Assembly: GCA_964416595.1 (NCBI GenBank)
Contig: CAYQES010000006.1
Span: 44,414-108,413, forward strand
Source of the DNA: an uncultured Bdellovibrionales bacterium
Lineage (GTDB): Bacteria > Bdellovibrionota > UBA1018 > CAIPTA01
Reading direction: 5' to 3'
DNA: 64,000 nucleotides
Below, piece by piece: positions 1 to 64,000 of this stretch. A program made the position numbers and the translations under genes. The notes beneath the pieces were generated by a model that worked only from the letters and a program-made list of their open reading frames with translations, did not search any database and had not been told where the DNA came from. The stretch's first letter is position 1, and each line of letters starts with the position of its first letter.

Positions 1-1943
1 ACGGCGCCCGCAGAGATGGCTTGATCCTTTGCCATAAGTTTGGTTTGTAGGGGAAGGGCTTGCGATATTTGCTCGTTGATCAAGGAATCGATCGTTTCTT
101 TTTCCTCTTCGCTTAAAGGTTTAAAGTGCGCGAAGTCAAAGCGCAAAAGATCGGGGGTCACGAGGGAGCCCGCTTGTTTTACGTGGGTGCCCAAAGTTTT
201 TCGTAAAGCCCAGTGCAAGAGGTGGGTTGCCGTATGGTTGGCCATGGTTTTTAAGCGAACTGCTCGGGGCGCCCGCTGCAAATATTTTTTTCCCACTTCT
301 ATGCTATGGCCGGCTTCTAGGGTTCCTCGCAGCAAGGTGAGGTGTGGTAGAGGTTTCACCGCATTTTTTAGTTTGGCTACCACTTGGTCTTTGAGTAAAA
401 GTTCGCCAGTATCGCCCACTTGGCCACCACCTTCTCCATAAAAAGGAGAAGAATCAAAAACCGCTTCAAACGAGCCCGCAGAAACCCGTTGCACTTCTTT
501 GCCGTCTTGGAAAAGGGCCAGGAGCTTACCTTCGCCCTCTAAACTTTCATAGCCCGTGAAATTCGTGGGGGGCAGGTTTAAGCTTTCATAGATTTTGGAG
601 CGATCCTCGGTTTCGCCCTCTTCCTGGGCGGCTCGGCTCTGGCTGCGTTGCTTTTCCATGGCAGTAGCGAAATTGGCTTCATCCACTTCCACGCCCTGCT
701 CCCGGCACACCACACTTGTGAGATCTAGCGGAAAACCAAAGGAGTCGTAGAGTAAGAACGCAACCGCTCCTGGTAACTTTTGCCCTTTGGGTAATTTTTT
801 TAATTCGTCCGAAAGAATCTGCAAGCCCTTTTCTAGAGTGAGAAAAAACTTTTCTTCTTCGGCGCGCACGGCTTCCCGAATGAAAGCTTCTTTTACTTTT
901 AATTCCGGATAGGCCTGGCCCATGGCTTTGGTAAGAGAGGGTACGAGTTTTTCGAGGAAGGCTTTTTCAAATCCTAGTTTCTTACCGTAGCGCACGGCTC
1001 GGCGGAGAATCCTACGTAGCACATAGCCTCTGCCTTCGTTCGAAGGCAACACGCCATCGGCGATGAGGAAGGAAATGGCCCGTAAATGATCGGCGATCAC
1101 CCGGGTGGCTACGGATTTTTCGTTTGCGCCGTCTGAGTAGGTAAAGCCCGAAAGTTTTTCGATGGCGCCGATGATTTCTTTGAATACGTCGGTGTCGTAA
1201 TTGGTGCGAGCATTTTGCAGGATGGAGGCGATGCGCTCCAAGCCCATGCCAGTATCAACGCTTGGTTTGGGGAGTGGCGACAGGCGCCCAGACGCATCCC
1301 GGTTGTATTGCATGAACACGAGATTGTAGAACTCTAGGTACCGATCCCCATCACCACCCATGCGGTCAAGCTCAGGATTGCCGGTATTGAAATCCGCGCC
1401 CCGATCGAAATAAATTTCTGTGCACGGACCACAAGGGCCCACGTCGCCTGCACTCCAAAAATTATCTTTTTCGTCGAAACGGTAGATACGTTCCTTCGGG
1501 ATACCCACCACTTTATGCCAGATGTCGTAGGCTTCGTCGTCGTCCCGAAACACGGTCACGTGCAAACGATCCTTGGGCAGCTTAAATTTTTCCGTGACCA
1601 ATTCCCACGCCCAAGTGATGGCTTCGGTTTTAAAATAATCACCGAAGGAAAAATTCCCCAGCATTTCAAAAAAGGTATGGTGCCGGGAAGTGAAGCCCAC
1701 GTTTTCTAGATCGTTGTGTTTGCCACCGGCCCGCAAACATTTTTGGGCTGTGGTTGCCCGGGTGTAGGGGCGTTTTTCAATGCCCGTGAAAACATCCTTA
1801 AATTGCACCATGCCAGCGGAGGTGAAAAGGAGGGTTGGATCATTCAAAGGAACAAGGGACGCGCTCTTTTCCCGGGTGCAGCCCTTGGACTCAAAAAAAT
1901 GTAAGAAAGTTTCACGGATTTCGGCAACGCTTAACGAATTCAT
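1..1943 (-). CDS. alaS: Alanyl-tRNA synthetase, N-terminal ~647 codons; the C-terminus lies beyond the window start
   Basis: The minus-strand frame starting at the ATG whose reverse complement occupies 1941-1943 translates MNSLSVAEIRETFLHFFESKGCTR...SLVP.NDPTLLFT.AGM.QFKD. That is a characteristic AlaS N-terminus. The ORF runs off the window edge, so it is absent from the ORF track. Confidence 0.88.
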   Translation of the reverse strand, partial: MNSLSVAEIRETFLHFFESKGCTREKSASLVPLNDPTLLFTSAGMVQFKDVFTGIEKRPYTRATTAQKCLRAGGKHNDLENVGFTSRHHTFFEMLGNFSFGDYFKTEAITWAWELVTEKFKLPKDRLHVTVFRDDDEAYDIWHKVVGIPKERIYRFDEKDNFWSAGDVGPCGPCTEIYFDRGADFNTGNPELDRMGGDGDRYLEFYNLVFMQYNRDASGRLSPLPKPSVDTGMGLERIASILQNARTNYDTDVFKEIIGAIEKLSGFTYSDGANEKSVATRVIADHLRAISFLIADGVLPSNEGRGYVLRRILRRAVRYGKKLGFEKAFLEKLVPSLTKAMGQAYPELKVKEAFIREAVRAEEEKFFLTLEKGLQILSDELKKLPKGQKLPGAVAFLLYDSFGFPLDLTSVVCREQGVEVDEANFATAMEKQRSQSRAAQEEGETEDRSKIYESLNLPPTNFTGYESLEGEGKLLALFQDGKEVQRVSAGSFEAVFDSSPFYGEGGGQVGDTGELLLKDQVVAKLKNAVKPLPHLTLLRGTLEAGHSIEVGKKYLQRAPRAVRLKTMANHTATHLLHWALRKTLGTHVKQAGSLVTPDLLRFDFAHFKPLSEEEKETIDSLINEQISQALPLQTKLMAKDQAISAGA

Positions 1944-1978
1944 ATGCAGGAATCTACCAGATTAAGAGCCCAATGCGC

Positions 1979-2008
1979 AAAAAAAAGGGCCCCGGACAGG
2001 GCCCTTTT
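1979..2008 (-). terminator. Rho-independent terminator: an A8 run, a GGGCCC / GGGCCC hairpin and a T4 run. Read on the minus strand, the hairpin is followed by T8.
   Basis: GGGCCC at 1987-1992 pairs with GGGCCC at 1999-2004. It is flanked by an A-run at 1979-1986 and a T-run at 2005-2008. It sits immediately 3' of the minus-strand gene ending at 2030. Confidence 0.6.
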
Positions 2009-2029
2009 CCTTAAGCGATTGCCGACGAT

Positions 2030-3796
2030 CTATTTTTTCGAGGCACAGAAAGGCTGGATGGCATTGGCCACATTGGCCATACCGGTGATATCCCACACAG
2101 CATCGTTGCTGTAATGCGGGTTTTTGGCCATACGGAATCCCACCATATCGTTCGGAAAGAGGGCAATCACATTGCCGCCCCAACCTTGCATTACGGGAAT
2201 TTGATAAAAACAATTATTGTTTCTATAGGGCTGGCGCCAGAAAGAGTGCATGTATTTGTACTCACCGGCGGGAGTCATCCAGGCGGTGCCAAACCCTTTT
2301 TCCTCTTGGCTGTAGAGCGACTCATTGATCAAGCCGCGGTGGAGGTATTGCGTGTTTTCGTGTCTGCCGCCTTTTTGCATGAGTGTCGTGATTTTAGCCA
2401 AATCATCCACGGTGGCAAACATGCCGTAGGCTGCGAGTGGCACGCCGGGCCCGGAGCTTTCAACGGTTTTTGCTACTACGGGGTGGTGGATACCGATGGG
2501 CCGGAACACTTGCTGCACTAGGCTTGTCCAGAGGGACGCATTGTTGCCGTCTCTTCTTTTCACAAAGGCATCCAGTGCCACGGAGAGGATGAAGCTATCT
2601 TGGTCCCGGTAGCGGGCATATTGGCCGGGGCCCCAAGGATACATTCCTTCCTGGAATAATTTATCTAGTTTATCGGCCTTGGATCCAGATTGGATCCATT
2701 CCATATCGAGTTCATTGAAGTCGTAGCCGTCTTCAATATCGTTCGGAGTGGTAGTTGTGCTGCCATGACCAATGCCCGTGGCCATATTCCATGCGTCTAC
2801 GAAACGCACTAGGTTCCAGCCATTGTGGCTCGCAGTGACTGTTACGTAATCCCTAATGAGGGCGTTCAGCACATTGTTTTTTCCGTATTTCTCGGCGGCC
2901 CAGAACATGGCCAAGGCGCCAAAAAGGGATTTTTCCATGGATTGCACACCGAGGTGCATATAGGAGCAGTAAGGAAAATCGCCGTAAGGAGTGGCGCAAT
3001 CTTTTGCGTACACTCTGTTGCCGATAATCAGGCCACTGATTAACATAAATTTTTTCTGGGCAGTGCCATCAAAACCGGCCAGAGCATCTTCCCCGTATTG
3101 TGCTTCTAGCTGGCTCCAGGGAAGCACATTGGCGCGGTTGTTTTTTTCCTGCACATAATCTTGCACCAGGGTCGGAGGCACGGCGCCGTTTTTGGGTTGA
3201 TAGCTGGCGGCCAGAGCGCCCCAAGCCACAAAATCTTGAGGAATCAAAAAGGTAAGACCCCCTTGTACGATTTGAAAGCGCACGGAGCTTACTCTGTTGC
3301 TGTTAAAAAGGAAGGTGGCAATCCCGTTATGGCTATCGCCATCTAATGAGTTCACAAGAGCAAACGGAAAGGAGGCGCGGGACCAGCCTCGATCCGAAGC
3401 TTCGGACCAAACTCTTCCGGGTGACACAATGATCTCCCAATAACTGCTTTGGGGTTCGGGTCGAATGATATCTCGCACTACGGGAACAAGCTCATTGCCA
3501 TGAGTGAAAAACTCCAAGTTTACTCGGGGGAAAAGTTGTGGATTTTTACCAACCACAGGATCTTTAGAAATTCTTCTGGGATTGGAATTCATGGACCCTT
3601 GTGTAAGGCTTAAGGTGCCGTAGAAGTTATGTAGAGCGGTAGAAGAGTTTTCATCTTCCATATAAGACTTATTTTTTACGGGAGCTGTTCCTTCCACGCC
3701 ATTCATCAATTGCTGGTAAGTGATTTCCGTGCGGGCTAAGGCAGGAGCACTATAGTAGAGAGATAAAAGGCAGGCTAAAAAAATAGCTGGTTTCAT
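2030..3796 (-). CDS. Secreted serine hydrolase of the beta-lactamase / penicillin-binding-protein-like family (588 aa)
   Basis: The N-terminus MKPAIFLACLLSLYYSAPALA is a signal peptide. An S-x-x-K motif (GVQSMEKSLFGALAM) is typical of the beta-lactamase / transpeptidase fold. Confidence 0.65.
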   Translation of the reverse strand: MKPAIFLACLLSLYYSAPALARTEITYQQLMNGVEGTAPVKNKSYMEDENSSTALHNFYGTLSLTQGSMNSNPRRISKDPVVGKNPQLFPRVNLEFFTHGNELVPVVRDIIRPEPQSSYWEIIVSPGRVWSEASDRGWSRASFPFALVNSLDGDSHNGIATFLFNSNRVSSVRFQIVQGGLTFLIPQDFVAWGALAASYQPKNGAVPPTLVQDYVQEKNNRANVLPWSQLEAQYGEDALAGFDGTAQKKFMLISGLIIGNRVYAKDCATPYGDFPYCSYMHLGVQSMEKSLFGALAMFWAAEKYGKNNVLNALIRDYVTVTASHNGWNLVRFVDAWNMATGIGHGSTTTTPNDIEDGYDFNELDMEWIQSGSKADKLDKLFQEGMYPWGPGQYARYRDQDSFILSVALDAFVKRRDGNNASLWTSLVQQVFRPIGIHHPVVAKTVESSGPGVPLAAYGMFATVDDLAKITTLMQKGGRHENTQYLHRGLINESLYSQEEKGFGTAWMTPAGEYKYMHSFWRQPYRNNNCFYQIPVMQGWGGNVIALFPNDMVGFRMAKNPHYSNDAVWDITGMANVANAIQPFCASKK

Positions 3797-3847
3797 GTAG
3801 GGCTTCCTCGAAATTTTTTGTTTAGGGCTAATGGTATCGGTTGAATA

Positions 3848-3880
3848 TTTTTTTAAAAAGAAAAAAGCGTTGTAACGCTT
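3848..3880 (-). terminator. Candidate intrinsic terminator for the 3927-5945 gene
   Basis: The inverted repeat AAGCGTT-gt-AACGCTT sits at 3865-3880. On the minus strand it is followed by a T-rich run (reverse complement of 3845-3864). Confidence 0.4.
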
Positions 3881-3926
3881 CGCGCGTTTCTTGCAAAAAG
3901 TTATGATTCAATGCGCCCAAGTGGAA

Positions 3927-5945
3927 TTAAGGCACAAGTCCCCAGAGGGAGGCTAGCTCTTTTTCGCCAGTGGCCATGGCCAGGGCACGCACTAGTTGTT
4001 GTGTGTATGGACCAATAAAATCTGTTTGTTGAAAAGCGCCAAGGGTGGCACTTGTTTCGGAAGAGCTGATTAGTTGGCCCTGCCCCGGCCTTAGGCGAAA
4101 GTCGTAGGATTCCGGCGCTACAAATTTTGGTTCCGTGCGCACAAGTTCAGGCACCGTGAGCGCGCGCCCTTGGGCTTGGATTTTGGAGCGCCAGGTGACA
4201 TTGCGCCCAATATTGGCAACGGGCATGGTGCTGGAAACGAGTATTGCATAGGGGCATTCGTAAAATATATTTTCATCCAGGCGCAGACGTGTGCCAGCGC
4301 CAGAAACTTTTACACCGGCGCTCGTGCGGATAAAAGAATTGTGGCTCACGCGCACATTTCCACTGAGAGAAGAAACACTAATCGCTTCTTTGTTTTCGAA
4401 AAATAAATTTCGTTTAGCTTCTAGATGGCAAGCGCGGTCCACGGAAACGGCTGTGGGCCAATCCCCCACAAAAGCATTATTTTCTAATACGATATCCGAT
4501 TTATCGCAGGAAAAACCCCGGGAGATACCGCGGGCAAAGGCATTGCCTTGGATTTTAACAGCGGAAGATTCGTGGGCCCAAACTCCTACACCGCCCTTGG
4601 CTTCGATCACATTGCCCAAGAGAGTAATGTTTTGGGTTTTGCTTAAGATGATGGTGGGTGCTTTTAGTTTTTGCAAAGTGGCAGGCACTAGCCGAAAACC
4701 CGATACCATGGAGTTGCGGATACCCTGAAATAAAAGCAAGGGTTTCTCTGGATCCGTGCCAATGAGCACGGTGCGGTCTGGCCCGGAGCCTGAAAGAGAA
4801 ATATTGGCTGGTAAAATGATCGGCTTAGATTCTCGATAAATGCCCGGCATTACTTTAATCACTACTTTAGTGCTCTCTTTTGGCGCCACGGCCTTATCTT
4901 TGGCGGGGGTGTAACGGGCCGGATCCGCTTTGGGAGCCACGCCCTTTTTGATTGCGTCCAAAGCTAGGGTAATGGACTGAAAGGCGTTAGGGTTTTTAGG
5001 ATCCACTAATACGCCCCGACCCAAGATCACGCCAATCTGAATCGGATCTAAAGGAGTGGTGCGCTGGGCTTTTTGCGCAAGTTTTTGCAAAGTGGAAGCC
5101 AGCACTCCGCGGCCTTTGGGCAAGAGCATGCCCATGAGTTCCCCTTGGGTGTTGATGATCGCCGTGCCCGCTTGGGTTTCGCTTAGATCTGTGCTGGAAA
5201 GGGAGAGCAGGCCCGTTTCCGAATTGGCTGCGGCTACCTGCCCCCGTTGGATCTGGGGCTCGATTTTGCCATCGGGGCCATCGGCAAAAGAAAAAGTAAA
5301 CACATCTACTTGTGGACGTTCATCCTGCATGGGCACATAGGGTAGGGGCGCGGGGTTTGCTTCCGGAGCCAAGAGCACGAGATTCTTTTCTTCGTCGATC
5401 AACGCAATTTTAGCGCTATAGGTGTTGCCAGTGTGGTGGGTGATTTCAATGCGATCGGCCCATTGCTGTTCGTTGCCCAACACGAGAGAAAGCGCCGTGG
5501 CGATGTAGGGAGCATTGCGACCCACGCCCACTCCCATAGCCCGGGCCAATTCATTGCCTGCGAGATCCCGCGCAATCACTCGCACCACGGAATGCTTGTA
5601 ACGATCCAAAAACATTTTAGTGATGTTCACTTCTTTTCGAGAGTTGCGGTATTGGCCAAGGGAGGGATTGGTTAGATCCGTGTTCGTGGGCGCAGGAATG
5701 GTATCGGGCGTGGGTAGTTGGCCAATATTCGTGGGGGCTTGAGTGCCGGAAGCTGGGGGAGCGTTGGTGGGATTAGTAAGCCGTTGTTGCACAGCGGGGC
5801 TTGATAGGGCAGAGCTCGGCACATAGGTGCCAGCGCCTTGGTTCACGGGCGGATCTGCGGCGATGGCAGTTTGGATTGCAAAAAGGCTAAGGCTTAAGGC
5901 CCACACTGGTATGGAAAAAAGAAAAGCCCATCGGAAATTTCCCAT
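3927..5945 (-). CDS. Secreted multidomain protein: signal peptide, Pro/Thr-rich linker, trypsin-like (S1C/HtrA-like fold) domain and a C-terminal right-handed parallel beta-helix repeat domain
   Basis: The N-terminal signal peptide is MGNFRWAFLFSIPVWALSLSLFAIQTAIA. A low-complexity P/T-rich stretch follows. The trypsin-2-like segment is VVRVIARDLAGNELARAMGVGVG...GTAIINTQGELMGML. The PbH1-like repeats include GNVIEAKGGVGVWAHESSAVKIQGNAFA and NNAFVGDWPTAVSVD. Confidence 0.55.
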   Translation of the reverse strand: MGNFRWAFLFSIPVWALSLSLFAIQTAIAADPPVNQGAGTYVPSSALSSPAVQQRLTNPTNAPPASGTQAPTNIGQLPTPDTIPAPTNTDLTNPSLGQYRNSRKEVNITKMFLDRYKHSVVRVIARDLAGNELARAMGVGVGRNAPYIATALSLVLGNEQQWADRIEITHHTGNTYSAKIALIDEEKNLVLLAPEANPAPLPYVPMQDERPQVDVFTFSFADGPDGKIEPQIQRGQVAAANSETGLLSLSSTDLSETQAGTAIINTQGELMGMLLPKGRGVLASTLQKLAQKAQRTTPLDPIQIGVILGRGVLVDPKNPNAFQSITLALDAIKKGVAPKADPARYTPAKDKAVAPKESTKVVIKVMPGIYRESKPIILPANISLSGSGPDRTVLIGTDPEKPLLLFQGIRNSMVSGFRLVPATLQKLKAPTIILSKTQNITLLGNVIEAKGGVGVWAHESSAVKIQGNAFARGISRGFSCDKSDIVLENNAFVGDWPTAVSVDRACHLEAKRNLFFENKEAISVSSLSGNVRVSHNSFIRTSAGVKVSGAGTRLRLDENIFYECPYAILVSSTMPVANIGRNVTWRSKIQAQGRALTVPELVRTEPKFVAPESYDFRLRPGQGQLISSSETSATLGAFQQTDFIGPYTQQLVRALAMATGEKELASLWGLVP

Positions 5946-5986
5946 GGGCTAATGGTAACAAAGATTGGGGGTTTTCACCCCCTTTC

Positions 5987-7141
<1,155 letters not shown>

Positions 7142-7200
7142 TTCTTACTCCTTCTAATTTATCCGATATTTATATTTGTCGGCTCGTTCTTATACGTTGA

Positions 7201-7218
7201 TGTACCCATTATGTACCC
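7201..7218. promoter_or_regulatory. Direct repeat TGTACCC-N4-TGTACCC (GTAC-N7-GTAC) 60-75 nt upstream of the recA start; a candidate SOS/LexA-type operator
   Basis: The repeat GTACccattatGTAC at 7202-7216 was read directly. Its architecture resembles direct-repeat LexA boxes such as GTTC-N7-GTTC. Confidence 0.3.
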
Positions 7219-7289
7219 CTTCCTGGGATAATGCTACATTTTTCGTACAGTCACTTTACCGTAAAACACGTTTGCGTGAAAACGGAAAA

Positions 7290-8576
7290 CTAAGCACGCA
7301 GCGCGTCTTTCAAAAGGCTAAGAGCAAGATGCGTGGCAATCACGCGATTCTGATCTCGGCTACCTTTCCCACTTAAAATCACCTGGTGGAGGATTTTCGA
7401 ACCCGCCTTGTTCGAAAGCGCTACATAAATAGTGCCCACGGGTTTTTGGGCGCTGCCCCCACCGGGGCCAGAAATGCCTGACAAAGCTAGCGCGTAATCA
7501 GCGCCGGTTTGTTGTCGTAAAGATTCAGCCATTTGTCGCACAGTGGCTTCGGAAACGGCGCCTTCCGTTTGCAGTATGGTTTTGGGCACAGCCAAAAATT
7601 TTTCCTTCCAAGCATTATGATAAGTCACAAGGCTGCCCAAAAAATATTCCGAAGAGCCGGGAAGATCCGTGAACATCTTGGCCAAGAGACCGCCTGTACA
7701 ACTTTCGGCTAAAGCTAGGGTAGATTTTTTTTCTTTGAGTAGTCCCGCCACCACTTGCACCAAATCTTCCCGTTGGTGTGTGAATGCAATATCTCCTAGA
7801 GCAGCGTCTATTTTTTGGCTGACAGTTTTTATTTCCTCTTGGCTAGGGGATTTTTGCCCCGGGATCTTCCAGCTTTCTAAAGTGAGATCGATGCAAGGGA
7901 AGGTGATATGCACACCAAAATAAAAAGTTTGCGGATATTTTTTTTCAAGCGGCTCAATAAGGCTCGCGACCCGTTGGTACACTTCGCTCTCACCCCGGCC
8001 AAAGGTGCGCCAGAATTTTCGTTCTTGTAATTTTTTACGAGCCATTTTTTTGGCGAGGCCTGGTAAAATTTCTTCGGCGAAGATCGGCCGGCATTCATTG
8101 GGCGGGCCAGGCAGAAAATAAAAAAGAGATTTCCCTTTTTTTACGGCAAGCCCGGGAGCTGTGCCCGTGGGATTGGATAAAATTTTACTGCCCTTTAGCA
8201 CAAGCGCGAGGCGCTGGCGCTGCTCTGTAAGAGGCAAACCGCGGGCAAGGTAGCGGGAGCGCACATGTTCGAGGGAGGCTTTTGTGAATTGGAGCGGGAG
8301 TTTTAAGGCTTTAGCGGCGCTCGCCAGAGTGCGATCATCATTGGTGGGCCCGAGGCCCCCCGTAACAATCGTGACCGGAAAAGCGGCGGCCGCTTTTAGG
8401 GCGCCCCCAATATCTTCCGTGCGATCAGAAACGCAGCGCACCTCGCTTACACTCAAGCCATGTTCTCTTAATTTTTCTGCGAACCAAGTGGCGTTGGTGT
8501 TGGGAGTTCGGCCATCCAGCAATTCATCACCGATGGATAGGAGAAAAATGCCGAGGTTAGAGGGAGTTTTTTTCAT
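7290..8576 (-). CDS. cinA: Competence/damage-inducible protein CinA (MoCF-biosynthesis-like N-domain plus CinA C-terminal nicotinamide-nucleotide amidase domain)
   Basis: The product is 428 aa. The N-terminus MKKTPSNLGIFLLSIGDELLDGRTPNTNATWFAEKL is typical of CinA. The gene lies immediately upstream of recA, as in the classic cinA-recA operon. Confidence 0.85.
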   Translation of the reverse strand: MKKTPSNLGIFLLSIGDELLDGRTPNTNATWFAEKLREHGLSVSEVRCVSDRTEDIGGALKAAAAFPVTIVTGGLGPTNDDRTLASAAKALKLPLQFTKASLEHVRSRYLARGLPLTEQRQRLALVLKGSKILSNPTGTAPGLAVKKGKSLFYFLPGPPNECRPIFAEEILPGLAKKMARKKLQERKFWRTFGRGESEVYQRVASLIEPLEKKYPQTFYFGVHITFPCIDLTLESWKIPGQKSPSQEEIKTVSQKIDAALGDIAFTHQREDLVQVVAGLLKEKKSTLALAESCTGGLLAKMFTDLPGSSEYFLGSLVTYHNAWKEKFLAVPKTILQTEGAVSEATVRQMAESLRQQTGADYALALSGISGPGGGSAQKPVGTIYVALSNKAGSKILHQVILSGKGSRDQNRVIATHLALSLLKDALRA

Positions 8577-8577
8577 C

Positions 8578-9075
8578 TTACGCTAGGGAAAAACCAAAGA
8601 AGGAGTTGGCGAGCTGCAAGGTTACGTAGAGCAGGAGGGTGGCAAAAATGGCGGCGGCCATATCATCTAACATGGCACCTAAGCCCCCCTTCACTTTGGC
8701 ATCGATCCAACGGATGGGACCGGGTTTAAAAATGTCGAAGAAACGAAAAAACACAAAAGCTAGTGCATAGTGCCACCACAAATGTTGGGTAATGCTCGTG
8801 GTGAAAAGAATGCCCGCCACTTCATCGATAACTATGGTTTGATGATCCTCTGTGCCTGTTTTTTGGATTACTTTTTTTGCGGCCCAAACGCCCAAGAGAA
8901 AAATTATGATCGCGGTGCCCCAAGCAAATTCAGCAGGAAGTTTCCACATCCACCACGCTAGCGGTAGGGCTGCAAGGGAGCCAAAAGTGCCAGGAGCTTT
9001 GGGCAGTTTTCCAACGTAGAAAAAAGTGGCGATGCATTGGGCAATGGAAAAGTTCATGGCTCGAGATTCCAGCAT
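8578..9075 (-). CDS. pgpA: Phosphatidylglycerophosphatase A
   Basis: The PgpA signature segments are GSLAALPLAW..., IDEVAGI... and FDIFKPGPIRWIDAKVKGGLGAMLDDMAAAI. The stop lies 2 nt before the cinA start. The start may instead be the internal Met at 9057. Confidence 0.8.
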   Translation of the reverse strand: MLESRAMNFSIAQCIATFFYVGKLPKAPGTFGSLAALPLAWWMWKLPAEFAWGTAIIIFLLGVWAAKKVIQKTGTEDHQTIVIDEVAGILFTTSITQHLWWHYALAFVFFRFFDIFKPGPIRWIDAKVKGGLGAMLDDMAAAIFATLLLYVTLQLANSFFGFSLA

Positions 9076-9170
9076 AAAACCGCGCCGGATGCGAGCGGAT
9101 AAATCTACATAAAATGCACCTTTACGTCCCCTTGATCATCCATTAGGGTGAAGGGCAGAGGGGTAATGGT

Positions 9171-10430
9171 TTGGATTCACAGCAGCACGAAATATTAGAA
9201 TTCGTGGATTCCCTGCGCTTGGGGCGCGAGGTCATGAACCTCATGCTAAAAGGCCGCAGCGTGATCGATTCCCACCACGGTTTGCCTTTGCACACAGTGG
9301 AAGCGGCCGATGAGTTTTTGTTGCGCTATGGTTTTAATTTAGAAAATCCCGTGGAGCGGGCTGAAGTGTTGGGCAACTACCAAGAGGCGTTACGATTCAT
9401 TCGTAAATATTTTCTAAAACCCGAAAATCCTGATGGCGCCGATCTTGAGATTCCTAAAAATTTTCAGGAACTAGTGGATGTTCGTCTGCTCTTTATTTGG
9501 GCCGCCGATAAAGCTTTGGGCCAAGCTGTGCGGGCCCGCTGGGCGTGTGCCGTGCTGCGGGTGATGCATGCCATTTCCCACTTAGATAAAGATTTGCGCC
9601 ACGATTTTTTCCCGGACATCCAAAAACAAATCTTCGATCGTTTTTATAAAGAAATTCATTCAGAGAATGAGGGCTTGTATTTGGGCGATCCGAAATCTGC
9701 CGCTTCTGTGCCCCTGGAAAAATTTCTCACCAAGCCCCGCAAAACCCGGGATTCCGTGATTTTGAAATTGCTCCATAAAAAAGAAACCCTGGCCGAAGAT
9801 GTGTTCGATCAGATCGGCGTGCGTTTTGTGACCAAAAACCGCGTGGATGTTGTGAAGGTGCTAAAATATTTACGGGATCGTTACATTGTTATGTCGATGA
9901 ATTTACGCCCCTCCCGCTCCCGCAATAATTTGGTGGATCCGCTTCTCTACCGCCGTACTTGGCGGGAAATCCGGCAAGCGGTGCAAAAGGGCGAAGTAAT
10001 GGACCGCGCGCGCGTGATCAGTGCTTTAGAGAAGGCTGTGGGTAGGGGTTACTCGGAATCGCAAAAAGAAATTGGCGAACACAATCCTTTTTCCAGCCGG
10101 GAATTTCTCTCGATCCAATTTACTTGCCGACAATTAATCAAATACCGCAGCCCTGCCTACGAAGAATTAAAAGCGTTGCGGGCCCATTTAAAAAATACGG
10201 GTGACGAAGAGACGAAGAAAATATTAGAGCGCCTGGATTTCGGACAGCTCGCCAAAGAGCAGCGCTTCTTTTATCCCTTCGAGGTGCAAATCTTGGATCG
10301 GGAAAATTTCGAAGAGGCTGAGAGCGGCCGTGCCTCCCATGCTTCTTATAAAGCCGCGCAGACGCGTATGGCGATGAAGCGGGTGCTTGGGCAATTGCTG
10401 CTGGATTATAGCGAAGAAGCGAAGGGGTAG
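9171..10430 (+). CDS. Hypothetical 419-aa protein with a central RelA/SpoT-like (alarmone-synthetase-type nucleotidyltransferase) domain
   Basis: RKTRDSVILKLLHK resembles the R-x-K-x3-S-x3-K ATP-binding motif. DQIGVRFVTKNRVDVVKVLKYLRDRYIV follows, resembling the D-x-x-G-x-R plus beta-strand motif of the RelA_SpoT synthetase domain. The flanking about 180-aa N-terminal and about 150-aa C-terminal regions are unassigned. Confidence 0.45.
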   Translation: MDSQQHEILEFVDSLRLGREVMNLMLKGRSVIDSHHGLPLHTVEAADEFLLRYGFNLENPVERAEVLGNYQEALRFIRKYFLKPENPDGADLEIPKNFQELVDVRLLFIWAADKALGQAVRARWACAVLRVMHAISHLDKDLRHDFFPDIQKQIFDRFYKEIHSENEGLYLGDPKSAASVPLEKFLTKPRKTRDSVILKLLHKKETLAEDVFDQIGVRFVTKNRVDVVKVLKYLRDRYIVMSMNLRPSRSRNNLVDPLLYRRTWREIRQAVQKGEVMDRARVISALEKAVGRGYSESQKEIGEHNPFSSREFLSIQFTCRQLIKYRSPAYEELKALRAHLKNTGDEETKKILERLDFGQLAKEQRFFYPFEVQILDRENFEEAESGRASHASYKAAQTRMAMKRVLGQLLLDYSEEAKG

Positions 10431-10648
10431 GGCCGCCGCGGGGTGGCGCCGAAGAATTGTAAGACGAAGATCAACCCCTAACACTCCCACCTGCCTCCGC
10501 ATAAAACTCCATTACTTTGCACGCGCTAAGTAAATAAATTGTACCACTGCCTGGGGCGCGCAAGGTGAGCATGTCACTCAAGAACCCGCAGCCCGGCGCA
10601 AAAAATTCTCTTCCTACTAAAACACGGCTTTCCTGCTAGAATCCTTCC

Positions 10649-12118
10649 ATGCATTTTTTCTTCCTGGTCCTTGCAGTACTAGCCACAGCCGCAGTCCCCA
10701 CCGTTACCACTAACTCGGCGAAAGAACCCTCCACCTTCCGCGTGCGGCTTGTGGAAGATCTCGGCACCCTCGATTGGAACTACGGAGAGATCAATCCGGA
10801 AATTTCTTATCAGCTAATGGAAGGCCTGTTCCGCACCAATGCCAAAGGCCAGGCGGTGCCGGCGGCGGCTAGAAGCTTTCGTTGGAATAAGGAAAAAACG
10901 GAACTTGTGGTGCAGCTCGATCCTGAGAGTCGCTGGAGCGATGGTTCGCCCCTCTGTGCCCAGCAGTTTGTGGATTCTTGGCAACGCTTAAAAGATAAAA
11001 CCTTCGCTTCTCCCTATGCGCACTATGCCCATACTTTAAAAAGTTTTGAGGCCAAGAGTTGCCGGGAGTTGCGGGTAAAATTTGAGCGGCCTAGCCCCGA
11101 AGCCACGGCGCTCTTTGCCCATTATGTGTTTTTTCCGATTCGCCTCGATCAGTTGAAAAAATCCCCGCAAATTTTTAAAGAGGGCGTGGGTTTGCTCGTG
11201 AATGGTCCTTATCAAGTGCAAGAGTGGAAAACAAACCAGAATCTCATGCTTCTGCGCAACCCTAGGTATGGGCGGAAAAAACCTGTGGTGGAACGGCTCG
11301 AGTTTTATTTTATTCCCGATGAAAATACCGCGCAGGTGATGTTTGAGCAAAAACGCATCGATTGGCTAAAAGATGTGCCACAGCTACTACGCACCAAAAC
11401 CATGGAGAAGAGCGCTGCCTTTCAAAGTTTTCCGAATCTTACGACATTTTATTTTGGCTTGAATGTGGGCAAATCAGAATTATTGCAAGACGAAGAAATC
11501 CGTTTTGCTTTGAGTGAAAGCTTGGACCGAAAAGAAATTTCCAAGATCCTCGGGAAAGAATACAAGGGCACAAAAGACTGGCTGTCGCCGGTGATTTTTC
11601 CCGCTCTCACGCCAGCCGCCACAGCCAATAAAAAGAAATTAGAAAGCGCCCGCAAAAAACTTGAGGCCGCCAAAGCCGCCGGTAAAATGGATTTGCTCTT
11701 AAGGGTGTATAGCAAAGCCGCCCACCGGTCCCTGGCCGAATGGGCCCAGGGGCAATGGGAGAAAAAACTTGGCGTGCGCATTCCCATAGAAGTGATCGAG
11801 GCCAAGGTGTACTGGCGGGAAATCTACACCGATCCGCCACCGATTTTCTTGAGCGGCGTAACGGCGCCTTATAGCCACCCGCGGGCGTTTCTCCAAGAAT
11901 TTCTTTCCACGAGTACTGCTAACTGGACAGGCTGGAGTTCTCCTGAGTACGACAAAGCTGTGAATGAAGATTTATTCCAAGAGGCCGAAGATATTTTGCA
12001 AAAGAGCGGCGTGATTGTGCCGCTCTACACGAGAGACACAGTGGCCCTAATCAATCCCCGCTGGAAAGGGTTTTACATTAATCCTTTAGGGCAGATTTTT
12101 CTGGGCGACTTACGCTAG
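10649..12118 (+). CDS. Solute-binding protein, ABC transporter family 5 (oligopeptide/dipeptide-binding-like), secreted
   Basis: The signal peptide is MHFFFLVLAVLATAAVPTVT. The family-5 SBP core is RVRLVEDLGTLDWNYGEI...YQLMEGLFR. No permease or ATPase genes are adjacent. Confidence 0.7.
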   Translation: MHFFFLVLAVLATAAVPTVTTNSAKEPSTFRVRLVEDLGTLDWNYGEINPEISYQLMEGLFRTNAKGQAVPAAARSFRWNKEKTELVVQLDPESRWSDGSPLCAQQFVDSWQRLKDKTFASPYAHYAHTLKSFEAKSCRELRVKFERPSPEATALFAHYVFFPIRLDQLKKSPQIFKEGVGLLVNGPYQVQEWKTNQNLMLLRNPRYGRKKPVVERLEFYFIPDENTAQVMFEQKRIDWLKDVPQLLRTKTMEKSAAFQSFPNLTTFYFGLNVGKSELLQDEEIRFALSESLDRKEISKILGKEYKGTKDWLSPVIFPALTPAATANKKKLESARKKLEAAKAAGKMDLLLRVYSKAAHRSLAEWAQGQWEKKLGVRIPIEVIEAKVYWREIYTDPPPIFLSGVTAPYSHPRAFLQEFLSTSTANWTGWSSPEYDKAVNEDLFQEAEDILQKSGVIVPLYTRDTVALINPRWKGFYINPLGQIFLGDLR

Positions 12119-13013
12119 TTTTGCGTTTGGCGGCTTTGGGCTTATTTTCTACCTTCTCCAAAAAAGAACGGATGATTTCTGTCACCAGATCCGCCTTTTC
12201 CATCTGCGGGCAGTGGGAGCCCTCGGGGATCACATGCAATTCTGCATTGGGTATAAGTTCCGCAAAAATTTTCTGGTTCTTTGAAGGCGTGATCAAATCG
12301 TTTTCGCCAGCGATCACGAGCGTGGGCGCTTTCACTTCCTGGAGCCAGTGGGTGCAGTCGGTTTTCATAAAATCGCTGATAAGGTTTAAAAAAATATCAA
12401 GATCTACAGTGCTCGTGAGGCGAAGGTATTCGTTGATATCTTCCCGTTTGGCGTACTTCGGATTGAAGCCTGCGAGGGCTACGAATTCCCGGTTGATGGG
12501 ATTGGTGCCTTGGTTCGCCCAGACTTTTTGTAAAATATCGGGAATAAAGCCGTGGGCTTTCTGCAAGAGGGGGAAAAGCACTTGCAGAAAATTGTGATGG
12601 AACATGGTTTCGAACGGATCTTTTGGCGTGCCGTTGGCTAATACGAGGGCCTGCACCCGTTCTGGCGCGAGGCGATAGAAATCCAAAATGATGTTCACGC
12701 CGAGGGAGTGGCCCAGCAAAGGAGCTGATTTAATTTCCAATTCGTCGAACAGCTCCAAAAGATCCCGGGCACAGCTTTCGATTGTCATGGTGCGGGCGTC
12801 TTCCGGGCGGGCGCTTTGGCCGTGGCCCCGGTAGTCCATGAAATACACCCGGTGGGTTTTGGCAAAGGCCTCCATTTGGTATTTCCACTGGAGCTTGGAA
12901 CACACAAGGCCATAGCAAAAAACTAAGGGCGGGGCATTTTTCGGGCCTTCGATAGAATAAAAAAGGCGCACTCCATCGCGGGTGCGGAAATAGCCCTGTT
13001 CTTCGCGGCTCAT
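12078..13013 (-). CDS. Alpha/beta-hydrolase fold protein
   Basis: The nucleophile elbow is GHSLG, with the HGxxxS-like context FCYGLVCSKLQW...MDYRGHGQS. The C-terminal tail is lysine-rich. The 3' end overlaps the convergent SBP gene by about 40 nt. Confidence 0.75.
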   Translation of the reverse strand: MSREEQGYFRTRDGVRLFYSIEGPKNAPPLVFCYGLVCSKLQWKYQMEAFAKTHRVYFMDYRGHGQSARPEDARTMTIESCARDLLELFDELEIKSAPLLGHSLGVNIILDFYRLAPERVQALVLANGTPKDPFETMFHHNFLQVLFPLLQKAHGFIPDILQKVWANQGTNPINREFVALAGFNPKYAKREDINEYLRLTSTVDLDIFLNLISDFMKTDCTHWLQEVKAPTLVIAGENDLITPSKNQKIFAELIPNAELHVIPEGSHCPQMEKADLVTEIIRSFLEKVENKPKAAKRKTSVSRPEKSALKD

Positions 13014-13507
13014 GGGGATCCTTTTTTGGGCAAGGGCGGAGGTTTGGGTGGGCCACCGGCGCCAGGTAGGGGCGGAGGTTTAGGCATGCCCGCACTGCTG
13101 GATTTCTCTAAATGCTCCAGAGCGTCTAAAATTGCTTTTTCCCGGCTACCTTCCACAAAACGGCTCGCTGCTTGGGGGTGTTGGAAGGGTTCAGGGGGAG
13201 TGGGTGGGTTTAGGTCCAGGCGGGAAAAGCTTACAGTGGTGCGTCCCATGCTGATGCTATCCCGTTCCTTCAAGGGCGCAGGATTTTCAAAAGGGCGGCC
13301 ATTCAAGCGGATTTCAATGTCTTCATCCAAATTTTCCAGGAAAAATCCTTGGCCTTGCGCAAAAACCCGGATTTGCAAGGGTGCCAGGGCCGGATCATCG
13401 ATCAGCATATCACCTTCCGTTTGGCCGAACGTGAGTTGGTTGCCCAGATGTTGGTAGGTAGACTGTTGGCTTTTGTCCGGGGCAACGATGATTTTAAACT
13501 CGATCAT
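13010..13507 (-). CDS. FHA-domain protein with a proline-rich C-terminal tail
   Basis: The FHA core is LTFGQTEGDMLIDDPALAPLQIRVFAQGQGFFLENLDEDIEIRLNGRPF. The C-terminal PKPPPLP motif occurs twice. Confidence 0.7.
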   Translation of the reverse strand: MIEFKIIVAPDKSQQSTYQHLGNQLTFGQTEGDMLIDDPALAPLQIRVFAQGQGFFLENLDEDIEIRLNGRPFENPAPLKERDSISMGRTTVSFSRLDLNPPTPPEPFQHPQAASRFVEGSREKAILDALEHLEKSSSAGMPKPPPLPGAGGPPKPPPLPKKGSP

Positions 13508-13537
13508 TTCTTCTTAGTATAACGGGAAAAATTTCCT

Positions 13538-16500
13538 TTGCACCCCCTCACCTTTCATCTAGATTGGAAACCCATGAAACAGGTAGAGAACCGAAAAGAA
13601 CGGACTACTTTGCTCCGAAATCGCTTGAAAGAGCGTATTTTGGTGTTAGACGGCGCCACGGGTACCGCTCTGCAGGAAGAAAATCTTACCGCCAAGGATT
13701 TTGGCGGCGAGGAATTCGAGGGTTGCAACGAGAATTTGGTTCTTACGCGCCCCGATGTGGTGAAGCGCATCCACGAAAAATATTTAAAAGCCGGCGCTGA
13801 TATCGTGGAAACCAACACTTTCGGCGGCACACCGATGGTGCTCGGCGAATATGGGCTTTCCGAGAAGGCTTACGAGATCAACAAGCGAGCCTGCGAAATT
13901 GCGCGGGAAGCTTGTAGGGAATTTTCCACACCTGACTGGCCCCGCTTCGTGGCCGCGTCCATTGGCCCTACCACAAAAGCAATCTCCGTAACTGGCGGAA
14001 TCACGTTTGATGAATTGGCCGAACAATTTTACCAGCAAGTCAAAGGTCTCTATGACGGTGGCGCCGATTACTTCTTAATCGAAACTTGCAACGATACTTC
14101 CAACGTGAAAGCTTGCTTGCACGCCATTGATCGCTTGCATAGTGAAGTGGCTGATCCTTTGCCTGTGGCTGTTTCCGGCACGATTGAACCTATGGGAACC
14201 ATGTTGGGTGGCCAGGGCGTGGACGCTCTTCTGACTTCCCTCATGCATCGGGATTTACTCTATGTGGGCTTGAATTGCGCCACGGGCCCTGAGTTCATGA
14301 CAGATCACATTCGCACGTTGGCTGGTATGTCGCCTTTCCCCGTGGCTTGCGTGCCCAATGCGGGTTTGCCGGACGAAAACGGCCAGTACTTAGAAACTCC
14401 AGAGCTTGTGGGCAAAGTGATTTCCCGATTTATCGAAAAAGGTTGGCTAAATGTGCTCGGTGGCTGTTGCGGTACCCATGGTGGTCACGTGCAACATTTG
14501 CGGGAAATTGCTGACCGCGCTAGTCCTCGAGTGGTTGCCGCGCCTCGGGCATCTCGTCTTTCAGGGATTGAGTATTTAGAAGTCACTGACGAAATGCGGC
14601 CATTACTCGTGGGCGAACGCACCAACGTGATCGGCTCCAAAAAATTCCGGGAACTGATCCAGGCCGGCAAATGGGAAGAAGCTGCGGAAGTGGGCCGCGC
14701 CCAAGTGAAAAAAGGCGCCCATATCGTGGATGTTTGCCTCTCGAACCCCGATCGCAACGAACAAGAAGATTTACAAAAATTCATGCCCGAGCTTCTAAAA
14801 AAAGTGCGGGTGCCCGTGATGATCGATTCCACGGATGCCTCCGTGATCGAAGACGCTTTAAAACTCGTGCAAGGCAAAAGCATCATCAATTCCGTGAATT
14901 TGGAAGACGGTGAAGAGCGCTTTGCCCACGTTCTACCTTTGGCGCGCAACTATGGCGCCGCCGTGGTGGTGGGCTGCATCGACGACGATCCAGAGCAGGG
15001 CATGGGCGTAACCCGTGAGAGAAAATTAGCCATTGCCGAGCGCGAATACAATTTACTCACGAAAAAATACGGCATTCCGCCGGAAGATATTTACTGGGAC
15101 GCCCTCGTTTTCCCCTGCGGCACGGGCGATGCGCAATACCGCGGCTCCGCCGTGGAAACCATCGAGGGCGTGCGGCTGTTGAAAGAAAAATTTCCTGGCA
15201 CAAAAACGGTGCTCGGAATTTCGAACGTCTCCTTTGGTTTACCCGCTGTGGGCCGGGAAGTACTGAATGCGGTTTTCCTCTACCACTGCGTGAAGGCGGG
15301 CTTGGATTGCGCAATCGTGAATTCTGAAAAAATTCCGCGCTTTGGTTCTTTGAGTGCTGAAGAAGTGAAGGTGTGTGAGGATCTGTTGTGGAACCGGGGC
15401 GAAGATCCCGTGGCCACGTTCGCCGCTTTTTTCCGGGCCGCACGGCCCAAGGCCAAGGAAGTGCGCCAAGAACTTCCTTTGGATGAGCGCCTGGCCCAGT
15501 ACATCGTGGAAGGCACGAAAGAGGGTTTGTTTGCGGATCTCGATTTAAAACGAAAAGAGATGAAGCCACTCGATATCATCAACGGCCCACTCATGCGGGG
15601 CATGGATACGGTGGGGCGCCTCTTTAATAAAAACGAAATGATTGTGGCCGAAGTGTTACAAAGCGCCGAGGCCATGAAGGCCGCGGTAACTTACCTCGAA
15701 CCCTATATGGAAAAAACGGACACGGCTCTGCGCGGAACCGTGGTGCTTGCCACCGTGAAGGGCGATGTGCACGATATCGGCAAAAATTTGGTAGATATCA
15801 TTTTCTCCAACAATGGTTTCCGCGTGGTGAACCTCGGCATCAAAATCCCTTCGGAGCAATTGATCCACGCCGTGCGGGAACATAAGCCAGATATTTTGGG
15901 GCTCTCAGGATTGCTCGTGAAGAGCGCTCAGCAAATGGAACTTTCCGCCGGTGATTTGCAGCAGGCGGGTTTAAATGTGCCAATTCTCGTGGGGGGCGCC
16001 GCGCTCACACAAAATTTTACGGATAAACGCATTGCCAAAGCTTACGGTGCTGGTCTCGTGGCTTACGCCCGGGATGCCATGGGGGGCCTCGAACTCGCCA
16101 AACAGATCGTGGACAAAGAACTGCGCCCGGGACTAGAAGACACTTTGCGGCAGCGCCAGAGCGAATTGCAACGGCAAAGTGCGGAAGGGGCATCGGCGCC
16201 GGCGGTGACCGTGAAAGAGCGTTCGAAACTTGTGCCTGTTTTGGGCGAATTACCCCGGGCTCCCGATTTTGAACGCCATGTGATCCGCGGTCAGTCTCTA
16301 GATCTCGTGTGGAAGTATATGAACAACCTTGTGCTCTTCTACCGGCACTTAGGAATTCCCGGAGAAGCCGTGAAGCTCTGGCAAAAAGGGGATCGCAGTG
16401 CTTTAGCTTCGCACCCGAGTGGCGCCAAGATGCTGGAGTTCGCGCAAGTGGTAGAAGATTTGAAGGGTGAAATTAAACGTAATGGCCTCGTGGCCGTGGA

Positions 16501-17092
16501 AGCCGTTTACCAATTCTTTCCCGCCGCGAGCGAAGGCAATGCTTTGCACCTTTACGGAGCAGAAAGTTTTCCAAAACCCAGAGCGGTGTTTGAATTTCCC
16601 CGCCAGGCAAAGGTAGATGGTTTATGTTTATCAGATTTTGCTCAGCCTTTAGCGGCTTCGGCTAAAGGACGTTTAGATCAGGTAGCACTCTTCTGCGTGA
16701 CGGCCGGTAAAGGCGTGCGAGCCCGCACGGAAGAGTTAAAAAAGCGGGGCGAATATTTGAAAGCCCATGCGCTTGCGGCCCTCGCCATCGAAACGGCGGA
16801 AGCCTATGCTGAGTTACTGCATGCACAGATCCGCTCCCAGTGGGGCTTTCCTGACTCTCCTGATCTCACCATGATGGATCGTTTCCAGGCCAAATACCGG
16901 GGTTGTCGTTATTCTTTTGGCTATCCCGCTTGCCCCCGTCTCGACGACCAGGCGATTTTGTGGCAGCTCCTGGATCCCACGGAAATCGGCGTGCAACTCA
17001 CCGACGGTTTCATGATGGATCCTGAAGCTTCCGTTTCCGCCTTGGTATTTCATCATCCAGAGGCCAAGTATTTTGGCGTGGGGGAAGCATGA
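13538..17092 (+). CDS. metH: Cobalamin-dependent methionine synthase
   Basis: The product is 1184 aa. It has a homocysteine-binding barrel, a pterin-binding domain, the B12-binding motif DVHDIGKNLV and a C-terminal AdoMet-activation domain. The true start may be the ATG at 13574. Confidence 0.95.
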   Translation: MHPLTFHLDWKPMKQVENRKERTTLLRNRLKERILVLDGATGTALQEENLTAKDFGGEEFEGCNENLVLTRPDVVKRIHEKYLKAGADIVETNTFGGTPMVLGEYGLSEKAYEINKRACEIAREACREFSTPDWPRFVAASIGPTTKAISVTGGITFDELAEQFYQQVKGLYDGGADYFLIETCNDTSNVKACLHAIDRLHSEVADPLPVAVSGTIEPMGTMLGGQGVDALLTSLMHRDLLYVGLNCATGPEFMTDHIRTLAGMSPFPVACVPNAGLPDENGQYLETPELVGKVISRFIEKGWLNVLGGCCGTHGGHVQHLREIADRASPRVVAAPRASRLSGIEYLEVTDEMRPLLVGERTNVIGSKKFRELIQAGKWEEAAEVGRAQVKKGAHIVDVCLSNPDRNEQEDLQKFMPELLKKVRVPVMIDSTDASVIEDALKLVQGKSIINSVNLEDGEERFAHVLPLARNYGAAVVVGCIDDDPEQGMGVTRERKLAIAEREYNLLTKKYGIPPEDIYWDALVFPCGTGDAQYRGSAVETIEGVRLLKEKFPGTKTVLGISNVSFGLPAVGREVLNAVFLYHCVKAGLDCAIVNSEKIPRFGSLSAEEVKVCEDLLWNRGEDPVATFAAFFRAARPKAKEVRQELPLDERLAQYIVEGTKEGLFADLDLKRKEMKPLDIINGPLMRGMDTVGRLFNKNEMIVAEVLQSAEAMKAAVTYLEPYMEKTDTALRGTVVLATVKGDVHDIGKNLVDIIFSNNGFRVVNLGIKIPSEQLIHAVREHKPDILGLSGLLVKSAQQMELSAGDLQQAGLNVPILVGGAALTQNFTDKRIAKAYGAGLVAYARDAMGGLELAKQIVDKELRPGLEDTLRQRQSELQRQSAEGASAPAVTVKERSKLVPVLGELPRAPDFERHVIRGQSLDLVWKYMNNLVLFYRHLGIPGEAVKLWQKGDRSALASHPSGAKMLEFAQVVEDLKGEIKRNGLVAVEAVYQFFPAASEGNALHLYGAESFPKPRAVFEFPRQAKVDGLCLSDFAQPLAASAKGRLDQVALFCVTAGKGVRARTEELKKRGEYLKAHALAALAIETAEAYAELLHAQIRSQWGFPDSPDLTMMDRFQAKYRGCRYSFGYPACPRLDDQAILWQLLDPTEIGVQLTDGFMMDPEASVSALVFHHPEAKYFGVGEA

Positions 17093-17604
17093 AACATTTG
17101 TGGTGGCCCGTGATTGTGGTAGGAATTTTGGCGGGCAGTGCGTGGCTGCTATTGCGCACGGAGCAAGCGCCCTTACCGCCCGTGGTGGCGGAAAATCCTG
17201 TGGCGGCGGTTGATCCTGCGGCTGCCGTGGTGGAAGAAGAAAGCACTCCGCAAATTACGGTAGAACAGTTTCGTTCCTTAGGCGCAGAAGTGATGCGCTC
17301 CCTTCCCACGAGGCAATCCGTAAAGTCCCTTACGGCCGAGGAAACCCATGGAGTGCCAGTGCCTTTATTTGTGGCGGGCGAACGTTTGGGCGCCATCGCT
17401 GAAGCTGTGGAAAATAATTTTTCTTTAGCTGAAGAAGCTATTCTTTTGTACAAAGGCTGCGCGAGCTCAGGTCAGTACCCGGATTCGGTGCGGGCTCTGT
17501 GTTATCTCAACTACCGCGCATTAGTGAAAAAATTAGGCCAACCCGTTGCTCGCAAATTGGTTCCTTCCCACATCAGTGATTTTGCGGAGCGGTTGAAGAA
17601 TTAA
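17089..17604 (+). CDS. Hypothetical membrane-anchored protein with an Ala/Pro/Val-rich linker
   Basis: The start overlaps the metH stop (ATGA). An N-terminal transmembrane helix is MKHLWWPVIVVGILAGSAWLLL. Confidence 0.5.
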   Translation: MKHLWWPVIVVGILAGSAWLLLRTEQAPLPPVVAENPVAAVDPAAAVVEEESTPQITVEQFRSLGAEVMRSLPTRQSVKSLTAEETHGVPVPLFVAGERLGAIAEAVENNFSLAEEAILLYKGCASSGQYPDSVRALCYLNYRALVKKLGQPVARKLVPSHISDFAERLKN

Positions 17605-17605
17605 T

Positions 17606-18082
17606 ATGTGGCTGGTGTTGTTAGTTCTTAGCGTGCATTCGCTGGCGGCGCAGATTTCGCAAAAAGAATTGCTGGATTACGCGGATAAATATTCCTATAG
17701 CGATAATCGTAAAAATTTGGGACGCGATAAAGTTTATTCTGCCCAGAAGGGGGATAGAGACGAAGAAACATCCACTTTGCTGCTGGCCTTTCCTGGTCCT
17801 AAATCCTTTCGGCAGGTGGCACTTATGTGCAACCGTTGCGGGGCGGATCTATCTTTGGAAGTTTGTAAAAATGAGTTTATCCAGCTGTATCAAAAATTGA
17901 CGGGTAAGGAACCCTCTTCCAAGCTCATTGCCAAGATCCAAATCCATCAAGATGAAAAGCAAAAGCTGGATTCTTTTAACTCTCAGTTAAGGCTTCGGTT
18001 GTCATCGGGTGCTTTGTACTGTGACGGAGCTAGAGGGAATGGTTTGGGAAGTAGTTTGCGGTTCGATTTTTTTCTGAACTAG
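17606..18082 (+). CDS. Hypothetical secreted protein
   Basis: It follows the previous gene after a 1-nt gap. The signal peptide is MWLVLLVLSVHSLAAQ. Confidence 0.45.
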   Translation: MWLVLLVLSVHSLAAQISQKELLDYADKYSYSDNRKNLGRDKVYSAQKGDRDEETSTLLLAFPGPKSFRQVALMCNRCGADLSLEVCKNEFIQLYQKLTGKEPSSKLIAKIQIHQDEKQKLDSFNSQLRLRLSSGALYCDGARGNGLGSSLRFDFFLN

Positions 18083-18164
18083 GGATAACGCAAAGCGACT
18101 TCGCGCCGGGGGAGCTATGCGTCGCAAGCCCAGAAAAATTTTAAGCCATTGTTTTTATTCAATA

Positions 18165-18200
18165 ACGCAATGCGAACTCGTGGCGAGTTCGCATTGCGTC
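18165..18200. repeat. REP-like perfect palindrome, copy 1 (16-bp arms, 3-nt loop): ACGCAATGCGAACTCG-tgg-CGAGTTCGCATTGCGT
   Basis: The palindrome was read directly. It shares the core TGCGAACTCG-N3-CGAGTTCGCA with a second copy at 36510-36540. It is intergenic, between convergent genes. Confidence 0.6.
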
Positions 18201-18207
18201 AACAAAC

Positions 18208-20406
18208 CTATCCGCTCTTCAATGTCTGCGCCGCCGCTTCCACGGCCTGGCGGAACCAGGCCCCAAGCTTTTCATGCTCCGGCATTCGGAGCTCTGGATC
18301 TGAGTGGTAAATCCGCTCTGCTTCCTTACGAGCCAATTCCAATAATTCTGCGTCCCGCTGCAAATCCGCCAAACGGAAAGTGGGCGAGCCGCTTTGCTTA
18401 GTGCCGAAAAAATCTCCCGGGCCCCGGAGCTTTAAATCTTGCTCGGCGATATCGAAGCCGCTCCGGCTCTTTTCCAAAACCATCAATCGCACCCAGGGGC
18501 TTTCGTCTTCCACGCCCTCTTCACTATCCACCGCTTCCGCTGCCCGCACCACGCCAGGTGGTGGCACTTCGGTAACCAACACACAATAACTTTTATGCTC
18601 ACCCCGGCCCACTCGGCCCCGGAGTTGGTGCAATTGAGAAAGGCCAAAGCGCTCCGCATTTTCAATTGCCATCACGGTGGCGTTGGGCACATCCACGCCC
18701 ACTTCGATCACAGTGGTGGAAACCAAAACATCATACTCATGGTTTTTAAAAGCCCGCATCACGCGGTTGCGCTCATCGGAGTCCATCTGGCCATGCACCA
18801 TCGCCAGGCGTAATCCGGCCAAGGGGCCCTCCTGCAAGCGGGCAAATTCGGTTTCCACGCTGCGGATTTTTTCCATTCCTTCTTTATCGGAGTCAGAAAC
18901 CAACGGATACACAATATAGCCCTGACGTTTTTCGTCCGCCTCGCGCCTTAGCAAATTATACAAACGGCTGCGGTCGCTGCCCCGAATGATCTTGGTCACG
19001 ATTTCCTGACGGCCCGGAGGTAATTCATCAATCGTGGTTACATCGAGCTCGCCAAAGATGGTAAGCGCAAGCGACCGGGGAATGGGTGTGGCTGTCATGG
19101 TGAGGATGTGGGGAAAACTGCCGGAGGGAGATTTTTCTTTCAAGGCCGCCCGCTGGCGCACACCGAAGCGGTGTTGTTCGTCCACGATCACGAGGGATAA
19201 ATGTTTCCAGTTTACGCCCTCTTGGATCAGCGCATGGGTTCCGATCACGATGCGCGCTTCTCCCGAGGCAATTTTTCGTAAAGCCGCCTCCTTCTCTACG
19301 CGCGATAAGCTCCCCGTGAGCAATACCGCCTCCACACCTGTGCCCGCCAGAATCTTCTGGGCATTTTGGAAATGTTGTTCCGCCAAAATCTCCGTGGGCG
19401 CCATCAAGGCGGTTTGCCGATCGCTCTCTGCCACTTCAAGGGCCGCGAATAGTGCCACAAAAGTTTTCCCGCTGCCCACATCCCCCTGCACGATGCGGTT
19501 CATGGCTTTATCCCGCTGAAGATCGCCCAAAATTTCGGCGATGGCCCGCTCTTGGGCTTGGGTCAGCTGGTAAGGAAAATTCTTCCGCGCCTTTTGCGCA
19601 AGCCCGCCCTTCACCCGCAGCGGAATGGCGGGTTCCGGCTGCACGCCGGTGCGGTCCATGAGCAGTACCAATTGGAATTTAAAAAATTCCTCGAAGATCA
19701 AACGACGCAAAGCCGGGCTGATTGTTTCCACAGAAGGAATTTCCGGCGGAAAGTGCATGAGCTGCAAAGCCTCAGCTAAGGGAGGCAAAGAAAACTTTTC
19801 CCGCACGGAAGCCGGCAACACATCCTCCACGAGAGGTAGACCAGTTTCCAAACAGCGCTGCATGGTTTCCCGGATGAATTTTTGCGTGAGTTTTTCCGAG
19901 CGGGAGTAAATCGGCACCACCCGGCCCCAGTGGAGAGAAACTGGTACTTTCTCCTTACCGGGCCGTCCGCGAAGGATCTCTACGTCCGGGTGCACGATCT
20001 GGGGCGCGCCTTTATATTTTTTTAAAGCGCCTTGGAAAATCGCCCATTGGCCCGGAGCGAGTTTTTCTTTTAAACCTTTGTAAGTGCGAAACCAGGTAAG
20101 CGTGAGGAGATCGCCCTTTTCGCCCATGGCCACTACTTCAAACAAGGTGAGTTTACGACCCCGTAGCGGGATTTCTTTTTGGCGCTCGATGCGGGCGGCT
20201 ACGGTAACTTGCACGCCTTCTGATAGAGAAACTAAATCCTGGGGCTCGCACAAGCGGCGGCGATCCTCATACCGGCGGGGAAAATAGTAGAGAGCATCCT
20301 GTAGCGTGATAATGCCCTTACGCGCGAAGGCCGCAGCCCGGGCGGGACCTAAGCCTTTTAAGTACTGCAGGGGAGTTGCAAGGGATTTAGCGGTACTGGA
20401 TGCCAC
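18208..20406 (-). CDS. recG: ATP-dependent DNA helicase RecG
   Basis: The product is 732 aa. It has wedge/OB N-terminal and helicase motifs ([15 protein letters not shown]). The C-terminus is typical of RecG. Confidence 0.9.
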
Positions 20407-20869
20407 GAATTTCGTAACTGCTACCGCCGCGGGGCGTAGCGACTTTTACTTCATCGCCCTGCTTTTTGCCGATGAGCGCACGGGCGATAGGTGAGGCTAT
20501 ACTAATTTTGTTTTTGGAAATATCCGCTTCATCGATGCCTACAATTTTATACGTAACGGCTTGACCAGAATCCGTGTCTTCCAATTCCACGGTGGCGCCA
20601 AACACAATATGTGGATAGTTCAAGGTAGAGGGATCGATCACTTGGGCGCCGGAAATCACGCCATTAATGTGTTGGATGCGGCCTTCCACGAAGGCTTGTC
20701 GCTCCTTGGCAGCAGCGTATTCGGCATTTTCCTTCAAATCCCCGTGGGCGCGGGCTTCTTCGATGGCTTGGATCACACTGGGGCGCTCCACGCTGAGCAA
20801 GCGTTTTAATTCTTCTTCGAGAAGACGCTTACCTTCAAGGGTGATGGGGAAGATTTTTGAGTCCTGCAT
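20387..20869 (-). CDS. greA: Transcription elongation factor GreA
   Basis: The product is 160 aa. It has a coiled-coil N-terminus with the acidic tip and an FKBP-like C-terminus. It overlaps the recG start by 20 nt. Confidence 0.9.
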
Positions 20870-20968
20870 AGTGAAAATTAGTAGTACTTCCGCGGCGTTT
20901 TCCCGTCAAGTTCTCCTTGTAAAAGAGCGAGGTTTGTTAGACCTTTTAGGAACATTAGGAGGGAAATT

Positions 20969-21284
20969 CATGAAAATTTTTAAGGCAGGCATTCGCCGTG
21001 AGCCAGGCTTTCTCTATTTTATCGACAAAAAAGGCAACGTTTGCAAAGTGAAGATGGCCCGGGGTGGATCCGGTGGTAAGGCTAAGCCCATCGTGATCGT
21101 AAAAGCCGGAATTAAGCGGCAAGAGGGCCATTTGTATTTCGTGGACAAACAGGGAGATGTTTCCGCTGTGAAAATGAGCCGAGGTGGTCGTAAAAAAAGC
21201 AAAAAGAAAGCGACCAAAAAATCCGCTAAGAAAACGAAAAAGTCTGCGAAGAAGACCAAGAAAAAAGCGAAGCGCAGACGTTAA
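20969..21284 (+). CDS. Small basic nucleoid-type protein: tandemly duplicated ~35-aa N-terminal module plus a histone H1-like Lys/Ala-rich C-terminal tail
   Basis: GGAGG lies 7 nt upstream of the ATG at 20969. Two modules, KAGIRREPGFLYFIDKKGNVCKVKMARGG and KAGIKRQEGHLYFVDKQGDVSAVKMSRGG, are tandemly duplicated. The tail is KKSKKKATKKSAKKTKKSAKKTKKKAKRRR. Confidence 0.6.
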
Positions 21285-21322
21285 GTTCGAAAAGCGCATA
21301 GCTAATTTAAGCTAAGTTGGTT

Positions 21323-21694
21323 TTATTTCTTTTTAAACAGGGCCTCGGCGGCGCTCTTCAGCGAATCCTTTGCGGGGCCCGAAGCCAAGCCAGATCCGCC
21401 AGAGCGGGCTTGGAACCACTCACAAAAATTGCCTTTTTCTTTTTCCACTTGCCGGGGGGCCTGTTCTTCCCGGCATTCGTTATTGTAGGAGCGATCATGG
21501 TGCTGGCAATTGCGGCACACGCGGGTATCCGCGCCGCAAGCGCTACAGCTATCTTGCCGGCCTAAATTATTTTCGCCGATTTCTTTTCCGCAGCGATAAC
21601 ACAGCAAGCTCACAGGGGCATGACCTCTAGTTTCTCTTCGTTGATTTCCAAAGCCTTCAATAGGGCCAGCGCTTCGGAAATCGTGGTGAGGCAA
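21323..21694 (-). CDS. Hypothetical Cys-rich zinc-ribbon-like small protein; the start is uncertain
   Basis: Four C-x2-C pairs are present: CYRCG, CSACG, CRNC and CEWF..C. The ORF overlaps the 3' end of carB (21610-21694) in another frame. The real start is probably internal or downstream of the carB stop. Confidence 0.3.
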
Positions 21695-24600
21695 GGCGTT
21701 TTACTTTCGAGCGAAGTGCGACGGATGAAATAAGAATCCTGCACAGCCTTTTCATCGCTCGTGGTGTTCACCACCAACACAAACTCTTTTAGTTTAAGCA
21801 TATCCACACAATTGGGTGAGCCCTCTTGGTATTTCTTCACCACCTGGGAAAGGATGCCGTGCTCTTTTAAGAAAGTATGGGTGCCGCGAGTGGCAAAGAG
21901 GTTGAGACCATGGGCCTGCAGATCCCGGCACACCGAGAGGGCGGCGGCTTTGTCTTCGTCTCTTAAAGATAAAAACACATTCCCTTTTCTGGGCAGCTTC
22001 ATGCTGTTGCCTAAGAGGGCTTTCGCAAAAGCGGCACCAAATGTGGGCGCCCGGCCCATCACTTCACCCGTGGAGCGCATCTCGGGGCCGAGGATGGTAT
22101 CCGTATTATCAAAGCGGTTAAAAGGGAATACGGCGCCTTTCACGTGGTATTGGGAAAGGTTTTCGTCGAGGGCCTTAGGCAGAGAAAATTCTTCGAGCTT
22201 TGCGCCGAGCATAATTTGGGCGGCGATTTTGGCGAGAGGCTTACCCACAGCTTTGCTCACGAAGGGCACCGTGCGGGAAGCCCGCGGGTTTACTTCGATT
22301 AAATAAATTTCGTCTCCCTGCACAGCAAATTGCGCATTCATTAAACCCCGCACTTGGAAAGCAAGGGCCAAATCACAGGCGGCTCGGCGGATTCTTTCGG
22401 CGGTGGAAGGCGAGAGTGAGAAGGGAGGAATTGCGCAGGAAGAATCCCCCGAATGGATGCCCGCTTCTTCGATATGTTCCATCACGCCACCCACCACGGT
22501 GCTAATGCCGTCGCAGAGAACATCTACGTCCACCTCGATCGCATCCCGTAAGAAACGATCCACAAAAAGCGCGCGCCCTTCGGAAACTTGCAAAGCAATC
22601 TCAGCAAAAGCGCGTAGGGAGGTTTCCGTATAGGCGATTTTCATGGCTTGGCCGCCGAGCACATAGCTCGGGCGCACGAGCACAGGAAAGCCTAAAGATT
22701 TACCGAGCGCCACAGCCTCATCCACGGTGCGCACGGTGCCGTTCTCGGGTTGCTTCAAGCCGAGGTGCGTGGCTAAGGTTTCACAACGCTCCCGATCTTC
22801 TGCTTGGTCGATGGCGTTCACGGAGGTGCCGAGGATCGCGAGCCCTCCAGCTTCCAACGCGTGGGCAATCTTCAAAGGCGTTTGGCCCCCAAACTGCACA
22901 ATGGCACCCAAAGGTTTTTCCATGCGGGCGATTTCCAGCACGCTCTCTGTAGTAACGGGTTCAAAATACAAACGGTTTGATACATCGAAATCCGTGCTCA
23001 CGGTTTCCGGATTGCAATTGACCATCACCACTTTATAGCCCCGATCTCGCAAGGCCATGGCTCCGTGCACGCAGCAATAATCAAACTCGATGCCTTGGCC
23101 GATGCGGTTTGGGCCGCCGCCGAGGATCATCACGGTTTTATTCTCTTGGCTCAGCACCGGGGTTTGCTCTGGGGGAATGGGATTCGGCAGCCAGCAGTTT
23201 TGATAGGTGGAGTAGAGGTAAGGCGTGAAGGCTAAAAATTCGGCGGCGCAAGTGTCTACGGCCCTGTAAGAAGGGTGGAGATTTAATTCTTGGCGTAAGT
23301 TGCGGATGTTTTCTTCTTTGGTGTGGAGAATTTCCGCTAGATATCGATCGCTAAAACCAAAAGCTTTGGCGCGGCCCAAGGTTTCTGGGCGGGCTCGGAA
23401 TTTTTCTTCTTTCCAGCCAAGGGCGGCCAAAGATTTTTCTGCGTCTAAAATTTCCGCGAGCTGCCGCAAGAACCAAAGATCAATATGGGTGGTGCGGTAG
23501 AGTTCTTCCAAGCTAATGCCTTGGCGGATGGCCGAAGCCACATAGAAGAGCCTGAGGTAGTGGGATTTAGAAAGAAATTTTAAGAGAGTGTTTTTGCGCT
23601 CCTCTGTGAGTGGCGCTTCGTCGTATTCGGTGGGTTTTAGCCAAGTGTAACGGCTTTCCATGGAGGCCAGGGCTTTTAAAAATGCTTCTTTAAAATTTGC
23701 CCCGATGGCCATGGCTTCGCCCACGGATTTCATGGTGGTGTTGAGGATCGGAGTGGAATCCCTAAATTTATCAAAATCAAATCGGGGGATTTTCACCACC
23801 ACATAATCCAAGGTGGGCTCAAAACTTGCGGGTGTGGAGCGGGTCACATCATTGAGTAGTTCGTCCAGCGTATAACCAACGGCTAAGCGCGCCGCGATTT
23901 TGGCAATGGGGAAACCCGTGGCCTTGGAGGCCAAAGCGGAAGAGCGGGAAACCCGCGGGTTCATTTCGATCACGATCACCCGGCCCGTGGCAGGGTTCAC
24001 GGCGAATTGAATGTTGGAGCCGCCTGTGTCCACACCAATTTCCCGGATCACGCGGATCGATTGATCCCGGAGCACTTGGTATTCCACATCCGTGAGAGTT
24101 TGCGCAGGAGCCACAGTGATGGAATCCCCCGTATGCACGCCCATGGGATCTAGGTTCTCGATGGAGCACACGATGATCACGTTGTCTTTTTTGTCGCGTA
24201 CTACTTCGAGTTCGTACTCTTTCCAACCGATGAGGCTTTCTTCCACGAGCACTTCGTGCACAGGAGAAAGTTCAAGGCCCCGCTGCAAAAATTGCACAAA
24301 TTCTTCTCTTGAATTGGCCGTGCCGCCGCCTTCACCACCCAAAGTGAAAGAAGGGCGCAAGATCACGGGGAAGGGAATTTGTTGCAAGGTTTCGAGGCCC
24401 TCATCCACGCTTTTTACGGTGCGGCTCTGGGGCACATCGAGCCCTGCTTTCAGCATGGCTTGGCGGAATAGTTCCCGATCTTCCGCTTTTTTGATCGATG
24501 TAATATTCGCGCCGATAAGTTCCACGGAATATTTTTCCAAAATTCCCCGCTCGGCTAATTCACAGGTGAGGTTCAGGGCCGTTTGCCCGCCCATGGTGGG

Positions 24601-24861
24601 CAAGATCGCATCGGGCCGTTCTTTCTGGATTACTTTTTCTAAAAAATTAACGGTGAGGGGCTCAATGTAAACAGCGTCGGCGGTTTCAGGGTCCGTCATG
24701 ATCGTAGCCGGATTGGAATTCACAAGAATCGTGCGGTAGCCTTCGGCGCGCAACGCTCTCAAGGCTTGGTTGCCGGAGTAGTCGAACTCGCAAGCTTGGC
24801 CGATCACGATGGGCCCGCTACCGATCACCAAAATGGATTTAAGGTCTGTGCGTTTAGGCAT
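21610..24861 (-). CDS. carB: Carbamoyl-phosphate synthase large subunit
   Basis: The product is 1083 aa. It has duplicated ATP-grasp halves and an MGS-like C-terminal domain. The N-terminus is [30 protein letters not shown]. Confidence 0.96.
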
Positions 24862-24872
24862 GATACTCCTTC

Positions 24873-25454
24873 TTAGGGACTCAAAAATTCTAAGTTGTCG
24901 GCCCCCGTTTGTTGGGGTTCGATCTTGTGGGGGCTTTTTTCGTTAAAGGCACTTACGGCTTTCACTAATTCCTCTTTAGCGTCCTGGGTGGAGCGCCAGC
25001 TAAAGAGGGTGGCGCCTAAGAAAAATCCGGCGGTAACTCCGGAGATGATGTCGTACTCCCGGCGCTTATCCGTGTTTTTTTCTGGGGCCTGTAAAATAAC
25101 GCGGTTTAAGATCAGACCCGATAAAAATACGCTAGCTAAGATCGTATGAAATTTGGCGTCCTTTTGGTGCGCAGTCATGCGATTCAAGTGCTCATTGGAT
25201 TCTGGCACCCGTTGTAAGGCGTAGCGTAAATCCGTTTCAATGGGGCGGGCCAAGGCTTCCCGGGTGAGGGGGGCCAGATCGTAGATCTTACCCCGGTAGG
25301 TAACCATCCAGTTGCAATCGTTGAGTACACTAAGATCAGGGGTTTTGGCTGGGCTCGCGCCGCTTGCAGACACAGCAAGAAAGAAAAAAGGCACTAAAAA
25401 TTTCCAGTACCTTCTATTTGTTCTCACCTTTGCCACCTCCATTAGAACTACCAT
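24873..25454 (-). CDS. Hypothetical secreted/membrane protein
   Basis: The signal-like N-terminus is [24 protein letters not shown] second hydrophobic segment is present. The stop lies 12 nt before the carB start. Confidence 0.45.
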
Positions 25455-25512
25455 AAAGAACCAGGGGGGATAAGAAGGAAAATGCCAATTTCTGGGCGGG
25501 CCTCGACGGGCT

Positions 25513-26844
25513 GTGTCTAGTCCGAGGAATGTGGTTTTCTTAATGCTTTGCTATAGTACAGCCATGGCAAACGTAGACCGCACTTCCCTCTGGGCTTGGG
25601 CTCTGGCTCTGTGGGCCGCTGCAACTTTAAGTTTCATGGCGGGCATGGGCATCGGTAGCACGGTTTTTGTACTCACTTGCCTCTGGTATTTGCGGAAAGA
25701 AAAAATCTGGCCCGTACTGAAAAAAGAGCCCTTACTGTGGGTGAGCCTTGGCCTCTTGCTAGCCGCTTTATTGAGTATAGTTTCTGCTCACCTTGCTCCG
25801 CCCCTTGGCCTGCCCCTACAAAACTTTCGCGAGTTGCAAAAATTCCATTATTTTTTACTGCCGTTTTTTACGGCCTTCGCGCTCCTAAAAACCTCAGGGC
25901 CAAAACTCGAATTCGAAAAACACCCCCTATGGAAAGCCCTATGTGCCATGGCGCTTTTGGTTTCTGTGGTTTCTATTTTGCAATTTTGGGGCGGTTATCT
26001 TTTCCCCGAGTCTTGGCGAGAATCCCGTTTTTTCCGGTCCGTGGCAACGGGAGAAGATATCGCTTTTTACCATGCGCAAGGCTTGATGTATTTCCATTTG
26101 AGTTTTGCTTCCGCCATGGGTTTTGTGTGCTCTTATGTGGGCGCCCGTTTATTGTGGCCGCTAGCTACGGACGGAAAAAAGGAAAAGATTTTATGGGCTG
26201 TACTATTACTGTTTACCTCCCTCGCTTTTTTCTACACCTATTCCCGCATCTCTTGGGTGGCGTTAGGCGCCCTCTTTGTGGCCTTGTTTTTTTTAAAACG
26301 CCCAAGCTTAGGTGTGGCCGCTGTGCTGGCCGTAGTGATTGGCGCAAGTTTAGTGTGGCACTTTTCGCCCACGGTGCGGGGCCGTTGGCATTTAGCCCGT
26401 AATGCCATCGTGGAACGGCAGCAGGTTTGGGCAGGTGCCAGGGAGATGATAGCGGATCGCCCGTGGCTAGGAGTAGGTTTTGGCAAAACCGGTTACTACA
26501 GCACGCCCTACGCTACCCGGGCCATTGGCTCAAAACCGATTTTTTCTAGCCATGCCCACAATAATTTTCTCGATATTTTAGCGGCCACCGGTGTGGTGGG
26601 CTTGGTGCCATTTCTTTTGTGGTGGATCGTGCTTTGGATCTACGGTTGGCGTAGTTTTTGGCGCTCCCCGGAAAATGAACGTTGGCTACCGGGGGCGTGC
26701 CTCGCAGCCTTTGTGACCTTTCATGTGAATGGACTCACACAGGTGAATTTTTTCGACGCTAAAAGCCAGCATTCCTTGATGTTATGGGCGGGAATCTTGC
26801 TCGCCTTGGAGTGGCGCAGGCGGGCTCGTTCGGAAATTATCTAG
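25513..26844 (+). CDS. O-antigen ligase family (WaaL / Wzy_C-like) polytopic membrane protein
   Basis: About 10 predicted transmembrane segments are present. The Wzy_C-like segment is FFYTYSRISWVALGALFVALFFL, and a large periplasmic loop follows. Confidence 0.6.
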   Translation: MSSPRNVVFLMLCYSTAMANVDRTSLWAWALALWAAATLSFMAGMGIGSTVFVLTCLWYLRKEKIWPVLKKEPLLWVSLGLLLAALLSIVSAHLAPPLGLPLQNFRELQKFHYFLLPFFTAFALLKTSGPKLEFEKHPLWKALCAMALLVSVVSILQFWGGYLFPESWRESRFFRSVATGEDIAFYHAQGLMYFHLSFASAMGFVCSYVGARLLWPLATDGKKEKILWAVLLLFTSLAFFYTYSRISWVALGALFVALFFLKRPSLGVAAVLAVVIGASLVWHFSPTVRGRWHLARNAIVERQQVWAGAREMIADRPWLGVGFGKTGYYSTPYATRAIGSKPIFSSHAHNNFLDILAATGVVGLVPFLLWWIVLWIYGWRSFWRSPENERWLPGACLAAFVTFHVNGLTQVNFFDAKSQHSLMLWAGILLALEWRRRARSEII

Positions 26845-27888
26845 CACCAATTGGTAGAGCGCGAGTGTTTTACTGGCCAATTGCTCCAAAGAATACTGTT
26901 CTTGAATCCAGCCTTGGCTAGATGGCGAAACTTTGCGCGTGGGCTCCCCGGATCGCTCGCGAAAACTTTTTTCCCACAGTTCAATAGAGTTTGGATCCAA
27001 GAATTCTGCCTCTCGAACACCCGCCAAGGCTTCCCGGTGGGGGGGGATATCGGAAACCACTGGCACCGCACCCGCCAAAGCCGCTTCCAAAGGCGGCCGG
27101 CCAAAACCTTCGTAGAGGGAAGGAAAATAAAAAGCTTTCGCTCCAGCCATCAGGGCTTGGATTTCGCCGCCGGTTAAGAGGCCCATGCGCACTAGGCCTT
27201 TTTGCTCTGGGCCCGGAACATTGGTAACCAATGGTAAACAATTTCCTTTTATAAAGGCCTTGTAATGGGCTTGGAAGAGCATATTTGTGTTTTTGTGGGC
27301 TTTCGGATTCGAGAGGCAGAAAAAATATTGTCCAGCTGGCAATTTCAATTTGGCTAGTACGTTTTCATCTTCTTTCCCTAAGGGTTCGATGGCGTTGGGG
27401 ATCACGGAAATCTTTTTCCGTAGGTTTTGGGATTTTAGCCAATTGTCGAGCTCGTCTTTGGCCGCGTGGCTCACGGTGCTTACGGCGCTGGCGCCGAGCA
27501 ATGAGGGCAAGAGCAAGTAGCGGTAATAGGAACGCTGCAGAAGGGAGCCAAAACGCAAATGGTTGAGGTCGTGCACGGTTTGGATATGGGGGCAGGGGTA
27601 GTGCCAGAGGCTCGCAAAACTTGGGGTATGGTAAAGGGCGGGGCGTAAGGCGCTAACGGTTTTGGGCAAAAGCCAGGGCTCCAGGGGATGCAGGAAGTCC
27701 AAGGATTCCTGATGGGGAAAATGCCGCAAGGGGGAGTGGGCCGGGCAGCCTTTGCTCACTAGAAAAAAAATTTCTAAAGGCGGTTTTTGTTTTTGCCAAG
27801 CGTTGGCGAGTGCGAGCACATATTGGGCAATGCCGTGCCCTTGGGTTCCCACCATTCGCCCGTCCACCACAATCCTTGGTTTCGCCAT
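26782..27888 (-). CDS. Glycosyltransferase family 4 (GT-B fold, RfaG-like)
   Basis: The motif EGFGRPPLEAALAGAVPVV matches E-x-F-G-x-x-x-x-E. The 3' end overlaps the convergent ligase gene by 63 nt. Confidence 0.75.
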   Translation of the reverse strand: MAKPRIVVDGRMVGTQGHGIAQYVLALANAWQKQKPPLEIFFLVSKGCPAHSPLRHFPHQESLDFLHPLEPWLLPKTVSALRPALYHTPSFASLWHYPCPHIQTVHDLNHLRFGSLLQRSYYRYLLLPSLLGASAVSTVSHAAKDELDNWLKSQNLRKKISVIPNAIEPLGKEDENVLAKLKLPAGQYFFCLSNPKAHKNTNMLFQAHYKAFIKGNCLPLVTNVPGPEQKGLVRMGLLTGGEIQALMAGAKAFYFPSLYEGFGRPPLEAALAGAVPVVSDIPPHREALAGVREAEFLDPNSIELWEKSFRERSGEPTRKVSPSSQGWIQEQYSLEQLASKTLALYQLVLDNFRTSPPAPLQGEQDSRP

Positions 27889-27964
27889 AGATCATTCTTA
27901 TCATGGAGGAATAATTCCGCACATCCTCTTGCGCCTTTATCTGGTCACAATGTATCACTACCCT

Positions 27965-28915
27965 ATGGCTAAACAATCCGTTCTGATCACCGGCGCTGCC
28001 GGCTTCATTGGCTCCCATCTTTCTGAACGTTTTTTACAAGAAGGCTACTCGGTGCTGGGCGTGGATAACTTTCTCACGGGTCGGGAGCAGAATTTAAAAG
28101 ACGCTCTACAGCATAAAGATTTCCGTTTTGAAAAGGCGGACGTAACCAAGCGCTTTGATTTCGCGAATCCCTTTGGTGGAAAATTTTCCTGGGTGTTTCA
28201 CTTTGCTTGCCCCGCAAGCCCTATCGATTTTGAAACCCTTTCCCAGGAAATTTTGGAAGTAGATTCCAAGGGCACTTTACTTGCCCTCGAATTTGCCCGT
28301 CAAAATGGCGCCGCTTTTTTCCTGGCGAGCACTTCGGAAGTGTATGGCGATCCATTGGTGCATCCACAAAAAGAAGACTACTGGGGCAATGTGAGTTCCA
28401 TTGGCCCCCGCTCCTGCTACGACGAAACCAAGCGTTTTTCCGAAGCTGCCGTGATGGTGTTTCACCGCAAATATAAGCTCGACACCCGCATCGTACGCAT
28501 TTTCAATACCTATGGGCCTCGCATGCGTTTGGATGATGGCCGTGTGGTGCCCGAGCTTTGCAGCCAAGCCCTAAAAGGCAAAAAACTCACCCTCCACGGA
28601 GATGGATCCCAAACGCGCTCTTTTTGTTTTGTGAGTGATCTTGTGGACGGCATTTTCAAAATGAGCCAGAGCAAGGAAAACTATCCCATCAATTTGGGCA
28701 ATCCCGTGGAATATTCCTTGAACGATTTTGCCAAAGTGATTGAGCGTTTGGTGGGCAAAAATTTGGGCGTGGAATATTTGCCCGGCCGCCCCGATGATCC
28801 CCGCCGCCGTTGCCCCGATATTTCCAAGGCGCGAAAGCTCCTCGGTTGGGAGCCCAAAGTTTCTTTGGACGAAGGCCTAAAACGCACCATGGAAGCCTTC
28901 CGCCGGGAGCTATAA
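27965..28915 (+). CDS. UDP-glucuronate decarboxylase (UDP-xylose synthase)-like NAD-dependent epimerase/dehydratase
   Basis: The Rossmann motif is GAAGFIGSHL. The catalytic YxxxK region is present. GDGSQTRSFCFVSDLVDG matches the UXS-family segment. The start was chosen at the internal ATG of the 27752 ORF (MAKQSVLITGAAGF). Confidence 0.75.
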   Translation: MAKQSVLITGAAGFIGSHLSERFLQEGYSVLGVDNFLTGREQNLKDALQHKDFRFEKADVTKRFDFANPFGGKFSWVFHFACPASPIDFETLSQEILEVDSKGTLLALEFARQNGAAFFLASTSEVYGDPLVHPQKEDYWGNVSSIGPRSCYDETKRFSEAAVMVFHRKYKLDTRIVRIFNTYGPRMRLDDGRVVPELCSQALKGKKLTLHGDGSQTRSFCFVSDLVDGIFKMSQSKENYPINLGNPVEYSLNDFAKVIERLVGKNLGVEYLPGRPDDPRRRCPDISKARKLLGWEPKVSLDEGLKRTMEAFRREL

Positions 28916-28921
28916 AATTCC

Positions 28922-30085
28922 ATGAGTAATTTGCCCGTGCCTGCGCTTCCTTCTTGGACTCAAACTTCCGGCAGGGTGGCCATCGTGCACGATTGGCTAA
29001 CAGGCATGCGGGGGGGCGAAGCCATTCTCGATGTGATCGCGGAACTTTTTCCAAACGCTGATCTTTTCACGCTCCTGCAAACCGACTTCACCATGACGCC
29101 CACCATTTTAAATGGGCGAAAAATACATACTTCTTATTTACAAAAGCTCATGGGCCTGCGCCGTTTTAACCAAGGCTATCGCCAGCTTTTACCCCTCTTT
29201 CCCCACGCCATCGAGAGCTTGGATCTTTCTGGCTTTGATCTCATCCTCTCCAACACCCATTGCGTGGCCAAGGGCGTGCGCAAAAAACCGGGTGCCTTGC
29301 ATGTGGCTTATGTTTCCACGCCCATGCGCTATATCTGGGATATGTTCGACGAGTATTTTGGCCCCGGCAAAAGCGGGAAACTCACAACGCTCGCGGCGAA
29401 GGCCGTGCGGAAACGTTTGCAGGAATGGGATGTGCGGAGCACCAATGGCGTGGATCACCTAATCGCCAATTCCCATTTTGTGCAAAAGCGCATCCAGGAT
29501 TTTTGGGGTAGGGAATCCACCGTGATTCATCCGTTCGTGGAAACAAATAAATTTCCCGCGGAACTAAACGGCCCTCCGAAAGATTATTATTTGATTGTTT
29601 CGGCCTTTGCGCCCTACAAGCGAATCGATCTTGCCGTAGAAGCTTTCCGCCGCTTGGGGCTACGGCTCGTGGTGGTGGGCAAGGGGCAGGACGAAACAAA
29701 ACTCCGGCGTTTGGCTCGAGGTGCTGCCAACGTGCAATTCCATGGTGGCCTTTCCAACGAAGCCCTAGGCGAATTATACCGCCGGGCCCGGGCGTTAATT
29801 TTTCCAGGCCTCGAGGATTTTGGGATCACGCCCTTAGAATCCATGTACAACGGCCGGCCCGTGATCGCCTATGGCAAGGGCGGCTTGCTCGATACGGTGA
29901 CCCCCGCCACAGGGATTTTTTTTCCGGAACAAACCGTGGAAAGTTTGATGGCTGCTGTGCAGCGTTTTGAAAAAGAGAGGGAAAATTTTGATCCCCGCGC
30001 GGCCCGGGAGCGGGCCCTTGGATTTACCCGTGATCATTTTCGCTCTGCGTATGTGGGCTTTCTTGCCTGCCATCTAAAAACCTAG
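28922..30085 (+). CDS. Glycosyltransferase family 4
   Basis: The GT4 ExFG...E signature is LEDFGITPLESMYNGRPVIAYGKGG. The gene lies 6 nt after the UXS stop. Confidence 0.75.
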   Translation: MSNLPVPALPSWTQTSGRVAIVHDWLTGMRGGEAILDVIAELFPNADLFTLLQTDFTMTPTILNGRKIHTSYLQKLMGLRRFNQGYRQLLPLFPHAIESLDLSGFDLILSNTHCVAKGVRKKPGALHVAYVSTPMRYIWDMFDEYFGPGKSGKLTTLAAKAVRKRLQEWDVRSTNGVDHLIANSHFVQKRIQDFWGRESTVIHPFVETNKFPAELNGPPKDYYLIVSAFAPYKRIDLAVEAFRRLGLRLVVVGKGQDETKLRRLARGAANVQFHGGLSNEALGELYRRARALIFPGLEDFGITPLESMYNGRPVIAYGKGGLLDTVTPATGIFFPEQTVESLMAAVQRFEKERENFDPRAARERALGFTRDHFRSAYVGFLACHLKT

Positions 30086-30117
30086 TGTACGGTTTTGTCT
30101 TTTGTGCTTATCTTTAA

Positions 30118-30411
30118 ATGAACGAGGGTTTTATGAAAAAAATTTTATCGATCTTAGTTCTATCCTGTCTTTTTTCCACGTCCACTTGGGCGGCTGAATA
30201 TTGCGGTATGTATTTTAAAAAGAGAGCACACCGTAATTACCAATATATTTTATCCTTTATGAATGGGAGCCAGCGGGTGCAGGCGGGTCTTTCCTCCCGG
30301 AATTACGATGTGGTTCGTTTCCTTCATATGGCCCAAAGCGGTACAAGGATTTGCGTAGAAGGTGTGTGGAACGGACGCGTGATCAAGGTAAGTAGCGTTC
30401 GCCCCCAATAG
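30118..30411 (+). CDS. Hypothetical small secreted protein
   Basis: The signal peptide is MKKILSILVLSCLFSTSTWAAEYC. Confidence 0.4.
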   Translation: MNEGFMKKILSILVLSCLFSTSTWAAEYCGMYFKKRAHRNYQYILSFMNGSQRVQAGLSSRNYDVVRFLHMAQSGTRICVEGVWNGRVIKVSSVRPQ

Positions 30412-30414
30412 GCT

Positions 30415-30822
30415 TTAAGCACCCTTTAACAACTCTTCCATTTCTTTTAAGAGGCGGCTCTCTTCATCTTCTGGAGCGGCTTCGTTCGTTTGCGGCGGCA
30501 CCAGTGTGAGCGTGGGATTTTCTTTGGCCGCGGGTGTGGTGTTCAAATGTAAGGTGATGTCGTCGTCGAAAGTGGGAAGACCTTTAATCACTTGCCCATG
30601 GGATTCAAACAATAAAATCCACGGACGCTCGGCTTGCGGGGCATTTTTGTCTTCGCTCTTAGGCAATGGGCCCAACACAGGATAGATTTTTCCATGCTGG
30701 AAAAAAATTGCTTCGGATTTTAAGTGGTGGTGTTGCAATAAACCTGTGGACGGAAAAATGCCTAAGGCTTCTTCCCGCCGGATTTCTTGAAAGCTACCAT
30801 CCATGAGCTTGATGCGGACCAT
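30415..30822 (-). CDS. Hypothetical protein (possible cupin-like); co-directional with and downstream of the metallophosphoesterase
   Basis: The His-rich segment LLQHHHLKSEAIFFQHGKIYP is present. The assignment is weak. Confidence 0.35.
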   Translation of the reverse strand: MVRIKLMDGSFQEIRREEALGIFPSTGLLQHHHLKSEAIFFQHGKIYPVLGPLPKSEDKNAPQAERPWILLFESHGQVIKGLPTFDDDITLHLNTTPAAKENPTLTLVPPQTNEAAPEDEESRLLKEMEELLKGA

Positions 30823-30873
30823 ACTGTATATAGAATCGACAGTTTACGTCTAAGACTTAAGGGCCCTGGAAGC

Positions 30874-31989
30874 TTACACGTTAAAAATCCGGTGGGGCCT
30901 GTGTAATCCCGACCATTCTTCTAGAGTAGCCCGGGGGCGGCCAGTGGAGTCATATTCAATCAGAGCGAAGGTAAGGTTGGTGGATTGGCCGAGGTGCCGT
31001 AAATCTAAATTGATCATGCGAGTCCAGGTGCCCGTATTGATATAGGTTTTGCCATCCGGATAGTAACGTTGCATGGGCCCGTGGGTGTGGCCAAAGATCA
31101 CGGTATGTAAATGGGGATTTTTATCTAGAATCGCGCGAGCGTCGTCTTCCAGACCATAAAAGGGCGTGATTTCTTCCTTCATGATTGCAAGGGTGTTGGC
31201 GATATTGGCCCGGCGCTTAGGGTTATAAACAAAACGTGTGTTGAAAAAATAGAAGGCCGAAAAAAGGAGAAACTTAAAAATCACAATCGGGTGGATGAAG
31301 AGGCCGATAAAGATAAAGAGTTTGGCGGGCTTTACTTTGTCGATATGATCAAGTTCCCACTTTAAGCGATTGATGATCTTGATCACGTACACCGAGCCCC
31401 AGGGCATATAGAGCACGGGTTCGGGCAAGTTTTCGGTAACAAAAGGCTGCTGGTAATTGGTGGTGTGCACTGCCTCGAATTGATTGCCATGGTGGATTTG
31501 GATGCCGTCGTACTCGAGGAATTCCACTTCCGTGTTCACCCATACTTTTTCTTTTTTCCAGCTTTCACCGCCGATCACGCGGCAGAATTCTTCCCGTACG
31601 GCGGGGAAGAAAAAATCCATATCGTGGTTGCCCACATTGTAGAGCACGCTTTTTCCAGGCTTTGCGGCAAAGGCTTGGAGCCCCTTGGTTACTTCGGGGT
31701 GGCCCTTAAAGATGGTTTTCAAGCGCTCCACAGCGAGATCCGAGGTGATTAAATCGGGGAAATCCCCCTGGTGGGGAACGTTCAGGAAATCGAACACATC
31801 GCCATTTAAAATCAGCTGTACTTCACAGCCATCCCCATAATCCCCAGTGGAAAAATACTCGAGGAATTCGCAAAATTCCCGATCGAAGAAAAAATCCTCG
31901 TGGGGATTGCGGATGCCATCCAAGAAACGCCCGGCGGAGAGGTGCATATCGCTTGTGATCACTTTGATTTTGCGGGGGAGGCCGGGCAT
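30874..31989 (-). CDS. Membrane-associated metallophosphoesterase (calcineurin-like), 371 aa; paralog of 53363-54478
   Basis: The MPE motifs are D-x-H (ITSDMHLS), GDVFD, GNHD and GHTHG. An internal hydrophobic stretch is LFIFIGLFIHPIVIFKFLLFSAFYFF. Confidence 0.75.
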   Translation of the reverse strand: MPGLPRKIKVITSDMHLSAGRFLDGIRNPHEDFFFDREFCEFLEYFSTGDYGDGCEVQLILNGDVFDFLNVPHQGDFPDLITSDLAVERLKTIFKGHPEVTKGLQAFAAKPGKSVLYNVGNHDMDFFFPAVREEFCRVIGGESWKKEKVWVNTEVEFLEYDGIQIHHGNQFEAVHTTNYQQPFVTENLPEPVLYMPWGSVYVIKIINRLKWELDHIDKVKPAKLFIFIGLFIHPIVIFKFLLFSAFYFFNTRFVYNPKRRANIANTLAIMKEEITPFYGLEDDARAILDKNPHLHTVIFGHTHGPMQRYYPDGKTYINTGTWTRMINLDLRHLGQSTNLTFALIEYDSTGRPRATLEEWSGLHRPHRIFNV

Positions 31990-32202
31990 AGCCTTTAGTT
32001 TACCTTAAGTTGCACAGCTTTGTGTGGGGGCGGGGGGTATTTTTTAGTAGCAGGAGTGGCGGGCAGGTCAACGGGTTGAGGGTGGAGTCTTTTACTGGTT
32101 TTAAGGGCTATTTTTGGGGTGGGCGGATCTTTTCAAGTATTTGATTTTATTGGATTTTATATCTGTTTTTTTAACCCGTAAAACCGTTTAAAGCGTAAGC
32201 AC

Positions 32203-32221
32203 TTGTCTAAAAAATAGACAA
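32203..32221. promoter_or_regulatory. Perfect palindrome TTGTCTA-aaaaa-TAGACAA in a 300-bp intergenic region upstream of the GH73 gene; a candidate operator
   Basis: The palindrome was read directly. The only support is its perfect symmetry and its position about 105 nt upstream of the ATG at 32328. Confidence 0.3.
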
Positions 32222-32327
32222 TTGTTTTTTAAAAAATCACCTGTCTCCGTCTTGAACATCATAAAAAAATCACGCCCTTAGCGAGTTTTGGAGCGTGGCA
32301 CAAGAATTGAGATTATCCTATCTTAAG

Positions 32328-33698
32328 ATGGGTAAATTTCTTTTTATAGCCATACTCCTTAGTCCACCAGCCTTAGCCGAATGGGATCAGGGCGGCCTCG
32401 TGCAAGGCGAAGATGCGGCCTATCGGGGCAAGGACGCTAATTACGTTATTGAAAAGAACATAAAAACGGATCTCAACGATTACTTCGCTTCGGGCAAAAC
32501 CCCTAAATTCATCCGCGTAAATATTGAAGGTTATAATGTTCGTAAGCCAGACATAAACGGCTACCCCCCAAGCTTCGATCCTGACGACAAAAAAAGCATC
32601 GATTTCAAAACTAAAAAAGGCATGGTGTTCGCCGTGCAAGAAATGCTTCCTTTAAAAACGGGCGTAGCCGTGCGGATTTTAGTGGAAGGCAAAGAGCGCT
32701 GGATTTTTGTTCCCAAATGGCGCCAAGAAGATTTTCAATTCTGTGAATCTCCCCAATGTTTTTCGGATTTAGCCCAGGTACTGGATATTCTCTGGGAGAA
32801 AAATATCGACGAAGACCAATTGCATAAGTGCGGAGTTGTGCTGGGTAGTTTAGGCCAGCAGCAAGAAGCGCTGCCTTCTACGGTGGAAGGTTATGGTTTG
32901 AGTGCTACGGGTGGTGGCTCTGGTGGTTCTACTTCTGGTGGTTCTTCCGGAGGATCTTCGAGCGGCTCTGCTACAGGTTCCGGCAGCGAATCTCCTACCC
33001 AGGTTACGGAGACGGTGAGCTCCAGCGTGGGAGCGGAAAGCGGCAAGTGCGTGCCCGATACCCGCGGCTCGGGCGTGAAACCAGATTTTCGGGCGATTGA
33101 TAAAAAATACGGCACTAAAGCCAAGAAACAAGCCTTCATTGAACATATGACTCCCTTTGCTCTAGAGATCCAAGCGACTACGGGTTTCCCCGCGTCGGTG
33201 GTGATTGCCCAAGCGGCCCTAGAGACGGGCTGGGGTGCGGATCCAAATTCCGCTCACTTTAAAACCGATGGTATGTATGGCCACTCTTGTTTCAAGAAGG
33301 GTAAAGTAAAAGAATTTGAGGTTAAGATTGCAGGCGTGCAAAGAAAAATTAGGGCTGTCTGCGAAATTCCACGGCCAGAAAATGAGGGCGGATATTACTA
33401 TAAATTCGATAGTCGCGAAGATTCTATGTACGCCTATATGTCAAACTTGCTCTTTGATCCTGATACGGAAAGCTATTATCGTGGTGTGAGGAAAACAGTA
33501 CAGCGGTATTACCCGGCCGTGGCGCCCTGGGTAGAAGTTGTAGGATATGGAGCGGTTAGTAAGAATGGAAAACCAGAACCTGGAGCTATAGTTGGATTGT
33601 TTCACTATGCCAGTGATGAAAATTACCGGTCTAAACTTAGGAATATAGTAGAAAAAAATAATCTCGGTGCATTGGAGACCCAAAAGTTATGTCGATAA
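32328..33698 (+). CDS. Secreted peptidoglycan hydrolase: unknown N-terminal domain, Gly/Ser-rich linker and a C-terminal GH73 glucosaminidase (FlgJ-like) domain
   Basis: The signal peptide is MGKFLFIAILLSPPALA. The linker is GGGSGGSTSGGSSGGSSSGSATGSGSE. The GH73 core is FIEHMTPFALEIQATTGFPASVVIAQAALETGWG. The longer ORF begins at 32295. Confidence 0.65.
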   Translation: MGKFLFIAILLSPPALAEWDQGGLVQGEDAAYRGKDANYVIEKNIKTDLNDYFASGKTPKFIRVNIEGYNVRKPDINGYPPSFDPDDKKSIDFKTKKGMVFAVQEMLPLKTGVAVRILVEGKERWIFVPKWRQEDFQFCESPQCFSDLAQVLDILWEKNIDEDQLHKCGVVLGSLGQQQEALPSTVEGYGLSATGGGSGGSTSGGSSGGSSSGSATGSGSESPTQVTETVSSSVGAESGKCVPDTRGSGVKPDFRAIDKKYGTKAKKQAFIEHMTPFALEIQATTGFPASVVIAQAALETGWGADPNSAHFKTDGMYGHSCFKKGKVKEFEVKIAGVQRKIRAVCEIPRPENEGGYYYKFDSREDSMYAYMSNLLFDPDTESYYRGVRKTVQRYYPAVAPWVEVVGYGAVSKNGKPEPGAIVGLFHYASDENYRSKLRNIVEKNNLGALETQKLCR

Positions 33699-34195
33699 TA
33701 ATTTTTAGCTTACTTTTTTTCTTCAACGGTCATGCGCAAGCAGAAACGGTGCAATTGGGTAAAGATGGCCAAGCGGAGATTTCTTTAGAAGAAAACAAAC
33801 TTACGAAAGTAAATATTTCGTTGCCTGGCAAGAAGTCGCAATCGATCGGAGGCATTGGTTCGGAATTTGTGCCTTTTACGTTTGATGGCGAGGAAACGGA
33901 AATTGCGGTTTTAGATTTGGATAAAGATGGCGTAGAAGAGTTTGCTGTACGTTTGATTGTTCCACCTCAAGCCGGTGCTCTCCACGTGTTTCGCTGGAAT
34001 AAAAGGAAAAAAGAATTTGAGCCCATAACTTTTCCTCACGGAAAATTCTTAATGGCTTCGGCTTTTGATTCACTGAGCTTATCGCGGGATGGAAAGATCG
34101 AATTTACCGTGAAGATCTACGGCGACGACGGAGCTCCCAGCAAAAAAGTGAAAGATTCTTGCTCATTTAAAGACGGTGAGTTTCGAGAAGATTGA
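33689..34195 (+). CDS. Hypothetical secreted protein, translationally overlapped with the GH73 hydrolase gene
   Basis: The start overlaps the upstream stop by 10 nt. The signal peptide is MSIIIFSLLFFFNGHAQA. Confidence 0.5.
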   Translation: MSIIIFSLLFFFNGHAQAETVQLGKDGQAEISLEENKLTKVNISLPGKKSQSIGGIGSEFVPFTFDGEETEIAVLDLDKDGVEEFAVRLIVPPQAGALHVFRWNKRKKEFEPITFPHGKFLMASAFDSLSLSRDGKIEFTVKIYGDDGAPSKKVKDSCSFKDGEFRED

Positions 34196-34240
34196 CTGAG
34201 GGGGCGAAAGGCAAAAAAGCCTCTTCGTCGATCCTCTCCC

Positions 34241-35194
34241 TCAAGCGGGCGAAAGTGACCGCTGAAAATCTTCCCGGGCATGCATGGCTTCTTCTGCTGT
34301 GGCCTTAAAAAATTTCTGAAACAATTTATCTAATTCTTGGCTCGAAGCCCCCGCTTCCCAAGCGAGCCAAATCTCTAACGGCTTCCCAGTTAGATTCGTG
34401 AGTCCTTTGCCCGGCACGAAGAGCGACCACTCTTTTTTCCCCACGGGCCAGCCGATGGCTTTTTGTGGGGCCGTGCGGGAGAAGGCGCAGGGGCGGTGGG
34501 ATTGCTCGAGGCCCGTGCGTAGGCCAGAAGCGAAGGCGAGGGCGGCGTCTTCCAGGGCGGGTGCGAGAGATTTAATAGAGGCTGCTTGGGAATGGTGGCG
34601 CAGGCGCTGGAAGGCGTTGGCGGTGGTAAGCAAAATAGACTCCCGCTCGCCTTCTTCGAGGAAAGAATATTCTCGGTGGAGCCAGGCTTCACCCCGGCCG
34701 AAATGGTCGAAAAGTTCCAGAATGGCTTCCCGATTGTACTCTCTTTGCAGAGTGGTTTTGGCTTGGGGAATGTATTCTAAGCGCGCGCCTTGGAGGAGTG
34801 CACGCCAGCACCAGTCGATGTCGAAGGCGTTACGGGCGGCGGTGGAAAAGGGGCCCACTTTTTCGAACCATTCTTTTTCGATAGCTAAATTGTGGATCGG
34901 TCCCCAGGGCAGGGCGTGACCCAGGGCTTGGGCGGCCCGTTGGCTATGGCCGTGGAATAATTTTTCTGCGAGTTTACCGTATGGATTGGTTTTGCCCAGG
35001 TGGCGGTAGAGGGTTTGACCCACGCGGATCGGGGCGGTGGCAGATTCTAGGGCTTTTTGCCAGCCGGGTGCGGATTTGGCCCGGGTGTCGAGGAAGAGAA
35101 GGAGATCGCCGGGAGCGCGGGCTACGGCCTGATTCAGTTCTTCGGCCGTATTGCCGGGTGCCACGGGGATGAGAGTGGTTTTGTGTCTTGCCAT
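34241..35194 (-). CDS. Hypothetical protein (possible nucleotide-diphospho-sugar transferase-like fold)
   Basis: The product is 317 aa. The LLLFLDTRAKSAPGW segment is weakly reminiscent of a GT-A fold. No firm motif was found. Confidence 0.4.
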   Translation of the reverse strand: MARHKTTLIPVAPGNTAEELNQAVARAPGDLLLFLDTRAKSAPGWQKALESATAPIRVGQTLYRHLGKTNPYGKLAEKLFHGHSQRAAQALGHALPWGPIHNLAIEKEWFEKVGPFSTAARNAFDIDWCWRALLQGARLEYIPQAKTTLQREYNREAILELFDHFGRGEAWLHREYSFLEEGERESILLTTANAFQRLRHHSQAASIKSLAPALEDAALAFASGLRTGLEQSHRPCAFSRTAPQKAIGWPVGKKEWSLFVPGKGLTNLTGKPLEIWLAWEAGASSQELDKLFQKFFKATAEEAMHAREDFQRSLSPA

Positions 35195-35226
35195 GGGGAG
35201 CGATCCTAGCGCAGAATGCGGGCGAG

Positions 35227-35895
35227 ATGCTAGTCACAATCAATATGGCGATGTCGATGGACGGTAAGATCGCAACCCCTGCCCGGGGGCCGATTAAGTT
35301 CAGCTCCGTTTATGATTCCCGGCGCATGTCAGAGATCCGGGCCGAGCAGGATGTGGTGATCAATGGAGCGTCTACCTTTCGGGCGTACCCGAAACCTTTG
35401 GTGGTGAAGGGCGAGGATTTGCTGGCGCAGCGGCGGGGCTTAGGTTTAGCGGAGCAACCTGCGTCGGCGATGGTTTCTTCCCGTCTAGAAATTCCTTTTG
35501 GTACTCCTTGGCAGAAGGCCAAGGAAATAGAGCGCTGGGCGTTTTGTGGGAAAAAGGCTCCCTTAGGCAAGCGAGAGAAGTTAGAAGCCAGTGGCGTAAA
35601 AGTTGTGGTGGGCCGAGGTGCGCGTCCGAGCCCAAAGGAAATATTGAAGGCTTTTTCGGGCGCGGGTTTTTCGAAAGTATTGCTCGAGGGGGGAGGGGAG
35701 TTTAATGCCTCTTTCTTGGAAGCAGGTTTGGTGGACCGGATTCATCTTACATTAGTGCCCTTGGTGATCGGCGGTGCGGAATCGCCCACTTGGCTTGAGG
35801 GCAAGGGATTTCTTAAGGGGAAATTTCCCCGCTTTTGCCTCGAAGAATGCCGGAACGTGGAAGGCGAGCTCTACCTCACGTACTTGCGCTCCTAG
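35227..35895 (+). CDS. RibD C-terminal-domain-like reductase (dihydrofolate reductase-like fold)
   Basis: MLVTINMAMSMDGKIA is typical of the RibD_C/YwjB family. The C-terminal segments are VLLEGGGEFNASFLEAGLVDRIHLTLVP. The start was moved to the internal ATG to avoid a divergent overlap. Confidence 0.6.
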   Translation: MLVTINMAMSMDGKIATPARGPIKFSSVYDSRRMSEIRAEQDVVINGASTFRAYPKPLVVKGEDLLAQRRGLGLAEQPASAMVSSRLEIPFGTPWQKAKEIERWAFCGKKAPLGKREKLEASGVKVVVGRGARPSPKEILKAFSGAGFSKVLLEGGGEFNASFLEAGLVDRIHLTLVPLVIGGAESPTWLEGKGFLKGKFPRFCLEECRNVEGELYLTYLRS

Positions 35896-35934
35896 AACCT
35901 TGCGCAAGGGCCGTGAAGCAGCTAAATTGCCCCC

Positions 35935-36177
35935 ATGACCCTCGACCAAATCAAAGAGCGCATTGAATCCCATTTAAAAACCACCCACGTGCAGATCATC
36001 GATCTTGGCGGTGGGGATCATATCCGGGCCGTGGTAGTTTCGCCGGATTTTAAGGGCTTGCCCTTGATCCGCCAGCATAAAATGGTGCTGGATTTATTCA
36101 CGAGCGAAATCAATTCCAACGAAGTGCACGCGCTCACGGTGAAAACCCTCACCCCCGAACAATTTGCCAATTTGTAA
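35935..36177 (+). CDS. BolA family protein
   Basis: The product is 80 aa. The motif HALTVKTLTPEQF is BolA-like. The gene is adjacent to a monothiol glutaredoxin. Confidence 0.8.
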   Translation: MTLDQIKERIESHLKTTHVQIIDLGGGDHIRAVVVSPDFKGLPLIRQHKMVLDLFTSEINSNEVHALTVKTLTPEQFANL

Positions 36178-36191
36178 AAGGAGAACTCAAA

Positions 36192-36500
36192 ATGCCTGAC
36201 TATAAATCTATCATCGACCAACAAATCCAATCGAAGCCTGTGTTCATTTACATGAAGGGCTCCCCCAATATGCCCATGTGCGGTTTCTCCGCCCGGGCCA
36301 CGGAAGTGTTGAAAGCTGCCGGTGCTGATTTTGGCCACTTCAATATTTTGGACGATATGAATTTGTTCGAAGAACTCAAGCGCCGCAACCAGTGGCCTAC
36401 TTCTCCCCAGATCTACGTGAAGGGTGAGTTCGTGGGCGGCTGCGATATTATCTGTGAGCTGTTCGAGAGTGGTGAACTCCAGGGGATGTTGAAGAATTAG
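36192..36500 (+). CDS. grxD: Grx4-family monothiol glutaredoxin
   Basis: The CGFS active site (PMCGFSARA) and GGCDI motif are present. An RBS-like AAGGAG lies upstream. Confidence 0.9.
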   Translation: MPDYKSIIDQQIQSKPVFIYMKGSPNMPMCGFSARATEVLKAAGADFGHFNILDDMNLFEELKRRNQWPTSPQIYVKGEFVGGCDIICELFESGELQGMLKN

Positions 36501-36509
36501 GGGTTTGCT

Positions 36510-36540
36510 GCACTGCGAACTCGCAACGAGTTCGCAGTGC
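36510..36540. repeat. REP-like palindrome, copy 2: GCACTGCGAACTCG-caa-CGAGTTCGCAGTGC. A second perfect hairpin, GATTCCTCG-ccg-CGAGGAATC, follows at about 36572-36592.
   Basis: Both palindromes were read directly. They lie immediately 3' of grxD. Confidence 0.6.
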
Positions 36541-36655
36541 GAAACAAAACCACTGGTACAATGACTCACTGATTCCTCGCCGCGAGGAATCGCTGCGTTA
36601 TAAGCTCTCACAACCAACTCGGTATCCCGCCCCTTTCTATGGTCTAATAACCTCC

Positions 36656-38146
36656 ATGGAAAACTCCAAAGCCGAAGCTTTTCTGGCCACCGCCCAGGCC
36701 TTCCAGTTAGGAAATTTACCCACCGAGCAGCGGCACCCGGAAACTACTTCCCTCGCGGATCTTTCCCGCACAAATATTCCTAAAGCCCTCCAGATCCTCC
36801 ACAAAATTGATCTCGACGCCGTGGAAGCCATCACACAAAAAGTTCCAGAAATAAACCAGCTCGCGGCCGCCATGAAAGAAACCCTCGCCACGAAAGGCCG
36901 GATTTTTTTCTACGGTTGCGGCGCCACGGGCCGCCTGGCTCTTTCTCTCGAATACCTCTGGCGGCTCCAGCATAAAAACAACCAGGTGCTGGGGTTTATG
37001 TCCGGCGGGGATCTCGCCCTCGTGCATTCCATCGAAACTTTCGAAGATCATCCCGAATACGGCGCCCGCCAGTTAAAAGAAATCGGCTTCAAAGCTAACG
37101 ATCTCCTCGTAAGTTGCACGGAAGGGGGCGAAACGCCTTCCGTGATCGGCGCCACGGAAGAAGCCACCAGGCGCTCCCGTCGCAAACCCTGGTTTCTTTA
37201 CTGTAATCCCAACCAAGAACTCCAAAATATTGAGCGCTCCCATCGCGTGCTCGAAAATCCCGCTATAGAAAAAATTTGTTTATACGTGGGCCCCATGAGC
37301 CTTTCGGGTTCTACCCGCCTCCAAGCCACCACTGTGCTCCAGCTTGCCGCCGGCTGCGCCCTTTTCAACCTCAAGCCCCAAGATTTTGCCCGCGAACTCC
37401 AACGCCAAAACTACAACTTCCTCACGCCCTTCATCGAAGCCGAATCCGCCGCGTACCAAAATAAAGAGTTCCTGCTCTACGAAACCAAAGCCTACGCCAT
37501 CACGATCCTCACGGACACCACCGAGCGCTCGCCCACGTTTTCCCTTCCCGGTTTCGAAAACCAAAAAGAAAAAGGAAAACCTCCAGCCCTCGCGTACCTC
37601 ACCATCACGGGGGCCAAAACCAGCCAAGACGCCTGGAAAAAACTTCTCCTGCGCCAGCCCAAACCGCTTGAATGGAAGGTGCTCCAGGGAATTGCGGGAA
37701 AAAAGCGACTCTTAGGTTTTGATTTTTCCCAAAAAGTAAAAGCTGCCCGGAAAAAAATTCTTAAAGATAAAAAACAGCACCTCTTCCGCATCCACAAAAA
37801 AGCTCAAGCCATGGAATTTTCCCTAGGCAAACACCGCCACCAAATTCCCGTAAAAAATCTTCCGCCTCTCTTCGAACACCTTCTTCTAAAAGGCTTCCTC
37901 AACGCCCATTCCCTCCTCGTGATGGGCCGGCTCGGCCGTTTTGAAAGCAATGTGATGACTTGGGTTCGCCCCAGCAACAACAAGCTCATCGACCGCTCGA
38001 TCCGCTACATAAAATTTCTCTTAGAAAAAGACGGCATAAAACCTCCCGCCTACGAAATTGTAGCTCGCCACCTCTTCCAAGAAGTAGAAAATCTGCCCGA
38101 GGGAGAATCCGTGGTTCTACGCACCGTAGCCCGGCTGAAAGGATAA
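36656..38146 (+). CDS. SIS-domain protein of the MurQ (MurNAc-6-P etherase) / glucokinase-regulator family, carrying a ~200-aa C-terminal extension
   Basis: GRIFFYGCGATGRLA and GFMSGGDLALVHSIE...LLVSCTEGGETPSVIGA parallel the MurQ LIYLGAGTSGRLG / GLIAGGE segments. Confidence 0.55.
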   Translation: MENSKAEAFLATAQAFQLGNLPTEQRHPETTSLADLSRTNIPKALQILHKIDLDAVEAITQKVPEINQLAAAMKETLATKGRIFFYGCGATGRLALSLEYLWRLQHKNNQVLGFMSGGDLALVHSIETFEDHPEYGARQLKEIGFKANDLLVSCTEGGETPSVIGATEEATRRSRRKPWFLYCNPNQELQNIERSHRVLENPAIEKICLYVGPMSLSGSTRLQATTVLQLAAGCALFNLKPQDFARELQRQNYNFLTPFIEAESAAYQNKEFLLYETKAYAITILTDTTERSPTFSLPGFENQKEKGKPPALAYLTITGAKTSQDAWKKLLLRQPKPLEWKVLQGIAGKKRLLGFDFSQKVKAARKKILKDKKQHLFRIHKKAQAMEFSLGKHRHQIPVKNLPPLFEHLLLKGFLNAHSLLVMGRLGRFESNVMTWVRPSNNKLIDRSIRYIKFLLEKDGIKPPAYEIVARHLFQEVENLPEGESVVLRTVARLKG

Positions 38147-38148
38147 AA

Positions 38149-39510
38149 ATGGACAAAAGTTTTTTCGCCAATTTCCGCGCTAATCTTTTCAGCACCGATC
38201 CGGAAGATTTGGAGCACTATGGGAAAGACTGGACGAAAGTCTATCCCCCAAAACCCTCCGTCATCGCTTTCCCCACCTCCACGGAAGAAGTTTCTGCTCT
38301 TCTTAAAGTTTGCCACGCCCGCAAAATTCCCGTAGTTCCTTCCGGTGGCCGCACGGGCTTATCTGGCGGAGCTGTAGCCGCTAACGGTGAACTCGTGCTC
38401 TCGCTCACGAAAATGAATAAAATTGGTCCACTGGAACCCCTCTCACTCACTCTGCCCGTGGAAGCCGGTGCCGTTACCGAAGCCGTGCACCATTTTTGTG
38501 AACCCCACGGCCTCACCTGGCCCGTGGATTTTGGTTCCAAGGGTTCCTCTTGCGTGGGCGGAAATATTTCCACCAATGCGGGCGGCATCAACGTGATCCG
38601 CTACGGCATGACCCGCCACTGGGTGTTGGGCCTCACGGTGGTATTGATGGACGGTACCATTCTGCGCTTAAACGGCGCCCTTGAGAAAAACAATACGGGT
38701 CTAGATTTAAAACATCTTTTCATCGGCTCCGAAGGCACCCTCGGCGTGATCACGGAAGCCGTGCTGAAACTCACGCCCATCGTGAAAAACAAAACTCTCT
38801 TTTTCTTTGGCGCGAGCTCCCTCACCCAAGTGTTTCATCTTTTGGAAGCTGTCCGCCGTGCGCCTTTCGAAATTTTTGCTTTCGAAGTTTTTTCCCGCAA
38901 CTGCTTCGCGGCCACCACGAAACTTCACAACCTCCGAGATCCTTTCGAAAGCAAGCATGAGCAGTACGTATTGCTCGAAGCCAAGGGTGAAGATTTTGAC
39001 CCTTGGCTAGAAGAAATTTTTTCGAAAGGTTTCGTGGAAGAGGGCGTGCACGCCAAATCCCAGGAAGAAGCACGCGCTTTTTGGAAAAGCCGGGAGACTA
39101 TCAGCGAATCTTTACGCACCCAAGGACAACTCCACACGAGCGATATTTCCGTGCCGATCGCCAAGCTAAAAGAATTTATCGAAGAGTGGCAGGAGCTTTT
39201 CCACAAACGCTTTTCCGCCTGGGAGCTTTTCCTTTTTGGCCACTTTGGGGACGGGAACCTCCACGTGCATGCCTTGAAGCCAGCCAATATGAGCCAAGAA
39301 GAATTTTTAAAACAAAATCTCTTGGTAGAAGAAGATCTCTTCGCTGTAGTGGGAAAATATGAGGGAAGTATTTCCGCGGAGCACGGGATAGGGCTTCTCA
39401 AAAAAGAGCATTTGCATTTATCCAAGAGCCCGGAAGAACTCGAGCTTATGCGGGCGTTGAAAAAAACGCTGGATCCCCAAGGGCTGCTCAATCCGGGGAA
39501 GGTACTTTAG
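38149..39510 (+). CDS. FAD-linked oxidase (GlcD / D-lactate dehydrogenase family)
   Basis: The ATG at 38149 lies 2 nt after the upstream stop. The FAD-binding PCMH motifs are PSGGRTGLSGGAV and GINVIRYGMTRHWVLGLTVVLMDG. Confidence 0.75.
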   Translation: MDKSFFANFRANLFSTDPEDLEHYGKDWTKVYPPKPSVIAFPTSTEEVSALLKVCHARKIPVVPSGGRTGLSGGAVAANGELVLSLTKMNKIGPLEPLSLTLPVEAGAVTEAVHHFCEPHGLTWPVDFGSKGSSCVGGNISTNAGGINVIRYGMTRHWVLGLTVVLMDGTILRLNGALEKNNTGLDLKHLFIGSEGTLGVITEAVLKLTPIVKNKTLFFFGASSLTQVFHLLEAVRRAPFEIFAFEVFSRNCFAATTKLHNLRDPFESKHEQYVLLEAKGEDFDPWLEEIFSKGFVEEGVHAKSQEEARAFWKSRETISESLRTQGQLHTSDISVPIAKLKEFIEEWQELFHKRFSAWELFLFGHFGDGNLHVHALKPANMSQEEFLKQNLLVEEDLFAVVGKYEGSISAEHGIGLLKKEHLHLSKSPEELELMRALKKTLDPQGLLNPGKVL

Positions 39511-40432
39511 TCTTATTCCTCTCCACAATCTCCGCATTTCTCTGCAATCCCGCCCGCTTAGCCCGGGAAACGGCCCGTCCGCGAAACCGCTTTTTAAAGC
39601 CTTCCTCATCCAACCCTAAAATTTCCGCCAAAGGCAAATACTCCAAGGGGGGCGCGCCCACATCCACGCGGGCCTTGCGCAACGAATGCTCATTCCACGG
39701 GCAAACTTCTTGGCAGATATCGCAGCCTAGTAACCAATCGCCCATTTTCCCCTGAAACTCCGCCGGAATCGGGCCCCGATGTTCAATATTCCAGTAGGAT
39801 AAACACTTCTTACTGTCCACTGTGCGTAAGCCCTCAATGATCGCACCCGTAGGGCAAGCGTCCACGCAGCGGCGGCATTTTCCGCAGTGGTCGGCCATAG
39901 GCTCATCAGCCACAAGGGGCGCCCGGGTGATCACTTCACCCAACCAAAACCAAGATCCTTCTTCCGGGTGGATTAGCATGGCGTTTTTTCCAATCCAGCC
40001 GATACCCGCCTGGGCCGCCAAGGCCCGTTCGTTTAAGGGGCCAGTGTCCACATACGCAAGGCTTCCTTCCACTCCCGCCTTTTCATCCAAACGCCGCCCT
40101 AATTCTTCCAGCATCGGCAGCAAGCGATCGTGGTAATCCTCGTTCAAAGCGTAACGGGCGATTTTTCCACTCGCGCCATCCCCACCATCAACCACCGCCC
40201 CCCCAGGAAAGCGCAACGCACACACCACGGCGGCCCGCGCCCCGGGCAAAATGCTGCCTAAGGATTTTTTTCTTCGTAAATAAAACATATTTGCGCCGAA
40301 GCCCTGGTTCAGCCACCATTCGTGAAACTCGGCGCGCCCCCGGGAGAGTTCTCCGGAAATTCCGCAAAGAGAGAAGCCGAGAGACTGTGCCTCCTCTTTT
40401 ACCCAGGAAGAAAGATTCACAGCTCCGCCCAC
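39488..40432 (-). CDS. queG: Epoxyqueuosine reductase
   Basis: Two 4Fe-4S motifs, CGKCRRCVDACP and CDICQEVCPWN, are present together with a HEAT-like C-terminus. Confidence 0.85.
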   Translation of the reverse strand: MGGAVNLSSWVKEEAQSLGFSLCGISGELSRGRAEFHEWWLNQGFGANMFYLRRKKSLGSILPGARAAVVCALRFPGGAVVDGGDGASGKIARYALNEDYHDRLLPMLEELGRRLDEKAGVEGSLAYVDTGPLNERALAAQAGIGWIGKNAMLIHPEEGSWFWLGEVITRAPLVADEPMADHCGKCRRCVDACPTGAIIEGLRTVDSKKCLSYWNIEHRGPIPAEFQGKMGDWLLGCDICQEVCPWNEHSLRKARVDVGAPPLEYLPLAEILGLDEEGFKKRFRGRAVSRAKRAGLQRNAEIVERNKTKVPSPD

Positions 40433-41481
40433 ACCTGCTTGTGGAACTCAAGACGCGTGTCAATCCAGCGGCTGTCAGTTCTCGCGGGATGCACGCGGTT
40501 GGAAAGTAAAATCGCCATAGTGCCCGAGGGTTCGTGGAACCAGGCGCTTGTGCCCGTATAGCCGGTGTGCCCTAAGGCGCCGGCGAAGCCCGGGCCGGGG
40601 AAGGGGCGCAGGCCCGGATATGTCATGAAGCCGTAGGAGAAAATTCCGGGTGCTTCGATCCGGCGAGCCAAGAAAGAAGGATTTGCCTTCGCTTGTTTCC
40701 ACAAATGCTCAAACAACACCACCGATTCTCTTAAAGTAGAAAACAAGCCTGCGTGCCCCGCATAGCCCCCCAAGGACCAGCAGTTATCGTCGTGTACTTC
40801 GCCCTGGAGAGTTTTTTTCCGCCAAGGGCAAGTTTCCGTGGCCACAAAACGGGATTTTTCTGCGAGCAAGCCATACATACGGGCCGGGGCGGGGGCGTGG
40901 GGTAGAGTTACATAGCCAGAACTTTCCAACTTTAAACGCCCTACCATTCTCTCATGGAAAAGTTCCGGTAAATTTTTTCCGTACAAACTTTCCAACAAAA
41001 GCCCGAGTAGCATAAACCCTAAATCCGAATAAACCTGTTGGCCTAAATTAGGAAAGCCAGCTTCGCATATCCATGAAAGCAGGGGTTTTTGGTCTCCCAT
41101 CTGCGCCCGGCCTTCCTGAAAAAAACGAAAAAATTCAATGTGGGCGGGCAAGCCTGATCGGTGCACCATTAAATCCAGCAAGGTGGTTTCGGCCCGGGGA
41201 AAGAGCGTAAAATATTTTTGCACAGGATCGGTGAAGGCGATTTTGCCTTCGGATTCCGCGATCAACAACAAGCTCACCGTGGAAAGAATTTTCGAAACGG
41301 AAGCGAGGTCAAAAATCGAATCTTCGGCCACGGGTCGCTCGGCGCAACCCAAGCCCGGCCAGGCGTGTGAGCCCAAATAATGCTCCACATCTTTTTTTCC
41401 TGGGCGTCGCAAAAGAAAGGCGATGGCGCTGGCCTGCTTTTCGGCGAGAGCATTTTCTAGGAGGGCGATCGCTTTCTTCAT
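40417..41481 (-). CDS. Serine hydrolase, beta-lactamase family (class C / esterase-like)
   Basis: The S-x-x-K motif is LASVSKIL, and Y-x-N-like motifs follow. Confidence 0.75.
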   Translation of the reverse strand: MKKAIALLENALAEKQASAIAFLLRRPGKKDVEHYLGSHAWPGLGCAERPVAEDSIFDLASVSKILSTVSLLLIAESEGKIAFTDPVQKYFTLFPRAETTLLDLMVHRSGLPAHIEFFRFFQEGRAQMGDQKPLLSWICEAGFPNLGQQVYSDLGFMLLGLLLESLYGKNLPELFHERMVGRLKLESSGYVTLPHAPAPARMYGLLAEKSRFVATETCPWRKKTLQGEVHDDNCWSLGGYAGHAGLFSTLRESVVLFEHLWKQAKANPSFLARRIEAPGIFSYGFMTYPGLRPFPGPGFAGALGHTGYTGTSAWFHEPSGTMAILLSNRVHPARTDSRWIDTRLEFHKQVWAEL

Positions 41482-42105
41482 CTATGGCATCGATTGTAAC
41501 AGGGCGCGGGAACCGCCGATAGCTAGTTTCGCAGCGAAGAATACAAAGAGCAGGGCGACAGTGCGATAGAGGAGGTGCAGGTTTTTATTGCTCTGGAAAT
41601 AGGGGCGAAAAAAACCAAAGAGGTAGGCTAAGGATAAAGTGGACGCTAGCCACCCGAGCTCAAACAGCCCAATGAAAAGCCATTGGCCCCCGGGAACAAT
41701 GCTTCCCATGGCAATGGCTTGGGGCGTGCACACGGTGATCCAGAAAATCCAGGCCATGCCGTTCACGAGGGAGAGAAAAAACACCCGTTGGTTGCTAAAA
41801 AGCGGTTCATGTTCAGAAATTTCTTCCACGCGCCAAAGATCCCAGGCGAGGCTCGCCAAAATCAAGGCGCCAAACACACTTAAAATGGCAAAAATGGGAC
41901 TATCGGGGGGCAAAAAAGAAAGGGCCCCCACACAGGTAATAGACATCAACAACTCGCCGCAGCCAGCCCAGAGAATGATGCGGCGGGAACTTTTCCAGCC
42001 CTGGCGGATGGTTTCGGTAAACACAGCGGTGACAACGGGCCCCGGAATCAGGCCACATAAAAAGCCCAGGAACAAAACTTCTAGGAAGCGCAGCATGGCG
42101 GGCAA
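41482..42105 (-). CDS. LysE/RhtB-type amino-acid exporter
   Basis: The product is 207 aa with six predicted transmembrane segments. The N-terminus LFLGFLCGLIPGPVV is LysE-like. Confidence 0.65.
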   Translation of the reverse strand: MPAMLRFLEVLFLGFLCGLIPGPVVTAVFTETIRQGWKSSRRIILWAGCGELLMSITCVGALSFLPPDSPIFAILSVFGALILASLAWDLWRVEEISEHEPLFSNQRVFFLSLVNGMAWIFWITVCTPQAIAMGSIVPGGQWLFIGLFELGWLASTLSLAYLFGFFRPYFQSNKNLHLLYRTVALLFVFFAAKLAIGGSRALLQSMP

Positions 42106-42174
42106 GATAGCGAATTTTGTGGGCTGTCACAAGGGAGAGTGTCACGGAGAATTCTTCTGTGGTACAAAAGTTCC

Positions 42175-43011
42175 ATGCAAAAACACGATTTAAAAGAAAA
42201 AGCGAAAGAGCTAAGAGTTTGGTGCATCAAGATGATTACCGCTGCGGGCAATGGTCACCCCGGTGGCAGCCTTTCTTTGGCGGATCTCATCACGGCCTTT
42301 TATTTTCAGCTCTTAAAACATGACCCCAAAAATCCCACCTGGAAAGAACGGGATCGTTTTATTTTAAGTAAAGGCCACGGCGTTCCCGCGCTCTACGCAG
42401 CCATGGCCATGACAGGCTATTTCCCCACGGAAAAACTCATGACCCTCCGTCAGCTGGGCTCACCCCTCCAAGGCCACCCAGATCGCCATCGTTTGCCCGG
42501 CATTGAAGCCAGCACCGGCAGCTTGGGCCAAGGCCTATCGATCGCTCAGGGTGCGGCCCTCGCCATGCGTTTGGATAAAATTGATTCCATGGTTTACTGC
42601 GTGATGGGCGATGGCGAGATCCAAGAGGGCCAAGTGTGGGAAGCAGCCCTTTCCATCCCCATGCACAAACTCGATCACGTTTGCGCCATTGTAGATTGGA
42701 ACAAAGGCCAGATCGATGGCCAGGTGAAAGACGTAATGAATATCGAACCAATCGGCGAAAAATTCGCGGCCTTTGGCTGGAATGTGCTGGAAGTGGATGG
42801 TCATGATTTCCCCGCCATCATAGGTGCCGTGGAAAAAGCCAAAGCTAACGCGAAGGCGGGCACAGGAAAACCCACCCTGATCGTGGCGGATACGGTTAAA
42901 GGAAAAGGCGTGAAGTTTATGGAAGAAGGAAAAAATGCGTGGCACGGAGCTGCACCAACTTCCGAACAAGCCAAAGCCGCTTTGGAAGAACTTTTAAAGG
43001 CCACGAGCTAA
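42175..43011 (+). CDS. Transketolase, N-terminal (thiamine-diphosphate-binding) subunit of a split enzyme
   Basis: The ThDP motif is GHPGGSLSLADL...GDGE..EG. The GTG-initiated ORF begins at 42139. The ATG at 42175 gives a canonical ~278-aa subunit. Confidence 0.85.
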   Translation: MQKHDLKEKAKELRVWCIKMITAAGNGHPGGSLSLADLITAFYFQLLKHDPKNPTWKERDRFILSKGHGVPALYAAMAMTGYFPTEKLMTLRQLGSPLQGHPDRHRLPGIEASTGSLGQGLSIAQGAALAMRLDKIDSMVYCVMGDGEIQEGQVWEAALSIPMHKLDHVCAIVDWNKGQIDGQVKDVMNIEPIGEKFAAFGWNVLEVDGHDFPAIIGAVEKAKANAKAGTGKPTLIVADTVKGKGVKFMEEGKNAWHGAAPTSEQAKAALEELLKATS

Positions 43012-43022
43012 AGGAGAAAACG

Positions 43023-43967
43023 ATGATCGATACAAGCGTAAAACCTGTGGCTACCCGGCAAAGTTTTGGAGAGACTCTCGCAAAGCTCGGGGAAAAATAC
43101 CCAGAGATCGTGGTGCTCGATGCGGATCTTGCAAAATCCACCAAGAGTGAATTGTTCGCCAAAAAATTCCCTAACCGCTTTTTTGAAATGGGCATTTCCG
43201 AAGCCAATATGATTGGCGCCGGTGCGGGTTTGGCCTTGAATGGCAAGGTGCCTTTCATTTGTAGCTTTGGTTGCTTCGTGACGGGACGCTTCGACCAGAT
43301 CCGCATGTCCGTGGCCTATTCTCGTGCTCGGGTGCGCATCGTGGGCACCCATTCCGGCGTGGGCATCGGGGAAGATGGTCACTCGCAAATGGCCTTGGAA
43401 GATTTGGCGTGTTTGCGCACTCTTCCCGAGATGGCCGTTTTGCAACCGGCCGATGATATTGAAACCGCCGCCATGGTGGAAGAGCTCGTGCACTACCCGC
43501 ACCCGGCCTACCTCAGGCTCACTCGGCAGAATGTGCCGAGAGTGCATAAAGCGGATACCAAGTTTGCTATCGGCAAAATCCATTCGTTGAAACCCGGAAA
43601 AGACGTGATGGTTCTCGCCACCGGCGGCGTAGTAGGCGAAGCCCTGGAAGCTGCGGCTACTTTAGAGAAGCAAGGCATTAGCGCGGAAGTGGCCAACGTT
43701 TCGAGCCTTAAACCTTTGGATGAAGCTTTCTTAAAAGAAGCCTGCAAGCGCCACAAAAAATTTATCACCATCGAAGATCATTACATCATTGGTGGCTTGG
43801 GCGGCGCGATCGCCGAATTCTTGACGGGCCAGGGCCACGGGAAACTTTCCCGCATTGGTGTGGGCGAAGAGTTTGGCCAAAGCGGAACTCCCGAAGCCCT
43901 CTATGATGCCTATGGTTTATCCCATCCGCACCTCACTCGTAAGATCCAGGAGTTCGTGAGAAGTTAA
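43023..43967 (+). CDS. Transketolase, C-terminal (pyrimidine-binding plus C-terminal domain) subunit
   Basis: The RBS AAGGAG lies at 43012-43017. The segments FEMGISEANMIGAGAGLA and VRIVGTHSGVGIGEDGHSQM were read directly. Confidence 0.85.
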   Translation: MIDTSVKPVATRQSFGETLAKLGEKYPEIVVLDADLAKSTKSELFAKKFPNRFFEMGISEANMIGAGAGLALNGKVPFICSFGCFVTGRFDQIRMSVAYSRARVRIVGTHSGVGIGEDGHSQMALEDLACLRTLPEMAVLQPADDIETAAMVEELVHYPHPAYLRLTRQNVPRVHKADTKFAIGKIHSLKPGKDVMVLATGGVVGEALEAAATLEKQGISAEVANVSSLKPLDEAFLKEACKRHKKFITIEDHYIIGGLGGAIAEFLTGQGHGKLSRIGVGEEFGQSGTPEALYDAYGLSHPHLTRKIQEFVRS

Positions 43968-44374
43968 TGCCTGCCTATCTCGATCATATCGGCATTGCTG
44001 TTACGGAACATTCCCGCCTGGCGGAAGCGCTGGAAGTTTTGGGATTGAAGGTGACAGGCCAAGAGCGCGTGGAGCGGGAAAAGGTGGATACTGTTTGGAT
44101 CCCACTGCCCGTGAAGCAAGGCAATGTGGAACTGTTAAAACCCACAGAACCCGACAGCGTGATCGGAAAATTCCTGGCTAAATCCGGCCGAGATGGCATC
44201 CATCATTTGAGTTTTAGGGTGGATGATATCGGGGAAGTTTCTGGAAAATTAGCGGCCGCGGGATTTCGTTTGATCTATCCCCAGGCGAAACCTGGAGCCC
44301 ACGGCACTTTGGTGAATTTCATTCACCCGCAAACTACGGGTGGAGTGCTGCTGGAGATTTCGGAGAAAACTTAG
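43967..44374 (+). CDS. VOC-family protein, methylmalonyl-CoA epimerase-like
   Basis: The N-terminus LDHIGIAV is typical of VOC/glyoxalase folds. Metal ligands H and E lie in the HHLSFRVDD segment. The start overlaps the upstream stop (TAATG). Confidence 0.65.
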   Translation: MPAYLDHIGIAVTEHSRLAEALEVLGLKVTGQERVEREKVDTVWIPLPVKQGNVELLKPTEPDSVIGKFLAKSGRDGIHHLSFRVDDIGEVSGKLAAAGFRLIYPQAKPGAHGTLVNFIHPQTTGGVLLEISEKT

Positions 44375-44706
44375 TCCGTTCCCCGCAGCAAAAACTGATG
44401 GAAAAACTTTTTCAATTCCATGCGGTTTGTTTCTGAGAGATTCAAAAATTCGTAGGCGCAGCCTTTATGGTCGCCTTTTTTTGCTTCCCGAACGATGCGG
44501 GCCGTGAGGTTTTGTAAACGTTTGCCATTGGGCAGGGTGAAAGTGAGTTGGGAGAAGGGCTCCTGGCTGCTCACGCAAAAGCGATTGCGCAGGAAAATGC
44601 CTTCTTCTGAAATATCTTTGGCCTCATAGGCGAAGAAATAGTCCCCATTGGTTTCTTTCACGGAGATTTTGAGCGCGAGACGATCTGAATTACGACGTTC
44701 CAACAT
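44371..44706 (-). CDS. PilZ-domain protein (c-di-GMP receptor), ~111 aa
   Basis: The PilZ motifs are RRNSDR (RxxxR) and DISEEGIFL (DxSxxG). The internal ATG at 44706 was chosen. The long ORF extends to 44883 with a Cys-rich N-terminus that also overlaps the divergent rhomboid upstream region. Confidence 0.55.
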   Translation of the reverse strand: MLERRNSDRLALKISVKETNGDYFFAYEAKDISEEGIFLRNRFCVSSQEPFSQLTFTLPNGKRLQNLTARIVREAKKGDHKGCAYEFLNLSETNRMELKKFFHQFLLRGTD

Positions 44707-44927
44707 AAGATCCTTCAACTGGCACAGCGAGCAGCAGCGGGGGTGTGTCTGGGCTGTGCATTCCAGATACCCGCCGCCCCTTGTGCAGGGGTTGTGCCAC
44801 AGTGCTTTACCTTTAAATGAGTAAGAAAAACAGGTAGTTATGGAGAAAGGTGCAAGCCGACCCTGAAAGCAAATCTGTCTCAAAACTAGACAGTTGCGAC
44901 CCCCATGCTACACTATTCTCTAACGTT

Positions 44928-45668
44928 ATGAACCGTTTCGCCCCGCAATTAGCTGCCCCGCCCATGACCCCCCTCGTGAAGGGGGTATTGATTGCTTCCG
45001 TGCTGTTCTTCCTCCTGCAATTGGCGGGAGATTCCTTAGGCTTTTCTCTCGTGGGAGTTTTGGGGTTTGTGCCCGCTAAATTGGCCGAGGGCTGGATTTG
45101 GCAGGTGTTCACCTATGTGTTTCTGCATGGGGGCCTGTTTCACATGCTCTTCAATCTCTTGGTGATTTGGAGCGTGGGAGGGGAGCTTGAGAACCTCTGG
45201 GGAACTAAGGTTTTTGCGGCATTTTTTGTGGTCTGTGCCGTGGGGGCGGCGATCGTTCATGGGATTTTTAGTCTAGTGAGCATTGGCCCCGGGGCCCTCT
45301 CGCCCGTGGTGGGATCGTCCGGGGTGGTCTATGGCCTGCTCTTGGCCTACGGGATCCTCTTTGGGGAGCGGATGATGTATTTCTTCCTGCTTTTTCCCAT
45401 GCCCGCCAAGTATTTCGTGATGATTTTGGGGGCCATTGAGCTCGTTTCCAGCGTTTTTTACGGCAAAGACGGCATTTCCCACCTGGCCCATTTAGGCGGC
45501 ATGGCCTTTGGCTTTTTCTTCCTGATCAGCATGGCCGCCTGGCGCCGCCGCTCCCGGGGCGATCATAAATTCGCCCAAGAGGAGCGAGAGCGCAAAAAAC
45601 GCCTCAAAAAAGCCGGGCATTTGCGCCTCGTGGCGGAAGAAGATGAAGATCCTAAGCACTGGAATTGA
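44928..45668 (+). CDS. Rhomboid-family intramembrane serine protease
   Basis: The GxSG motif is VGSSGVVYGL. The catalytic His lies in HLAHLGGMAFG. About six transmembrane segments are predicted. Confidence 0.8.
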   Translation: MNRFAPQLAAPPMTPLVKGVLIASVLFFLLQLAGDSLGFSLVGVLGFVPAKLAEGWIWQVFTYVFLHGGLFHMLFNLLVIWSVGGELENLWGTKVFAAFFVVCAVGAAIVHGIFSLVSIGPGALSPVVGSSGVVYGLLLAYGILFGERMMYFFLLFPMPAKYFVMILGAIELVSSVFYGKDGISHLAHLGGMAFGFFFLISMAAWRRRSRGDHKFAQEERERKKRLKKAGHLRLVAEEDEDPKHWN

Positions 45669-45727
45669 CGGCCAGAAGCCTGCATGGTAACCCCATTAGT
45701 CTATCAATCTTATAGTGAGGAATTGCC

Positions 45728-46009
45728 ATGGGCCTCTTTGAAGCGCACGAAGAGAAAAAATTAGACGTACGGGTAACGGAACGGGCACGACTTTTCGGCC
45801 GTTTGGATCGTAAAGCCCACGAACAGCTTTTAAAATCTTTGCCTGACGAAGCAGAGCGCGGCCAATACGTGAACGTGGACGAGCTCAATGCCCGGGACAA
45901 TCCTGTGCACATGGCCCGGAACCTTCCCAACTTGGATGCTCCCGTTCGCCGCAATATCGAAGATCTTGAGTTTGATTCGGATGAAGCGAATCGTTCTTTT
46001 GAGCAGTAG
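45728..46009 (+). CDS. Hypothetical small acidic protein
   Basis: The 93-aa ORF has an ATG and an RBS-like GAGGAA upstream. No motif was recognised. Confidence 0.35.
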   Translation: MGLFEAHEEKKLDVRVTERARLFGRLDRKAHEQLLKSLPDEAERGQYVNVDELNARDNPVHMARNLPNLDAPVRRNIEDLEFDSDEANRSFEQ

Positions 46010-46041
46010 TGTCCGGCTACTTTTTGTGTCGCAGTTGCGTT

Positions 46042-46076
46042 AAAAAAGGCCGAACTCGAGAGGGTTTGGCTTTTTT
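46042..46076. terminator. Bidirectional intrinsic terminator between convergent genes (A-run, imperfect 7-bp stem, T6)
   Basis: The sequence is aaaaaaGGCCGAAC-tcgagagg-GTTTGGCtttttt. Confidence 0.45.
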
Positions 46077-46164
46077 GTTTTAGGGCTCCGCAGCTCGTTT
46101 CAAAACGAAGCCGAGACTGTGCACCGTGAACCGAGAACAGCGAACTGAAAAACAGATTTTCCCA

Positions 46165-46719
46165 CTACTGCACCAAAAAACTCGTAAACAAAACATCCAC
46201 GATCGCAGCATCCTTCAAGAAAGAATTCACTTTCCCCAAAATCTCATGCTTCACGCGAAACTTTACTTCCAAAGATCCTAACTCAGTATAGGAGCGGGAA
46301 CTGATTCCAGTTTGAATGGCATCTTCAATTTTGGCTTTGTTGGCTTTCACTTGCTGGAAACAAGACTCGGATCCGCAAATCAAAGTTACTTCCACCGTGG
46401 CGTAATGGTTTTTTCCGCCCTGGGGGCTTTTCAAGGTGATGGTCATTTCCGGATAGGATTCGGCAAAAAAACCATCGCCCACTTGCACCTTGGTGGCTTC
46501 TTTTGTGATCTTTTGCACCACTTGGGTTTCGGTGATGGCGGGTTTTTTGTAGAGGAGGCTTGCCCACACAATAAATCCAAGTCCGCCCAGCATTACGAGC
46601 AAATTCCCCGCCACAAAAGCGAACTGCGGCAGCGGCATGCCCATAATCATTTTTGGGCCAGCCGGTGCTTCTTTTTCTTTGTCAGCGGAGGCATCTGCTG
46701 CTGGTTTTTCGTCGGCCAC
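46165..46719 (-). CDS. fliL: Flagellar basal-body-associated protein FliL
   Basis: The product is 184 aa. It has an N-terminal charged region, a single transmembrane helix (FAFVAGNLLVMLGGLGFIVWASL) and a periplasmic FliL-like domain. Confidence 0.55.
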   Translation of the reverse strand: MADEKPAADASADKEKEAPAGPKMIMGMPLPQFAFVAGNLLVMLGGLGFIVWASLLYKKPAITETQVVQKITKEATKVQVGDGFFAESYPEMTITLKSPQGGKNHYATVEVTLICGSESCFQQVKANKAKIEDAIQTGISSRSYTELGSLEVKFRVKHEILGKVNSFLKDAAIVDVLFTSFLVQ

Positions 46720-46777
46720 GGTAACTCCTTACGTTAACTTTAACCCGCAAGGCCAGGGAAAGCGAAGCAAGAAAGGC

Positions 46778-47896
46778 TTATAGCCTCACTGCTTCATAGG
46801 GCAGATTCAAATCATCAGCCACTTGTTTATAGGCCACTTTGCCGCCATGCACGTTTACACCTTTGTAGAGCGCTTTATCCATGCTGATGGCTTTTTGGAA
46901 GCCATTATCGGCCAAGAGCAGAGCGTATTTCATGGTGCGGTTGGTGAGCGCATAAGTAGAAGTTTGGGCCACGGCACCGGGCATATTGGTCACGCCGTAG
47001 TGGATCACGTTTTCTTCCCGGAAGATTGGATCCGAGTGGGAGGTAGGACGAATCGTTTCGATGCAACCACCTTGGTCGATGGAAACATCCACCACCACGG
47101 AATTGGGTTCCATTTGTTTGATCATATCCCGGGTCACGAGTTTTGGAGCTTTTGCTCCGGCGATCAGCACGGTGCCGATCACGAGGTCCGCTTCTTTTAC
47201 GGCCTTCTCGATATTCACGGGGTTGGAGTAAAGGGTGTTAATGGAATTTTTGAAGATATCGTCGAGGTACTGGAGGCGATTCATGTTCACATCCAAAATC
47301 GTAACCTGAGCGCCCATGCCCATGGCGATGATCGCCGCGTTGGTGCCGGCCACGCCGCCGCCGATCACGGCAACTTTTCCGCGGCGAACGCCGGGCACGC
47401 CGGAGAGCAGAATGCCTTTTCCGCCTTCATTTTTCTGTAAGTAGCGGGCGCCGATTTGGGTGGCCATGCGTCCGGCCACTTCGCTCATGGGAGTCAGGAG
47501 CGGCAAGCCGCCGTCGTCTAATTGAATGGTTTCATAGGCCACGGCGGAAACTTTTCGTTCCATGAGTTGTTTGGTGAGCTCGGGTTCTGCAGCCAAGTGC
47601 AAATAGGTGTAGAGGATCAAGCCTGGTTTCATGTGGCCATATTCTGCTTGGATCGGCTCTTTTACTTTGATCACCATATCGGCCCTGTCCCAAACTTCTT
47701 TGGCGGAATCGATGATGGTGGCACCGGCTTTGGCGTAAGCATCGTCGGAGGCGCCGATGCCTTGGCCCGCTTTCGTTTCCACGATCAATTTGTGACCGCG
47801 GTGAACAAGCATTTGCACACCACCGGGAGTTAAGCCCACGCGGTTTTCGTTATTTTTAATTTCCTTCGGTACACCGATGATCATAGCCACTCCCAA
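46778..47896 (-). CDS. ald: Alanine dehydrogenase
   Basis: The N-terminus [23 protein letters not shown] and the NAD-binding motif [10 protein letters not shown] were read directly. Confidence 0.9.
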
Positions 47897-47911
47897 TGGT
47901 TTTTATTTATC

Positions 47912-48724
47912 TTAAGGCAGGCGTAATTGCATGCCGTCGTAGGCGGGCACCATTCCCCGCGGAAGCGATTTGCGAAATGCTTCGTATTCCAATTCGTGAC
48001 TCATATGAGTGAACACCGTTTTTCTGGCGCCAATCCGGCGCGCATACTCTAAGGCGAGGTCCACATGCAAATGAGTGGAATGCGGTTTAGGCCGGAGGCA
48101 ATCGAGCACGAGCACATCCAGGCCTCGCATTTTCGCGATCGTTTCGTCAGGAATATAGCTGCAATCTGTGAGGTAGGCAAATTGCCCTATGCGGAATCCG
48201 AGGGTGCCAATTTTCCCGTGGGCTAAAACCAAAGGTGTGACTATTATTTTATGCAATAGAGCGTCATGGCAGGAACTAAGAGTAAAAGGGTCATGATTGA
48301 TGGGGTGCAAGATAAGCCGGGGAACTCCACCCCCCTCTTGGTAGGGGTGAAAGATATAGGAAAATTTGGTTTTGATTTCTTCCAGGGCATGATTTTCCCC
48401 GTAGAGGGGGATGGGGCCCTTCTGGTGAAAATTAAAAGGACGGATGTCATCGAGGCCGTGGAGATGGTCCGCATGGGTGTGGGTGAGAAGAATGGCATCC
48501 AGCTGGGCTTTTTTCGGGAAAAAACGCAGCACTTGTTGCCGAAGATCCGGAGCAGTATCCACCAAGATGGCTGGTCCTCCCCGGCCGAAAGGTTCGATCA
48601 GCACGCTCGCCCTTAGCCGCCAGTTTTTAGGGTTTTTGAATTGGGGCTTTCCCTGCATGCCGATCATCGGCACGCCCACGGAGGTGCCACAACCCAAAAT
48701 GGTGACCACCATTTTTTTCTTCAT
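47912..48724 (-). CDS. MBL-fold metallo-hydrolase
   Basis: The HxHxDH motif is HTHADHLHG. Confidence 0.75.
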   Translation of the reverse strand: MKKKMVVTILGCGTSVGVPMIGMQGKPQFKNPKNWRLRASVLIEPFGRGGPAILVDTAPDLRQQVLRFFPKKAQLDAILLTHTHADHLHGLDDIRPFNFHQKGPIPLYGENHALEEIKTKFSYIFHPYQEGGGVPRLILHPINHDPFTLSSCHDALLHKIIVTPLVLAHGKIGTLGFRIGQFAYLTDCSYIPDETIAKMRGLDVLVLDCLRPKPHSTHLHVDLALEYARRIGARKTVFTHMSHELEYEAFRKSLPRGMVPAYDGMQLRLP

Positions 48725-48827
48725 AGCGGGAGACTAACGGTAACTCCTCCGGCGAGCAAGAGCGAGGGGGTAATTGCGCTCTGCGTTTGGGGACGACAAT
48801 TCCCTTCCGCCCACGTAAGATAGCCCC

Positions 48828-49817
48828 ATGAAAGTTTTAGTCACCGGCGCTTCGGGTTTTGTGGGCAGCACTTTGTGCGAAGAATTGCATAGCCGCGGTT
48901 TGGATGTGCATTGCTTGCTTCGCTCCACAAGTTCCCTAGAGAATCTCACCTCCGCTACATTTCAAAGAGTGGATGGAGACTTAAGCAATGAGCGTGCTTT
49001 GCAAAAAGCCGTAGATGGCGCCGAGCTCATTTTCCATGTGGCCGGCAAAGTGGCCTCGAAAGATCGGGAGGGATTTTTCCGGGCCAATAGCGAGGGCACA
49101 AAAAATCTTTTACGAGCCGTGGAAAGCTCCAAACAGAAACCTCGTTTTGTGTACGTGAGTTCTTTGGCGGCCGCGGGGCCTTCCACTCCCACGCGAGCAA
49201 GAATTGAGAGCGATCCCAACACTCCCGTTTCCGATTACGGTGCTAGTAAACTCGCCGGGGAAGAAGCGGTGCTCGAGTGCCGGGAAAAATTTCCTGTCAC
49301 CATCGTGCGCCCGCCAGCAGTGTATGGTCCGAGAGATAAAGGTGTGTTCACTTTTTTCCAAGCGATCCAAAAGGGCATACTGCCACTTTTAGGAATGCGA
49401 CAAGCGGAGCCCCGGCGCTATAGCTTCGTGCACGTGGCGGATCTTGTGCAAGGCTTGGTGTTGGCCGGTGTGCACGCCAATTCCCGATCGGGAGAAGTTT
49501 TTTATGTGGCGGGTGATGGGGAATACACCTGGGAAGAAGCCATGGGTTTCATTGCGGCGGGCATGGAAAAACAAACTTTATCTTTGCCCATTCCCTTGGT
49601 GGCCTTGAAGGGTGCAGCTTTCGCTTGCTCCGCTTACACCAAGGCCTTTGGCAAGGTGCTGCCCTTTTCCATCGACAAAGCCAAAGAGATTTCTGCACCC
49701 GCTTGGACATGCTCCAACCAGAAAGCCAAGCGGGAGTGGGGTTTCGAGCCCCACTGGGAATTGGCCCGGGGTTTAAGCCATACGGCGCGGTGGTATAAGG
49801 AAAATGGCTGGTTGTAG
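48828..49817 (+). CDS. NAD-dependent epimerase/dehydratase (extended SDR)
   Basis: The Rossmann motif is TGASGFVGSTL. The catalytic YGASK motif is present. Confidence 0.8.
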   Translation: MKVLVTGASGFVGSTLCEELHSRGLDVHCLLRSTSSLENLTSATFQRVDGDLSNERALQKAVDGAELIFHVAGKVASKDREGFFRANSEGTKNLLRAVESSKQKPRFVYVSSLAAAGPSTPTRARIESDPNTPVSDYGASKLAGEEAVLECREKFPVTIVRPPAVYGPRDKGVFTFFQAIQKGILPLLGMRQAEPRRYSFVHVADLVQGLVLAGVHANSRSGEVFYVAGDGEYTWEEAMGFIAAGMEKQTLSLPIPLVALKGAAFACSAYTKAFGKVLPFSIDKAKEISAPAWTCSNQKAKREWGFEPHWELARGLSHTARWYKENGWL

Positions 49818-49844
49818 GGCGAGTGGACGTTAGCGGGCCGCGCT

Positions 49845-50219
49845 TTAAGCCGTGCCCTTCCCACTCGCCGTGATCGCTCGGCCCTCGAAATGCGCGCCGA
49901 ACTTCACTTCGAACTTAGGCGAGCTCACATCGCCAATTAACCGCCCCGATTCGGAAACAGTCACCTTGGTTTTGGCGCTCACATTTCCGTGCACGAAACC
50001 GTCGATGATGATTTCGTCACCTTCCATCTCCCCATGGATAGTGGCGGTTTCTCCTACCACAATCATGCTGCCGGGAAGACCTCGCACGCGGCCTTCCACG
50101 CGGCCGTGGATGCGGGTCATGCGGTCAAAGGTAACATCGCCTTTTAATAAAGATCCTTGGCTAAGAAGCGTGACTTCGGATTCCAGTTGGCGCCCGGGGA
50201 TTGCGTGCACGTCCATCAT
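49845..50219 (-). CDS. Bactofilin-family cytoskeletal protein
   Basis: A repetitive beta-helical bactofilin (DUF583) core is present: GDVTFDRMTRIHGRVEGRVRG...VVGETATIHGEMEGDEIIIDGFVHGNVS. Confidence 0.7.
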   Translation of the reverse strand: MMDVHAIPGRQLESEVTLLSQGSLLKGDVTFDRMTRIHGRVEGRVRGLPGSMIVVGETATIHGEMEGDEIIIDGFVHGNVSAKTKVTVSESGRLIGDVSSPKFEVKFGAHFEGRAITASGKGTA

Positions 50220-51016
50220 CGGAAATCCTCCACGTGGGTATTGCCTAGCACTTTGCCGTCGGTGCCGAAGAGTAGGATTTGGTAATGGGCTTTTTTGTTT
50301 TCCAAGGGAGCTGCAGTAAAAGTAGCCCGGGCTTGGCGGAAGCGGGAAATAGCAAAGGTCTCACCGCGGGTGAAATCCAGCACGATATTTTGCGTGGGGC
50401 TAAATACACCCGGAGGATAAGAGAGCACAAGATCCTGGGTTTTGGCGAGCACCACGATGTAACCGCGGGCTTGCCGTTGGCTAGGATCTACATTGTGCAA
50501 TTCAAAATCCAATAAAACTTGTTTATTTCCCGCTTCCCGGTTGATCTTAGGATTCTTGATCCGCACGAGGGATTCGTTTTCGGGCACTAAACTTGAGCGG
50601 GGCCCAAAAAACTGCAAGAGGCTCTGGCTGTTGTTGGCGCCTAAGTCTTTGCGCCCGTCGATCTGGCTATTGATCCTGGCGATATCTTCCCTTAAGCCCG
50701 CCACTTCTTTTTGTAATTCACTGTCGCTCGCTGCGGGAGGGGCCGTGGCGGTGGTTTTTAGTTGCTGCCAGAGGGAGCTAGAAGGGGCGGCGGTTTCTTC
50801 GGATTTAGTAGACGAAGATGGATTGCTATTTCCCAGCCAAAGACCGAACGAAATGATTGAGGCCAGAATCGCAAAGGCGAAGAGAAACCCGAGGGTTGTG
50901 ATCGACCGATGGAAAGCAGGTAAAGAAAGCCGGAAAGATCGGGGGCTTCCGTTTCCGCGTAAGAGCACGATGGTAAGATCGTCGGAAGATTTGGCTTTCT
51001 TTTTGTTAGTATTCAA
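50216..51016 (-). CDS. Hypothetical membrane-anchored protein co-transcribed with bactofilin
   Basis: The stop overlaps the bactofilin start (ATGA). The transmembrane helix is ITTLGFLFAFAILASIISFGLWL. Confidence 0.5.
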   Translation of the reverse strand: MNTNKKKAKSSDDLTIVLLRGNGSPRSFRLSLPAFHRSITTLGFLFAFAILASIISFGLWLGNSNPSSSTKSEETAAPSSSLWQQLKTTATAPPAASDSELQKEVAGLREDIARINSQIDGRKDLGANNSQSLLQFFGPRSSLVPENESLVRIKNPKINREAGNKQVLLDFELHNVDPSQRQARGYIVVLAKTQDLVLSYPPGVFSPTQNIVLDFTRGETFAISRFRQARATFTAAPLENKKAHYQILLFGTDGKVLGNTHVEDFR

Positions 51017-51111
51017 GGGGATTGCTCTCTTTATCGTTATGCTAAGGAGAAGCTGACTTCAAGTCAAATCCTGTTTTTTGACAGGGGGTTGCGAGAGAAG
51101 TACACTAATAG

Positions 51112-52488
51112 ATGGAGCCAAGAAGGTTCCGTCTTGGGGGGAAGCACAGGATGCGCGTTCTCTGGGTTGACGCAAATGATAATCCTTGGACAGAGTCCAA
51201 GGGCTGGCAAGTGCTGGAAGATTTTGGTCTCCATGTGCTGCGGGTGCCAACGGCAGCGGAGGCCCAAGAGCTTTTAAGCGGCAAAGATTTTGATCTCTTG
51301 CTTGTGCGCGCTGAAATTCCCGATGCCCTTTCTTTTTTCAACAAAGCTCGCAAATTTTTAGCCAAAGATCCACGGCGCATTGTGCTCGCATCAAGCGAAT
51401 GGAGCAAAGATCAATTTAAACAGCATTCCAAGGGCAAGGATTCTGCTCACCGCTACGCCCGCATTCCGATGCCGCCCATGGGTTTTGTGAAATTAGTGGC
51501 CGATGTGTTTGGCTGCAGCGTGGATCAGTTAGCAAATTTCCGGGTTGAGCCTGAAGAGGTTTCTGCGGAAATTTCTGTGGAAACGGAAAAGCCTCTTTTG
51601 AAGAAAAAAGAAATTTCTGTGAGTCCGAATGAATCTTCGGAAGTTTTGCAAAAGTATTTGCGCATGCGGGAAGAGCAATTAGAAATTTCCGAAGGTGAGC
51701 GGGAAGAGTTAGCTCTCGAGAATGAACGTTTACAAAAAGAAGCTCATCAATTGCAATTAAGGATGCGGGAACTTGAGCACCTCCACGAAGAGCTCGCACA
51801 AAAGCTCCAAAGCATGGATGAAGAGCAAAGAGCCAAAGCCCAGGAGTGGGAGCGGGAGCGGGAAGCGAAGGAGCAAGAAGAGCGCTTAAATGCCGATCGT
51901 TTACGCCATCTAGAAGGGCAACTCGGTGAAGCTGGGGAAAAATACGAAAATCTTCGGGTACGGGTGCGAAAAGACATCCGCAAGATCCGAGAGAATGAAC
52001 GGGATTTAGAAGCGCGTTTGGAGCTTTTACGAAAAGATTCGGAAACTTTATTACAAGCTCGGGACGAAAAAGTGCTCGAGATGCAGCGGAAAATCGACGC
52101 CCTAGAGTTTGATTTGGACCAAGTGCAAGACGGCCGGGTGCAAGCCCAGATGGAAGCGGAACGCTATTTAGCAAAACTTTCGCGAGTGGCCCGTGCCCTA
52201 CACATTGCTGTGGGAATGATCGAAGAAGACGCGATCACGGAAGACGCATTGGCCGAATTTGAACCGAGCATGGGTGGCGCTGCCATGGCAGAGGAAGTTC
52301 CTGCGGCGGCGAGCCCCGTGGCACCAGCTCCTGTTGCGCAAAGCCCAGCTCAAGAAGAGGCGGCGGCGGAGCAAGATGCATTATCTGCGGAGCTTGCGGC
52401 TTTGGCAGCCGACGGAGAGCCCACCAAAATGCTCAGCGCCGAAGAATTACAAGAAATGGACGGAGAGCCCGAGTCGTCTTCAGGATAA
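51112..52488 (+). CDS. Pseudo-receiver (degenerate CheY-like) domain protein with a long coiled-coil and acidic C-terminus
   Basis: The receiver-like fold is RVLWVDANDN...DFDLLLVRAEIPD. Arg sits at the phospho-Asp position. About 250 aa of heptad-like E/R/K/L/Q-rich sequence follows. An alternative start is the ATG at 51151. Confidence 0.5.
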   Translation: MEPRRFRLGGKHRMRVLWVDANDNPWTESKGWQVLEDFGLHVLRVPTAAEAQELLSGKDFDLLLVRAEIPDALSFFNKARKFLAKDPRRIVLASSEWSKDQFKQHSKGKDSAHRYARIPMPPMGFVKLVADVFGCSVDQLANFRVEPEEVSAEISVETEKPLLKKKEISVSPNESSEVLQKYLRMREEQLEISEGEREELALENERLQKEAHQLQLRMRELEHLHEELAQKLQSMDEEQRAKAQEWEREREAKEQEERLNADRLRHLEGQLGEAGEKYENLRVRVRKDIRKIRENERDLEARLELLRKDSETLLQARDEKVLEMQRKIDALEFDLDQVQDGRVQAQMEAERYLAKLSRVARALHIAVGMIEEDAITEDALAEFEPSMGGAAMAEEVPAAASPVAPAPVAQSPAQEEAAAEQDALSAELAALAADGEPTKMLSAEELQEMDGEPESSSG

Positions 52489-52510
52489 GTGCGGCTAGGG
52501 TAAGCTTAAG

Positions 52511-53359
52511 ATGGCCAAGGATAACGATAGATTGTTGCTTGCGCTCTGTTTGGAATTATCTTCCGCAAAAGAGAGCTTGGCGGCCCTTGAGGCCATGGGC
52601 CGTTATTTGAAAAGCCGCTTCAAGCCCGCGTTCCAAGAGCAGCGGGATTACGATAAGAGCGAAAGCACTGAGTGTAAGATTTTTACTGTGCAAGGGCGGG
52701 ACTGTAAATTCGTACTCTCCTTACCACTACCTGTTTTATTTGAATTAAAAGATTGCGCGGATTTACCCACAGATTTCGAATTGGATGTGCTCGAAAAAAC
52801 CTGTCACTTTTTCCGGGAGCGCATGGAAACGATCGCGGAGCTGCGGGGCCTCACGCATACGGATGATCTTACGGGCCTCTACAACCAGCGCTACCTTGAG
52901 TTGATTTTGGATCGAGAACTTTCGCTTTCCAAACGGAATAACACAGAATTTTCCGTTCTCTTTTTGGATCTCGATCATTTTAAAAACGTGAACGACTCCC
53001 ACGGCCATTTGATTGGTAGTCGCTTGTTGTTTGAGGTGGGCCAGGAAATCAAACGCACCTTACGGGATTCCGATATTACCTTCCGTTACGGTGGAGATGA
53101 ATTCGTGATCATCCTTTCCCACACAGGCTTGGATGATGCCATGTTTGTGGCCGAACGGATTCGCTCACAGATCGAGAAGAAGCGTTTTTTGGTTCGGGAA
53201 AATATGGAAATCCGTTTGACCGCCAGCATCGGTGTGGCCACGGTGCCATTGCATGCAGGCACCAAACAACAAATCCTCAAAGCGGCCGACGAAGCCCTCT
53301 ACGGCGTGAAAAAAGCCGTGCGCAACAAGGTGATCGCCGCCACTGCGCCGAAGGGCTAA
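52511..53359 (+). CDS. GGDEF-domain diguanylate cyclase with an uncharacterised N-terminal domain
   Basis: An intact RYGGDEF active site and DxLT motif (DDLTGLYNQRY) are present. Confidence 0.85.
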   Translation: MAKDNDRLLLALCLELSSAKESLAALEAMGRYLKSRFKPAFQEQRDYDKSESTECKIFTVQGRDCKFVLSLPLPVLFELKDCADLPTDFELDVLEKTCHFFRERMETIAELRGLTHTDDLTGLYNQRYLELILDRELSLSKRNNTEFSVLFLDLDHFKNVNDSHGHLIGSRLLFEVGQEIKRTLRDSDITFRYGGDEFVIILSHTGLDDAMFVAERIRSQIEKKRFLVRENMEIRLTASIGVATVPLHAGTKQQILKAADEALYGVKKAVRNKVIAATAPKG

Positions 53360-53362
53360 GCC

Positions 53363-54478
53363 TTGAAACGCGTAAAAGTAATCGTAAGCGATTTTCATTT
53401 GGGTAAAGGGCCATTGCTGAAAGATGGCACCGTAAACATTTTGGAAGATTTTCGTTTTGGTCCTTCGTTTGTGGAGTTTCTAAATTACTACCGCACGGGC
53501 GAATATGAAAACTGCGAAGTGGAGCTCGTGATCAACGGCGATTTTTTGAATCTTCTGCAGATCGATTATTTCGGCGTGCACAGCTATTTGATTACGGAAC
53601 GCATGGTGAATCACGCGGTGAGGTCTATCTTGGATGGGCATGCGGAAGTTTTTCAGGCTTTGCGTGAGTTTGCTTCCACTCCTCATCATGCGATTGCTTA
53701 TATTATCGGCAACCACGATATTGGTTTGCTATTTGATGGGCCGCGGAAATTGTTACGGGAAGCCGTTGGACCAAACTTACGTTTTTACGATACCTACTAT
53801 GAATTCGAGCGAGTGCGGGTAGAGCACGGTCATATGTACGAAGCCATCAACGCCACGAACCCCCAGCGATTTTCGTTGCGGGATCCCGATTACCCGGAGC
53901 CTGTGTTGAATTTGCCCTGGGCATCTTTATTCGTGACAATCTTTTTGCCGAAGATCAAAAAAGAGCGGCCATTTGTGGATAAGGTGAAACCGTTCACGGG
54001 CTATATGCGCTGGGCTTGGCTGCACGACACTTTCTTCGCGCTGCGGATTTCTTTTTTTATTTTATTGTCGTTTTTGCGAATGCTTTCGTTGGCCCGGAAA
54101 CATCCATTGCTGGATTTTAAGATCAGCTTGGCGCGGCTAAAGGGAACCACGATTTATCCGAGCTTCGTGAAGGAGGCTAGGAAGATTTTGCGGCTAAATC
54201 CACATCTCCAGGCCGTGATCTTCGGTCACACCCATGTGCTTCGCTATCGGCAGTGGGGTGGGGGTAAGGAATATTTCAATACCGGAACTTGGAACGAAGT
54301 AACGAGTTTGGACATTGCGGATTTTGGTCTACAGACGTTGCTCACCTATGCATACGTGGAATTGCCAGAGGCTGGTAGCTCGGCGGAGGCTGGCCCCAAG
54401 GCGCGGATCCGCTTGAAAGAGTGGCGGGGCATGTGGCGGCCGGAGGTGGATACTAGCGTGATGCCGGTGGGGAGATAG
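53363..54478 (+). CDS. Membrane-associated metallophosphoesterase, 371 aa; paralog of 30874-31989
   Basis: The motifs are SDFHLG, GDFLN, GNHD and GHTHV. The internal hydrophobic stretch is FFALRISFFILLSFLRML. It has the same length and motif order as the 30874-31989 protein. Confidence 0.75.
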   Translation: MKRVKVIVSDFHLGKGPLLKDGTVNILEDFRFGPSFVEFLNYYRTGEYENCEVELVINGDFLNLLQIDYFGVHSYLITERMVNHAVRSILDGHAEVFQALREFASTPHHAIAYIIGNHDIGLLFDGPRKLLREAVGPNLRFYDTYYEFERVRVEHGHMYEAINATNPQRFSLRDPDYPEPVLNLPWASLFVTIFLPKIKKERPFVDKVKPFTGYMRWAWLHDTFFALRISFFILLSFLRMLSLARKHPLLDFKISLARLKGTTIYPSFVKEARKILRLNPHLQAVIFGHTHVLRYRQWGGGKEYFNTGTWNEVTSLDIADFGLQTLLTYAYVELPEAGSSAEAGPKARIRLKEWRGMWRPEVDTSVMPVGR

Positions 54479-54588
54479 GTTGTAGAGGCATACGGCATCG
54501 TCACTTTGTATTGGCTAGGCCACTACAAAAAAACCTAGCAGCAAAATACAGAGTCCGTGCATCCCCCAGTAGGGTGGAGCTAGTGTAT

Positions 54589-55857
54589 TCATAATTCCAA
54601 AATAGAAAATAAGTTCGCGTCTTCCATGGCATTTTGCGTAGCCCTTTGGGCTTCGCGGTTCATCTGTTTTATTTGCGGGTCAGACAAAACTTTTTCCACT
54701 GCTTGAGCAATACGCTGGGCCCCCGCTTTTCTTAAAGGGAGCACTAATCCTAACTGACGATCTTTTATTCTCTGCGCGATGAAGGGTTGATCATTGGTGA
54801 TTGGAATGCAAACCATTGGCACGCCAAAGTAAATGCATTCCGCCACGCTATTGGCCCCCCCGTGCGTGATCATGCACGCCGCGTATGTGAGCACGGAAAT
54901 TTGGTCCACAAATGGCACGAGTTCTACATTCGGCGGCAAGCCTTCTAATTCCTTTAGCTGGGTGTTATATCGCCAGGCACCGCGGGAAAGGAGAAATTTT
55001 CGATGGGGGAGCAGGGTCGCCGCCTCGATCACATTCTGGTAGAGATCCAGTAAACCTGTCTGGAGAGTACCAAAAGAGCAATACACCAAATTTGGGTCGC
55101 GCTCCGTAACCACATTTTTTGCATGATCCAGTAAGCGCATGGGCCCGAGGTAATGCATCGACCTCTGCTCCCGGGGTAAAGGTCGCATGGGAAAATCTAG
55201 AAACTCGGGCATCTGCGTGAGCGTGAGAAGCGGAGAATAACTTTCCCGTAAAGAACAAAAAGTCGGTTGCCCATTGGATTTAGCCAAGTGATTGCCCTCT
55301 CGCAGAATCATTCCATACCAAGATTCCAGTACGAGATGCATCACTTTATTCAACCATCGCCGCCAACGGGAATTTGATTTATAACCCCAGGGTGCGCCGG
55401 GGGGGGGATACTGAGGGTCTAAAGAAAGGGGAAAGTGAATGGCGCAAGCGAAGGAATAAAAAGGCACACCCACCGCCTGGGCGATGGCTGCTCCCTGAAA
55501 CTGCAACTGGTCCACCAAAAATTTATCAATTCCTAAGGCGCGTGCGTGGCTCGGAATTTCCTTGCACATCATCTGCGCGAGGCGCCGATGAAGGAGGCCA
55601 GTGCGTAGGGTGGTCAAAAGCCCGTGGCCGCGGGAGAGTTTACCCCACTCTCTTTCCATCGAACCTAAAGGAAAAGTTTTTTGGCCAATTTCCACCGCTT
55701 CGACGCCTTGCTGACGTACAAGGGCAAGAGAATCGGCTAGTGTAAAAACGGTGACGCGATGGCCTCGTTTCCTCAAAATCCGCCCCAAATTGCATAAGGG
55801 GAGCAAATGTCCAGGCACCGGCGAACTAATGATTCCGAAATGATGGGTGGATTTCAA
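54589..55857 (-). CDS. GT1-family UDP-glycosyltransferase (MGT / CrtX / RhlB-like)
   Basis: The N-terminus is SSPVPGHLLP. The UDP-sugar-binding signature is HGGANSVAECIYFGVPMVCIPITNDQPFIAQR. Confidence 0.75.
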   Translation of the reverse strand: MKSTHHFGIISSPVPGHLLPLCNLGRILRKRGHRVTVFTLADSLALVRQQGVEAVEIGQKTFPLGSMEREWGKLSRGHGLLTTLRTGLLHRRLAQMMCKEIPSHARALGIDKFLVDQLQFQGAAIAQAVGVPFYSFACAIHFPLSLDPQYPPPGAPWGYKSNSRWRRWLNKVMHLVLESWYGMILREGNHLAKSNGQPTFCSLRESYSPLLTLTQMPEFLDFPMRPLPREQRSMHYLGPMRLLDHAKNVVTERDPNLVYCSFGTLQTGLLDLYQNVIEAATLLPHRKFLLSRGAWRYNTQLKELEGLPPNVELVPFVDQISVLTYAACMITHGGANSVAECIYFGVPMVCIPITNDQPFIAQRIKDRQLGLVLPLRKAGAQRIAQAVEKVLSDPQIKQMNREAQRATQNAMEDANLFSILEL

Positions 55858-56921
55858 TGGTTCTTCCTCTCACGCATCCATTCGCGCCCAACCCGGCCTA
55901 GGGTATGCCAGAAGGAAACGCGTAAGCTGTTGTGAAAGGCGTGGGGTGGTTGGATTTTTTCTAGGGCCAACGCGTGGGCTGCGGGCAAGGAGTAGTAGGG
56001 AATGCCCGGGAAAAGATGATGGGTGGCGTGGAAATTCAAATGGAAGGGGGCCCAGATCCACGCCAAGCTGCTGCGCTCTACCACGTTCGTGCCGGCGAGG
56101 TGCACGTCCAAATAATGCTCTTTTTCCGTAAAACCCACGTGATAGTTATGTAAAACGAGCGTGCGCACAAATGCTGTCGCTGAAGAAAAAGCCACGCCAA
56201 AATACCATACCAATAATAACTTCGGATTATGAAAGGTCCAGGTGGCGCCAATTTGGACCATTGTGATCACTAGGCACGCGAGGTCAGCGCGGAGCATCTC
56301 GCTTGCCTCCTCGGGGTCTGGACCCACACGCTGGAATCCACTTTCAAATTGAATCGTAGACCACCGGCGAAAAACAAAATCACGCGCGCGCTTTCCCACT
56401 AGTACCCAGCCAATCGTAACGAAGCTGAAACGCAACAAAAGGATCAGCGGAGAAGCCAAAGGCTCAAGCACAATCTTAAACGGCAAAAAAAACCAAGGAT
56501 TCTTTTCCCGCAAGTCAAAATGTTCCGGATCGTCAATAGTGCCAAACCTATGCGCCGAATGGTGCACTCGGTGCAGGCGAAATAAATAGATTGGCAGCCT
56601 CAGCCAGTAGCCGAGAAATAGATCGTAGATCCTAGCCAAATGAGAAACTTTCATTTCTAAATGTACCACCTCGTGAGCAAAACCAATCGCACGGGAAATT
56701 AAAATGATGCTAATGAGGAAAAAAATAAAATTTAGCGGTTTTGAATTCCAGCTGTAGCAGGCGAGAAAGAATCCCAACCACGCGAGGCTTGCCACCAAGA
56801 AGAAATCGCGGAAAATGCGCCCGTGGGATACGAAAAAAAGTGAACGTTGCTGAGAGGCTTCCCTTAGTTCCGTCATAGAAATACTGTCAGACCAATTGAC
56901 TTTCTGACCACTAGTGTTCAT
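55854..56921 (-). CDS. Membrane fatty-acid-desaturase-family di-iron enzyme (His boxes HEVVH / HRVHH / HATHH)
   Basis: Three His boxes with desaturase spacing and multiple transmembrane segments are present. The stop overlaps the downstream GT start by 4 nt. Confidence 0.75.
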   Translation of the reverse strand: MNTSGQKVNWSDSISMTELREASQQRSLFFVSHGRIFRDFFLVASLAWLGFFLACYSWNSKPLNFIFFLISIILISRAIGFAHEVVHLEMKVSHLARIYDLFLGYWLRLPIYLFRLHRVHHSAHRFGTIDDPEHFDLREKNPWFFLPFKIVLEPLASPLILLLRFSFVTIGWVLVGKRARDFVFRRWSTIQFESGFQRVGPDPEEASEMLRADLACLVITMVQIGATWTFHNPKLLLVWYFGVAFSSATAFVRTLVLHNYHVGFTEKEHYLDVHLAGTNVVERSSLAWIWAPFHLNFHATHHLFPGIPYYSLPAAHALALEKIQPPHAFHNSLRVSFWHTLGRVGREWMRERKNH

Positions 56922-57832
56922 GTAATACTGCTCCGGTACGGAGCTACCGCGAAGAGATGTTCCCGCTCTAAGGATTCCGTGAGAGTGCGGTGGCCTGATT
57001 TCTCGATAAGAGTGCGAATTTTTTTCAGTCGCTCACCGATTCTTCCTTCCCAATCAATTTCCCGCAAGAAATCTTCTTTTTCATTGTTGGTCATGGCCCT
57101 GCCTTCGGCTTCTATCGCTTGGCTTACCCAGTTGGCACTCACCAAGGCTTTCATGAAAATTCGCGTGGCTTCAAAAATCCTATCGTGGTCATTAGCAGAA
57201 ACAGTCGATTGCGACCAGAGGAGTAAACCGCTCCCATGGTGATTGGCTTCGTCTTGAAGCACATTGGTAAAAACTGCTCTTAGTTGAGGATCTTTACAGC
57301 CCTCTCGTAAACTATGGTAGTGCATAATTCCGAAACCCTCGAGCAGCACTTGCACGATAAAAATAAGCACTTCACGACTACTCCCAGTGATGATTTCGGA
57401 TAGTGCGGGCAGTAGGGGGTGAAATTCATATTTTGAACCGGGTTGCTCCACGAGAAAGAGTTCGATCATTTTGCGGTGGAGAGTTTCTTCACCAACCATC
57501 AGGGAGTATAACGACTTTTCTTCTACCGATTCCGCCAAGAGAATCATTTTGGCGCCGAAGTGCAGTCCCGATTTTTCAATGAAGTAAGCGAGCGTAAGGC
57601 TCTGTTGGCTCAACCTCCGCAGCACCTGTTCGCGGGATGCGGAGCTCATCGAGCGAAAAATAGCACTGCGATCTAGCCCCCACTGAGTATCATCCCAATA
57701 TTGGCCCGCAAAATCAGCGCCAGGAAGCGGAAGCTCTATTTTCTTACGCAGAACAGAATCCAATAAAGCGGTAAGACGAGAATCCACGGAAAGATTAGGA
57801 GCGCTTAAACCGGAGGTGAAGTTAATTTTCAT
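56918..57832 (-). CDS. Ferritin-like di-iron-carboxylate protein (putative oxygenase/desaturase)
   Basis: Two E-x-x-H motifs (EETLH, DEANHH) and additional conserved Glu (YFIEKSG, LLEGFG) suggest a four-helix-bundle di-iron site. Confidence 0.45.
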   Translation of the reverse strand: MKINFTSGLSAPNLSVDSRLTALLDSVLRKKIELPLPGADFAGQYWDDTQWGLDRSAIFRSMSSASREQVLRRLSQQSLTLAYFIEKSGLHFGAKMILLAESVEEKSLYSLMVGEETLHRKMIELFLVEQPGSKYEFHPLLPALSEIITGSSREVLIFIVQVLLEGFGIMHYHSLREGCKDPQLRAVFTNVLQDEANHHGSGLLLWSQSTVSANDHDRIFEATRIFMKALVSANWVSQAIEAEGRAMTNNEKEDFLREIDWEGRIGERLKKIRTLIEKSGHRTLTESLEREHLFAVAPYRSSIT

Positions 57833-58463
57833 GTGTCATCTCCACTTTTTGGTTGGGATACAAACGCGTGCCTGCCTCTACTTGCGCTTTTTCCGCAATA
57901 CATACACCGGGGGCAACGTGGCTCGCATAGCCGACCAGCGAACGAGCGCCGATCGTGAGGGGTTTATAATAGACGAGAATGCGTTCGTGCGTCCTCTTCA
58001 CGATGTGGCCGGAGAGGGTTACGTCGTTTCCAAAAATGACAAAGTTGCCTAACTTAAGTGCGGTTCGATCAAATACCTGTACCCCCGGCGACCAAAAAAT
58101 GCCGGTGCCAATTTTACTTCCCCACAGCCGCAGCCAGAAACTAAACGCACCAGGGAAAAGCATCAGCATCCGTTCGAAGAATGAAAAGGAGATAAAAAAA
58201 ATCTGGAGACGGTTAGAGATGTACCAACTATTTGCGACCGCCTCCCGGCGTCCCACGTAACTTACGCCTTCGCGAATTGGGAAAAACAAAGCAAAAATTC
58301 GCCACAGGAGAAGCGGCAAAACAAAAATAACCATTGGCAACAGCGATAACTTAAGCCAACTAAAAGAAATGAAAGTGGAAGCCACCAGAACGCCGATTAT
58401 CAATAGATGCAAGGCCGGAAAAAATGTGGCCGCAGTTTCAAAGATCTTTGGAGGCTTGCGCAT
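57822..58463 (-). CDS. Membrane-anchored hexapeptide-repeat (left-handed beta-helix) acyl/acetyltransferase
   Basis: Two N-terminal transmembrane helices are present. The LbH repeats are IGTGIFWSPGVQVF, LGNFVIFGNDVTLSGHIV and IGARSLVGYASHVAPGVCIAEKAQV. Confidence 0.55.
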   Translation of the reverse strand: MRKPPKIFETAATFFPALHLLIIGVLVASTFISFSWLKLSLLPMVIFVLPLLLWRIFALFFPIREGVSYVGRREAVANSWYISNRLQIFFISFSFFERMLMLFPGAFSFWLRLWGSKIGTGIFWSPGVQVFDRTALKLGNFVIFGNDVTLSGHIVKRTHERILVYYKPLTIGARSLVGYASHVAPGVCIAEKAQVEAGTRLYPNQKVEMTHEN

Positions 58464-59190
58464 CGCCTAACCTTTCTGGGAAAAGGCGCACTAGCGAGCT
58501 GTAACGCGTGTTTTTTCCTTCTTTCAAAGCGACGAACTCATGAAAAATGGCCTCCATCAAATCGGCCGTAAGATCCAAGGAACGCAACATAACCGCTTCC
58601 ACTGCGCGCAGATCCTCGTCGGAATTAACAAATTGTTTAATCACTTCCGCCACTTCGATGGCATGGGTTTGGTCGATTTCTGCGTGTTGCACAAGAAAGC
58701 TCATTTGCTCGGGCTGCACTCCTAAAGAGCTAGTGAGCATCTTTAGGATCGGTTGAATGTATTCGTAAGATCGCTCTGCCCAGTAGCTATATCCCAGCCG
58801 GCCCAATGGATTTCCTTCGCGGGAAATTTGGTAAAGGTAGTCCACCAACGCTTGGGTTTCGGGCAGGGGCACGGGTAAATCATCGGGGGTGATCGACTGA
58901 CCAGAAATTTTTTGCAGATCGTAGAGAGCTAGGTTCTCGTGGCCTAATTCCTCGGTGGCGTGCTTTAGGCAATAACGGAGGTAATTGATATCAATATTCT
59001 CCGAACGCGCGGCCACCGCGGCTTGATTTTTCGCGTTGTGCCTAGTGTAGTGATAGGTTTCCACTAAATAAACTGCATAGAGTCTTAAATCAGCAAAGTT
59101 AGGCGATAGGGCTCGCAAGAGATTTGGACGATCCATGAGAGATCCCATGCGCGAGAGTAGGCTTTGGTCTAATGTATCCATTTTTTTCAC
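58438..59190 (-). CDS. Heme-oxygenase-like fold iron enzyme (HDO / iron-containing redox enzyme family, TenA/PqqC-like)
   Basis: An all-helical 250-aa protein with candidate metal ligands in TEELGHE and HAEIDQTHAIE. The start overlaps the upstream gene by 4 nt. Confidence 0.45.
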   Translation of the reverse strand: MKKMDTLDQSLLSRMGSLMDRPNLLRALSPNFADLRLYAVYLVETYHYTRHNAKNQAAVAARSENIDINYLRYCLKHATEELGHENLALYDLQKISGQSITPDDLPVPLPETQALVDYLYQISREGNPLGRLGYSYWAERSYEYIQPILKMLTSSLGVQPEQMSFLVQHAEIDQTHAIEVAEVIKQFVNSDEDLRAVEAVMLRSLDLTADLMEAIFHEFVALKEGKNTRYSSLVRLFPERLGDAQASKDL

Positions 59191-59921
59191 GGGAAAATTC
59201 CCCCGGCCTTGGCCAAGAGGCCGTTGCCAAAATATTTTTGAAGTTTTTGACGAATCTTTAATTCCGTGGTTTGGATCCGCTCAGCCCTACTGATGATCGT
59301 TTCCATGGAAGCCGCAAGTAGTAGATAATGGCCGTTCCTTGAAGGGAGTTCGAATGCTTGTGGTAATATGTTGCGCATGCCAAATTTGGCGTAGATCGGA
59401 AACTTTGCTTCCCGGCAAACTGCCACGAGACCTTTCGGGTTAAACCGATCCACCGCAAGTTTTCCCGCCGAGCAAATCAGAAAGCGGAGGATCAGGGGGC
59501 TCAAAACTATATCTGGATTTATTACCAAGCGGCTAAATTCAACGTGGTCACGGTATTTTTGCCAATCCACCGGCAAGTCACTCAATAGCGACTGCGCCTC
59601 GAACGGAAATTTCGTTGCCCGGATGGAGGCGATGAGGGTGTGGCCAAGCCGTAGGGCGAGATGCACGCTACGGGCATCCACTGCGCGCTCGAGCTCAACT
59701 TCCTTCTCGTCACGAGCGCACATATAAGGCGCATGCCGCGTAAAATAAGCGGTTCGCAGGTTTGCAACGTCCAGGAGAGCTCGAGGATTCACTAAAGGTT
59801 CGATGAAGTCGAGCTTGAGATCGCTGGGTAATGCATTCAGTGTTTCTTGTGTTAGTTGGTACGCTATACTCTCACGGAAATGCACGGCGCCTCCTTTCGT
59901 AAATACGTCCAATTGCGCCAT
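59187..59921 (-). CDS. GNAT-fold N-acyltransferase of the LuxI / FeeM / OlsB (N-acyl amino acid synthase) superfamily
   Basis: LRTAYFTRHAPYMCARDEKEVELERAVDARSVHLALRLGHTLIASIR parallels the R-x-x-vF...E-x-D-x-x-D...H-l-l...G-t-l-R core of autoinducer-synthase-like enzymes. The long ORF extends to 60125 but would overlap the upstream desaturase by 262 nt. The internal Met at 59921 was chosen. Confidence 0.45.
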   Translation of the reverse strand: MAQLDVFTKGGAVHFRESIAYQLTQETLNALPSDLKLDFIEPLVNPRALLDVANLRTAYFTRHAPYMCARDEKEVELERAVDARSVHLALRLGHTLIASIRATKFPFEAQSLLSDLPVDWQKYRDHVEFSRLVINPDIVLSPLILRFLICSAGKLAVDRFNPKGLVAVCREAKFPIYAKFGMRNILPQAFELPSRNGHYLLLAASMETIISRAERIQTTELKIRQKLQKYFGNGLLAKAGGIFP

Positions 59922-61009
59922 AGAAGGGTGGCAAAAAAACGCCAAAATCCTTGGCGGCGAGAAAAACCAAAAAAACTTAGCTGCTCGGTCGTGAGTAACT
60001 GGTGTTTTAGGTAAAAATGTAAGCGCCACTGCTGGATCCAAGTTAGGCTCGGTCCCAGGTGGTGCGAAAAATGAAATATTTGTCCCCAAGGTCCGCCACC
60101 TACTAGAAGTTCCGTGATTCCACACCCCAATTCGCGGGTGCCGGCATTTAACTCCGCGGGCATTAGATTATGTTCAAAAGAATCACGAATCCTATCGAGA
60201 GAAAGCCCAACCCAGGTGGAAATGAAAACCAATCCGATCAGCGCGATCCACCAGTCAAGGTAGCGCGACAATAAAATCAACTCGATGCTTAAAGTTACCG
60301 CGCCCACAAAATAAGAGACTAAACGCGATCGCGTCCAAGTTTCTTCACCGTAAACCTGAAAATCCACCTTAAAAAGAACGCCGGCGCCGGGCAGGAGGGT
60401 TTTCGCGAGTCTCCTCGGATCTACAAATTGCACAAAAGTTTGATCTTTAAGGGTGCCTAGCTGGGAATGGTGGCTCGCATGATTTTCAGCGTAAAAAAAT
60501 GGATCGGCAAAAAATAGACGGCAAGCGTTTTGGGCGAGAAAGTGTAAAAATTTCGATTTCGTGACGCGCCTAATGGTCTGGTGCGCTGCCCATTCGTGCA
60601 TCGTATAGATTACCCACTGGTAAGCAAATACTCCGTGAAATAGACCCACCGCGAGGGCCACCAAGAGGGGATGTAAGCCGGCCTTTAAAAGTAATGGTGG
60701 AAACCAAGTGAGCAAAAGCACGAACAACAAAAATAGAAATAACACTGGCACTAGTTGTAAGAGAAAAGCGGAGGTGTGTTGTTGGCTATCTTTACGCAAC
60801 AAGGTGGTTATAAATAGTTTTATTTTTTCATTCTGAATTACTGAAAGACGAACACCCTGTATCGAATCATGTTCGCGGGAGTAGCGAGAAAATGCTGAAA
60901 TTTCGGCGGGATATGTTTTCATTTCGACCGACTCCATCCACTCTATGACATCGGGATGCCTGTTTGCGCGAAGAAATACCCTCGCCACAATAGATAGCAT
61001 AAAATTCAA
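59864..61009 (-). CDS. Membrane fatty-acid-desaturase-family di-iron enzyme (His boxes HEWAAH / HASHH / HFSHH); first gene of the operon
   Basis: Three His boxes and four or more transmembrane segments are present. Confidence 0.75.
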   Translation of the reverse strand: MNFMLSIVARVFLRANRHPDVIEWMESVEMKTYPAEISAFSRYSREHDSIQGVRLSVIQNEKIKLFITTLLRKDSQQHTSAFLLQLVPVLFLFLLFVLLLTWFPPLLLKAGLHPLLVALAVGLFHGVFAYQWVIYTMHEWAAHQTIRRVTKSKFLHFLAQNACRLFFADPFFYAENHASHHSQLGTLKDQTFVQFVDPRRLAKTLLPGAGVLFKVDFQVYGEETWTRSRLVSYFVGAVTLSIELILLSRYLDWWIALIGLVFISTWVGLSLDRIRDSFEHNLMPAELNAGTRELGCGITELLVGGGPWGQIFHFSHHLGPSLTWIQQWRLHFYLKHQLLTTEQLSFFGFSRRQGFWRFFATLLWRNWTYLRKEAPCISVRV

Positions 61010-61199
61010 TCATCTAGCTAAAATCTTAAGTCGAGGCACAAAAAATGCGGTTATCTTGGATCTTAATTTGTCAGAAAGGCCGAACGATATTCTGGAAATG
61101 ATAAAATCAAGTATTAGCCTTAAAGTGTGCTTATCGTAAGCGCGCCAGCTTTTAGTCTCGCCAAAGCCAGCGCACTCCTTTACAGAAAGCCAACTTAAA

Positions 61200-62114
61200 C
61201 TAAAAACACGGCTTATATTCTCGTGCTACCCGCAAAGTTTTCTGACCTGGTTTGCTCTGGGGTCGTAGCACTTGCCAATAATTTTTGTTTGAAGGAAAAA
61301 TCTTTCCCGTGCGAGCGAGATCTCGTCCCAAAATCGTAAGTCCGCACTCCAAGTTCTGCACTCCATCCAGAGAATCCATGCCCCGGCGGCAGCCATAGGC
61401 GTATTCTTTTCCGAGATGCAATTGCAATAAACCGGCGGCGATGCCGTTTACTCCCTGGGCTTTTACGCGCTCATTGCAGGAGCTTTCGAAATTGGCCATG
61501 GAAGCGATCAACCACACCCAGAAATTCTTTTTGTCTGCCTCGTTCATTTCCCGAAAGCGGGGGCAAACCATATCTAGATCTGCGTAATGATCCGCAAAAA
61601 GCTGGGGGTGTTCCTGGGGATTGATGCGATTCATAAGATAAGCGCCCCAATTGCCAAACTCTCCCCGCTCGTTAATGAAGCGTGTGCAGTTTTTATTCAC
61701 GCCAAGTGCTTTCGGATCAAAAGGGTGACGGCTGGTGGTATTAGTAGAAAATACTTCCTCCGCCGTTTTTTTCTCCGAGCCCACTTCCACAGACTCCACT
61801 ACAGGTTGTTTAAATAAGTAAGCGGGTCGCTCCACTCGCAAGGTTTCGCCCACTTTTACGGTCATGCCTTTTTCCAACTGCAGCCAATATTTTTTTCCTT
61901 TCACCAGCACTTGGGCGAAGTGATGACCGCCAGCTAAAACTCGCAATCCCACAACGGGATAACTATCTCCAGGCTGAGCGATGCCTGCCACTTGTTCCTG
62001 GGCGGAGAGAGTGAGGAGTTCAGGCAGGCCTGTTTCCTGGCCAAAAGCTAATCTGGCGGTGAAAAGTAAAGCGAGCCCCACGGCTAGCCAGGTGGTTAAG
62101 TTTATTCCCTTCAT
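61200..62114 (-). CDS. Secreted lytic transglycosylase-like protein (SLT domain)
   Basis: The signal peptide is MKGINLTTWLAVGLALLFTARLAFG. The SLT catalytic E-S motif is FESSCNE, with a downstream GLLQL motif. Confidence 0.6.
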   Translation of the reverse strand: MKGINLTTWLAVGLALLFTARLAFGQETGLPELLTLSAQEQVAGIAQPGDSYPVVGLRVLAGGHHFAQVLVKGKKYWLQLEKGMTVKVGETLRVERPAYLFKQPVVESVEVGSEKKTAEEVFSTNTTSRHPFDPKALGVNKNCTRFINERGEFGNWGAYLMNRINPQEHPQLFADHYADLDMVCPRFREMNEADKKNFWVWLIASMANFESSCNERVKAQGVNGIAAGLLQLHLGKEYAYGCRRGMDSLDGVQNLECGLTILGRDLARTGKIFPSNKNYWQVLRPQSKPGQKTLRVAREYKPCF

Positions 62115-62231
62115 ACGTATGCCTCCTTGAAGTCAAGCAACGCTGAACGGAATGGAAAAAAACTCTGCAACCGGTCGGGTCGGCTGAAGAATTCATCAAA
62201 TTGGGCGTGAGTTCAGTATGTATGCGCTTGT

Positions 62232-62271
62232 AAAGATTTGTCAAAAAAATCTTTAAACGGTTCCGTTTAAA
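62232..62271. promoter_or_regulatory. Nested inverted repeats in the AT-rich kdsB upstream region: AAAGATTT-N7-AAATCTTT overlapping TTTAAACGG-tt-CCGTTTAAA
   Basis: The repeats were read directly. They are followed by the small hairpin AGTTGC-ggt-GCAACT plus CTTTTTC at 62326-62347. Confidence 0.3.
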
Positions 62272-62459
62272 TTAAATATATTTATAAATATAAATAATTT
62301 ATTAAAAAGGGGGTAACTCGGCGAAAGTTGCGGTGCAACTCTTTTTCAAAAATCCAACATGACTCATAGCATAATTCACCCAAATAACTCTAGCAAAAAT
62401 CCCAAAATCTACGCTTTTCCCTTTACCTATTGCAGCGCTCTCTACTAGAGTGAAATTCC

Positions 62460-64000
<1,541 letters not shown>

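Follow-up and report, generated by a model that had tools for sequence, protein, structure and literature searches.

A long, divergent RelA/SpoT-domain protein of the TIGR04562/TIGR04552 family as a putative nucleotide pyrophosphokinase in Bdellovibrionota

The window, as we call the whole stretch of 64,000 nucleotides analysed here, comes from an uncultured Bdellovibrionales bacterium and carries a gene for a 419-aa protein set between a divergent pgpA-like gene and a gene for a solute-binding protein, as the initial annotation had described. The elements of the locus are as follows:

5987-7141: recA, behind cinA
7290-8576: cinA, behind the pgpA-like gene
8578..9075, minus strand: pgpA-like gene, divergent
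9158..9163, plus strand: Shine-Dalgarno-like GAGGGG, 7 nt 5' of the TTG start, read from the sequence
9171..10430, plus strand: coding sequence of 419 aa with a TTG start and the stop codon at 10428-10430, for an RSH-like protein of the TIGR04562/TIGR04552 family
10649..12118, plus strand: OppA-like gene of the SBP_bac_5 type, 218 nt downstream
12078..13013, minus strand: alpha/beta-hydrolase gene, convergent

The ORF that the initial annotation had placed at 9171-10430 is real and its coordinates are exact, with numbers of homologues far above chance: 1,403 were found at E<=1e-3 in a set of 5.8 billion proteins, forming 547 clusters at 50% identity, and at least 536 species genomes, largely of predatory Bdellovibrionota, hold relatives. 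Both peptides that had first drawn attention to the protein are found in the translation of this ORF (…KPRKTRDSVILKLLHKKETLAEDVFDQIGVRFVTKNRVDVVKVLKYLRDRYIV…). The identical sequence is held at NCBI as protein P0001, modelled there with 408 aa from a GTG start at 9204. Because GAGGGG lies 7 nt upstream of the TTG codon and residues 8-11 of the longer form align with homologues, the TTG-started form of 419 aa is plausible when set against the NCBI model. The GC content of the gene equals that of its flanks, and the protein is moderately basic, with a pI of 9.0. A search of positions 8900-10800 against Rfam at E<=1 gave no riboswitch or other RNA, and the scan for promoters and terminators yielded no signal exceeding that of shuffled sequence.

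Synteny at the locus extends over Bdellovibrionia, Bacteriovoracia and Oligoflexia, its distribution being neither patchy nor mobile, and the gene belongs to the vertically inherited core genome of Bdellovibrionota. pgpA lies divergently upstream in 58 of 67 related loci and the convergent alpha/beta-hydrolase gene downstream in 54 of 65. The SBP_bac_5 neighbour is conserved only in the close clade of the window; in most of the phylum the downstream slot is occupied instead by genes for a flavoprotein-like and an Fe-S protein. A DAO-like (flavoprotein-like) gene comes next in 48 of 65 loci, the matches being separated by a median of 11 nt, and a gene for a 650-aa Fe-S protein follows in 53 of 65; in most Bdellovibrionota the gene appears to head an operon with these two. 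Neither partner gene was found at the locus in the window nor elsewhere in its 64 kb.

The protein scored 376.9 bits with TIGR04562 and 354.1 bits with TIGR04552 (NCBIfam cut-offs of 140 and 125), in both cases over residues 20-406, and its homologues bear these family names in NCBI and JGI. The two models describe an uncharacterised NCBIfam family distributed in Bdellovibrionota, Myxococcota and some other phyla, MXAN_4858 of M. xanthus among them, whose members share with the 419-aa protein the same length (about 410-430 aa) and the same conserved motifs. Judged by its sequence, the protein is a member of this already named and unstudied family, and nothing material sets it apart from the others. 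We found no published biochemical assay on any TIGR04562/TIGR04552 member. In the survey of Atkinson 2011, an unclassified 'SYNTH' protein, YP_633016.1, is listed for M. xanthus (PMC3153485); we guess that it is MXAN_4858.

A divergent nucleotidyltransferase core of the RelA/SpoT type had been proposed for this protein from its letters, together with a Pfam search, an inspection of the catalytic Asp and Glu and a structure prediction as ways to check it, and the results of all three support the proposal, as do the motif alignments. Pfam RelA_SpoT (PF04607) matched residues 191-243 with 30.8 bits against a gathering cut-off of 27 (E 3.8e-7). This match spans the first half of the domain only, which we counted against a synthetase reading; the model is also matched by 30/30 close and 58/66 distant members of the family, in some of them over its full extent (positions 3-111 of 113). 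RelA_SpoT was the sole Pfam match, and neither HD, TGS nor ACT domains were found, in keeping with their reported absence; the long-RSH model TIGR00691 spoT_relA gave 14 bits against a cut-off of 499.2. A degenerate HD hydrolase in the N-terminal part was considered and dropped, its sole trace being a non-significant score of -2.5 bits at the RelA 140-160 helix. The parts of the protein, all on the plus strand, are arranged in the following order:

9171..9725, plus strand: residues 1-185, family-specific N-terminal region, mostly helical and then short beta-hairpins
9732..9779, plus strand: ATP-phosphate-binding motif K188-P-R-K191-T-R193-D-S195-V-I-L-K199-L-L-H-K203, from Pfam and profile alignments
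9807..9824, plus strand: catalytic strand D213-Q-I-G216-V-R218, where D213 corresponds to D264 of RelSeq (Mg2+ ligand) and R218 to R269
9900..9926, plus strand: conserved basic loop N244-L-R-P-S-R249-S-R251-N252
9933..10082, plus strand: insertion 1, residues 255-304, a variable hairpin of helices that canonical synthetase domains lack
10083..10142, plus strand: N305-P…F312-L-S-I-Q316-F-T318-C-R320-Q-L-I-K324, a predicted long beta-strand, from the model and conservation
10149..10256, plus strand: insertion 2, residues 327-362, a pair of helices separating core strands three and four
10266..10298, plus strand: second catalytic motif F366-F-Y-P369-F-E371-V-Q373-I-L-D376, from profile alignments
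10317..10361, plus strand: A383-E-S-G386-R-A-S-H390-A-S-Y393-K394-A-A-Q397, counterpart of the AE.G.AAHW.YK helix in RSH synthetases

Conservation was read from 66 representatives with 26-46% identity to the query and from a second set of 125 homologues. K191, K199, D213, G216, E371, Q373 and Y393 are invariant across the 66 representatives, and the catalytic pair D213 and E371 is kept in 125/125 and 66/66 sequences. A profile search against the PDB reached YwaC (E 4.3e-5), RelSeq (3e-4) and Rel Mtb (3.5e-4), while a phmmer search with the single protein against PDB sequences gave no match, so that profiles alone reached the Rel and SAS structures. The profile alignments put K191/S195/K199/D213/G216/R218 and P369/E371/Q373/H390/Y393/K394 on the canonical motifs. 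In them, K191/S195/K199, invariant or nearly so, fall on K243/S247/K251 of RelSeq and on the RVK..S..K motif of YwaC, and E371/Q373 fall on E323/Q325, the second Mg2+ ligand and the EVQIRT motif of RelSeq; E371-V-Q373 and the pattern A-E-x-G-x-A-S-H-x-x-Y-K that comes after it make up this second catalytic motif, which does not vary. The two peptides mentioned above, taken at first as ATP-binding and G-x-R strand elements, are thus confirmed by Pfam and by the RelSeq and YwaC alignments as the helix that binds the phosphates of ATP and the strand that carries the catalytic D-x-x-G-x-R motif. The position of R241 of RelSeq, the R of R-x-K, is occupied by P189 and is variable family-wide, with the conserved K188 and R193 nearby.

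The order of strands and helices in the AF2 model built with 125 homologues (pLDDT 84.6, pTM 0.75) is that of an RSH synthetase; a single-sequence AlphaFold model reached a pLDDT of 36.5 and was discarded. When the model was searched against the PDB with Foldseek, the best 50 matches were all synthetase domains of RelP, RelQ, Rel or RelA, with probabilities up to 1.00 and a target-relative TM of about 0.5. The Foldseek E-values were modest (best 3.3e-3, none <=1e-3) and were counted against the synthetase reading. The top match in BFVD was likewise a RelA/SpoT protein. The N-terminal region, in which S30, D33, Y53, G54, W124, C126, H133 and H137 are conserved family-wide, matched no known domain. 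Together with the two insertions it makes up about 270 of the 419 residues, all family-specific, and these additions probably regulate or extend the acceptor side.

The best structural matches were RelQ/SAS1 (YjbM) and RelP/SAS2 (YwaC), the housekeeping small alarmone synthetases (SAS) of Firmicutes (PDB 5DEC, 5DED, 6EX0, 6FGX, 6FGK), and YwaC was also the best profile-to-PDB match. With these enzymes the 419-aa protein has in common the SYNTH-only architecture, the K..S..K helix, the D-x-x-G-x-R strand, the E-x-Q strand and the H..YK helix. It differs from them in its double length (419 vs about 210 aa), with an extra N-terminal domain of 185 aa and two helical insertions, in the change of His to Gln and of R-x-K to K-x-x-K, and in an identity of about 12%; by its length and its several parts, a protein of 419 aa falls outside the canonical definition of a SAS as a homotetramer-forming protein with a single domain of about 200-250 aa. 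The motifs also align residue by residue with the synthetase domains of Rel, RelA and SpoT (RelSeq 1VJ7, Rel Mtb 5XNX, E. coli RelA 5IQR): RelSeq shares K243/S247/K251, D264/R269 and P321-E323-Q325, followed by AE.G.AAH..YK. Unlike the long RSH enzymes, however, the protein has no HD hydrolase, TGS, ACT or ribosome-binding domains.

From a manual alignment to E. coli RelA, the loop N244-N252 may tentatively be equated with the RxKD/ExDD motif on the acceptor side of Rel and RelA. Going by the motif and the predicted strand order, the strand N305-K324 would correspond to the acceptor loop Y308-x-S-x-H312 of RelSeq. Among the 66 representatives, position 312 is Tyr in 58, Phe in 7 and Trp in 1, position 314 is Ser or Ala, and position 316 is Gln in 57 and His in 7. 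The third core strand was never aligned by hmmsearch --max, by forced hmmalign or with an insertion-stripped profile, although the K..S..K/D-x-x-G-x-R and EVQ segments were recovered in those same alignments, and for this reason the mapping to Y308 and H312 stays inferential. With hhalign, the family profile and the single sequence of E. coli RelA gave a probability of 6%, and the EVQ…YK segment alone was aligned.

Family membership, fold class, conserved catalytic residues and genomic setting are observations, whereas the enzymatic activity, its acceptor and what the extra domains do are inferences. At a probability of roughly 70%, we propose that the protein is a cytoplasmic, catalytically competent pyrophosphokinase of the RSH type, a long and divergent small alarmone synthetase that is vertically inherited and not a toxin. 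Most likely it is active, using ATP to pyrophosphorylate the 3' position of a purine nucleotide. In a mechanism modelled on RelSeq, RelQ and RelP, K188, K191, R193, S195, K199 and K203 would hold the triphosphate of ATP, and D213 and E371 would bind Mg2+. The third core strand has at its head an aromatic residue, F312 here and usually Tyr in the relatives, which is expected to stack on the acceptor base, and the beta,gamma-pyrophosphate of ATP would then move to the 3'-OH of the acceptor ribose. Among purine nucleotides, the most probable acceptors, our first guess is GDP/GTP, which would give (p)ppGpp. The preference for guanine is a guess because the acceptor site is altered, with the Arg of R-x-K replaced and the His of Y-x-S-x-H changed to Gln in 57 of the 66 representatives.

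The same fold and chemistry could also serve a non-guanine acceptor, giving (p)ppApp, pyrophosphorylating the 3' end of an RNA or tRNA or modifying another metabolite that contains ribose, and although we think this unlikely, several features of the family speak for it. Its acceptor-side motifs are unlike those of (p)ppGpp synthetases (Gln for His at 316, the R-S-R-N loop, the two flanking insertions), known RSH enzymes are described as accepting ATP/ADP or tRNA (PMC7229694; 10.1101/2021.04.30.441581), and the products of the frequent DAO-like and 650-aa Fe-S protein genes downstream could, in most of the phylum, act with the enzyme in one pathway or as a signalling unit. However, the data point to no specific alternative acceptor, and the stacking aromatic is conserved, as in nucleotide-accepting RSHs. 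The lineage of the window, moreover, keeps the enzyme strongly conserved without redox partners at the locus or in the 64 kb, and the partner proteins matched only generic FAD and ferredoxin domains in Pfam, NCBIfam and the PDB.

RSH enzymes set the growth state of bacteria, and new branches of them have repeatedly proved to make something else, for example (p)ppApp or pyrophosphorylated tRNA. The product and trigger of the TIGR04552/TIGR04562 enzyme would reveal signalling of starvation or of prey entry in these predators beyond Rel. A broader idea, which we hold to be speculative and rather improbable, is that with this family the predatory Bdellovibrionota and Myxococcota possess a phylum-wide pyrophosphokinase of the RSH type that has an acceptor or a regulatory input of its own. 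For instance, redox state could be sensed by the N-terminal helix through its conserved face of Cys and His residues (C126, H133, H137) and, in most lineages, by the flavoprotein-like and Fe-S partners encoded in the operon. If the idea of an own acceptor or input were true, it would mean a nucleotide messenger or modification pathway separate from the classical stringent response.

To return to the proposed pyrophosphokinase, its activity could be questioned if the protein were a catalytically dead pseudo-synthetase acting as a nucleotide-binding regulator or scaffold, comparable to the inactive hydrolase domain of RelA. The long insertions and the extra domain, the replaced Arg and His, the weak detection by generic RSH models and the entry in Atkinson 2011, where Rel alone is listed for B. 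bacteriovorus (PMC3153485), are all compatible with such a relic. We nevertheless consider it very improbable: D213, E371, K191 and K199, like Q373, Y393 and G216, are invariant in 66/66 representatives at 26-46% identity, and because this set of residues is retained in such divergent proteins, an active site is favoured over a relic.

Most probably, the gene does not encode a toxin belonging to a toxin-antitoxin or defence system. The initial annotation had left open a toxSAS toxin while seeing no evident antitoxin, and we indeed found no antitoxin candidate in the conserved neighbourhood or in the intergenic regions, neither of which holds a plausible small conserved partner ORF. PADLOC gave zero defence-system matches. 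A single match in a phage database sits amid glyS, secDF and mtgA; we rejected a link to phages, since such bacterial housekeeping neighbours suggest that the phage-labelled contig is mislabelled bacterial DNA. The toxSAS families (FaRel, FaRel2, PhRel, PhRel2, CapRel) and the secreted effector Tas1 likewise stand alone within the same RSH synthetase superfamily (PMC7229694). The 419-aa protein is unlike them in its conserved core-genome position and in having neither a bi- or tricistronic TA architecture nor a match to defence HMMs, and none of them is among the 50 best structural matches. A toxSAS toxin with an unrecognised antitoxin would agree with the SYNTH-only architecture, the moderately basic pI and the tolerated loss of function in Bdellovibrio sp. 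NC01, yet it is hardly credible at a syntenic, non-mobile locus where no small bicistronic partner is conserved, the upstream gene is the divergent pgpA, the downstream gene varies by clade and the closest structures are housekeeping SAS and Rel enzymes. The initial reading of an RSH core holds; the toxSAS option lacks support, and the named family and the phylum-wide conservation of the locus lay beyond its reach. We suggest annotating the gene as a TIGR04552/TIGR04562-family RelA/SpoT-domain protein, putative nucleotide pyrophosphokinase, rather than as a toxin or a hypothetical protein.

Two observations on orthologues come from published work. In Bdellovibrio sp. NC01, a frameshift in the orthologue, DOE51_RS08710, climbed to a frequency of >75% in one evolved line, and the gene is therefore dispensable in laboratory co-culture (PMC9888234). 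In M. xanthus, MXAN_4858 adjoins the G1 gliding-motility cluster (bioRxiv 10.64898/2026.08.28.747804).

The 419-codon open reading frame proposed in the initial annotation is present in the window, its translation includes both peptides quoted there, and the neighbours then named, a PgpA-like gene on one side and a solute-binding-protein gene on the other, are in place. The region is organized as follows:

5987-7141, recA, upstream, in a divergent group with cinA and the PgpA-like gene
7290-8576, cinA, upstream, in the same divergent group
8578-9075, PgpA-like gene, divergent, upstream of the RSH-like gene
9171-10430, + strand, RSH-like coding sequence, 419 aa, TTG start
10649-12118, OppA-like SBP_bac_5 gene, downstream after a 218-nt gap
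12078-13013, alpha/beta-hydrolase gene, convergent, after the SBP_bac_5 gene

Beyond the hydrolase gene lie an FHA-domain gene and then metH. A ribosome-binding-like GAGGGG is located 7 nt 5' of the TTG at 9171, and residues 8-11 of the 419-aa form can be aligned with homologues; the NCBI model of the identical protein (P0001) starts at the GTG at 9204 and is 11 residues shorter (408 aa). The gene is real, since a protein sequence search returned 1,403 homologues at E<=1e-3, 547 clusters were obtained at 50% identity, and 536 or more species genomes carry relatives. An unsupported antisense ORF of 92 aa (10224-10502, - strand) overlaps its 3' end and is probably spurious.

[quoted passage not shown] Both NCBIfam models matched over the full length (377 bits for TIGR04562 and 354 bits for TIGR04552), and the sole name they carry is 'TIGR04552 family protein'. 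The Pfam RelA_SpoT search suggested in the initial annotation gave a match of PF04607 to residues 191-243 above its cut-off (30.8 vs 27 bits), and the long-RSH model TIGR00691 reached 14 bits, short of its cut-off of 499. PF04607 was also found in every close relative (30/30) and in 58/66 distant ones, and in some of the latter the match covers Pfam positions 3-111 of 113.

We then asked whether the catalytic residues were preserved, using a profile built from 66 representatives with 26-46% identity to the query. Against PDB sequences, this profile found Bacillus subtilis YwaC (E 4.3e-5), RelSeq (3e-4), and Rel Mtb (3.5e-4). The profile alignments placed K191/S195/K199/K203 on the K..S..K helix of RelSeq (K243/S247/K251), D213/G216/R218 on D264...R269, and P369/E371/Q373 with H390/Y393/K394 on P321-E323-Q325...AAH..YK; the alignment with Escherichia coli RelA recovered both anchors again. 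K191, K199, D213, G216, N252, N305, E371, Q373, and Y393 are invariant in all 66 representatives, the catalytic Asp and Glu (D213 and E371, aligned to RelSeq D264 and E323) among them, and K188, S195, K203, R218, R249, T318, P369, D376, G386, H390, K394, Q397, and R404 are conserved in at least 90%. It is established for RelSeq, RelQ, and RelP that D264 and E323 are Mg2+ ligands and that the lysines bind the ATP phosphates. Judged from sequence, the conservation of this set and its alignment to known Mg2+ ligands and ATP lysines indicate that the active site is intact.

Two positions depart from the canonical synthetases. These have an Arg in R-x-K, whereas here P189 occupies the Arg position and K188 is conserved instead. 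The canonical acceptor loop is Y-x-S-x-H; from the motif and the predicted strand order, outside the scored alignments, we infer that its counterpart is [Y/F]312-x-[S/A]-I-Q316, position 316 being Gln in 57 and His in 7 of the 66 representatives. The conserved loop N244-x-[KR]-P-S-R249-S-R251-N252 may, going by a manual alignment only, correspond to the RxKD/ExDD motif.

Structure prediction, also suggested initially, gave a pLDDT of 36.5 from the single sequence and of 84.6 (pTM 0.75) with 125 homologues. In a Foldseek comparison with the PDB, the 50 top matches of this model were all RSH synthetase domains, namely those of RelP (6FGX/6EX0), RelQ (5DEC/5DED), and the N-terminal halves of Rel and RelA, with probabilities up to 1.00, TM about 0.5 relative to the target, and modest E-values (best 3.3e-3); the top match among viral structures was likewise a RelA/SpoT protein. 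About 270 family-specific residues are added to the core, namely an N-terminal domain and, on either side of the putative acceptor strand, two helical insertions at residues 255-304 and 327-362. Residues 1-185, for which Pfam and PDB sequence searches gave no match, make up a conserved domain that is predicted to be mostly helical; S30, D33, Y53, G54, W124, C126, H133, and H137 are conserved there family-wide. C126, H133, and H137 (9546-9581) occupy positions i, i+7, and i+11 in the helix predicted at 116-139, so they share one face, which could be a metal or ligand site. Taken with PF04607, TIGR04562/TIGR04552, and the catalytic residues, the Foldseek matches uphold the RelA/SpoT-type core first read from the sequence, and the protein most likely functions as a catalytically active Mg2+/ATP-dependent 3'-pyrophosphokinase acting on a purine nucleotide, with (p)ppGpp as a first guess for the product.

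The genomic context was surveyed in 86 related loci, 67 of them with sufficient upstream sequence. A divergent pgpA lies within 1.5 kb upstream in 58/67 and a convergent alpha/beta-hydrolase gene downstream in 54/65. Directly 3' in 48/65 loci is a gene for a DAO-like flavoprotein (about 400 aa), the matches being separated by a median of 11 nt and in some loci overlapping, and 53/65 have downstream a gene for an Fe-S protein of about 650 aa with 4Fe-4S dicluster and 2Fe-2S/BFD-like domains. The only matches of these partners were to FAD and ferredoxin families of a generic kind. The three genes abut or overlap, for example in related loci L003 (9232-12404) and L004 (9301-12460), and in most Bdellovibrionota the RSH-like gene is apparently the first of a three-gene operon. 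In the window's own clade (63-77% identity), the SBP_bac_5 gene takes the place of this redox-type pair, and no copies of the DAO-like and Fe-S genes were found within the 64 kb. A long syntenic block (5987-9075 and 12078-17092), common to related loci L001, L002, and L008 (47-64% identity), carries alaS...recA-cinA-pgpA on one side and, on the other, the alpha/beta-hydrolase, an FHA-domain protein with a proline-rich tail, metH, and recG. The RSH-like gene is a core-genome gene.

Nothing supported the possibility, raised in the initial annotation, of a toxic small alarmone synthetase (toxSAS). As noted there, no antitoxin is evident: no small partner gene is kept beside the gene in the related loci, and neither flanking intergenic region offers a credible small ORF. 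The PADLOC defence-system search gave no match, and GC (0.47-0.52, matching the flanks) and the distribution over species genomes show a setting that is not mobile and not patchy. The toxSAS reading is very unlikely; the protein is in all probability not a toxin. An Rfam search around the gene found no riboswitch or other RNA element. The one match in the phage collection was a full-length homologue (30% identity) in Microcystis phage MaAM05 (INPHARED, 273,876 bp; locus L087, MW495066.1 117543-130622, match at 5872-7089). A phage origin was rejected given its bacterial housekeeping neighbours (glyS, gatD, mtgA, and secD/secF), and the record seems to be bacterial DNA deposited under a phage name.

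Our literature search found no characterization of the TIGR04562/TIGR04552 family. A 2011 RSH census lists Bdellovibrio bacteriovorus with Rel only and Myxococcus xanthus with an unclassified SYNTH-only protein (PMC3153485); evidently, generic RSH models catch this clade only marginally. According to a 2026 preprint (10.64898/2026.08.28.747804), the M. xanthus TIGR04552 protein MXAN_4858 adjoins the G1 gliding cluster, and its behaviour in a screen of developmental fitness is like that of the gliding genes. In one evolved line of Bdellovibrio sp. NC01, the frequency of a 1-bp deletion in the orthologue DOE51_RS08710 rose to more than 75% (PMC9888234), so under laboratory co-culture the gene can be dispensed with.

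The Bdellovibrionota-type recA-pgpA-RSH-like locus also occurs on contigs of MAGs that bear the labels candidate division WWE3, Lysobacteraceae, Flavobacteriaceae, and Methylotenera (loci L018, L074, and L085; protein P0148), probably through binning or labelling errors. At P0379 (cluster of P0232), the annotations name 'Candidatus Xenobium sp.' (Eremiobacterota) as the source of one family member and 'Burkholderiales bacterium' as that of a second; should these annotations be correct, the family extends past Bdellovibrionota and Myxococcota.

Follow-up and report, generated by a model that had tools for sequence, protein, structure and literature searches.

Seven packed genes for di-iron enzymes, acyltransferases and a glycosyltransferase in a Bdellovibrionales bacterium: a candidate pathway for an oxidised, glycosylated aminolipid

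What is made by a run of seven tightly packed genes that encode oxygen-dependent iron enzymes, two acyltransferases and a glycosyltransferase? In the window, by which we mean the whole 64-kb stretch of DNA analysed, the ORF listing places seven minus-strand ORFs (G1 to G7) at 54589-61009, exactly where an earlier sequence-only reading had put them (Table 1). The three 4-nt overlaps described in that reading were checked: ATGA at 56918/56921 (G5/G6) and TTGA at 55854/55857 (G6/G7) are real, and so is GTGA at 59187/59190 (G2/G3), but only with the GTG start of G3. The database protein for G3 (P0061) has 247 aa and thus begins at an ATG 9 nt downstream of the GTG, which leaves a 5-nt gap between G2 and G3. 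The other junctions, estimated earlier at about 10 to 60 nt depending on the start, measured 11 nt (G4/G5), 26 nt (G3/G4) and 58 nt (G1/G2, with the M69 start of G2). The G2 start at 59921 agrees with the database protein P0060 and with orthologues of 220-253 aa. Residue 30 of G1 is an invariant Met in the orthologue alignment A2, so the start of G1 is most likely 60922. G7 has a TTG start with an AGGA-like site 5' of it. Since the seven ORFs overlap or abut, their arrangement argues for a single transcript.

Table 1. Positions in the window and assignments of the operon genes and of the upstream gap.
Feature	Position	Strand	ORF as listed	Assignment	Remarks
G1	59864..60922	-	59864-61009	Divergent membrane FA_desaturase-family di-iron enzyme, ~352 aa	Length from M30; longest ORF reaches 61009
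G2	59187..59921	-	59187-60125	GNAT, LuxI/FeeM/OlsB clade, 244 aa	LasI/FeeM fold
G3	58438..59190	-	58438-59190	Heme-oxygenase-like di-iron oxidase (HDO)	250 aa from GTG, 247 aa from ATG at 59181
G4	57822..58463	-	57822-58463	Membrane-anchored left-handed beta-helix (hexapeptide) acyltransferase, 213 aa	Two N-terminal TM helices
G5	56918..57832	-	56918-57832	Ferritin-like di-iron oxidase/oxygenase, rare family, 304 aa	Fold and di-iron motifs
G6	55854..56921	-	55854-56921	Membrane FA_desaturase-family enzyme, 355 aa	Pfam FA_desaturase
G7	54589..55857	-	54589-55857	GT1 (GT-B) nucleotide-sugar glycosyltransferase, macrolide/natural-product type, 422 aa	Pfam
Upstream non-coding gap	60923-61199	-		Presumed promoter/leader	Bounded by the M30 start of G1 and the gene at 61200-62114

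The revised start of G1 defines the upstream gap, in which neither a consensus promoter nor an Rfam element was found. A promoter at 61010-61199 and a terminator at 54479-54588 had been thought to bound the unit, and this part of the sequence-only reading was not upheld: a consensus scan detected neither a sigma-70-like site on the minus strand of the first region nor a terminator-like hairpin in the second, and overall scan counts were not above those of shuffles. Genes for an acyl carrier protein, an exporter or a reductase partner for the iron enzymes are absent from the 64-kb window.

All seven family assignments made earlier survived profile, motif or fold tests, active-site residues were likewise confirmed, and three of the seven products are membrane proteins. 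G1 contains four hydrophobic segments, and its three His boxes (HEWAAH, HASHH and HFSHH) are invariant in alignment A2; Pfam FA_desaturase was matched by all seven of its orthologues (best 6.7e-10), and the window protein itself gave no match to this model. G6 matched the same model at 5.2e-19 (69.4 bits, cut-off 29.7), with the His boxes HEVVH, HRVHH and HATHH. G6 has no orthologue among 82 related loci and is a lineage-specific add-on. An unrelated FA_desaturase adjoins G5 in locus L025, and a P450-containing variant locus carries a 355-aa FA_desaturase. G7 matched Pfam UDPGT, EryCIII-like_C and Glyco_tran_28_C, and NCBIfam MGT at 1.1e-34, under its cut-off; its best PDB matches were Kcn28, YjiC and OleD.

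The two soluble iron enzymes have unrelated folds. G3 matched Pfam Haem_oxygenas_2 (1.9e-17). In alignment A4, E81, H84, E139, H169 and D173 are invariant and H176 is almost invariant, a pattern that gives a 3-His/3-carboxylate ligand set. No close sequence relation of G3 to any characterised HDO was found, and its nearest solved structure is PDB 3dde (7e-54), a protein of unknown function. Pfam holds no model for the G5 family. The fold of G5 lies near the N-oxygenases AurF and CmlI, and this proximity would suit a lipidic hydroxamate, in which G5 would N-hydroxylate an N-acyl ornithine or lysine at its side-chain amine and G4 would acylate the N-hydroxyl, giving an amphiphilic, siderophore-like product. 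However, ADO, R2lox and RNR-R2 score equally, so the fold match does not discriminate; the window G5 has no AurF match at the sequence level (Pfam), and no siderophore transport or receptor genes lie within the window. We regard such a product as improbable.

G2 is a candidate N-acyl amino-acid synthase that would form an amide bond. G2 itself matched no Pfam model and fell below detection by the FeeM profile, and its fold fits AHL synthases as well as FeeM, so the amine acceptor could also be SAM or another non-amino-acid. Among 50 homologues of G2, FeeM was the commonest Pfam match (22) and Acetyltransf_5 was matched by 7. G4, with TM segments within residues 7-64 and an invariant H153 and WLRLWG motif across 73 sequences, is a candidate second (O-)acyltransferase. 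It scored under the cut-off of Pfam Hexapep and matched in part the NCBIfam models for the Pls/PosA terminal domain (2.2e-7), WcaF and LacA; the models closest to it are acetyltransferases rather than long-chain acyltransferases.

Conservation across genomes, which the sequence-only reading had proposed as a check, proved informative. G4 and G5 occur near each other in 72 of the 82 loci, spanning Bdellovibrionota, Cyanobacteria, Melainabacteria, Acidobacteriota, Elusimicrobia and others. We distinguished type A, loci with a GH3 amido-synthetase (n = 55) that represent the orphan Rieske/CylC cluster of cyanobacteria, from type B, loci with a FeeM/LuxI-fold GNAT and an HDO (n = 16 including the window). 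In type A, G4 and G5 stand alongside the GH3, Rieske oxygenases and an OlsE-like hydroxylase; in type B, all taxonomically labelled loci belong to Bdellovibrionota. G4 is a same-strand neighbour of the GH3 in 51/54 type-A loci and of the HDO in 11/12 type-B loci. No locus carried GH3 and GNAT together, and because type-B G5 proteins form a monophyletic, separate clade in the G5 tree, this exclusivity reflects one evolutionary split rather than repeated independent swaps. The conserved core, which recurs in predatory bacteria, is G2-G3-G4-G5, often with G1 (present in 7 other type-B loci, 8 counting the window) or a GT1; a GT1 homologous to G7 lies downstream of G5 in three other loci (L023, L084 and L085), and the order GNAT-HDO-G4-G5-GT1 is repeated in L084 and L085. 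The gene set and order are thus above chance, since both recur in other genomes. The view of the seven genes as one unit stood in respect of their tight packing, but not as a conserved set of seven, the recurrent part being the four-gene core.

The bacterial GH3 enzyme OlsH uses fatty acid and ATP to make N-acyl-ornithine (PMC12493201; review PMC12971839), so GH3 and GNAT would both be amide-forming, N-acylating enzymes. The sole NCBIfam match of type-A GH3 proteins was OlsH, and that of type-A FA_hydroxylases was the ornithine-lipid hydroxylase OlsE, each far under the curated cut-off. MMPL lipid exporters are also encoded in related loci, as is an amidohydrolase with a fused Mpo1-like 2-hydroxy-fatty-acid dioxygenase domain. 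The replacement of GNAT by GH3 and these neighbours strengthen the earlier suggestion of N-acyl amino-acid or lipid chemistry.

Considering the observed folds and families, metal-ligand sets, packing and conservation of the core, we infer a substrate, an order of steps and a product: with a probability of about 0.5, the seven genes specify an oxygen-dependent route for building and tailoring a membrane-associated, O-acylated and glycosylated N-acyl amino-acid lipid. In this scheme G2 would use a fatty acyl thioester to N-acylate an amino acid, and G5 and G3 would then oxidise the N-acyl scaffold, G5 most likely by hydroxylation and G3 possibly by desaturation, C-C cleavage or N-oxygenation. 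G4 would place a second acyl or acetyl group on a hydroxyl, in parallel to OlsA and OlsI, after which G1 and G6 may desaturate or hydroxylate the acyl chains and G7 may glycosylate a hydroxyl. Decarboxylation-olefination by G3, and the step order given in the sequence-only reading, are speculation. If the aminolipid assignment is true, the product would be an undescribed, heavily oxidised amino-acid lipid.

Another possibility, to which we give clearly less weight, is that the genes make a diffusible signal or a secondary metabolite instead of a structural lipid, with G2 as a synthase of N-acyl amides or of the AHL type and the remaining enzymes decorating a small secreted molecule. Such a system would be comparable to the fee clusters, which make long-chain N-acyl-tyrosines, or to modified AHLs, and its chemistry overlaps that of an aminolipid pathway, the main difference being the role of the product. 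However, no LuxR-type receptor gene adjoins the operon, the leading match of G2 homologues is to FeeM, and the three membrane-embedded enzymes, the MMPL exporters and the OlsH/OlsE-like partners in type A point to membrane lipids. It is unlikely that the enzymes instead remodel existing envelope lipids (glycerolipids, lipid A or LPS) with the GNAT being incidental. The weak, partial similarity of G4 to WcaF, LacA, LpxD and LpxA-type beta-helix transferases would fit this, as would membrane acyl chains being the usual substrate of FA_desaturase-family enzymes and the presence of kdsB (LPS core synthesis) about 1.5 kb upstream on the opposite strand. Yet the genes flanking the operon are not conserved together with it, the core includes the GNAT and HDO without desaturases or a glycosyltransferase, G6 and G7 are respectively absent from and rare in the other loci, and in most type-A loci the partner of G4 is an amide-forming GH3.

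Searches of NCBIfam, the PDB and the literature turned up no characterised pathway with the same gene set, in line with the earlier statement that none was known to combine an N-acyl amino acid synthase-type enzyme, four distinct iron enzymes and a glycosyltransferase, and no paper describing the operon was found. The system is not entirely new, since the G4-G5 pair already occurs in cyanobacterial 'Rieske-containing' CylC clusters, listed as orphans in 2021 and proposed to act on fatty-acid-derived substrates (Eusebio et al., PMC8406957). Both systems are orphan and oxygenase-rich; in contrast to those clusters, the window has GNAT, HDO, desaturase-family and GT1 genes, lacks Rieske, CylC-like, Fer2, FA_hydroxylase and GH3 genes, and has a G5 of the separate type-B clade.

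The ornithine-lipid pathways (OlsB/OlsA, OlsF and OlsH/OlsI, with the hydroxylases OlsC/D/E) follow the same logic of N-acylation, a second acyltransferase and O2-dependent tailoring. G2 and OlsB fall in one GNAT clade, as the Acetyltransf_5 matches indicate, the sister type-A loci contain OlsH-like GH3 and OlsE-like FA_hydroxylase, and the G4-GH3 adjacency parallels the N-/O-acyltransferase pairs OlsB-OlsA and OlsH-OlsI. However, the operon has no PlsC-type OlsA, alpha/beta-hydrolase OlsI or OlsF, its proteins reached none of the NCBIfam Ols models, the role of second acyltransferase would fall to a TM-anchored beta-helix protein, and the operon adds four di-iron enzymes of three unrelated folds and a GT1. 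Soil-eDNA FeeM clusters (fee; FeeM structure 2g0b) differ in that G2 escapes the FeeM profile and the operon has no dedicated ACP. The C-terminus of the Pls/PosA poly-amino-acid synthetases (TIGR02353) resembles G4 in placing a beta-helix transferase unit after TM helices, with partial matches of G4 and of a type-A orthologue (8.9e-6), far under the 423-bit cut-off; G4 is free-standing, without NRPS adenylation or thiolation domains. To our knowledge, the tailoring set of HDO, ferritin-like oxidase, beta-helix transferase, desaturases and GT1 is unlike the fee genes. With UndA, BesC, SznF and MboA, G3 shares the Pfam HDO domain and the full ligand set, although its closest solved relative is 3dde rather than one of these, and MboA (PMC13185094) shows that amide-linked amino-acid substrates are within the range of HDOs. 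Unrelated Pseudomonas clusters also contain HDO relatives with about 42% identity.

The seven minus-strand reading frames of the operon were recovered in the ORF listing exactly where the sequence-only reading had placed them (see the table), and its account of their packing was also confirmed. Four-nucleotide stop/start overlaps were read at three junctions, as ATGA between the stop of G5 (ferritin-like di-iron protein) and the start of G6 (membrane desaturase-family enzyme), as TTGA between G6 and G7 (glycosyltransferase), and as GTGA between G2 (GNAT N-acyltransferase) and G3 (heme-oxygenase-like di-iron oxidase, HDO). Larger overlaps of 11 nt between G4 (membrane-anchored hexapeptide acyltransferase) and G5, 26 nt between G3 and G4, and 58 nt between G1 (the other desaturase-family enzyme) and G2 were present at the remaining junctions. 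The last value takes 59921 as the start of G2, because its orthologues measure 220-253 aa and the database copy of the window protein 244 aa. Residue 30 of G1 is a methionine that is invariant in an alignment with seven orthologues, so the start of G1 is probably at 60922. The database copy of G3 has 247 aa, which would therefore put its start at an ATG 9 nt downstream of the GTG, with a 5-nt gap replacing the 4-nt overlap; the G2/G3 packing is tight under either start. Shine-Dalgarno-like GGAG/AGGA sequences precede G1 (at M30), G4, G5, G6 and the TTG start of G7. The further proposal that a promoter at 61010-61199 and a terminator-like region at 54479-54588 delimit the unit was not supported, as neither a promoter-like site on the minus strand of the former nor a terminator-like hairpin in the latter came out of a consensus scan, whose totals did not exceed those of shuffled controls. 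No Rfam element was found in the operon or across the 64-kb window, which contained no tRNA, rRNA or other family.

Coordinates of the operon genes and of flanking reading frames without a Pfam match
Feature	Position	Strand	Basis	Remark
G1	59864-61009	minus	ORF listing, longest frame	
G2	59187-60125	minus	ORF listing, longest frame	
G3	58438-59190	minus	ORF listing	
G4	57822-58463	minus	ORF listing	
G5	56918-57832	minus	ORF listing	
G6	55854-56921	minus	ORF listing	
G7	54589-55857	minus	ORF listing	
458-aa ORF	51112-52488			no Pfam match; long charged coiled-coil-like region
371-aa ORF	53363-54478			no Pfam match; hydrophobic C-terminal part
304-aa ORF	61200-62114	same as operon		no Pfam match; directly upstream of operon; N-terminal signal-like sequence

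The family calls initially made for the seven proteins all stood, those of G1, G2 and G4 through orthologues, fold or motifs and not through curated thresholds. G6 matched Pfam FA_desaturase (PF00487) at E 5.2e-19 (69.4 bits, cut-off 29.7) and has the His boxes HEVVH, HRVHH and HATHH together with paired hydrophobic segments. The window copy of G1 did not match this model, whereas all seven of its orthologues did (best 6.7e-10), and its His boxes HEWAAH, HASHH and HFSHH were invariant across the orthologues. Both proteins thus show the three-box pattern (HX3-4H, HX2HH, HX2HH) with flanking transmembrane segments, and G1 is a predicted divergent member of the same superfamily as G6. G3 matched Pfam Haem_oxygenas_2 (PF14518) with 64.1 bits (cut-off 28.9, E 1.9e-17) and PDB 3dde, a structure of unknown function from Shewanella denitrificans, at 7e-54. 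A set of three histidine and three carboxylate ligands is expected of HDO di-iron sites such as those of UndA, BesC and SznF, and the G3 family keeps E81, H84, E139, H169, D173 and H176, so that both the profile and six metal ligands on core helices (three His and three Asp/Glu) place it in the HDO family.

A four-helix-bundle fold and two E...EXXH motifs identified G5 as a ferritin-like di-iron carboxylate oxidase/oxygenase. It matched no Pfam family, and sequence profiles assigned it neither to the ADO nor to the AurF/CmlI N-oxygenase subfamily, with PDB ADO matches at E ~0.2; PDB sequences searched with profiles of G1, G2 and G5 gave nothing significant. A lipidic hydroxamate, formed by an AurF-like N-oxygenase and an acyltransferase, would agree with the di-iron fold of G5 beside G4 and would require the subfamily that the profiles did not return; we consider this product very improbable.

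G2 showed the LuxI/FeeM variant of the GNAT fold. The window protein did not match the FeeM profile (PF21926); 22 of 50 homologues did (best 8e-7), the GNAT neighbour gene in the related metagenomic locus L084 is annotated FeeM, and the Autoind_synth profile was matched by only 2 of the 50. These homologues were obtained by an exhaustive search of representatives, and a word-indexed search returned G2 alone. In G4, a candidate left-handed beta-helix (hexapeptide) acyltransferase, two hydrophobic helices at the N-terminus (residues 7-64) are followed by a region with partial NCBIfam matches to WcaF, LacA and the Pls/PosA terminal domain, all under curated cut-offs; the protein scored 15.2 bits against Pfam Hexapep, under the cut-off of 27, and matched PDB LacA at 0.022, and its H153 and WLRLWG motif were invariant among 73 family members. 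G7 exceeded the cut-offs of UDPGT (59 bits against 19.5) and EryCIII-like_C (59.9 against 31.7), matched PDB GT1 structures at up to 8e-22, and belongs to the GT1 (GT-B) enzymes of macrolide/natural-product type. That the product is a secreted signal of an AHL-like or N-acyl-amide kind, or a natural product, is an alternative that we regard as rather unlikely.

Related loci were collected by a scan with the G5 alignment, one genome per species, which yielded 119 loci; 80 of these were fetched, and 82 loci were compared by tblastn followed by ORF clustering. A G4 gene lay within ~10 kb of G5 in 72 of the 82. Loci carrying both came from Bdellovibrionota, Nostocales and other Cyanobacteria, Melainabacteria, Acidobacteriota, Elusimicrobia, Myxococcota, Candidatus Berkiella and others, and the pair occurs in two architectures. 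Type A (55 loci) contained a GH3 protein, one to five Rieske oxygenases, an FA_hydroxylase, an unknown 261-aa protein, a CylC/AurF-like di-iron protein and a 2Fe-2S ferredoxin, often with an SDR, an amidohydrolase fused to an Mpo1-like domain, a SnoaL protein and an MMPL transporter; it is the Rieske-containing class of CylC-homologue clusters. Type B (16 loci, the window counted) combined a G2-type GNAT with a G3-type HDO, and its taxonomically labelled members were all Bdellovibrionota. G1 was present in eight type-B loci including the window, a FkbM-type methyltransferase was frequent, and an MMPL gene occurred in some. The methyltransferase (Methyltransf_21) was fused to the N-terminus of the HDO in L003 (6832-8466), L006 (12550-14184) and L015 (3993-5705), giving proteins of 544-570 aa, was a separate gene in L023 and L025, and was missing from the window operon.

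Two metagenomic loci reached through HDO homologues, L084 and L085, carried a FeeM/Acetyltransf_5 GNAT, HDO, G4, G5 and a UDPGT-type GT1 in the window order, and L023 also had a G7-like GT1. From this occurrence across related loci, G2-G3-G4-G5 constitute the conserved unit, G1 and the GT1 are recurrent accessories, and G6 is private to the window. The view that all seven genes form one system was therefore upheld in part: the core G2-G5 recurs elsewhere in the same order, but G6 has no orthologue in any related locus compared. Chance juxtaposition of the genes was rejected on the same conserved order. Other FA_desaturase genes were found beside G5 in L025 and in a P450-carrying variant without G5.

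A GH3 gene alone was found in 55 of the 82 loci, a GNAT alone in 16, both in none, and neither in 11, which were mostly truncated. FeeM-type GNATs convert acyl-ACP into N-acyl amino acids, and OlsB belongs to the same clade. Work of 2025 showed that OlsH (Sinac_1599), a bacterial GH3 enzyme, uses ATP to join fatty acids to ornithine (PMC12493201; review PMC12971839), and the lyso-ornithine lipid it forms is then O-acylated by OlsI (PMC12493201). Given these OlsH and FeeM/OlsB activities, types A and B would carry alternative, non-homologous amide-forming N-acylating enzymes. The only NCBIfam match of the type-A GH3 was OlsH (1.7e-5) and that of the type-A FA_hydroxylase was the ornithine-lipid hydroxylase OlsE (4e-14); as both scores are far under the cut-offs, they denote kinship and not membership. 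Type B was monophyletic in a neighbour-joining tree of G5, so the GH3/GNAT alternation represents a single historical split and not repeated independent evidence, and repeated independent replacement of one enzyme by the other was rejected. Among type-A loci, G4 lay on the same strand as, and no more than 60 nt from, GH3 in 51 of 54 and the OlsE-like gene in 36 of 52. Its direct neighbours in type B are the HDO, in 11 of 12 loci, and G5. This adjacency mirrors the operon logic of OlsB-OlsA and OlsH-OlsI, which makes G4 the best candidate for a second acyl transfer. The type-A triad of OlsE-like FA_hydroxylase, G4-like acyltransferase and GH3 was tightly coupled, often with 4-nt overlaps, for example at 14773-17691 of L037 (Calothrix sp. 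NIES-4105), where GH3 occupies 16165-17691, and such coupling suggests that the orphan Rieske/CylC clusters make aminolipids.

Considering these results, we propose that the product of the operon is a tailored N-acyl amino-acid lipid (aminolipid), with a probability of about 0.5 for the product class and less for each step. The protein folds, the sets of metal ligands, the coupling of the genes and their conservation are shown directly, and from them we infer the remaining pathway. In the model, an amino acid would be N-acylated by G2 as a candidate N-acyl amino-acid synthase; the scaffold would be oxidised by G5 and G3, with G5 perhaps acting as a hydroxylase that makes the acceptor for G4; G4 would add a second acyl or acetyl group; G1 and G6 would desaturate or hydroxylate the chains; and G7 would glycosylate the product. 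A lipid substrate fits because G1, G4 and G6 are membrane-anchored and because MMPL exporters and the Mpo1-like 2-hydroxy-fatty-acid dioxygenase domain occur in related loci. A remodelling of bulk envelope lipids or LPS is an alternative that we judge quite improbable.

Membership in known systems was examined in turn. The operon differs from the Ols pathways (OlsBA/OlsF/OlsHI) in having no OlsA, OlsI or OlsF equivalent; no window protein matched an NCBIfam Ols model, the operon holds no PlsC or alpha/beta-hydrolase gene, and a known ols cluster was accordingly rejected. A LuxI/LuxR quorum-sensing pair was rejected since no Autoind_bind/LuxR gene flanks the operon. Carotenoid glycoside-ester clusters have backbone genes, for example phytoene synthase or desaturase, beside the glycosyltransferase and acyltransferase, and this assignment was rejected because no crt-type model was matched by the operon proteins or ten flanking ORFs. 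The Rieske-containing class of CylC-homologue clusters, with two to four Rieske proteins, a CylC homologue and a sterol-desaturase-family protein, is the most abundant in cyanobacteria (n = 36) and has no known product (Eusebio et al., PMC8406957). Its defining families are absent throughout the 64-kb window, and only orthologues of G4 and G5 are common to both. Our literature search found no description of the type-B gene combination, of 3DDE, of FeeM plus HDO, or of Bdellovibrio aminolipids. The claim that no characterised pathway has this gene set was thus borne out, and in our analysis the operon is a candidate aminolipid or N-acyl-amino-acid-like pathway that is a member of no characterised one. 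Familiar superfamilies and the familiar logic of N-acylation plus tailoring are present in an uncharacterised combination, which the conserved acyltransferase and di-iron oxygenase pair ties to a large orphan cluster family.

A broader reading of both types is that the G4-G5 pair marks an unrecognised, phylum-spanning aminolipid route of the acyloxyacyl type (at least 119 genome loci), in which GH3 or a FeeM-like GNAT would make the N-acyl amino acid and an O2-dependent di-iron hydroxylase would afterwards add the acceptor hydroxyl, which would not be inherited from 3-hydroxyacyl-ACP. This is tentative and in our estimate unlikely, but if true it would be a fourth aminolipid pathway, would assign a class of product to the orphan CylC cluster type that is most abundant in cyanobacteria, and would imply that predatory Bdellovibrionota have glycosylated, poly-oxidised aminolipids in their envelope. 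Among bacteria, aminolipids and N-acyl amino acids are widespread as membrane and signalling molecules, and ornithine lipids have three known routes, the newest described in 2025. Together with about 17 related loci of type B and at least 55 of type A, the operon suggests a further, oxygen-dependent family of such pathways centred on the conserved acyltransferase and di-iron pair. For the orphan Rieske/CylC clusters it offers a concrete class of product to test for. One short pathway that unites four di-iron enzymes with three different folds (HDO, ferritin-like and membrane desaturase-like) would be a compact source of new C-H-activating biocatalysts. The operon also hints at unexplored envelope or secreted lipids in predatory Bdellovibrionota, and is a well-supported, experimentally tractable lead.

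Several variants were observed around these loci. A family of ~240-290 aa with no Pfam or NCBIfam match adjoins the GT1 in L084 (12366-13121), L085 (12484-13194) and L023 (11433-12302, minus strand) and is absent from the window. A variant locus on a metagenome contig (JGI 3300059473) encodes an HDO, a protein of 232 aa and an FA_desaturase of 355 aa, and its opposite strand carries a P450 and a G4-like hexapeptide protein; because G5 is absent there, the P450 may replace the ferritin-like oxidase. HDO relatives ~42% identical to G3 occur in a different cluster of the Pseudomonas syringae group (L083, 6096-11153), together with an AMP-binding enzyme, a 181-aa unknown protein, an FMN reductase, an EamA transporter and an alpha/beta-hydrolase, adjoining a LuxR-type regulator and anthranilate-synthase genes; this HDO protein was indexed in 424 collection blocks. 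The Bacteriovoracaceae MAG CALIJZ01 has two G5 loci in one genome, L004 with a G4-G5 pair and neither GNAT nor HDO within the flank, and L025 with GNAT, HDO, G1, methyltransferase, MMPL gene and a separate FA_desaturase. L028 (labelled Sulfitobacter sp.) and L030 (Halobacteriovorax sp.) have equal gene content and near-identical G5 despite different phyla, which may reflect a binning error or recent transfer.

The ten flanking ORFs scanned (46778-63215) included an alanine dehydrogenase, a metallo-beta-lactamase-fold protein, an epimerase, a GGDEF protein and KdsB, and five had no Pfam match. The flanking genes were not common to related loci, and no further type-A or type-B family gene was found elsewhere in the 64-kb window. 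Every window protein looked up was a singleton at 90% identity, and no close relative of the source organism appears to have been sequenced. In the G5 tree, the window fell within a clade whose taxonomically labelled members were all Bdellovibrionota.

Follow-up and report, generated by a model that had tools for sequence, protein, structure and literature searches.

The reaction is known for only about a dozen heme-oxygenase-like (HO-like) di-iron enzymes (HDO), almost all of which have turned out to perform new chemistry (2026 review PMC13108848). Most of the characterised HDOs use free amino acids as substrates, and the substrate ligates Fe1 in all substrate-bound structures with a 3-His/3-carboxylate (3H/3C) site; mononuclear HO-like variants, which lack two ligands of core helix 3, have also been described (PMC13108848). 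The mangotoxin acetylenase MboA (PDB 9YPI, 9YPL and 9YPM) is an HDO that acts as a peptide side-chain acetylenase. Its substrate is the C-terminal residue of an N-acylated (peptidyl) compound, which is bound to Fe1 via the free carboxylate (PMC13185094). The partners of MboA are ATP-grasp ligases and the dedicated flavin/Fe2S2 reductase MboB; whereas the HDO described here is accompanied by a putative GNAT N-acyltransferase.

The 1-undecene synthase UndA (PDB 4WWJ and 6P5Q) also has the HO-like fold. Its metal site is of the 3H/3C type, the helix 1 ligands are spaced E-x2-H, and Fe1 is ligated by its carboxylate substrate (PMC13108848). Other members of the superfamily include BesC, CtCADD, the 4-aminobenzoate synthase 9PJ4 and the HDO domain of SznF. 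Their substrates are free amino acids or a tyrosine of the enzyme itself. They share the helix 3 motif H-x3-[DE]-x2-H with the present HDO, and differ from it in the spacing of helix 1 (e.g. E-x6-H in CADD); SznF is a multidomain protein with a 3H/4C site. The thiaminase II TenA (THI-4) and PqqC share the HO-like helical bundle without the six metal ligands, and TenA requires a catalytic Cys.

The only solved member of the uncharacterised clade that contains the present HDO is 3DDE (Sden_3740) from Shewanella denitrificans OS217, a structural-genomics entry described as a 'domain of unknown function with a heme oxygenase-like fold'. The two proteins are closely alike in sequence (phmmer E-value 7e-54 with residues 6-233 aligned, profile E-value 2.5e-91) and in structure (Foldseek TM 0.82-0.83, rmsd about 2 Å). 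About half of the residues are identical by eye, and Foldseek gives 40% identity over the structural alignment. The segments E-x-G-H-E, LGYSYWAE and H-x3-D-x2-H are visible in the phmmer alignment. No report on the function, metal content or substrate of 3DDE was found in the searchable literature. Literature queries on the 3DDE clade, on an N-acyl amino acid synthase with an HDO, on FeeM with a diiron enzyme, on DUF3419/BtaA with PqqC, and on PF14518 returned nothing on the clade, and no biochemical data for any of its members. BtaAB does appear in a paper on phosphorus scavenging by Pseudomonas, as a mere survey item.

Identification of the HDO gene and its fold

The HDO gene (58438..59190, minus strand) lies in a 64,000-nt stretch of DNA, which is called the window here. 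It is an ORF of 250 aa. Its GTG start and the stop codon of gene X, which lies upstream, overlap (GTGA), and the sequence GGGGGA is located 8 nt 5' of this start. Public gene callers place the start three codons later, resulting in a protein of 247 aa (P0001). The Pfam family PF14518 (Haem_oxygenas_2, 'iron-containing redox enzyme') matched the protein with 64.1 bits (gathering cut-off 28.9, E-value 1.9e-17) over positions 3-175 of the 177 in the profile, and a word-indexed protein search revealed 241 homologues. Considering these values, the match to 3DDE and the near-invariant motif residues, both the reality of the gene and its family signal are far beyond chance.

The AlphaFold2 model of the HDO is helical throughout, with a mean pLDDT of 92.7. 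The Foldseek search with this model found 3DDE first, followed by TenA, UndA, CADD, PqqC and HmuO, all with a probability of 1.00. The model, the Foldseek matches and the crystal structure of the close relative 3DDE all point to the HO-like helical-bundle fold. In the profile search of the PDB sequences, MboA was the nearest characterised relative (E-value 1.1e-8), followed by BesC and 9PJ4 (0.011 each), and then by CADD and SznF; the four latter proteins range from 0.011 to 0.6. The chains of UndA were absent from the matches at E<=10, with the single sequence and with the profile alike. A reading of the sequence alone had predicted a 250-aa all-helical protein with an HO-like fold at this place and assigned it to the HDO family. 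The exact ORF, the model, the PF14518 match above the cut-off and the ligand set aligned with MboA all agree with that prediction. Among the characterised enzymes, MboA is closest rather than UndA, which that reading had named and to which no sequence similarity was detectable.

Predicted metal ligands and substrate pocket

The predicted ligands are distributed over three motifs on the minus strand: ELGHE in core helix 1 (58936..58950, residues 81-85; ligands E81 and H84), RLGYSYWAE in core helix 2 (58774..58800; ligand E139), and HAEIDQTH in core helix 3 (58663..58686, residues 169-176; ligands H169, D173 and H176 in the pattern H-x3-D-x2-H). The HDO sequence therefore shows the complete 3H/3C arrangement, with E...H on helix 1, E on helix 2 and H-x3-D/E-x2-H on helix 3. 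The first and the last of these motifs had been placed correctly by the sequence-only reading, whose list of candidates did not include the helix 2 motif with E139.

Sequence alignment A1 (39 sequences) showed that E81, H84, E139, H169 and D173 are invariant, and that H176 is kept in at least 90% of the sequences. The close homologues gave similar results (E81 122/122, H84 122/122, E139 120/121, H169 121/121, D173 121/121, and H176 120/121). The six ligands are also kept in about 93-97% of 149 distant representatives, with E139 found in 131 of 135. When the conserved 3H/3C set was mapped, as the earlier reading had proposed, all six residues aligned one-to-one with the crystallographic ligands of MboA (E81/E86, H84/H89, E139/E143, H169/H172, D173/D176, and H176/H181). 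Both enzymes moreover have an acidic residue directly after the His of helix 1, and E85 of the HDO occupies the position of the facultative ligand D90 in MboA. The helix 3 motif could be aligned with the H-x3-[DE]-x2-H helices of BesC and CADD as well; whereas MboA has a two-residue insertion in this motif, unlike the HDO. From this sequence evidence, the protein is very probably an HDO-type dimetal enzyme.

The ligand geometry and the pocket shape were derived only from the alignment and the helix positions. The residues predicted to line the pocket of the clade include the polar and invariant N52, Q56, H77, R131 and S135. R131, S135 and W137 never vary within the close clade but do so in the distant representatives, and might be clade-specific pocket candidates. 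Of the MboA residues for recognition and catalysis (N57, D61, D139 and Y82), only N57 is kept, as N52. The guanidinium-binding D61 and D139 are replaced by Q56 and S135, and the proposed catalytic base Y82 is replaced by the invariant H77; all of these HDO residues are invariant in the close clade. These replacements suggest that the substrate of the HDO differs from that of MboA.

Coupling with a putative FeeM/LuxI-like N-acyltransferase

Directly upstream of the HDO is gene X (59187..59921, minus strand, 244 aa), which family-level matches suggest to be a divergent FeeM/LuxI-like GNAT N-acyl (amino acid) synthase. The copy in the window has no Pfam match, and the word-indexed protein search found only one or two relatives of it. 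In the family alignment A2, PF21926 (FeeM) matched 10 of the 25 members (best E-value 8.4e-8) and PF00765 (Autoind_synth) matched 6. The comparison with a LuxI homologue by hhalign gave a probability of 82%, and the gene X homologue P0274 carries a precomputed FeeM domain. In the E-x-S-R motif of the protein, the columns of E128 and R131 are invariant. The AlphaFold2 model from two sequences was poor (pLDDT 57), and its Foldseek matches, which are GNATs only (including FeeM, RpaI, BjaI and EsaI; TM<=0.36), are therefore only weakly supportive. Gene X would thus appear, from its sequence, to be a very divergent member of the FeeM/LuxI group of GNATs. The LuxI relatives acylate SAM, and an analogous product of gene X would be a lactone without a free carboxylate.

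The HDO and gene X are tightly coupled in evolution, both by adjacency and by gene fusion. Of 82 related loci, about 60 have gene X immediately upstream of the HDO (median offset -673 nt), and groups from about seven phyla are named among the gene X-HDO loci. The adjacency was seen in Bdellovibrionota, Pseudomonas, Zooshikella, Corallococcus, Flavobacteriia, Pyrinomonadaceae, Trinickia and Frankia. P0133 and P0140 are natural gene X-HDO fusion proteins, and more distant fusions of FeeM with an HDO include P0197, P0216 and P0232 (FeeM at 31-50 bits). About 20 of the 82 loci do not have gene X, and some of these carry a fusion protein of an aminotransferase and a condensation domain instead. The neighbour families in the related loci are gene X, DUF3419, AMP-binding, hexapeptide transferase and ferritin-like proteins. 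It is likely that the HDO works in one pathway with gene X.

The surrounding operon

Seven genes on the minus strand overlap or abut each other from 61009 to 54589. A scan of 54300-62500 for promoters and terminators found no more sites than in shuffled sequence, and the operon boundaries therefore rest on gene spacing and strand only. A transglycosylase-like gene (61200-62114) was considered as a member of the operon and rejected, because it is conserved in none of the related loci.

The first gene, TM381 (59864..61009, minus strand), encodes a membrane His-box protein similar to desaturases and hydroxylases, with the invariant histidines H138/H143, H177/H180/H181, H280 and H313/H316/H317. 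PF00487 (FA_desaturase) matched 11 of 12 members of this family (best E-value 2.6e-12), but not the copy in the window. Gene X and the HDO follow. The next gene, HEX213 (57822..58463, minus strand), encodes a predicted membrane-anchored hexapeptide-repeat (left-handed beta-helix) acyltransferase, with weak matches to Hexapep, WcaF, LpxD and the C-terminal domain of Pls/PosA; its N-terminus is hydrophobic by eye. HEX213 is found directly downstream of the HDO in 20 loci of the Bdellovibrionota type. The HDO gene is thus located between two putative acyltransferase genes, as had been noticed from the sequence alone. The accompanying suggestion, that the enzyme modifies an acylated intermediate, is strengthened by the N-acyltransferase gene being the most conserved neighbour and being fused to the HDO; it still has the status of an inference.

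FER304 (56918..57832, minus strand) is an unannotated ferritin-like protein, probably of the di-iron carboxylate type. Its invariant residues E86, E116, H119, E165, E195 and H198 form two E-x29-E-x2-H motifs. Weak matches of this family include Ferritin_2 (13 of 17 members), the RNR small chain (8 of 17), Ald_deCOase and AurF, and the aldehyde-deformylating oxygenase 5UXG was matched in the PDB with an E-value of 0.003. FAD355 (55854..56921, minus strand) belongs to the membrane fatty-acid desaturase family (PF00487, E-value 5.2e-19), and also weakly matches the model of the arginine hydroxylase GntB; among the related loci, it is present only in the version of the cluster in the window. The last gene, GT422 (54589..55857, minus strand), encodes a GT1 glycosyltransferase of the MGT/UDP-glycosyltransferase family (TIGR01426 MGT 1.1e-34, UDPGT 5.2e-16, and EryCIII-like_C). 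Homologues of GT422 occur in the clusters of L014, L016, L067 and L072.

Four of the operon's products are putative di-iron enzymes, which fall into three structural classes. Pfam and NCBIfam revealed no ATP-grasp domain and no flavin/Fe2S2 reductase domain in the seven genes, and the operon in the window contains no reductase partner; FMN_red or FMN_bind_2 neighbours occur in some of the relatives. The base composition (GC 0.47-0.49 in the operon and about 0.51 overall) gave no clear sign of horizontal transfer, and there are no tRNA genes within the window.

Proposed pathway and alternative functions

The HDO would most likely use O2 to oxidise an N-acyl amino acid that is bound by its carboxylate, en route to a glycosylated lipoamino acid. 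Gene X might join an activated acyl group (acyl-ACP or acyl-CoA) to the amine of an amino acid, which would give an N-acyl amino acid whose carboxylate stays free. This carboxylate could then become a ligand of Fe1 in the reduced di-iron (or Fe/Mn) centre, in a manner modelled on the substrates of UndA, AetD, HrmI, PolF and MboA, and substrate binding would trigger the addition of O2 to form a peroxo-dimetal intermediate. Two or four electrons might be removed from the amino-acid moiety. Possible reactions are a hydroxylation, a desaturation of the side chain like that of MboA, or the formation of an enamide by oxidative decarboxylation. The product could then be O- or N-acylated by HEX213; further oxidation or desaturation might be catalyzed by FER304 and the two membrane His-box enzymes, and glycosylation by GT422 would give the glycosylated lipoamino acid as the end product.

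The analogy with MboA favours an acylated substrate of the HDO, as this nearest characterised relative oxidises an N-acylated residue that is bound through its carboxylate. That the substrate of the HDO is the N-acyl amino acid made by gene X itself is given about an even chance. The best explanation as a whole, in which the HDO is paired with gene X and oxidises an acylated amino acid in the synthesis of an unusual lipid, is considered reasonably probable.

The strongest alternative is the opposite order: a free amino acid would be the substrate of the HDO, and the resulting compound would then be acylated by gene X. Such a reaction might be an N-oxygenation as in SznF, HrmI and RohS or, by analogy with BesC and PolF, a desaturation or C-C fragmentation; for example, N-hydroxylation followed by N-acylation would give a hydroxamate-type lipid. 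The preference of most characterised HDOs for free amino acids (PMC13108848) is in line with this order, and the polar invariant residues N52, Q56, H77, R131 and S135 would suit an amino-acid head group. BesC and SznF are detected by the profile, but their similarity is marginal. No binding site for an alpha-amine could be identified from the sequence, and MboA acts after amide-bond formation. The adjacency and the fusions with gene X fit either order of action. Overall, action of the HDO before gene X is regarded as rather unlikely.

A second alternative is an UndA-like function, in which a free medium- or long-chain fatty acid is decarboxylated oxidatively to a terminal olefin, while the acyltransferases and desaturases process a lipid separately. 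The fold (Foldseek TM 0.62-0.66 to UndA) and the E-x2-H spacing of core helix 1 are the same, and the operon is rich in genes similar to fatty-acid desaturases. Besides the missing sequence match, however, the conserved gene neighbours differ from those of UndA. The invariant pocket residues are predicted to be polar rather than to form a hydrophobic tunnel, and the conserved partner is a predicted amide-forming GNAT instead of a thioesterase or a fatty-acid supplier. An UndA-like function is therefore improbable.

It is very improbable that the protein is a non-redox or metal-free HO-like member, such as a thiaminase II or salvage enzyme of the TenA type, a cofactor-less oxidase similar to PqqC or a genuine heme oxygenase, or that it is a mononuclear-iron variant (FlcD, HamA). 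The Foldseek scores of TenA, PqqC and HmuO are on a par with those of UndA and CADD. PF03070 (TENA_THI-4) matched the HDO partially (E-value 3.4e-7, residues 41-146 only), and some homologues are named 'PqqC', which is an automatic label, or 'thiaminase' in the JGI records. Nevertheless, the protein has the full set of six dimetal ligands, each of them near-invariant, including both core-helix-3 ligands that are missing in the mononuclear enzymes (PMC13108848). No Cys was found among the invariant or >=90% columns of A1, and the members from Pseudomonas and Frankia have another residue in place of C74; the absence of an invariant cysteine argues against a TenA thiaminase. The TenA chains in the PDB gave profile matches with E-values of about 0.65 at the N-terminus only, and the HO-1 match (about 0.75) covers only residues 1-51. 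There was no match to heme oxygenase models in Pfam or NCBIfam, to the TenA model of NCBIfam, or to a PqqC model of NCBIfam at E<=1. A TetR-like family or a TenA with a conserved Cys, the outcomes named beforehand as evidence against an HDO, did not emerge, as the Pfam and NCBIfam matches include no HTH or TetR family either.

The least probable alternative, a CADD-type self-sacrificing p-aminobenzoate synthase for folate synthesis, has CADD and 9PJ4 among the weak sequence matches (E-value 0.01-0.26) and a Foldseek TM of 0.68-0.70 to CADD; however, TIGR04305 (CADD family) scored 16.4 bits against a cut-off of 200, the operon resembles lipid or secondary-metabolite genes rather than folate genes, and the HDO is coupled to an acyltransferase across phyla.

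Distribution and significance of the gene X-HDO pair

The HDO adds a member to an established superfamily and offers a good lead for genome mining. The new elements here are the partner gene X and a clear, testable context for a clade whose crystal structure, 3DDE, has been an orphan since 2008. The partnership of the clade with a putative N-acyl amino acid synthase looks obligate, which is supported by the natural fusions. It may be suggested, tentatively, that the FeeM-like N-acyltransferase and the 3DDE-clade HDO form a widespread undescribed module of two enzymes, present in about seven phyla and fused in several lineages. This module might make oxidatively tailored N-acyl amino acids by HDO chemistry not yet seen on lipid-amides; the outcome could be dehydro residues, alkynyl residues or, via oxidative decarboxylation, enamides. 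In the present operon, which is probably of Bdellovibrionota origin, the product could be elaborated by the other three putative di-iron enzymes together with the second acyltransferase and the glycosyltransferase, leading to a new class of glycosylated lipoamino acids. The operon may encode an unknown lipid of predatory bacteria.

Cultured hosts of the cluster include Bdellovibrio sp. HCB337 (L067; NZ_CP178621.1, about 1.023-1.040 Mb) and the HKI strains of Pseudomonas fluorescens. In HKI0770 (L049) and HKI0874 (L045), the cluster comprises gene X, the HDO, DUF3419, an aminotransferase and a ligase. P. syringae pv. actinidiae, a pathogen of kiwifruit, also has a plasmid-borne variant.

Family assignment and predicted metal site of the HDO

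The heme-oxygenase-like dimetal oxidase (HDO) of the window is predicted to be a 3-His/3-carboxylate (3H/3C) enzyme, and it is evolutionarily tied to an amide-forming N-acyltransferase. Its gene (58438-59190, minus strand; 250 aa in the ORF listing) has a GTG start that overlaps the upstream stop codon as GTGA; the sequence GGGGGA is located 8 nt 5' of this start. In the public gene calls the start is an ATG three codons downstream; the resulting 247-aa version (P0001) is 100% identical to the window HDO. The short plus-strand ORFs over the gene were unsupported.

The protein matched PF14518 (Haem_oxygenas_2, 'iron-containing redox enzyme') with 64.1 bits (gathering score 28.9) over nearly the entire model, and the NCBIfam search gave no model above threshold. 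The family assignment is not new, since the NCBI records of the homologues bear the name 'iron-containing redox enzyme family protein'. The best PDB sequence match by far was 3DDE (E=7e-54, residues 6-233 aligned), a 2008 structural-genomics entry from Shewanella denitrificans whose description goes no further than a heme-oxygenase-like fold and an unknown domain function. The AlphaFold2 model, based on 39 homologues, consists entirely of helices (pLDDT 92.7, pTM 0.90). Foldseek comparison of this model with the PDB ranked 3DDE first (TM 0.82), followed by TenA, UndA, CADD, PqqC and HmuO at similar scores; thus the predicted fold is HO-like. This fold by itself cannot tell dimetal enzymes from TenA, PqqC or heme oxygenases.

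MSA analysis of the 39 homologues (35-54% identity to the query) showed that the invariant columns include E81, G83, H84, E85, E139, H169 and D173, and that H176 was kept in at least 90% of the sequences. The alignment contains no invariant cysteine. When the resulting profile was searched against PDB sequences, the mangotoxin acetylenase MboA was matched (E=1.1e-8), as were BesC and the 4-aminobenzoate synthase 9PJ4 (both E=0.011), CADD (E=0.26) and SznF (E about 0.6). The crystallographic ligands of MboA are His89, His172, His181, Glu86, Glu143 and Asp176, with Asp90 as a facultative additional ligand (PMC13185094). The MboA numbering was carried over to the HMMER alignment, where 11/11 checked residue identities agreed, so the 25-residue tag offset is valid. 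Accordingly, MboA E86, H89, E143, H172, D176 and H181 align with query E81, H84, E139, H169, D173 and H176, and D90 aligns with E85. These predicted ligands fit the 3H/3C pattern, which most HDOs have according to a 2026 review (PMC13108848).

The ligand positions were counted in 123 close homologues and in 149 representatives from an exhaustive search. They were nearly invariant in both sets: E81 (122/122 and 135/140, respectively), H84 (122/122 and 130/140), E139 (120/121 and 131/135), H169 (121/121 and 128/132), D173 (121/121 and 127/132) and H176 (120/121 and 127/132). In the model, helix 68-81 ends at E81, helix 84-96 begins at H84, and E139 lies within helix 132-156; H169, D173 and H176 occupy positions i, i+4 and i+7 of helix 164-187. 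Both motifs proposed from the sequence alone were recovered by translation, ELGHE from nt 58936-58950 (residues 81-85) and HAEIDQTH from nt 58663-58686 (residues 169-176). The sequence-only reading of an HO-like, HDO-type protein is supported by PF14518, the fold model and this 3H/3C pattern; a TetR-like or TenA assignment and conserved Cys, which it had named as counter-evidence, were looked for and not found. By fold, ligand set and Pfam threshold, the protein belongs to the HDO superfamily, with metal binding predicted; it is outside the narrowly defined families of MboA, UndA, CADD, TenA, PqqC and heme oxygenase.

The exhaustive profile search, with clusters at 50% identity, returned 77 clusters at E<=1e-30; the number rose to 504 with a limit of E<=1e-10 and to 1692 with E<=1e-3. 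The HDO superfamily was estimated to have 19,778 or more members (PMC13185094), and the clade is a modest share of it.

The partner gene X and natural fusion proteins

The partner gene X (59187-59921, minus strand) is extremely divergent as judged from searches: the window copy had no Pfam match, and word-indexed searching of 5.8 billion proteins gave only one and two hits. At the family level, X is recognisable as a FeeM/LuxI-like N-acyltransferase by its profile matches. Among 25 family members, 10 matched PF21926 (FeeM, N-acyl amino acid synthase), 6 matched Autoind_synth and 4 matched Acetyltransf_5; one X homologue also carries a precomputed FeeM domain. The hhalign probability of the family against a bona fide LuxI was 82%, and E128 and R131 of its E-x-S-R motif are invariant columns. 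Enzymes of the FeeM type use acyl-ACP and an amino acid in a condensation; those of the LuxI type acylate SAM at its amine.

Several homologues combine both domains in one chain. P0133 (538 aa) is an X-HDO fusion (X profile 74 bits at residues 61-226; HDO at 315-530), and P0140 is a fusion of FeeM and HDO; P0197, P0216 and P0232 are more distant HDOs joined to clear FeeM domains (31-50 bits). As such Rosetta-stone fusions link the two functionally, it is highly probable that HDO and X work in one pathway. The systematic coupling of an HDO clade to FeeM-like N-acyltransferases, including fusion, and a connection between the orphan structure 3DDE and this X-HDO module appear to have no description in the searchable literature.

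Two further proteins, P0146 and P0165, are HDO-DUF3419 (BtaA-like) fusions. The fusion set, to which P0149 and P0206 also belong, includes tandem HDO-HDO proteins as well. P0127 (540 aa) and P0153 (698 aa) have the HDO at the C-terminus; by eye, the N-terminal parts of this pair are methyltransferase-like and beta-lactamase-like.

The operon in the window

The seven genes of the operon (61009 to 54589, minus strand) are overlapping or abutting. The first, TM381 (59864-61009), encodes a 381-aa membrane His-box desaturase/hydroxylase-like protein. Its window copy had no Pfam match; in its family the HX4H, HX2HH and HX2HH boxes are invariant, and 11/12 homologues matched FA_desaturase. X shares 58 nt with this upstream gene. 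HDO is followed by HEX213 (57822-58463), a putative membrane-anchored hexapeptide-repeat acyltransferase with a hydrophobic N-terminus and weak similarity to WcaF, LpxD and the Pls/PosA C-terminal domain. FER304 (56918-57832; 304 aa) had no assignment in Pfam or NCBIfam. Its family has six invariant residues (E86, E116, H119, E165, E195 and H198) in two E-x29-E-x2-H motifs and is therefore read as an unannotated ferritin-like di-iron family with a predicted metal site; weak similarity to Ferritin_2, RNR-R2, aldehyde-deformylating oxygenase and AurF was also found. The last genes are FAD355 (55854-56921; fatty-acid desaturase family, PF00487 5.2e-19) and GT422 (54589-55857; GT1 glycosyltransferase, MGT family 1.1e-34). 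TM381 and FAD355 are two membrane desaturase-like enzymes in one operon.

Four of the operon's products are thus putative di-iron enzymes, which fall into three structural classes; two are acyltransferases and one is a glycosyltransferase, and this make-up suggests a lipid or glycolipid pathway. This operon with its four putative di-iron enzymes appears to be undescribed in the searchable literature. The operon has no dedicated reductase gene, and promoter and terminator scans of the region were uninformative. Just upstream, a 304-aa protein with a weak SLT transglycosylase match (61200-62114, minus strand) is conserved in none of the related loci and is probably unrelated to the operon.

Proposed pathway and substrate pocket

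The HDO-X coupling yields a concrete, testable hypothesis. X would produce an N-acyl amino acid, whose free carboxylate would bind Fe1 of HDO; O2 activation would then drive oxidation of the amino-acid moiety by two or four electrons, which might be a desaturation, hydroxylation or oxidative decarboxylation. The product would next pass to the other operon enzymes for acylation, desaturation or hydroxylation, and glycosylation. In all substrate-bound 3H/3C HDO structures, Fe1 is ligated by the substrate (PMC13108848), through a carboxylate in UndA (PMC13108848) and MboA (PMC13185094).

The main rival is the reverse order, in which HDO would tailor a free amino acid and X would acylate the product; we consider this order less probable. 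The MboA substrate is already N-acylated (peptidyl), and its C-terminal residue is acted on (PMC13185094). HDO is unlikely to act on a free fatty acid as UndA does; UndA was close to the model in fold score and gave no sequence match in the profile search of the PDB. A metal-free role like that of TenA or PqqC is also unlikely, with PF03070 (TENA_THI-4) matched only partially (residues 41-146), as is a CADD-like pABA synthase (NCBIfam CADD model 16 bits, cut-off 200).

N52, Q56, R131, S135 and W137 are invariant in the close clade and variable in more distant representatives (for example, R131 to Y, S135 to L, and W137 to F or H); H77 is more broadly kept (131/138 representatives). Four query positions align with substrate-contacting residues of MboA: N52 is the same residue as MboA N57, whereas MboA D61, D139 and Y82 (the proposed base) are replaced by Q56, S135 and H77, respectively. 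We infer that this surface is also the substrate pocket of the HDO, which appears to take a non-guanidinium group, probably one that is neutral and polar or that bears a carboxylate.

Related loci in other genomes

Scanning one genome per species for HDO returned 80 loci; those closest to the window HDO, with identities reaching 55%, all come from Bdellovibrionota MAGs (Bdellovibrionales, Bacteriovoracia and Halobacteriovorax), so this phylum is the probable origin of the window. Neighbours were surveyed by tblastn with the window operon proteins and de novo clustering of all neighbouring ORFs. X was present in about 60/82 loci, directly upstream on the same strand (median offset -673 nt). As labelled in the records, the taxa with X beside HDO include Bdellovibrionota, Pseudomonas, Zooshikella, Trinickia, Cellvibrionaceae, Corallococcus, Flavobacteriia, Dyadobacter, Pyrinomonadaceae, Frankia and Mycobacterium.

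Two main architectures were observed. Type A, that of the window, is X-HDO-HEX-FER, to which the TM desaturase and GT may be added (about 20 Bdellovibrionota loci); FER304 and HDO were found together in about 20 loci of this phylum. Type B is X-HDO-DUF3419 (BtaA-like SAM-dependent enzyme; about 30 loci in other phyla), frequently with AMP-binding ligases, an aminotransferase or FemAB-like GNATs. A type-A cluster (HDO-X-HEX-FER-GT-TM desaturase) is located at ~1.023-1.040 Mb in Bdellovibrio sp. HCB337 (L067, NZ_CP178621.1), a strain with a complete genome that offers an experimental handle. Five Bdellovibrionota loci (L007, L011, L014, L016 and L020) have two HDO paralogues per cluster, and the window has one.

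Some HDO relatives have an FMN_red or FMN_bind_2 gene as neighbour. A PF04299 FMN_bind_2 (PaiB-like) gene adjoins or separates X and HDO in L022, L023, L025, L032, L034 and L082, and its product is a candidate dedicated redox partner, by analogy with MboB for MboA.

In the Pseudomonas fluorescens group (L039-L064, including HKI0770 and HKI0874), the cluster lies at about locus positions 7330-12400. In L045 it comprises five genes (X-HDO-DUF3419-class I/II aminotransferase-AMP-binding ligase), flanked by a Sua5/YrdC-family gene and by quinone-oxidoreductase-like and coproporphyrinogen oxidase genes; these gene families repeat in that order throughout the group. Pseudomonas syringae pv. actinidiae (L085, L086) and Pseudomonas sp. 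Tri1 (L004) carry a more distant HDO (about 42% identity). Its cluster consists of a LuxR-type regulator, TrpE/G-like anthranilate synthase genes, an AMP-binding ligase and a 181-aa gene, together with HDO itself and genes for an FMN reductase, an EamA exporter and a hydrolase; L004 additionally has a LuxI synthase. In three related loci (L077, L080 and L084), the 181-aa gene grouped with X. The product of this cluster may be an aryl-acyl metabolite with a role in signalling or virulence. L085 and L086 are ~73-kb contigs with a relaxase gene adjacent to the cluster, and the pv. actinidiae cluster appears to be plasmid-borne.
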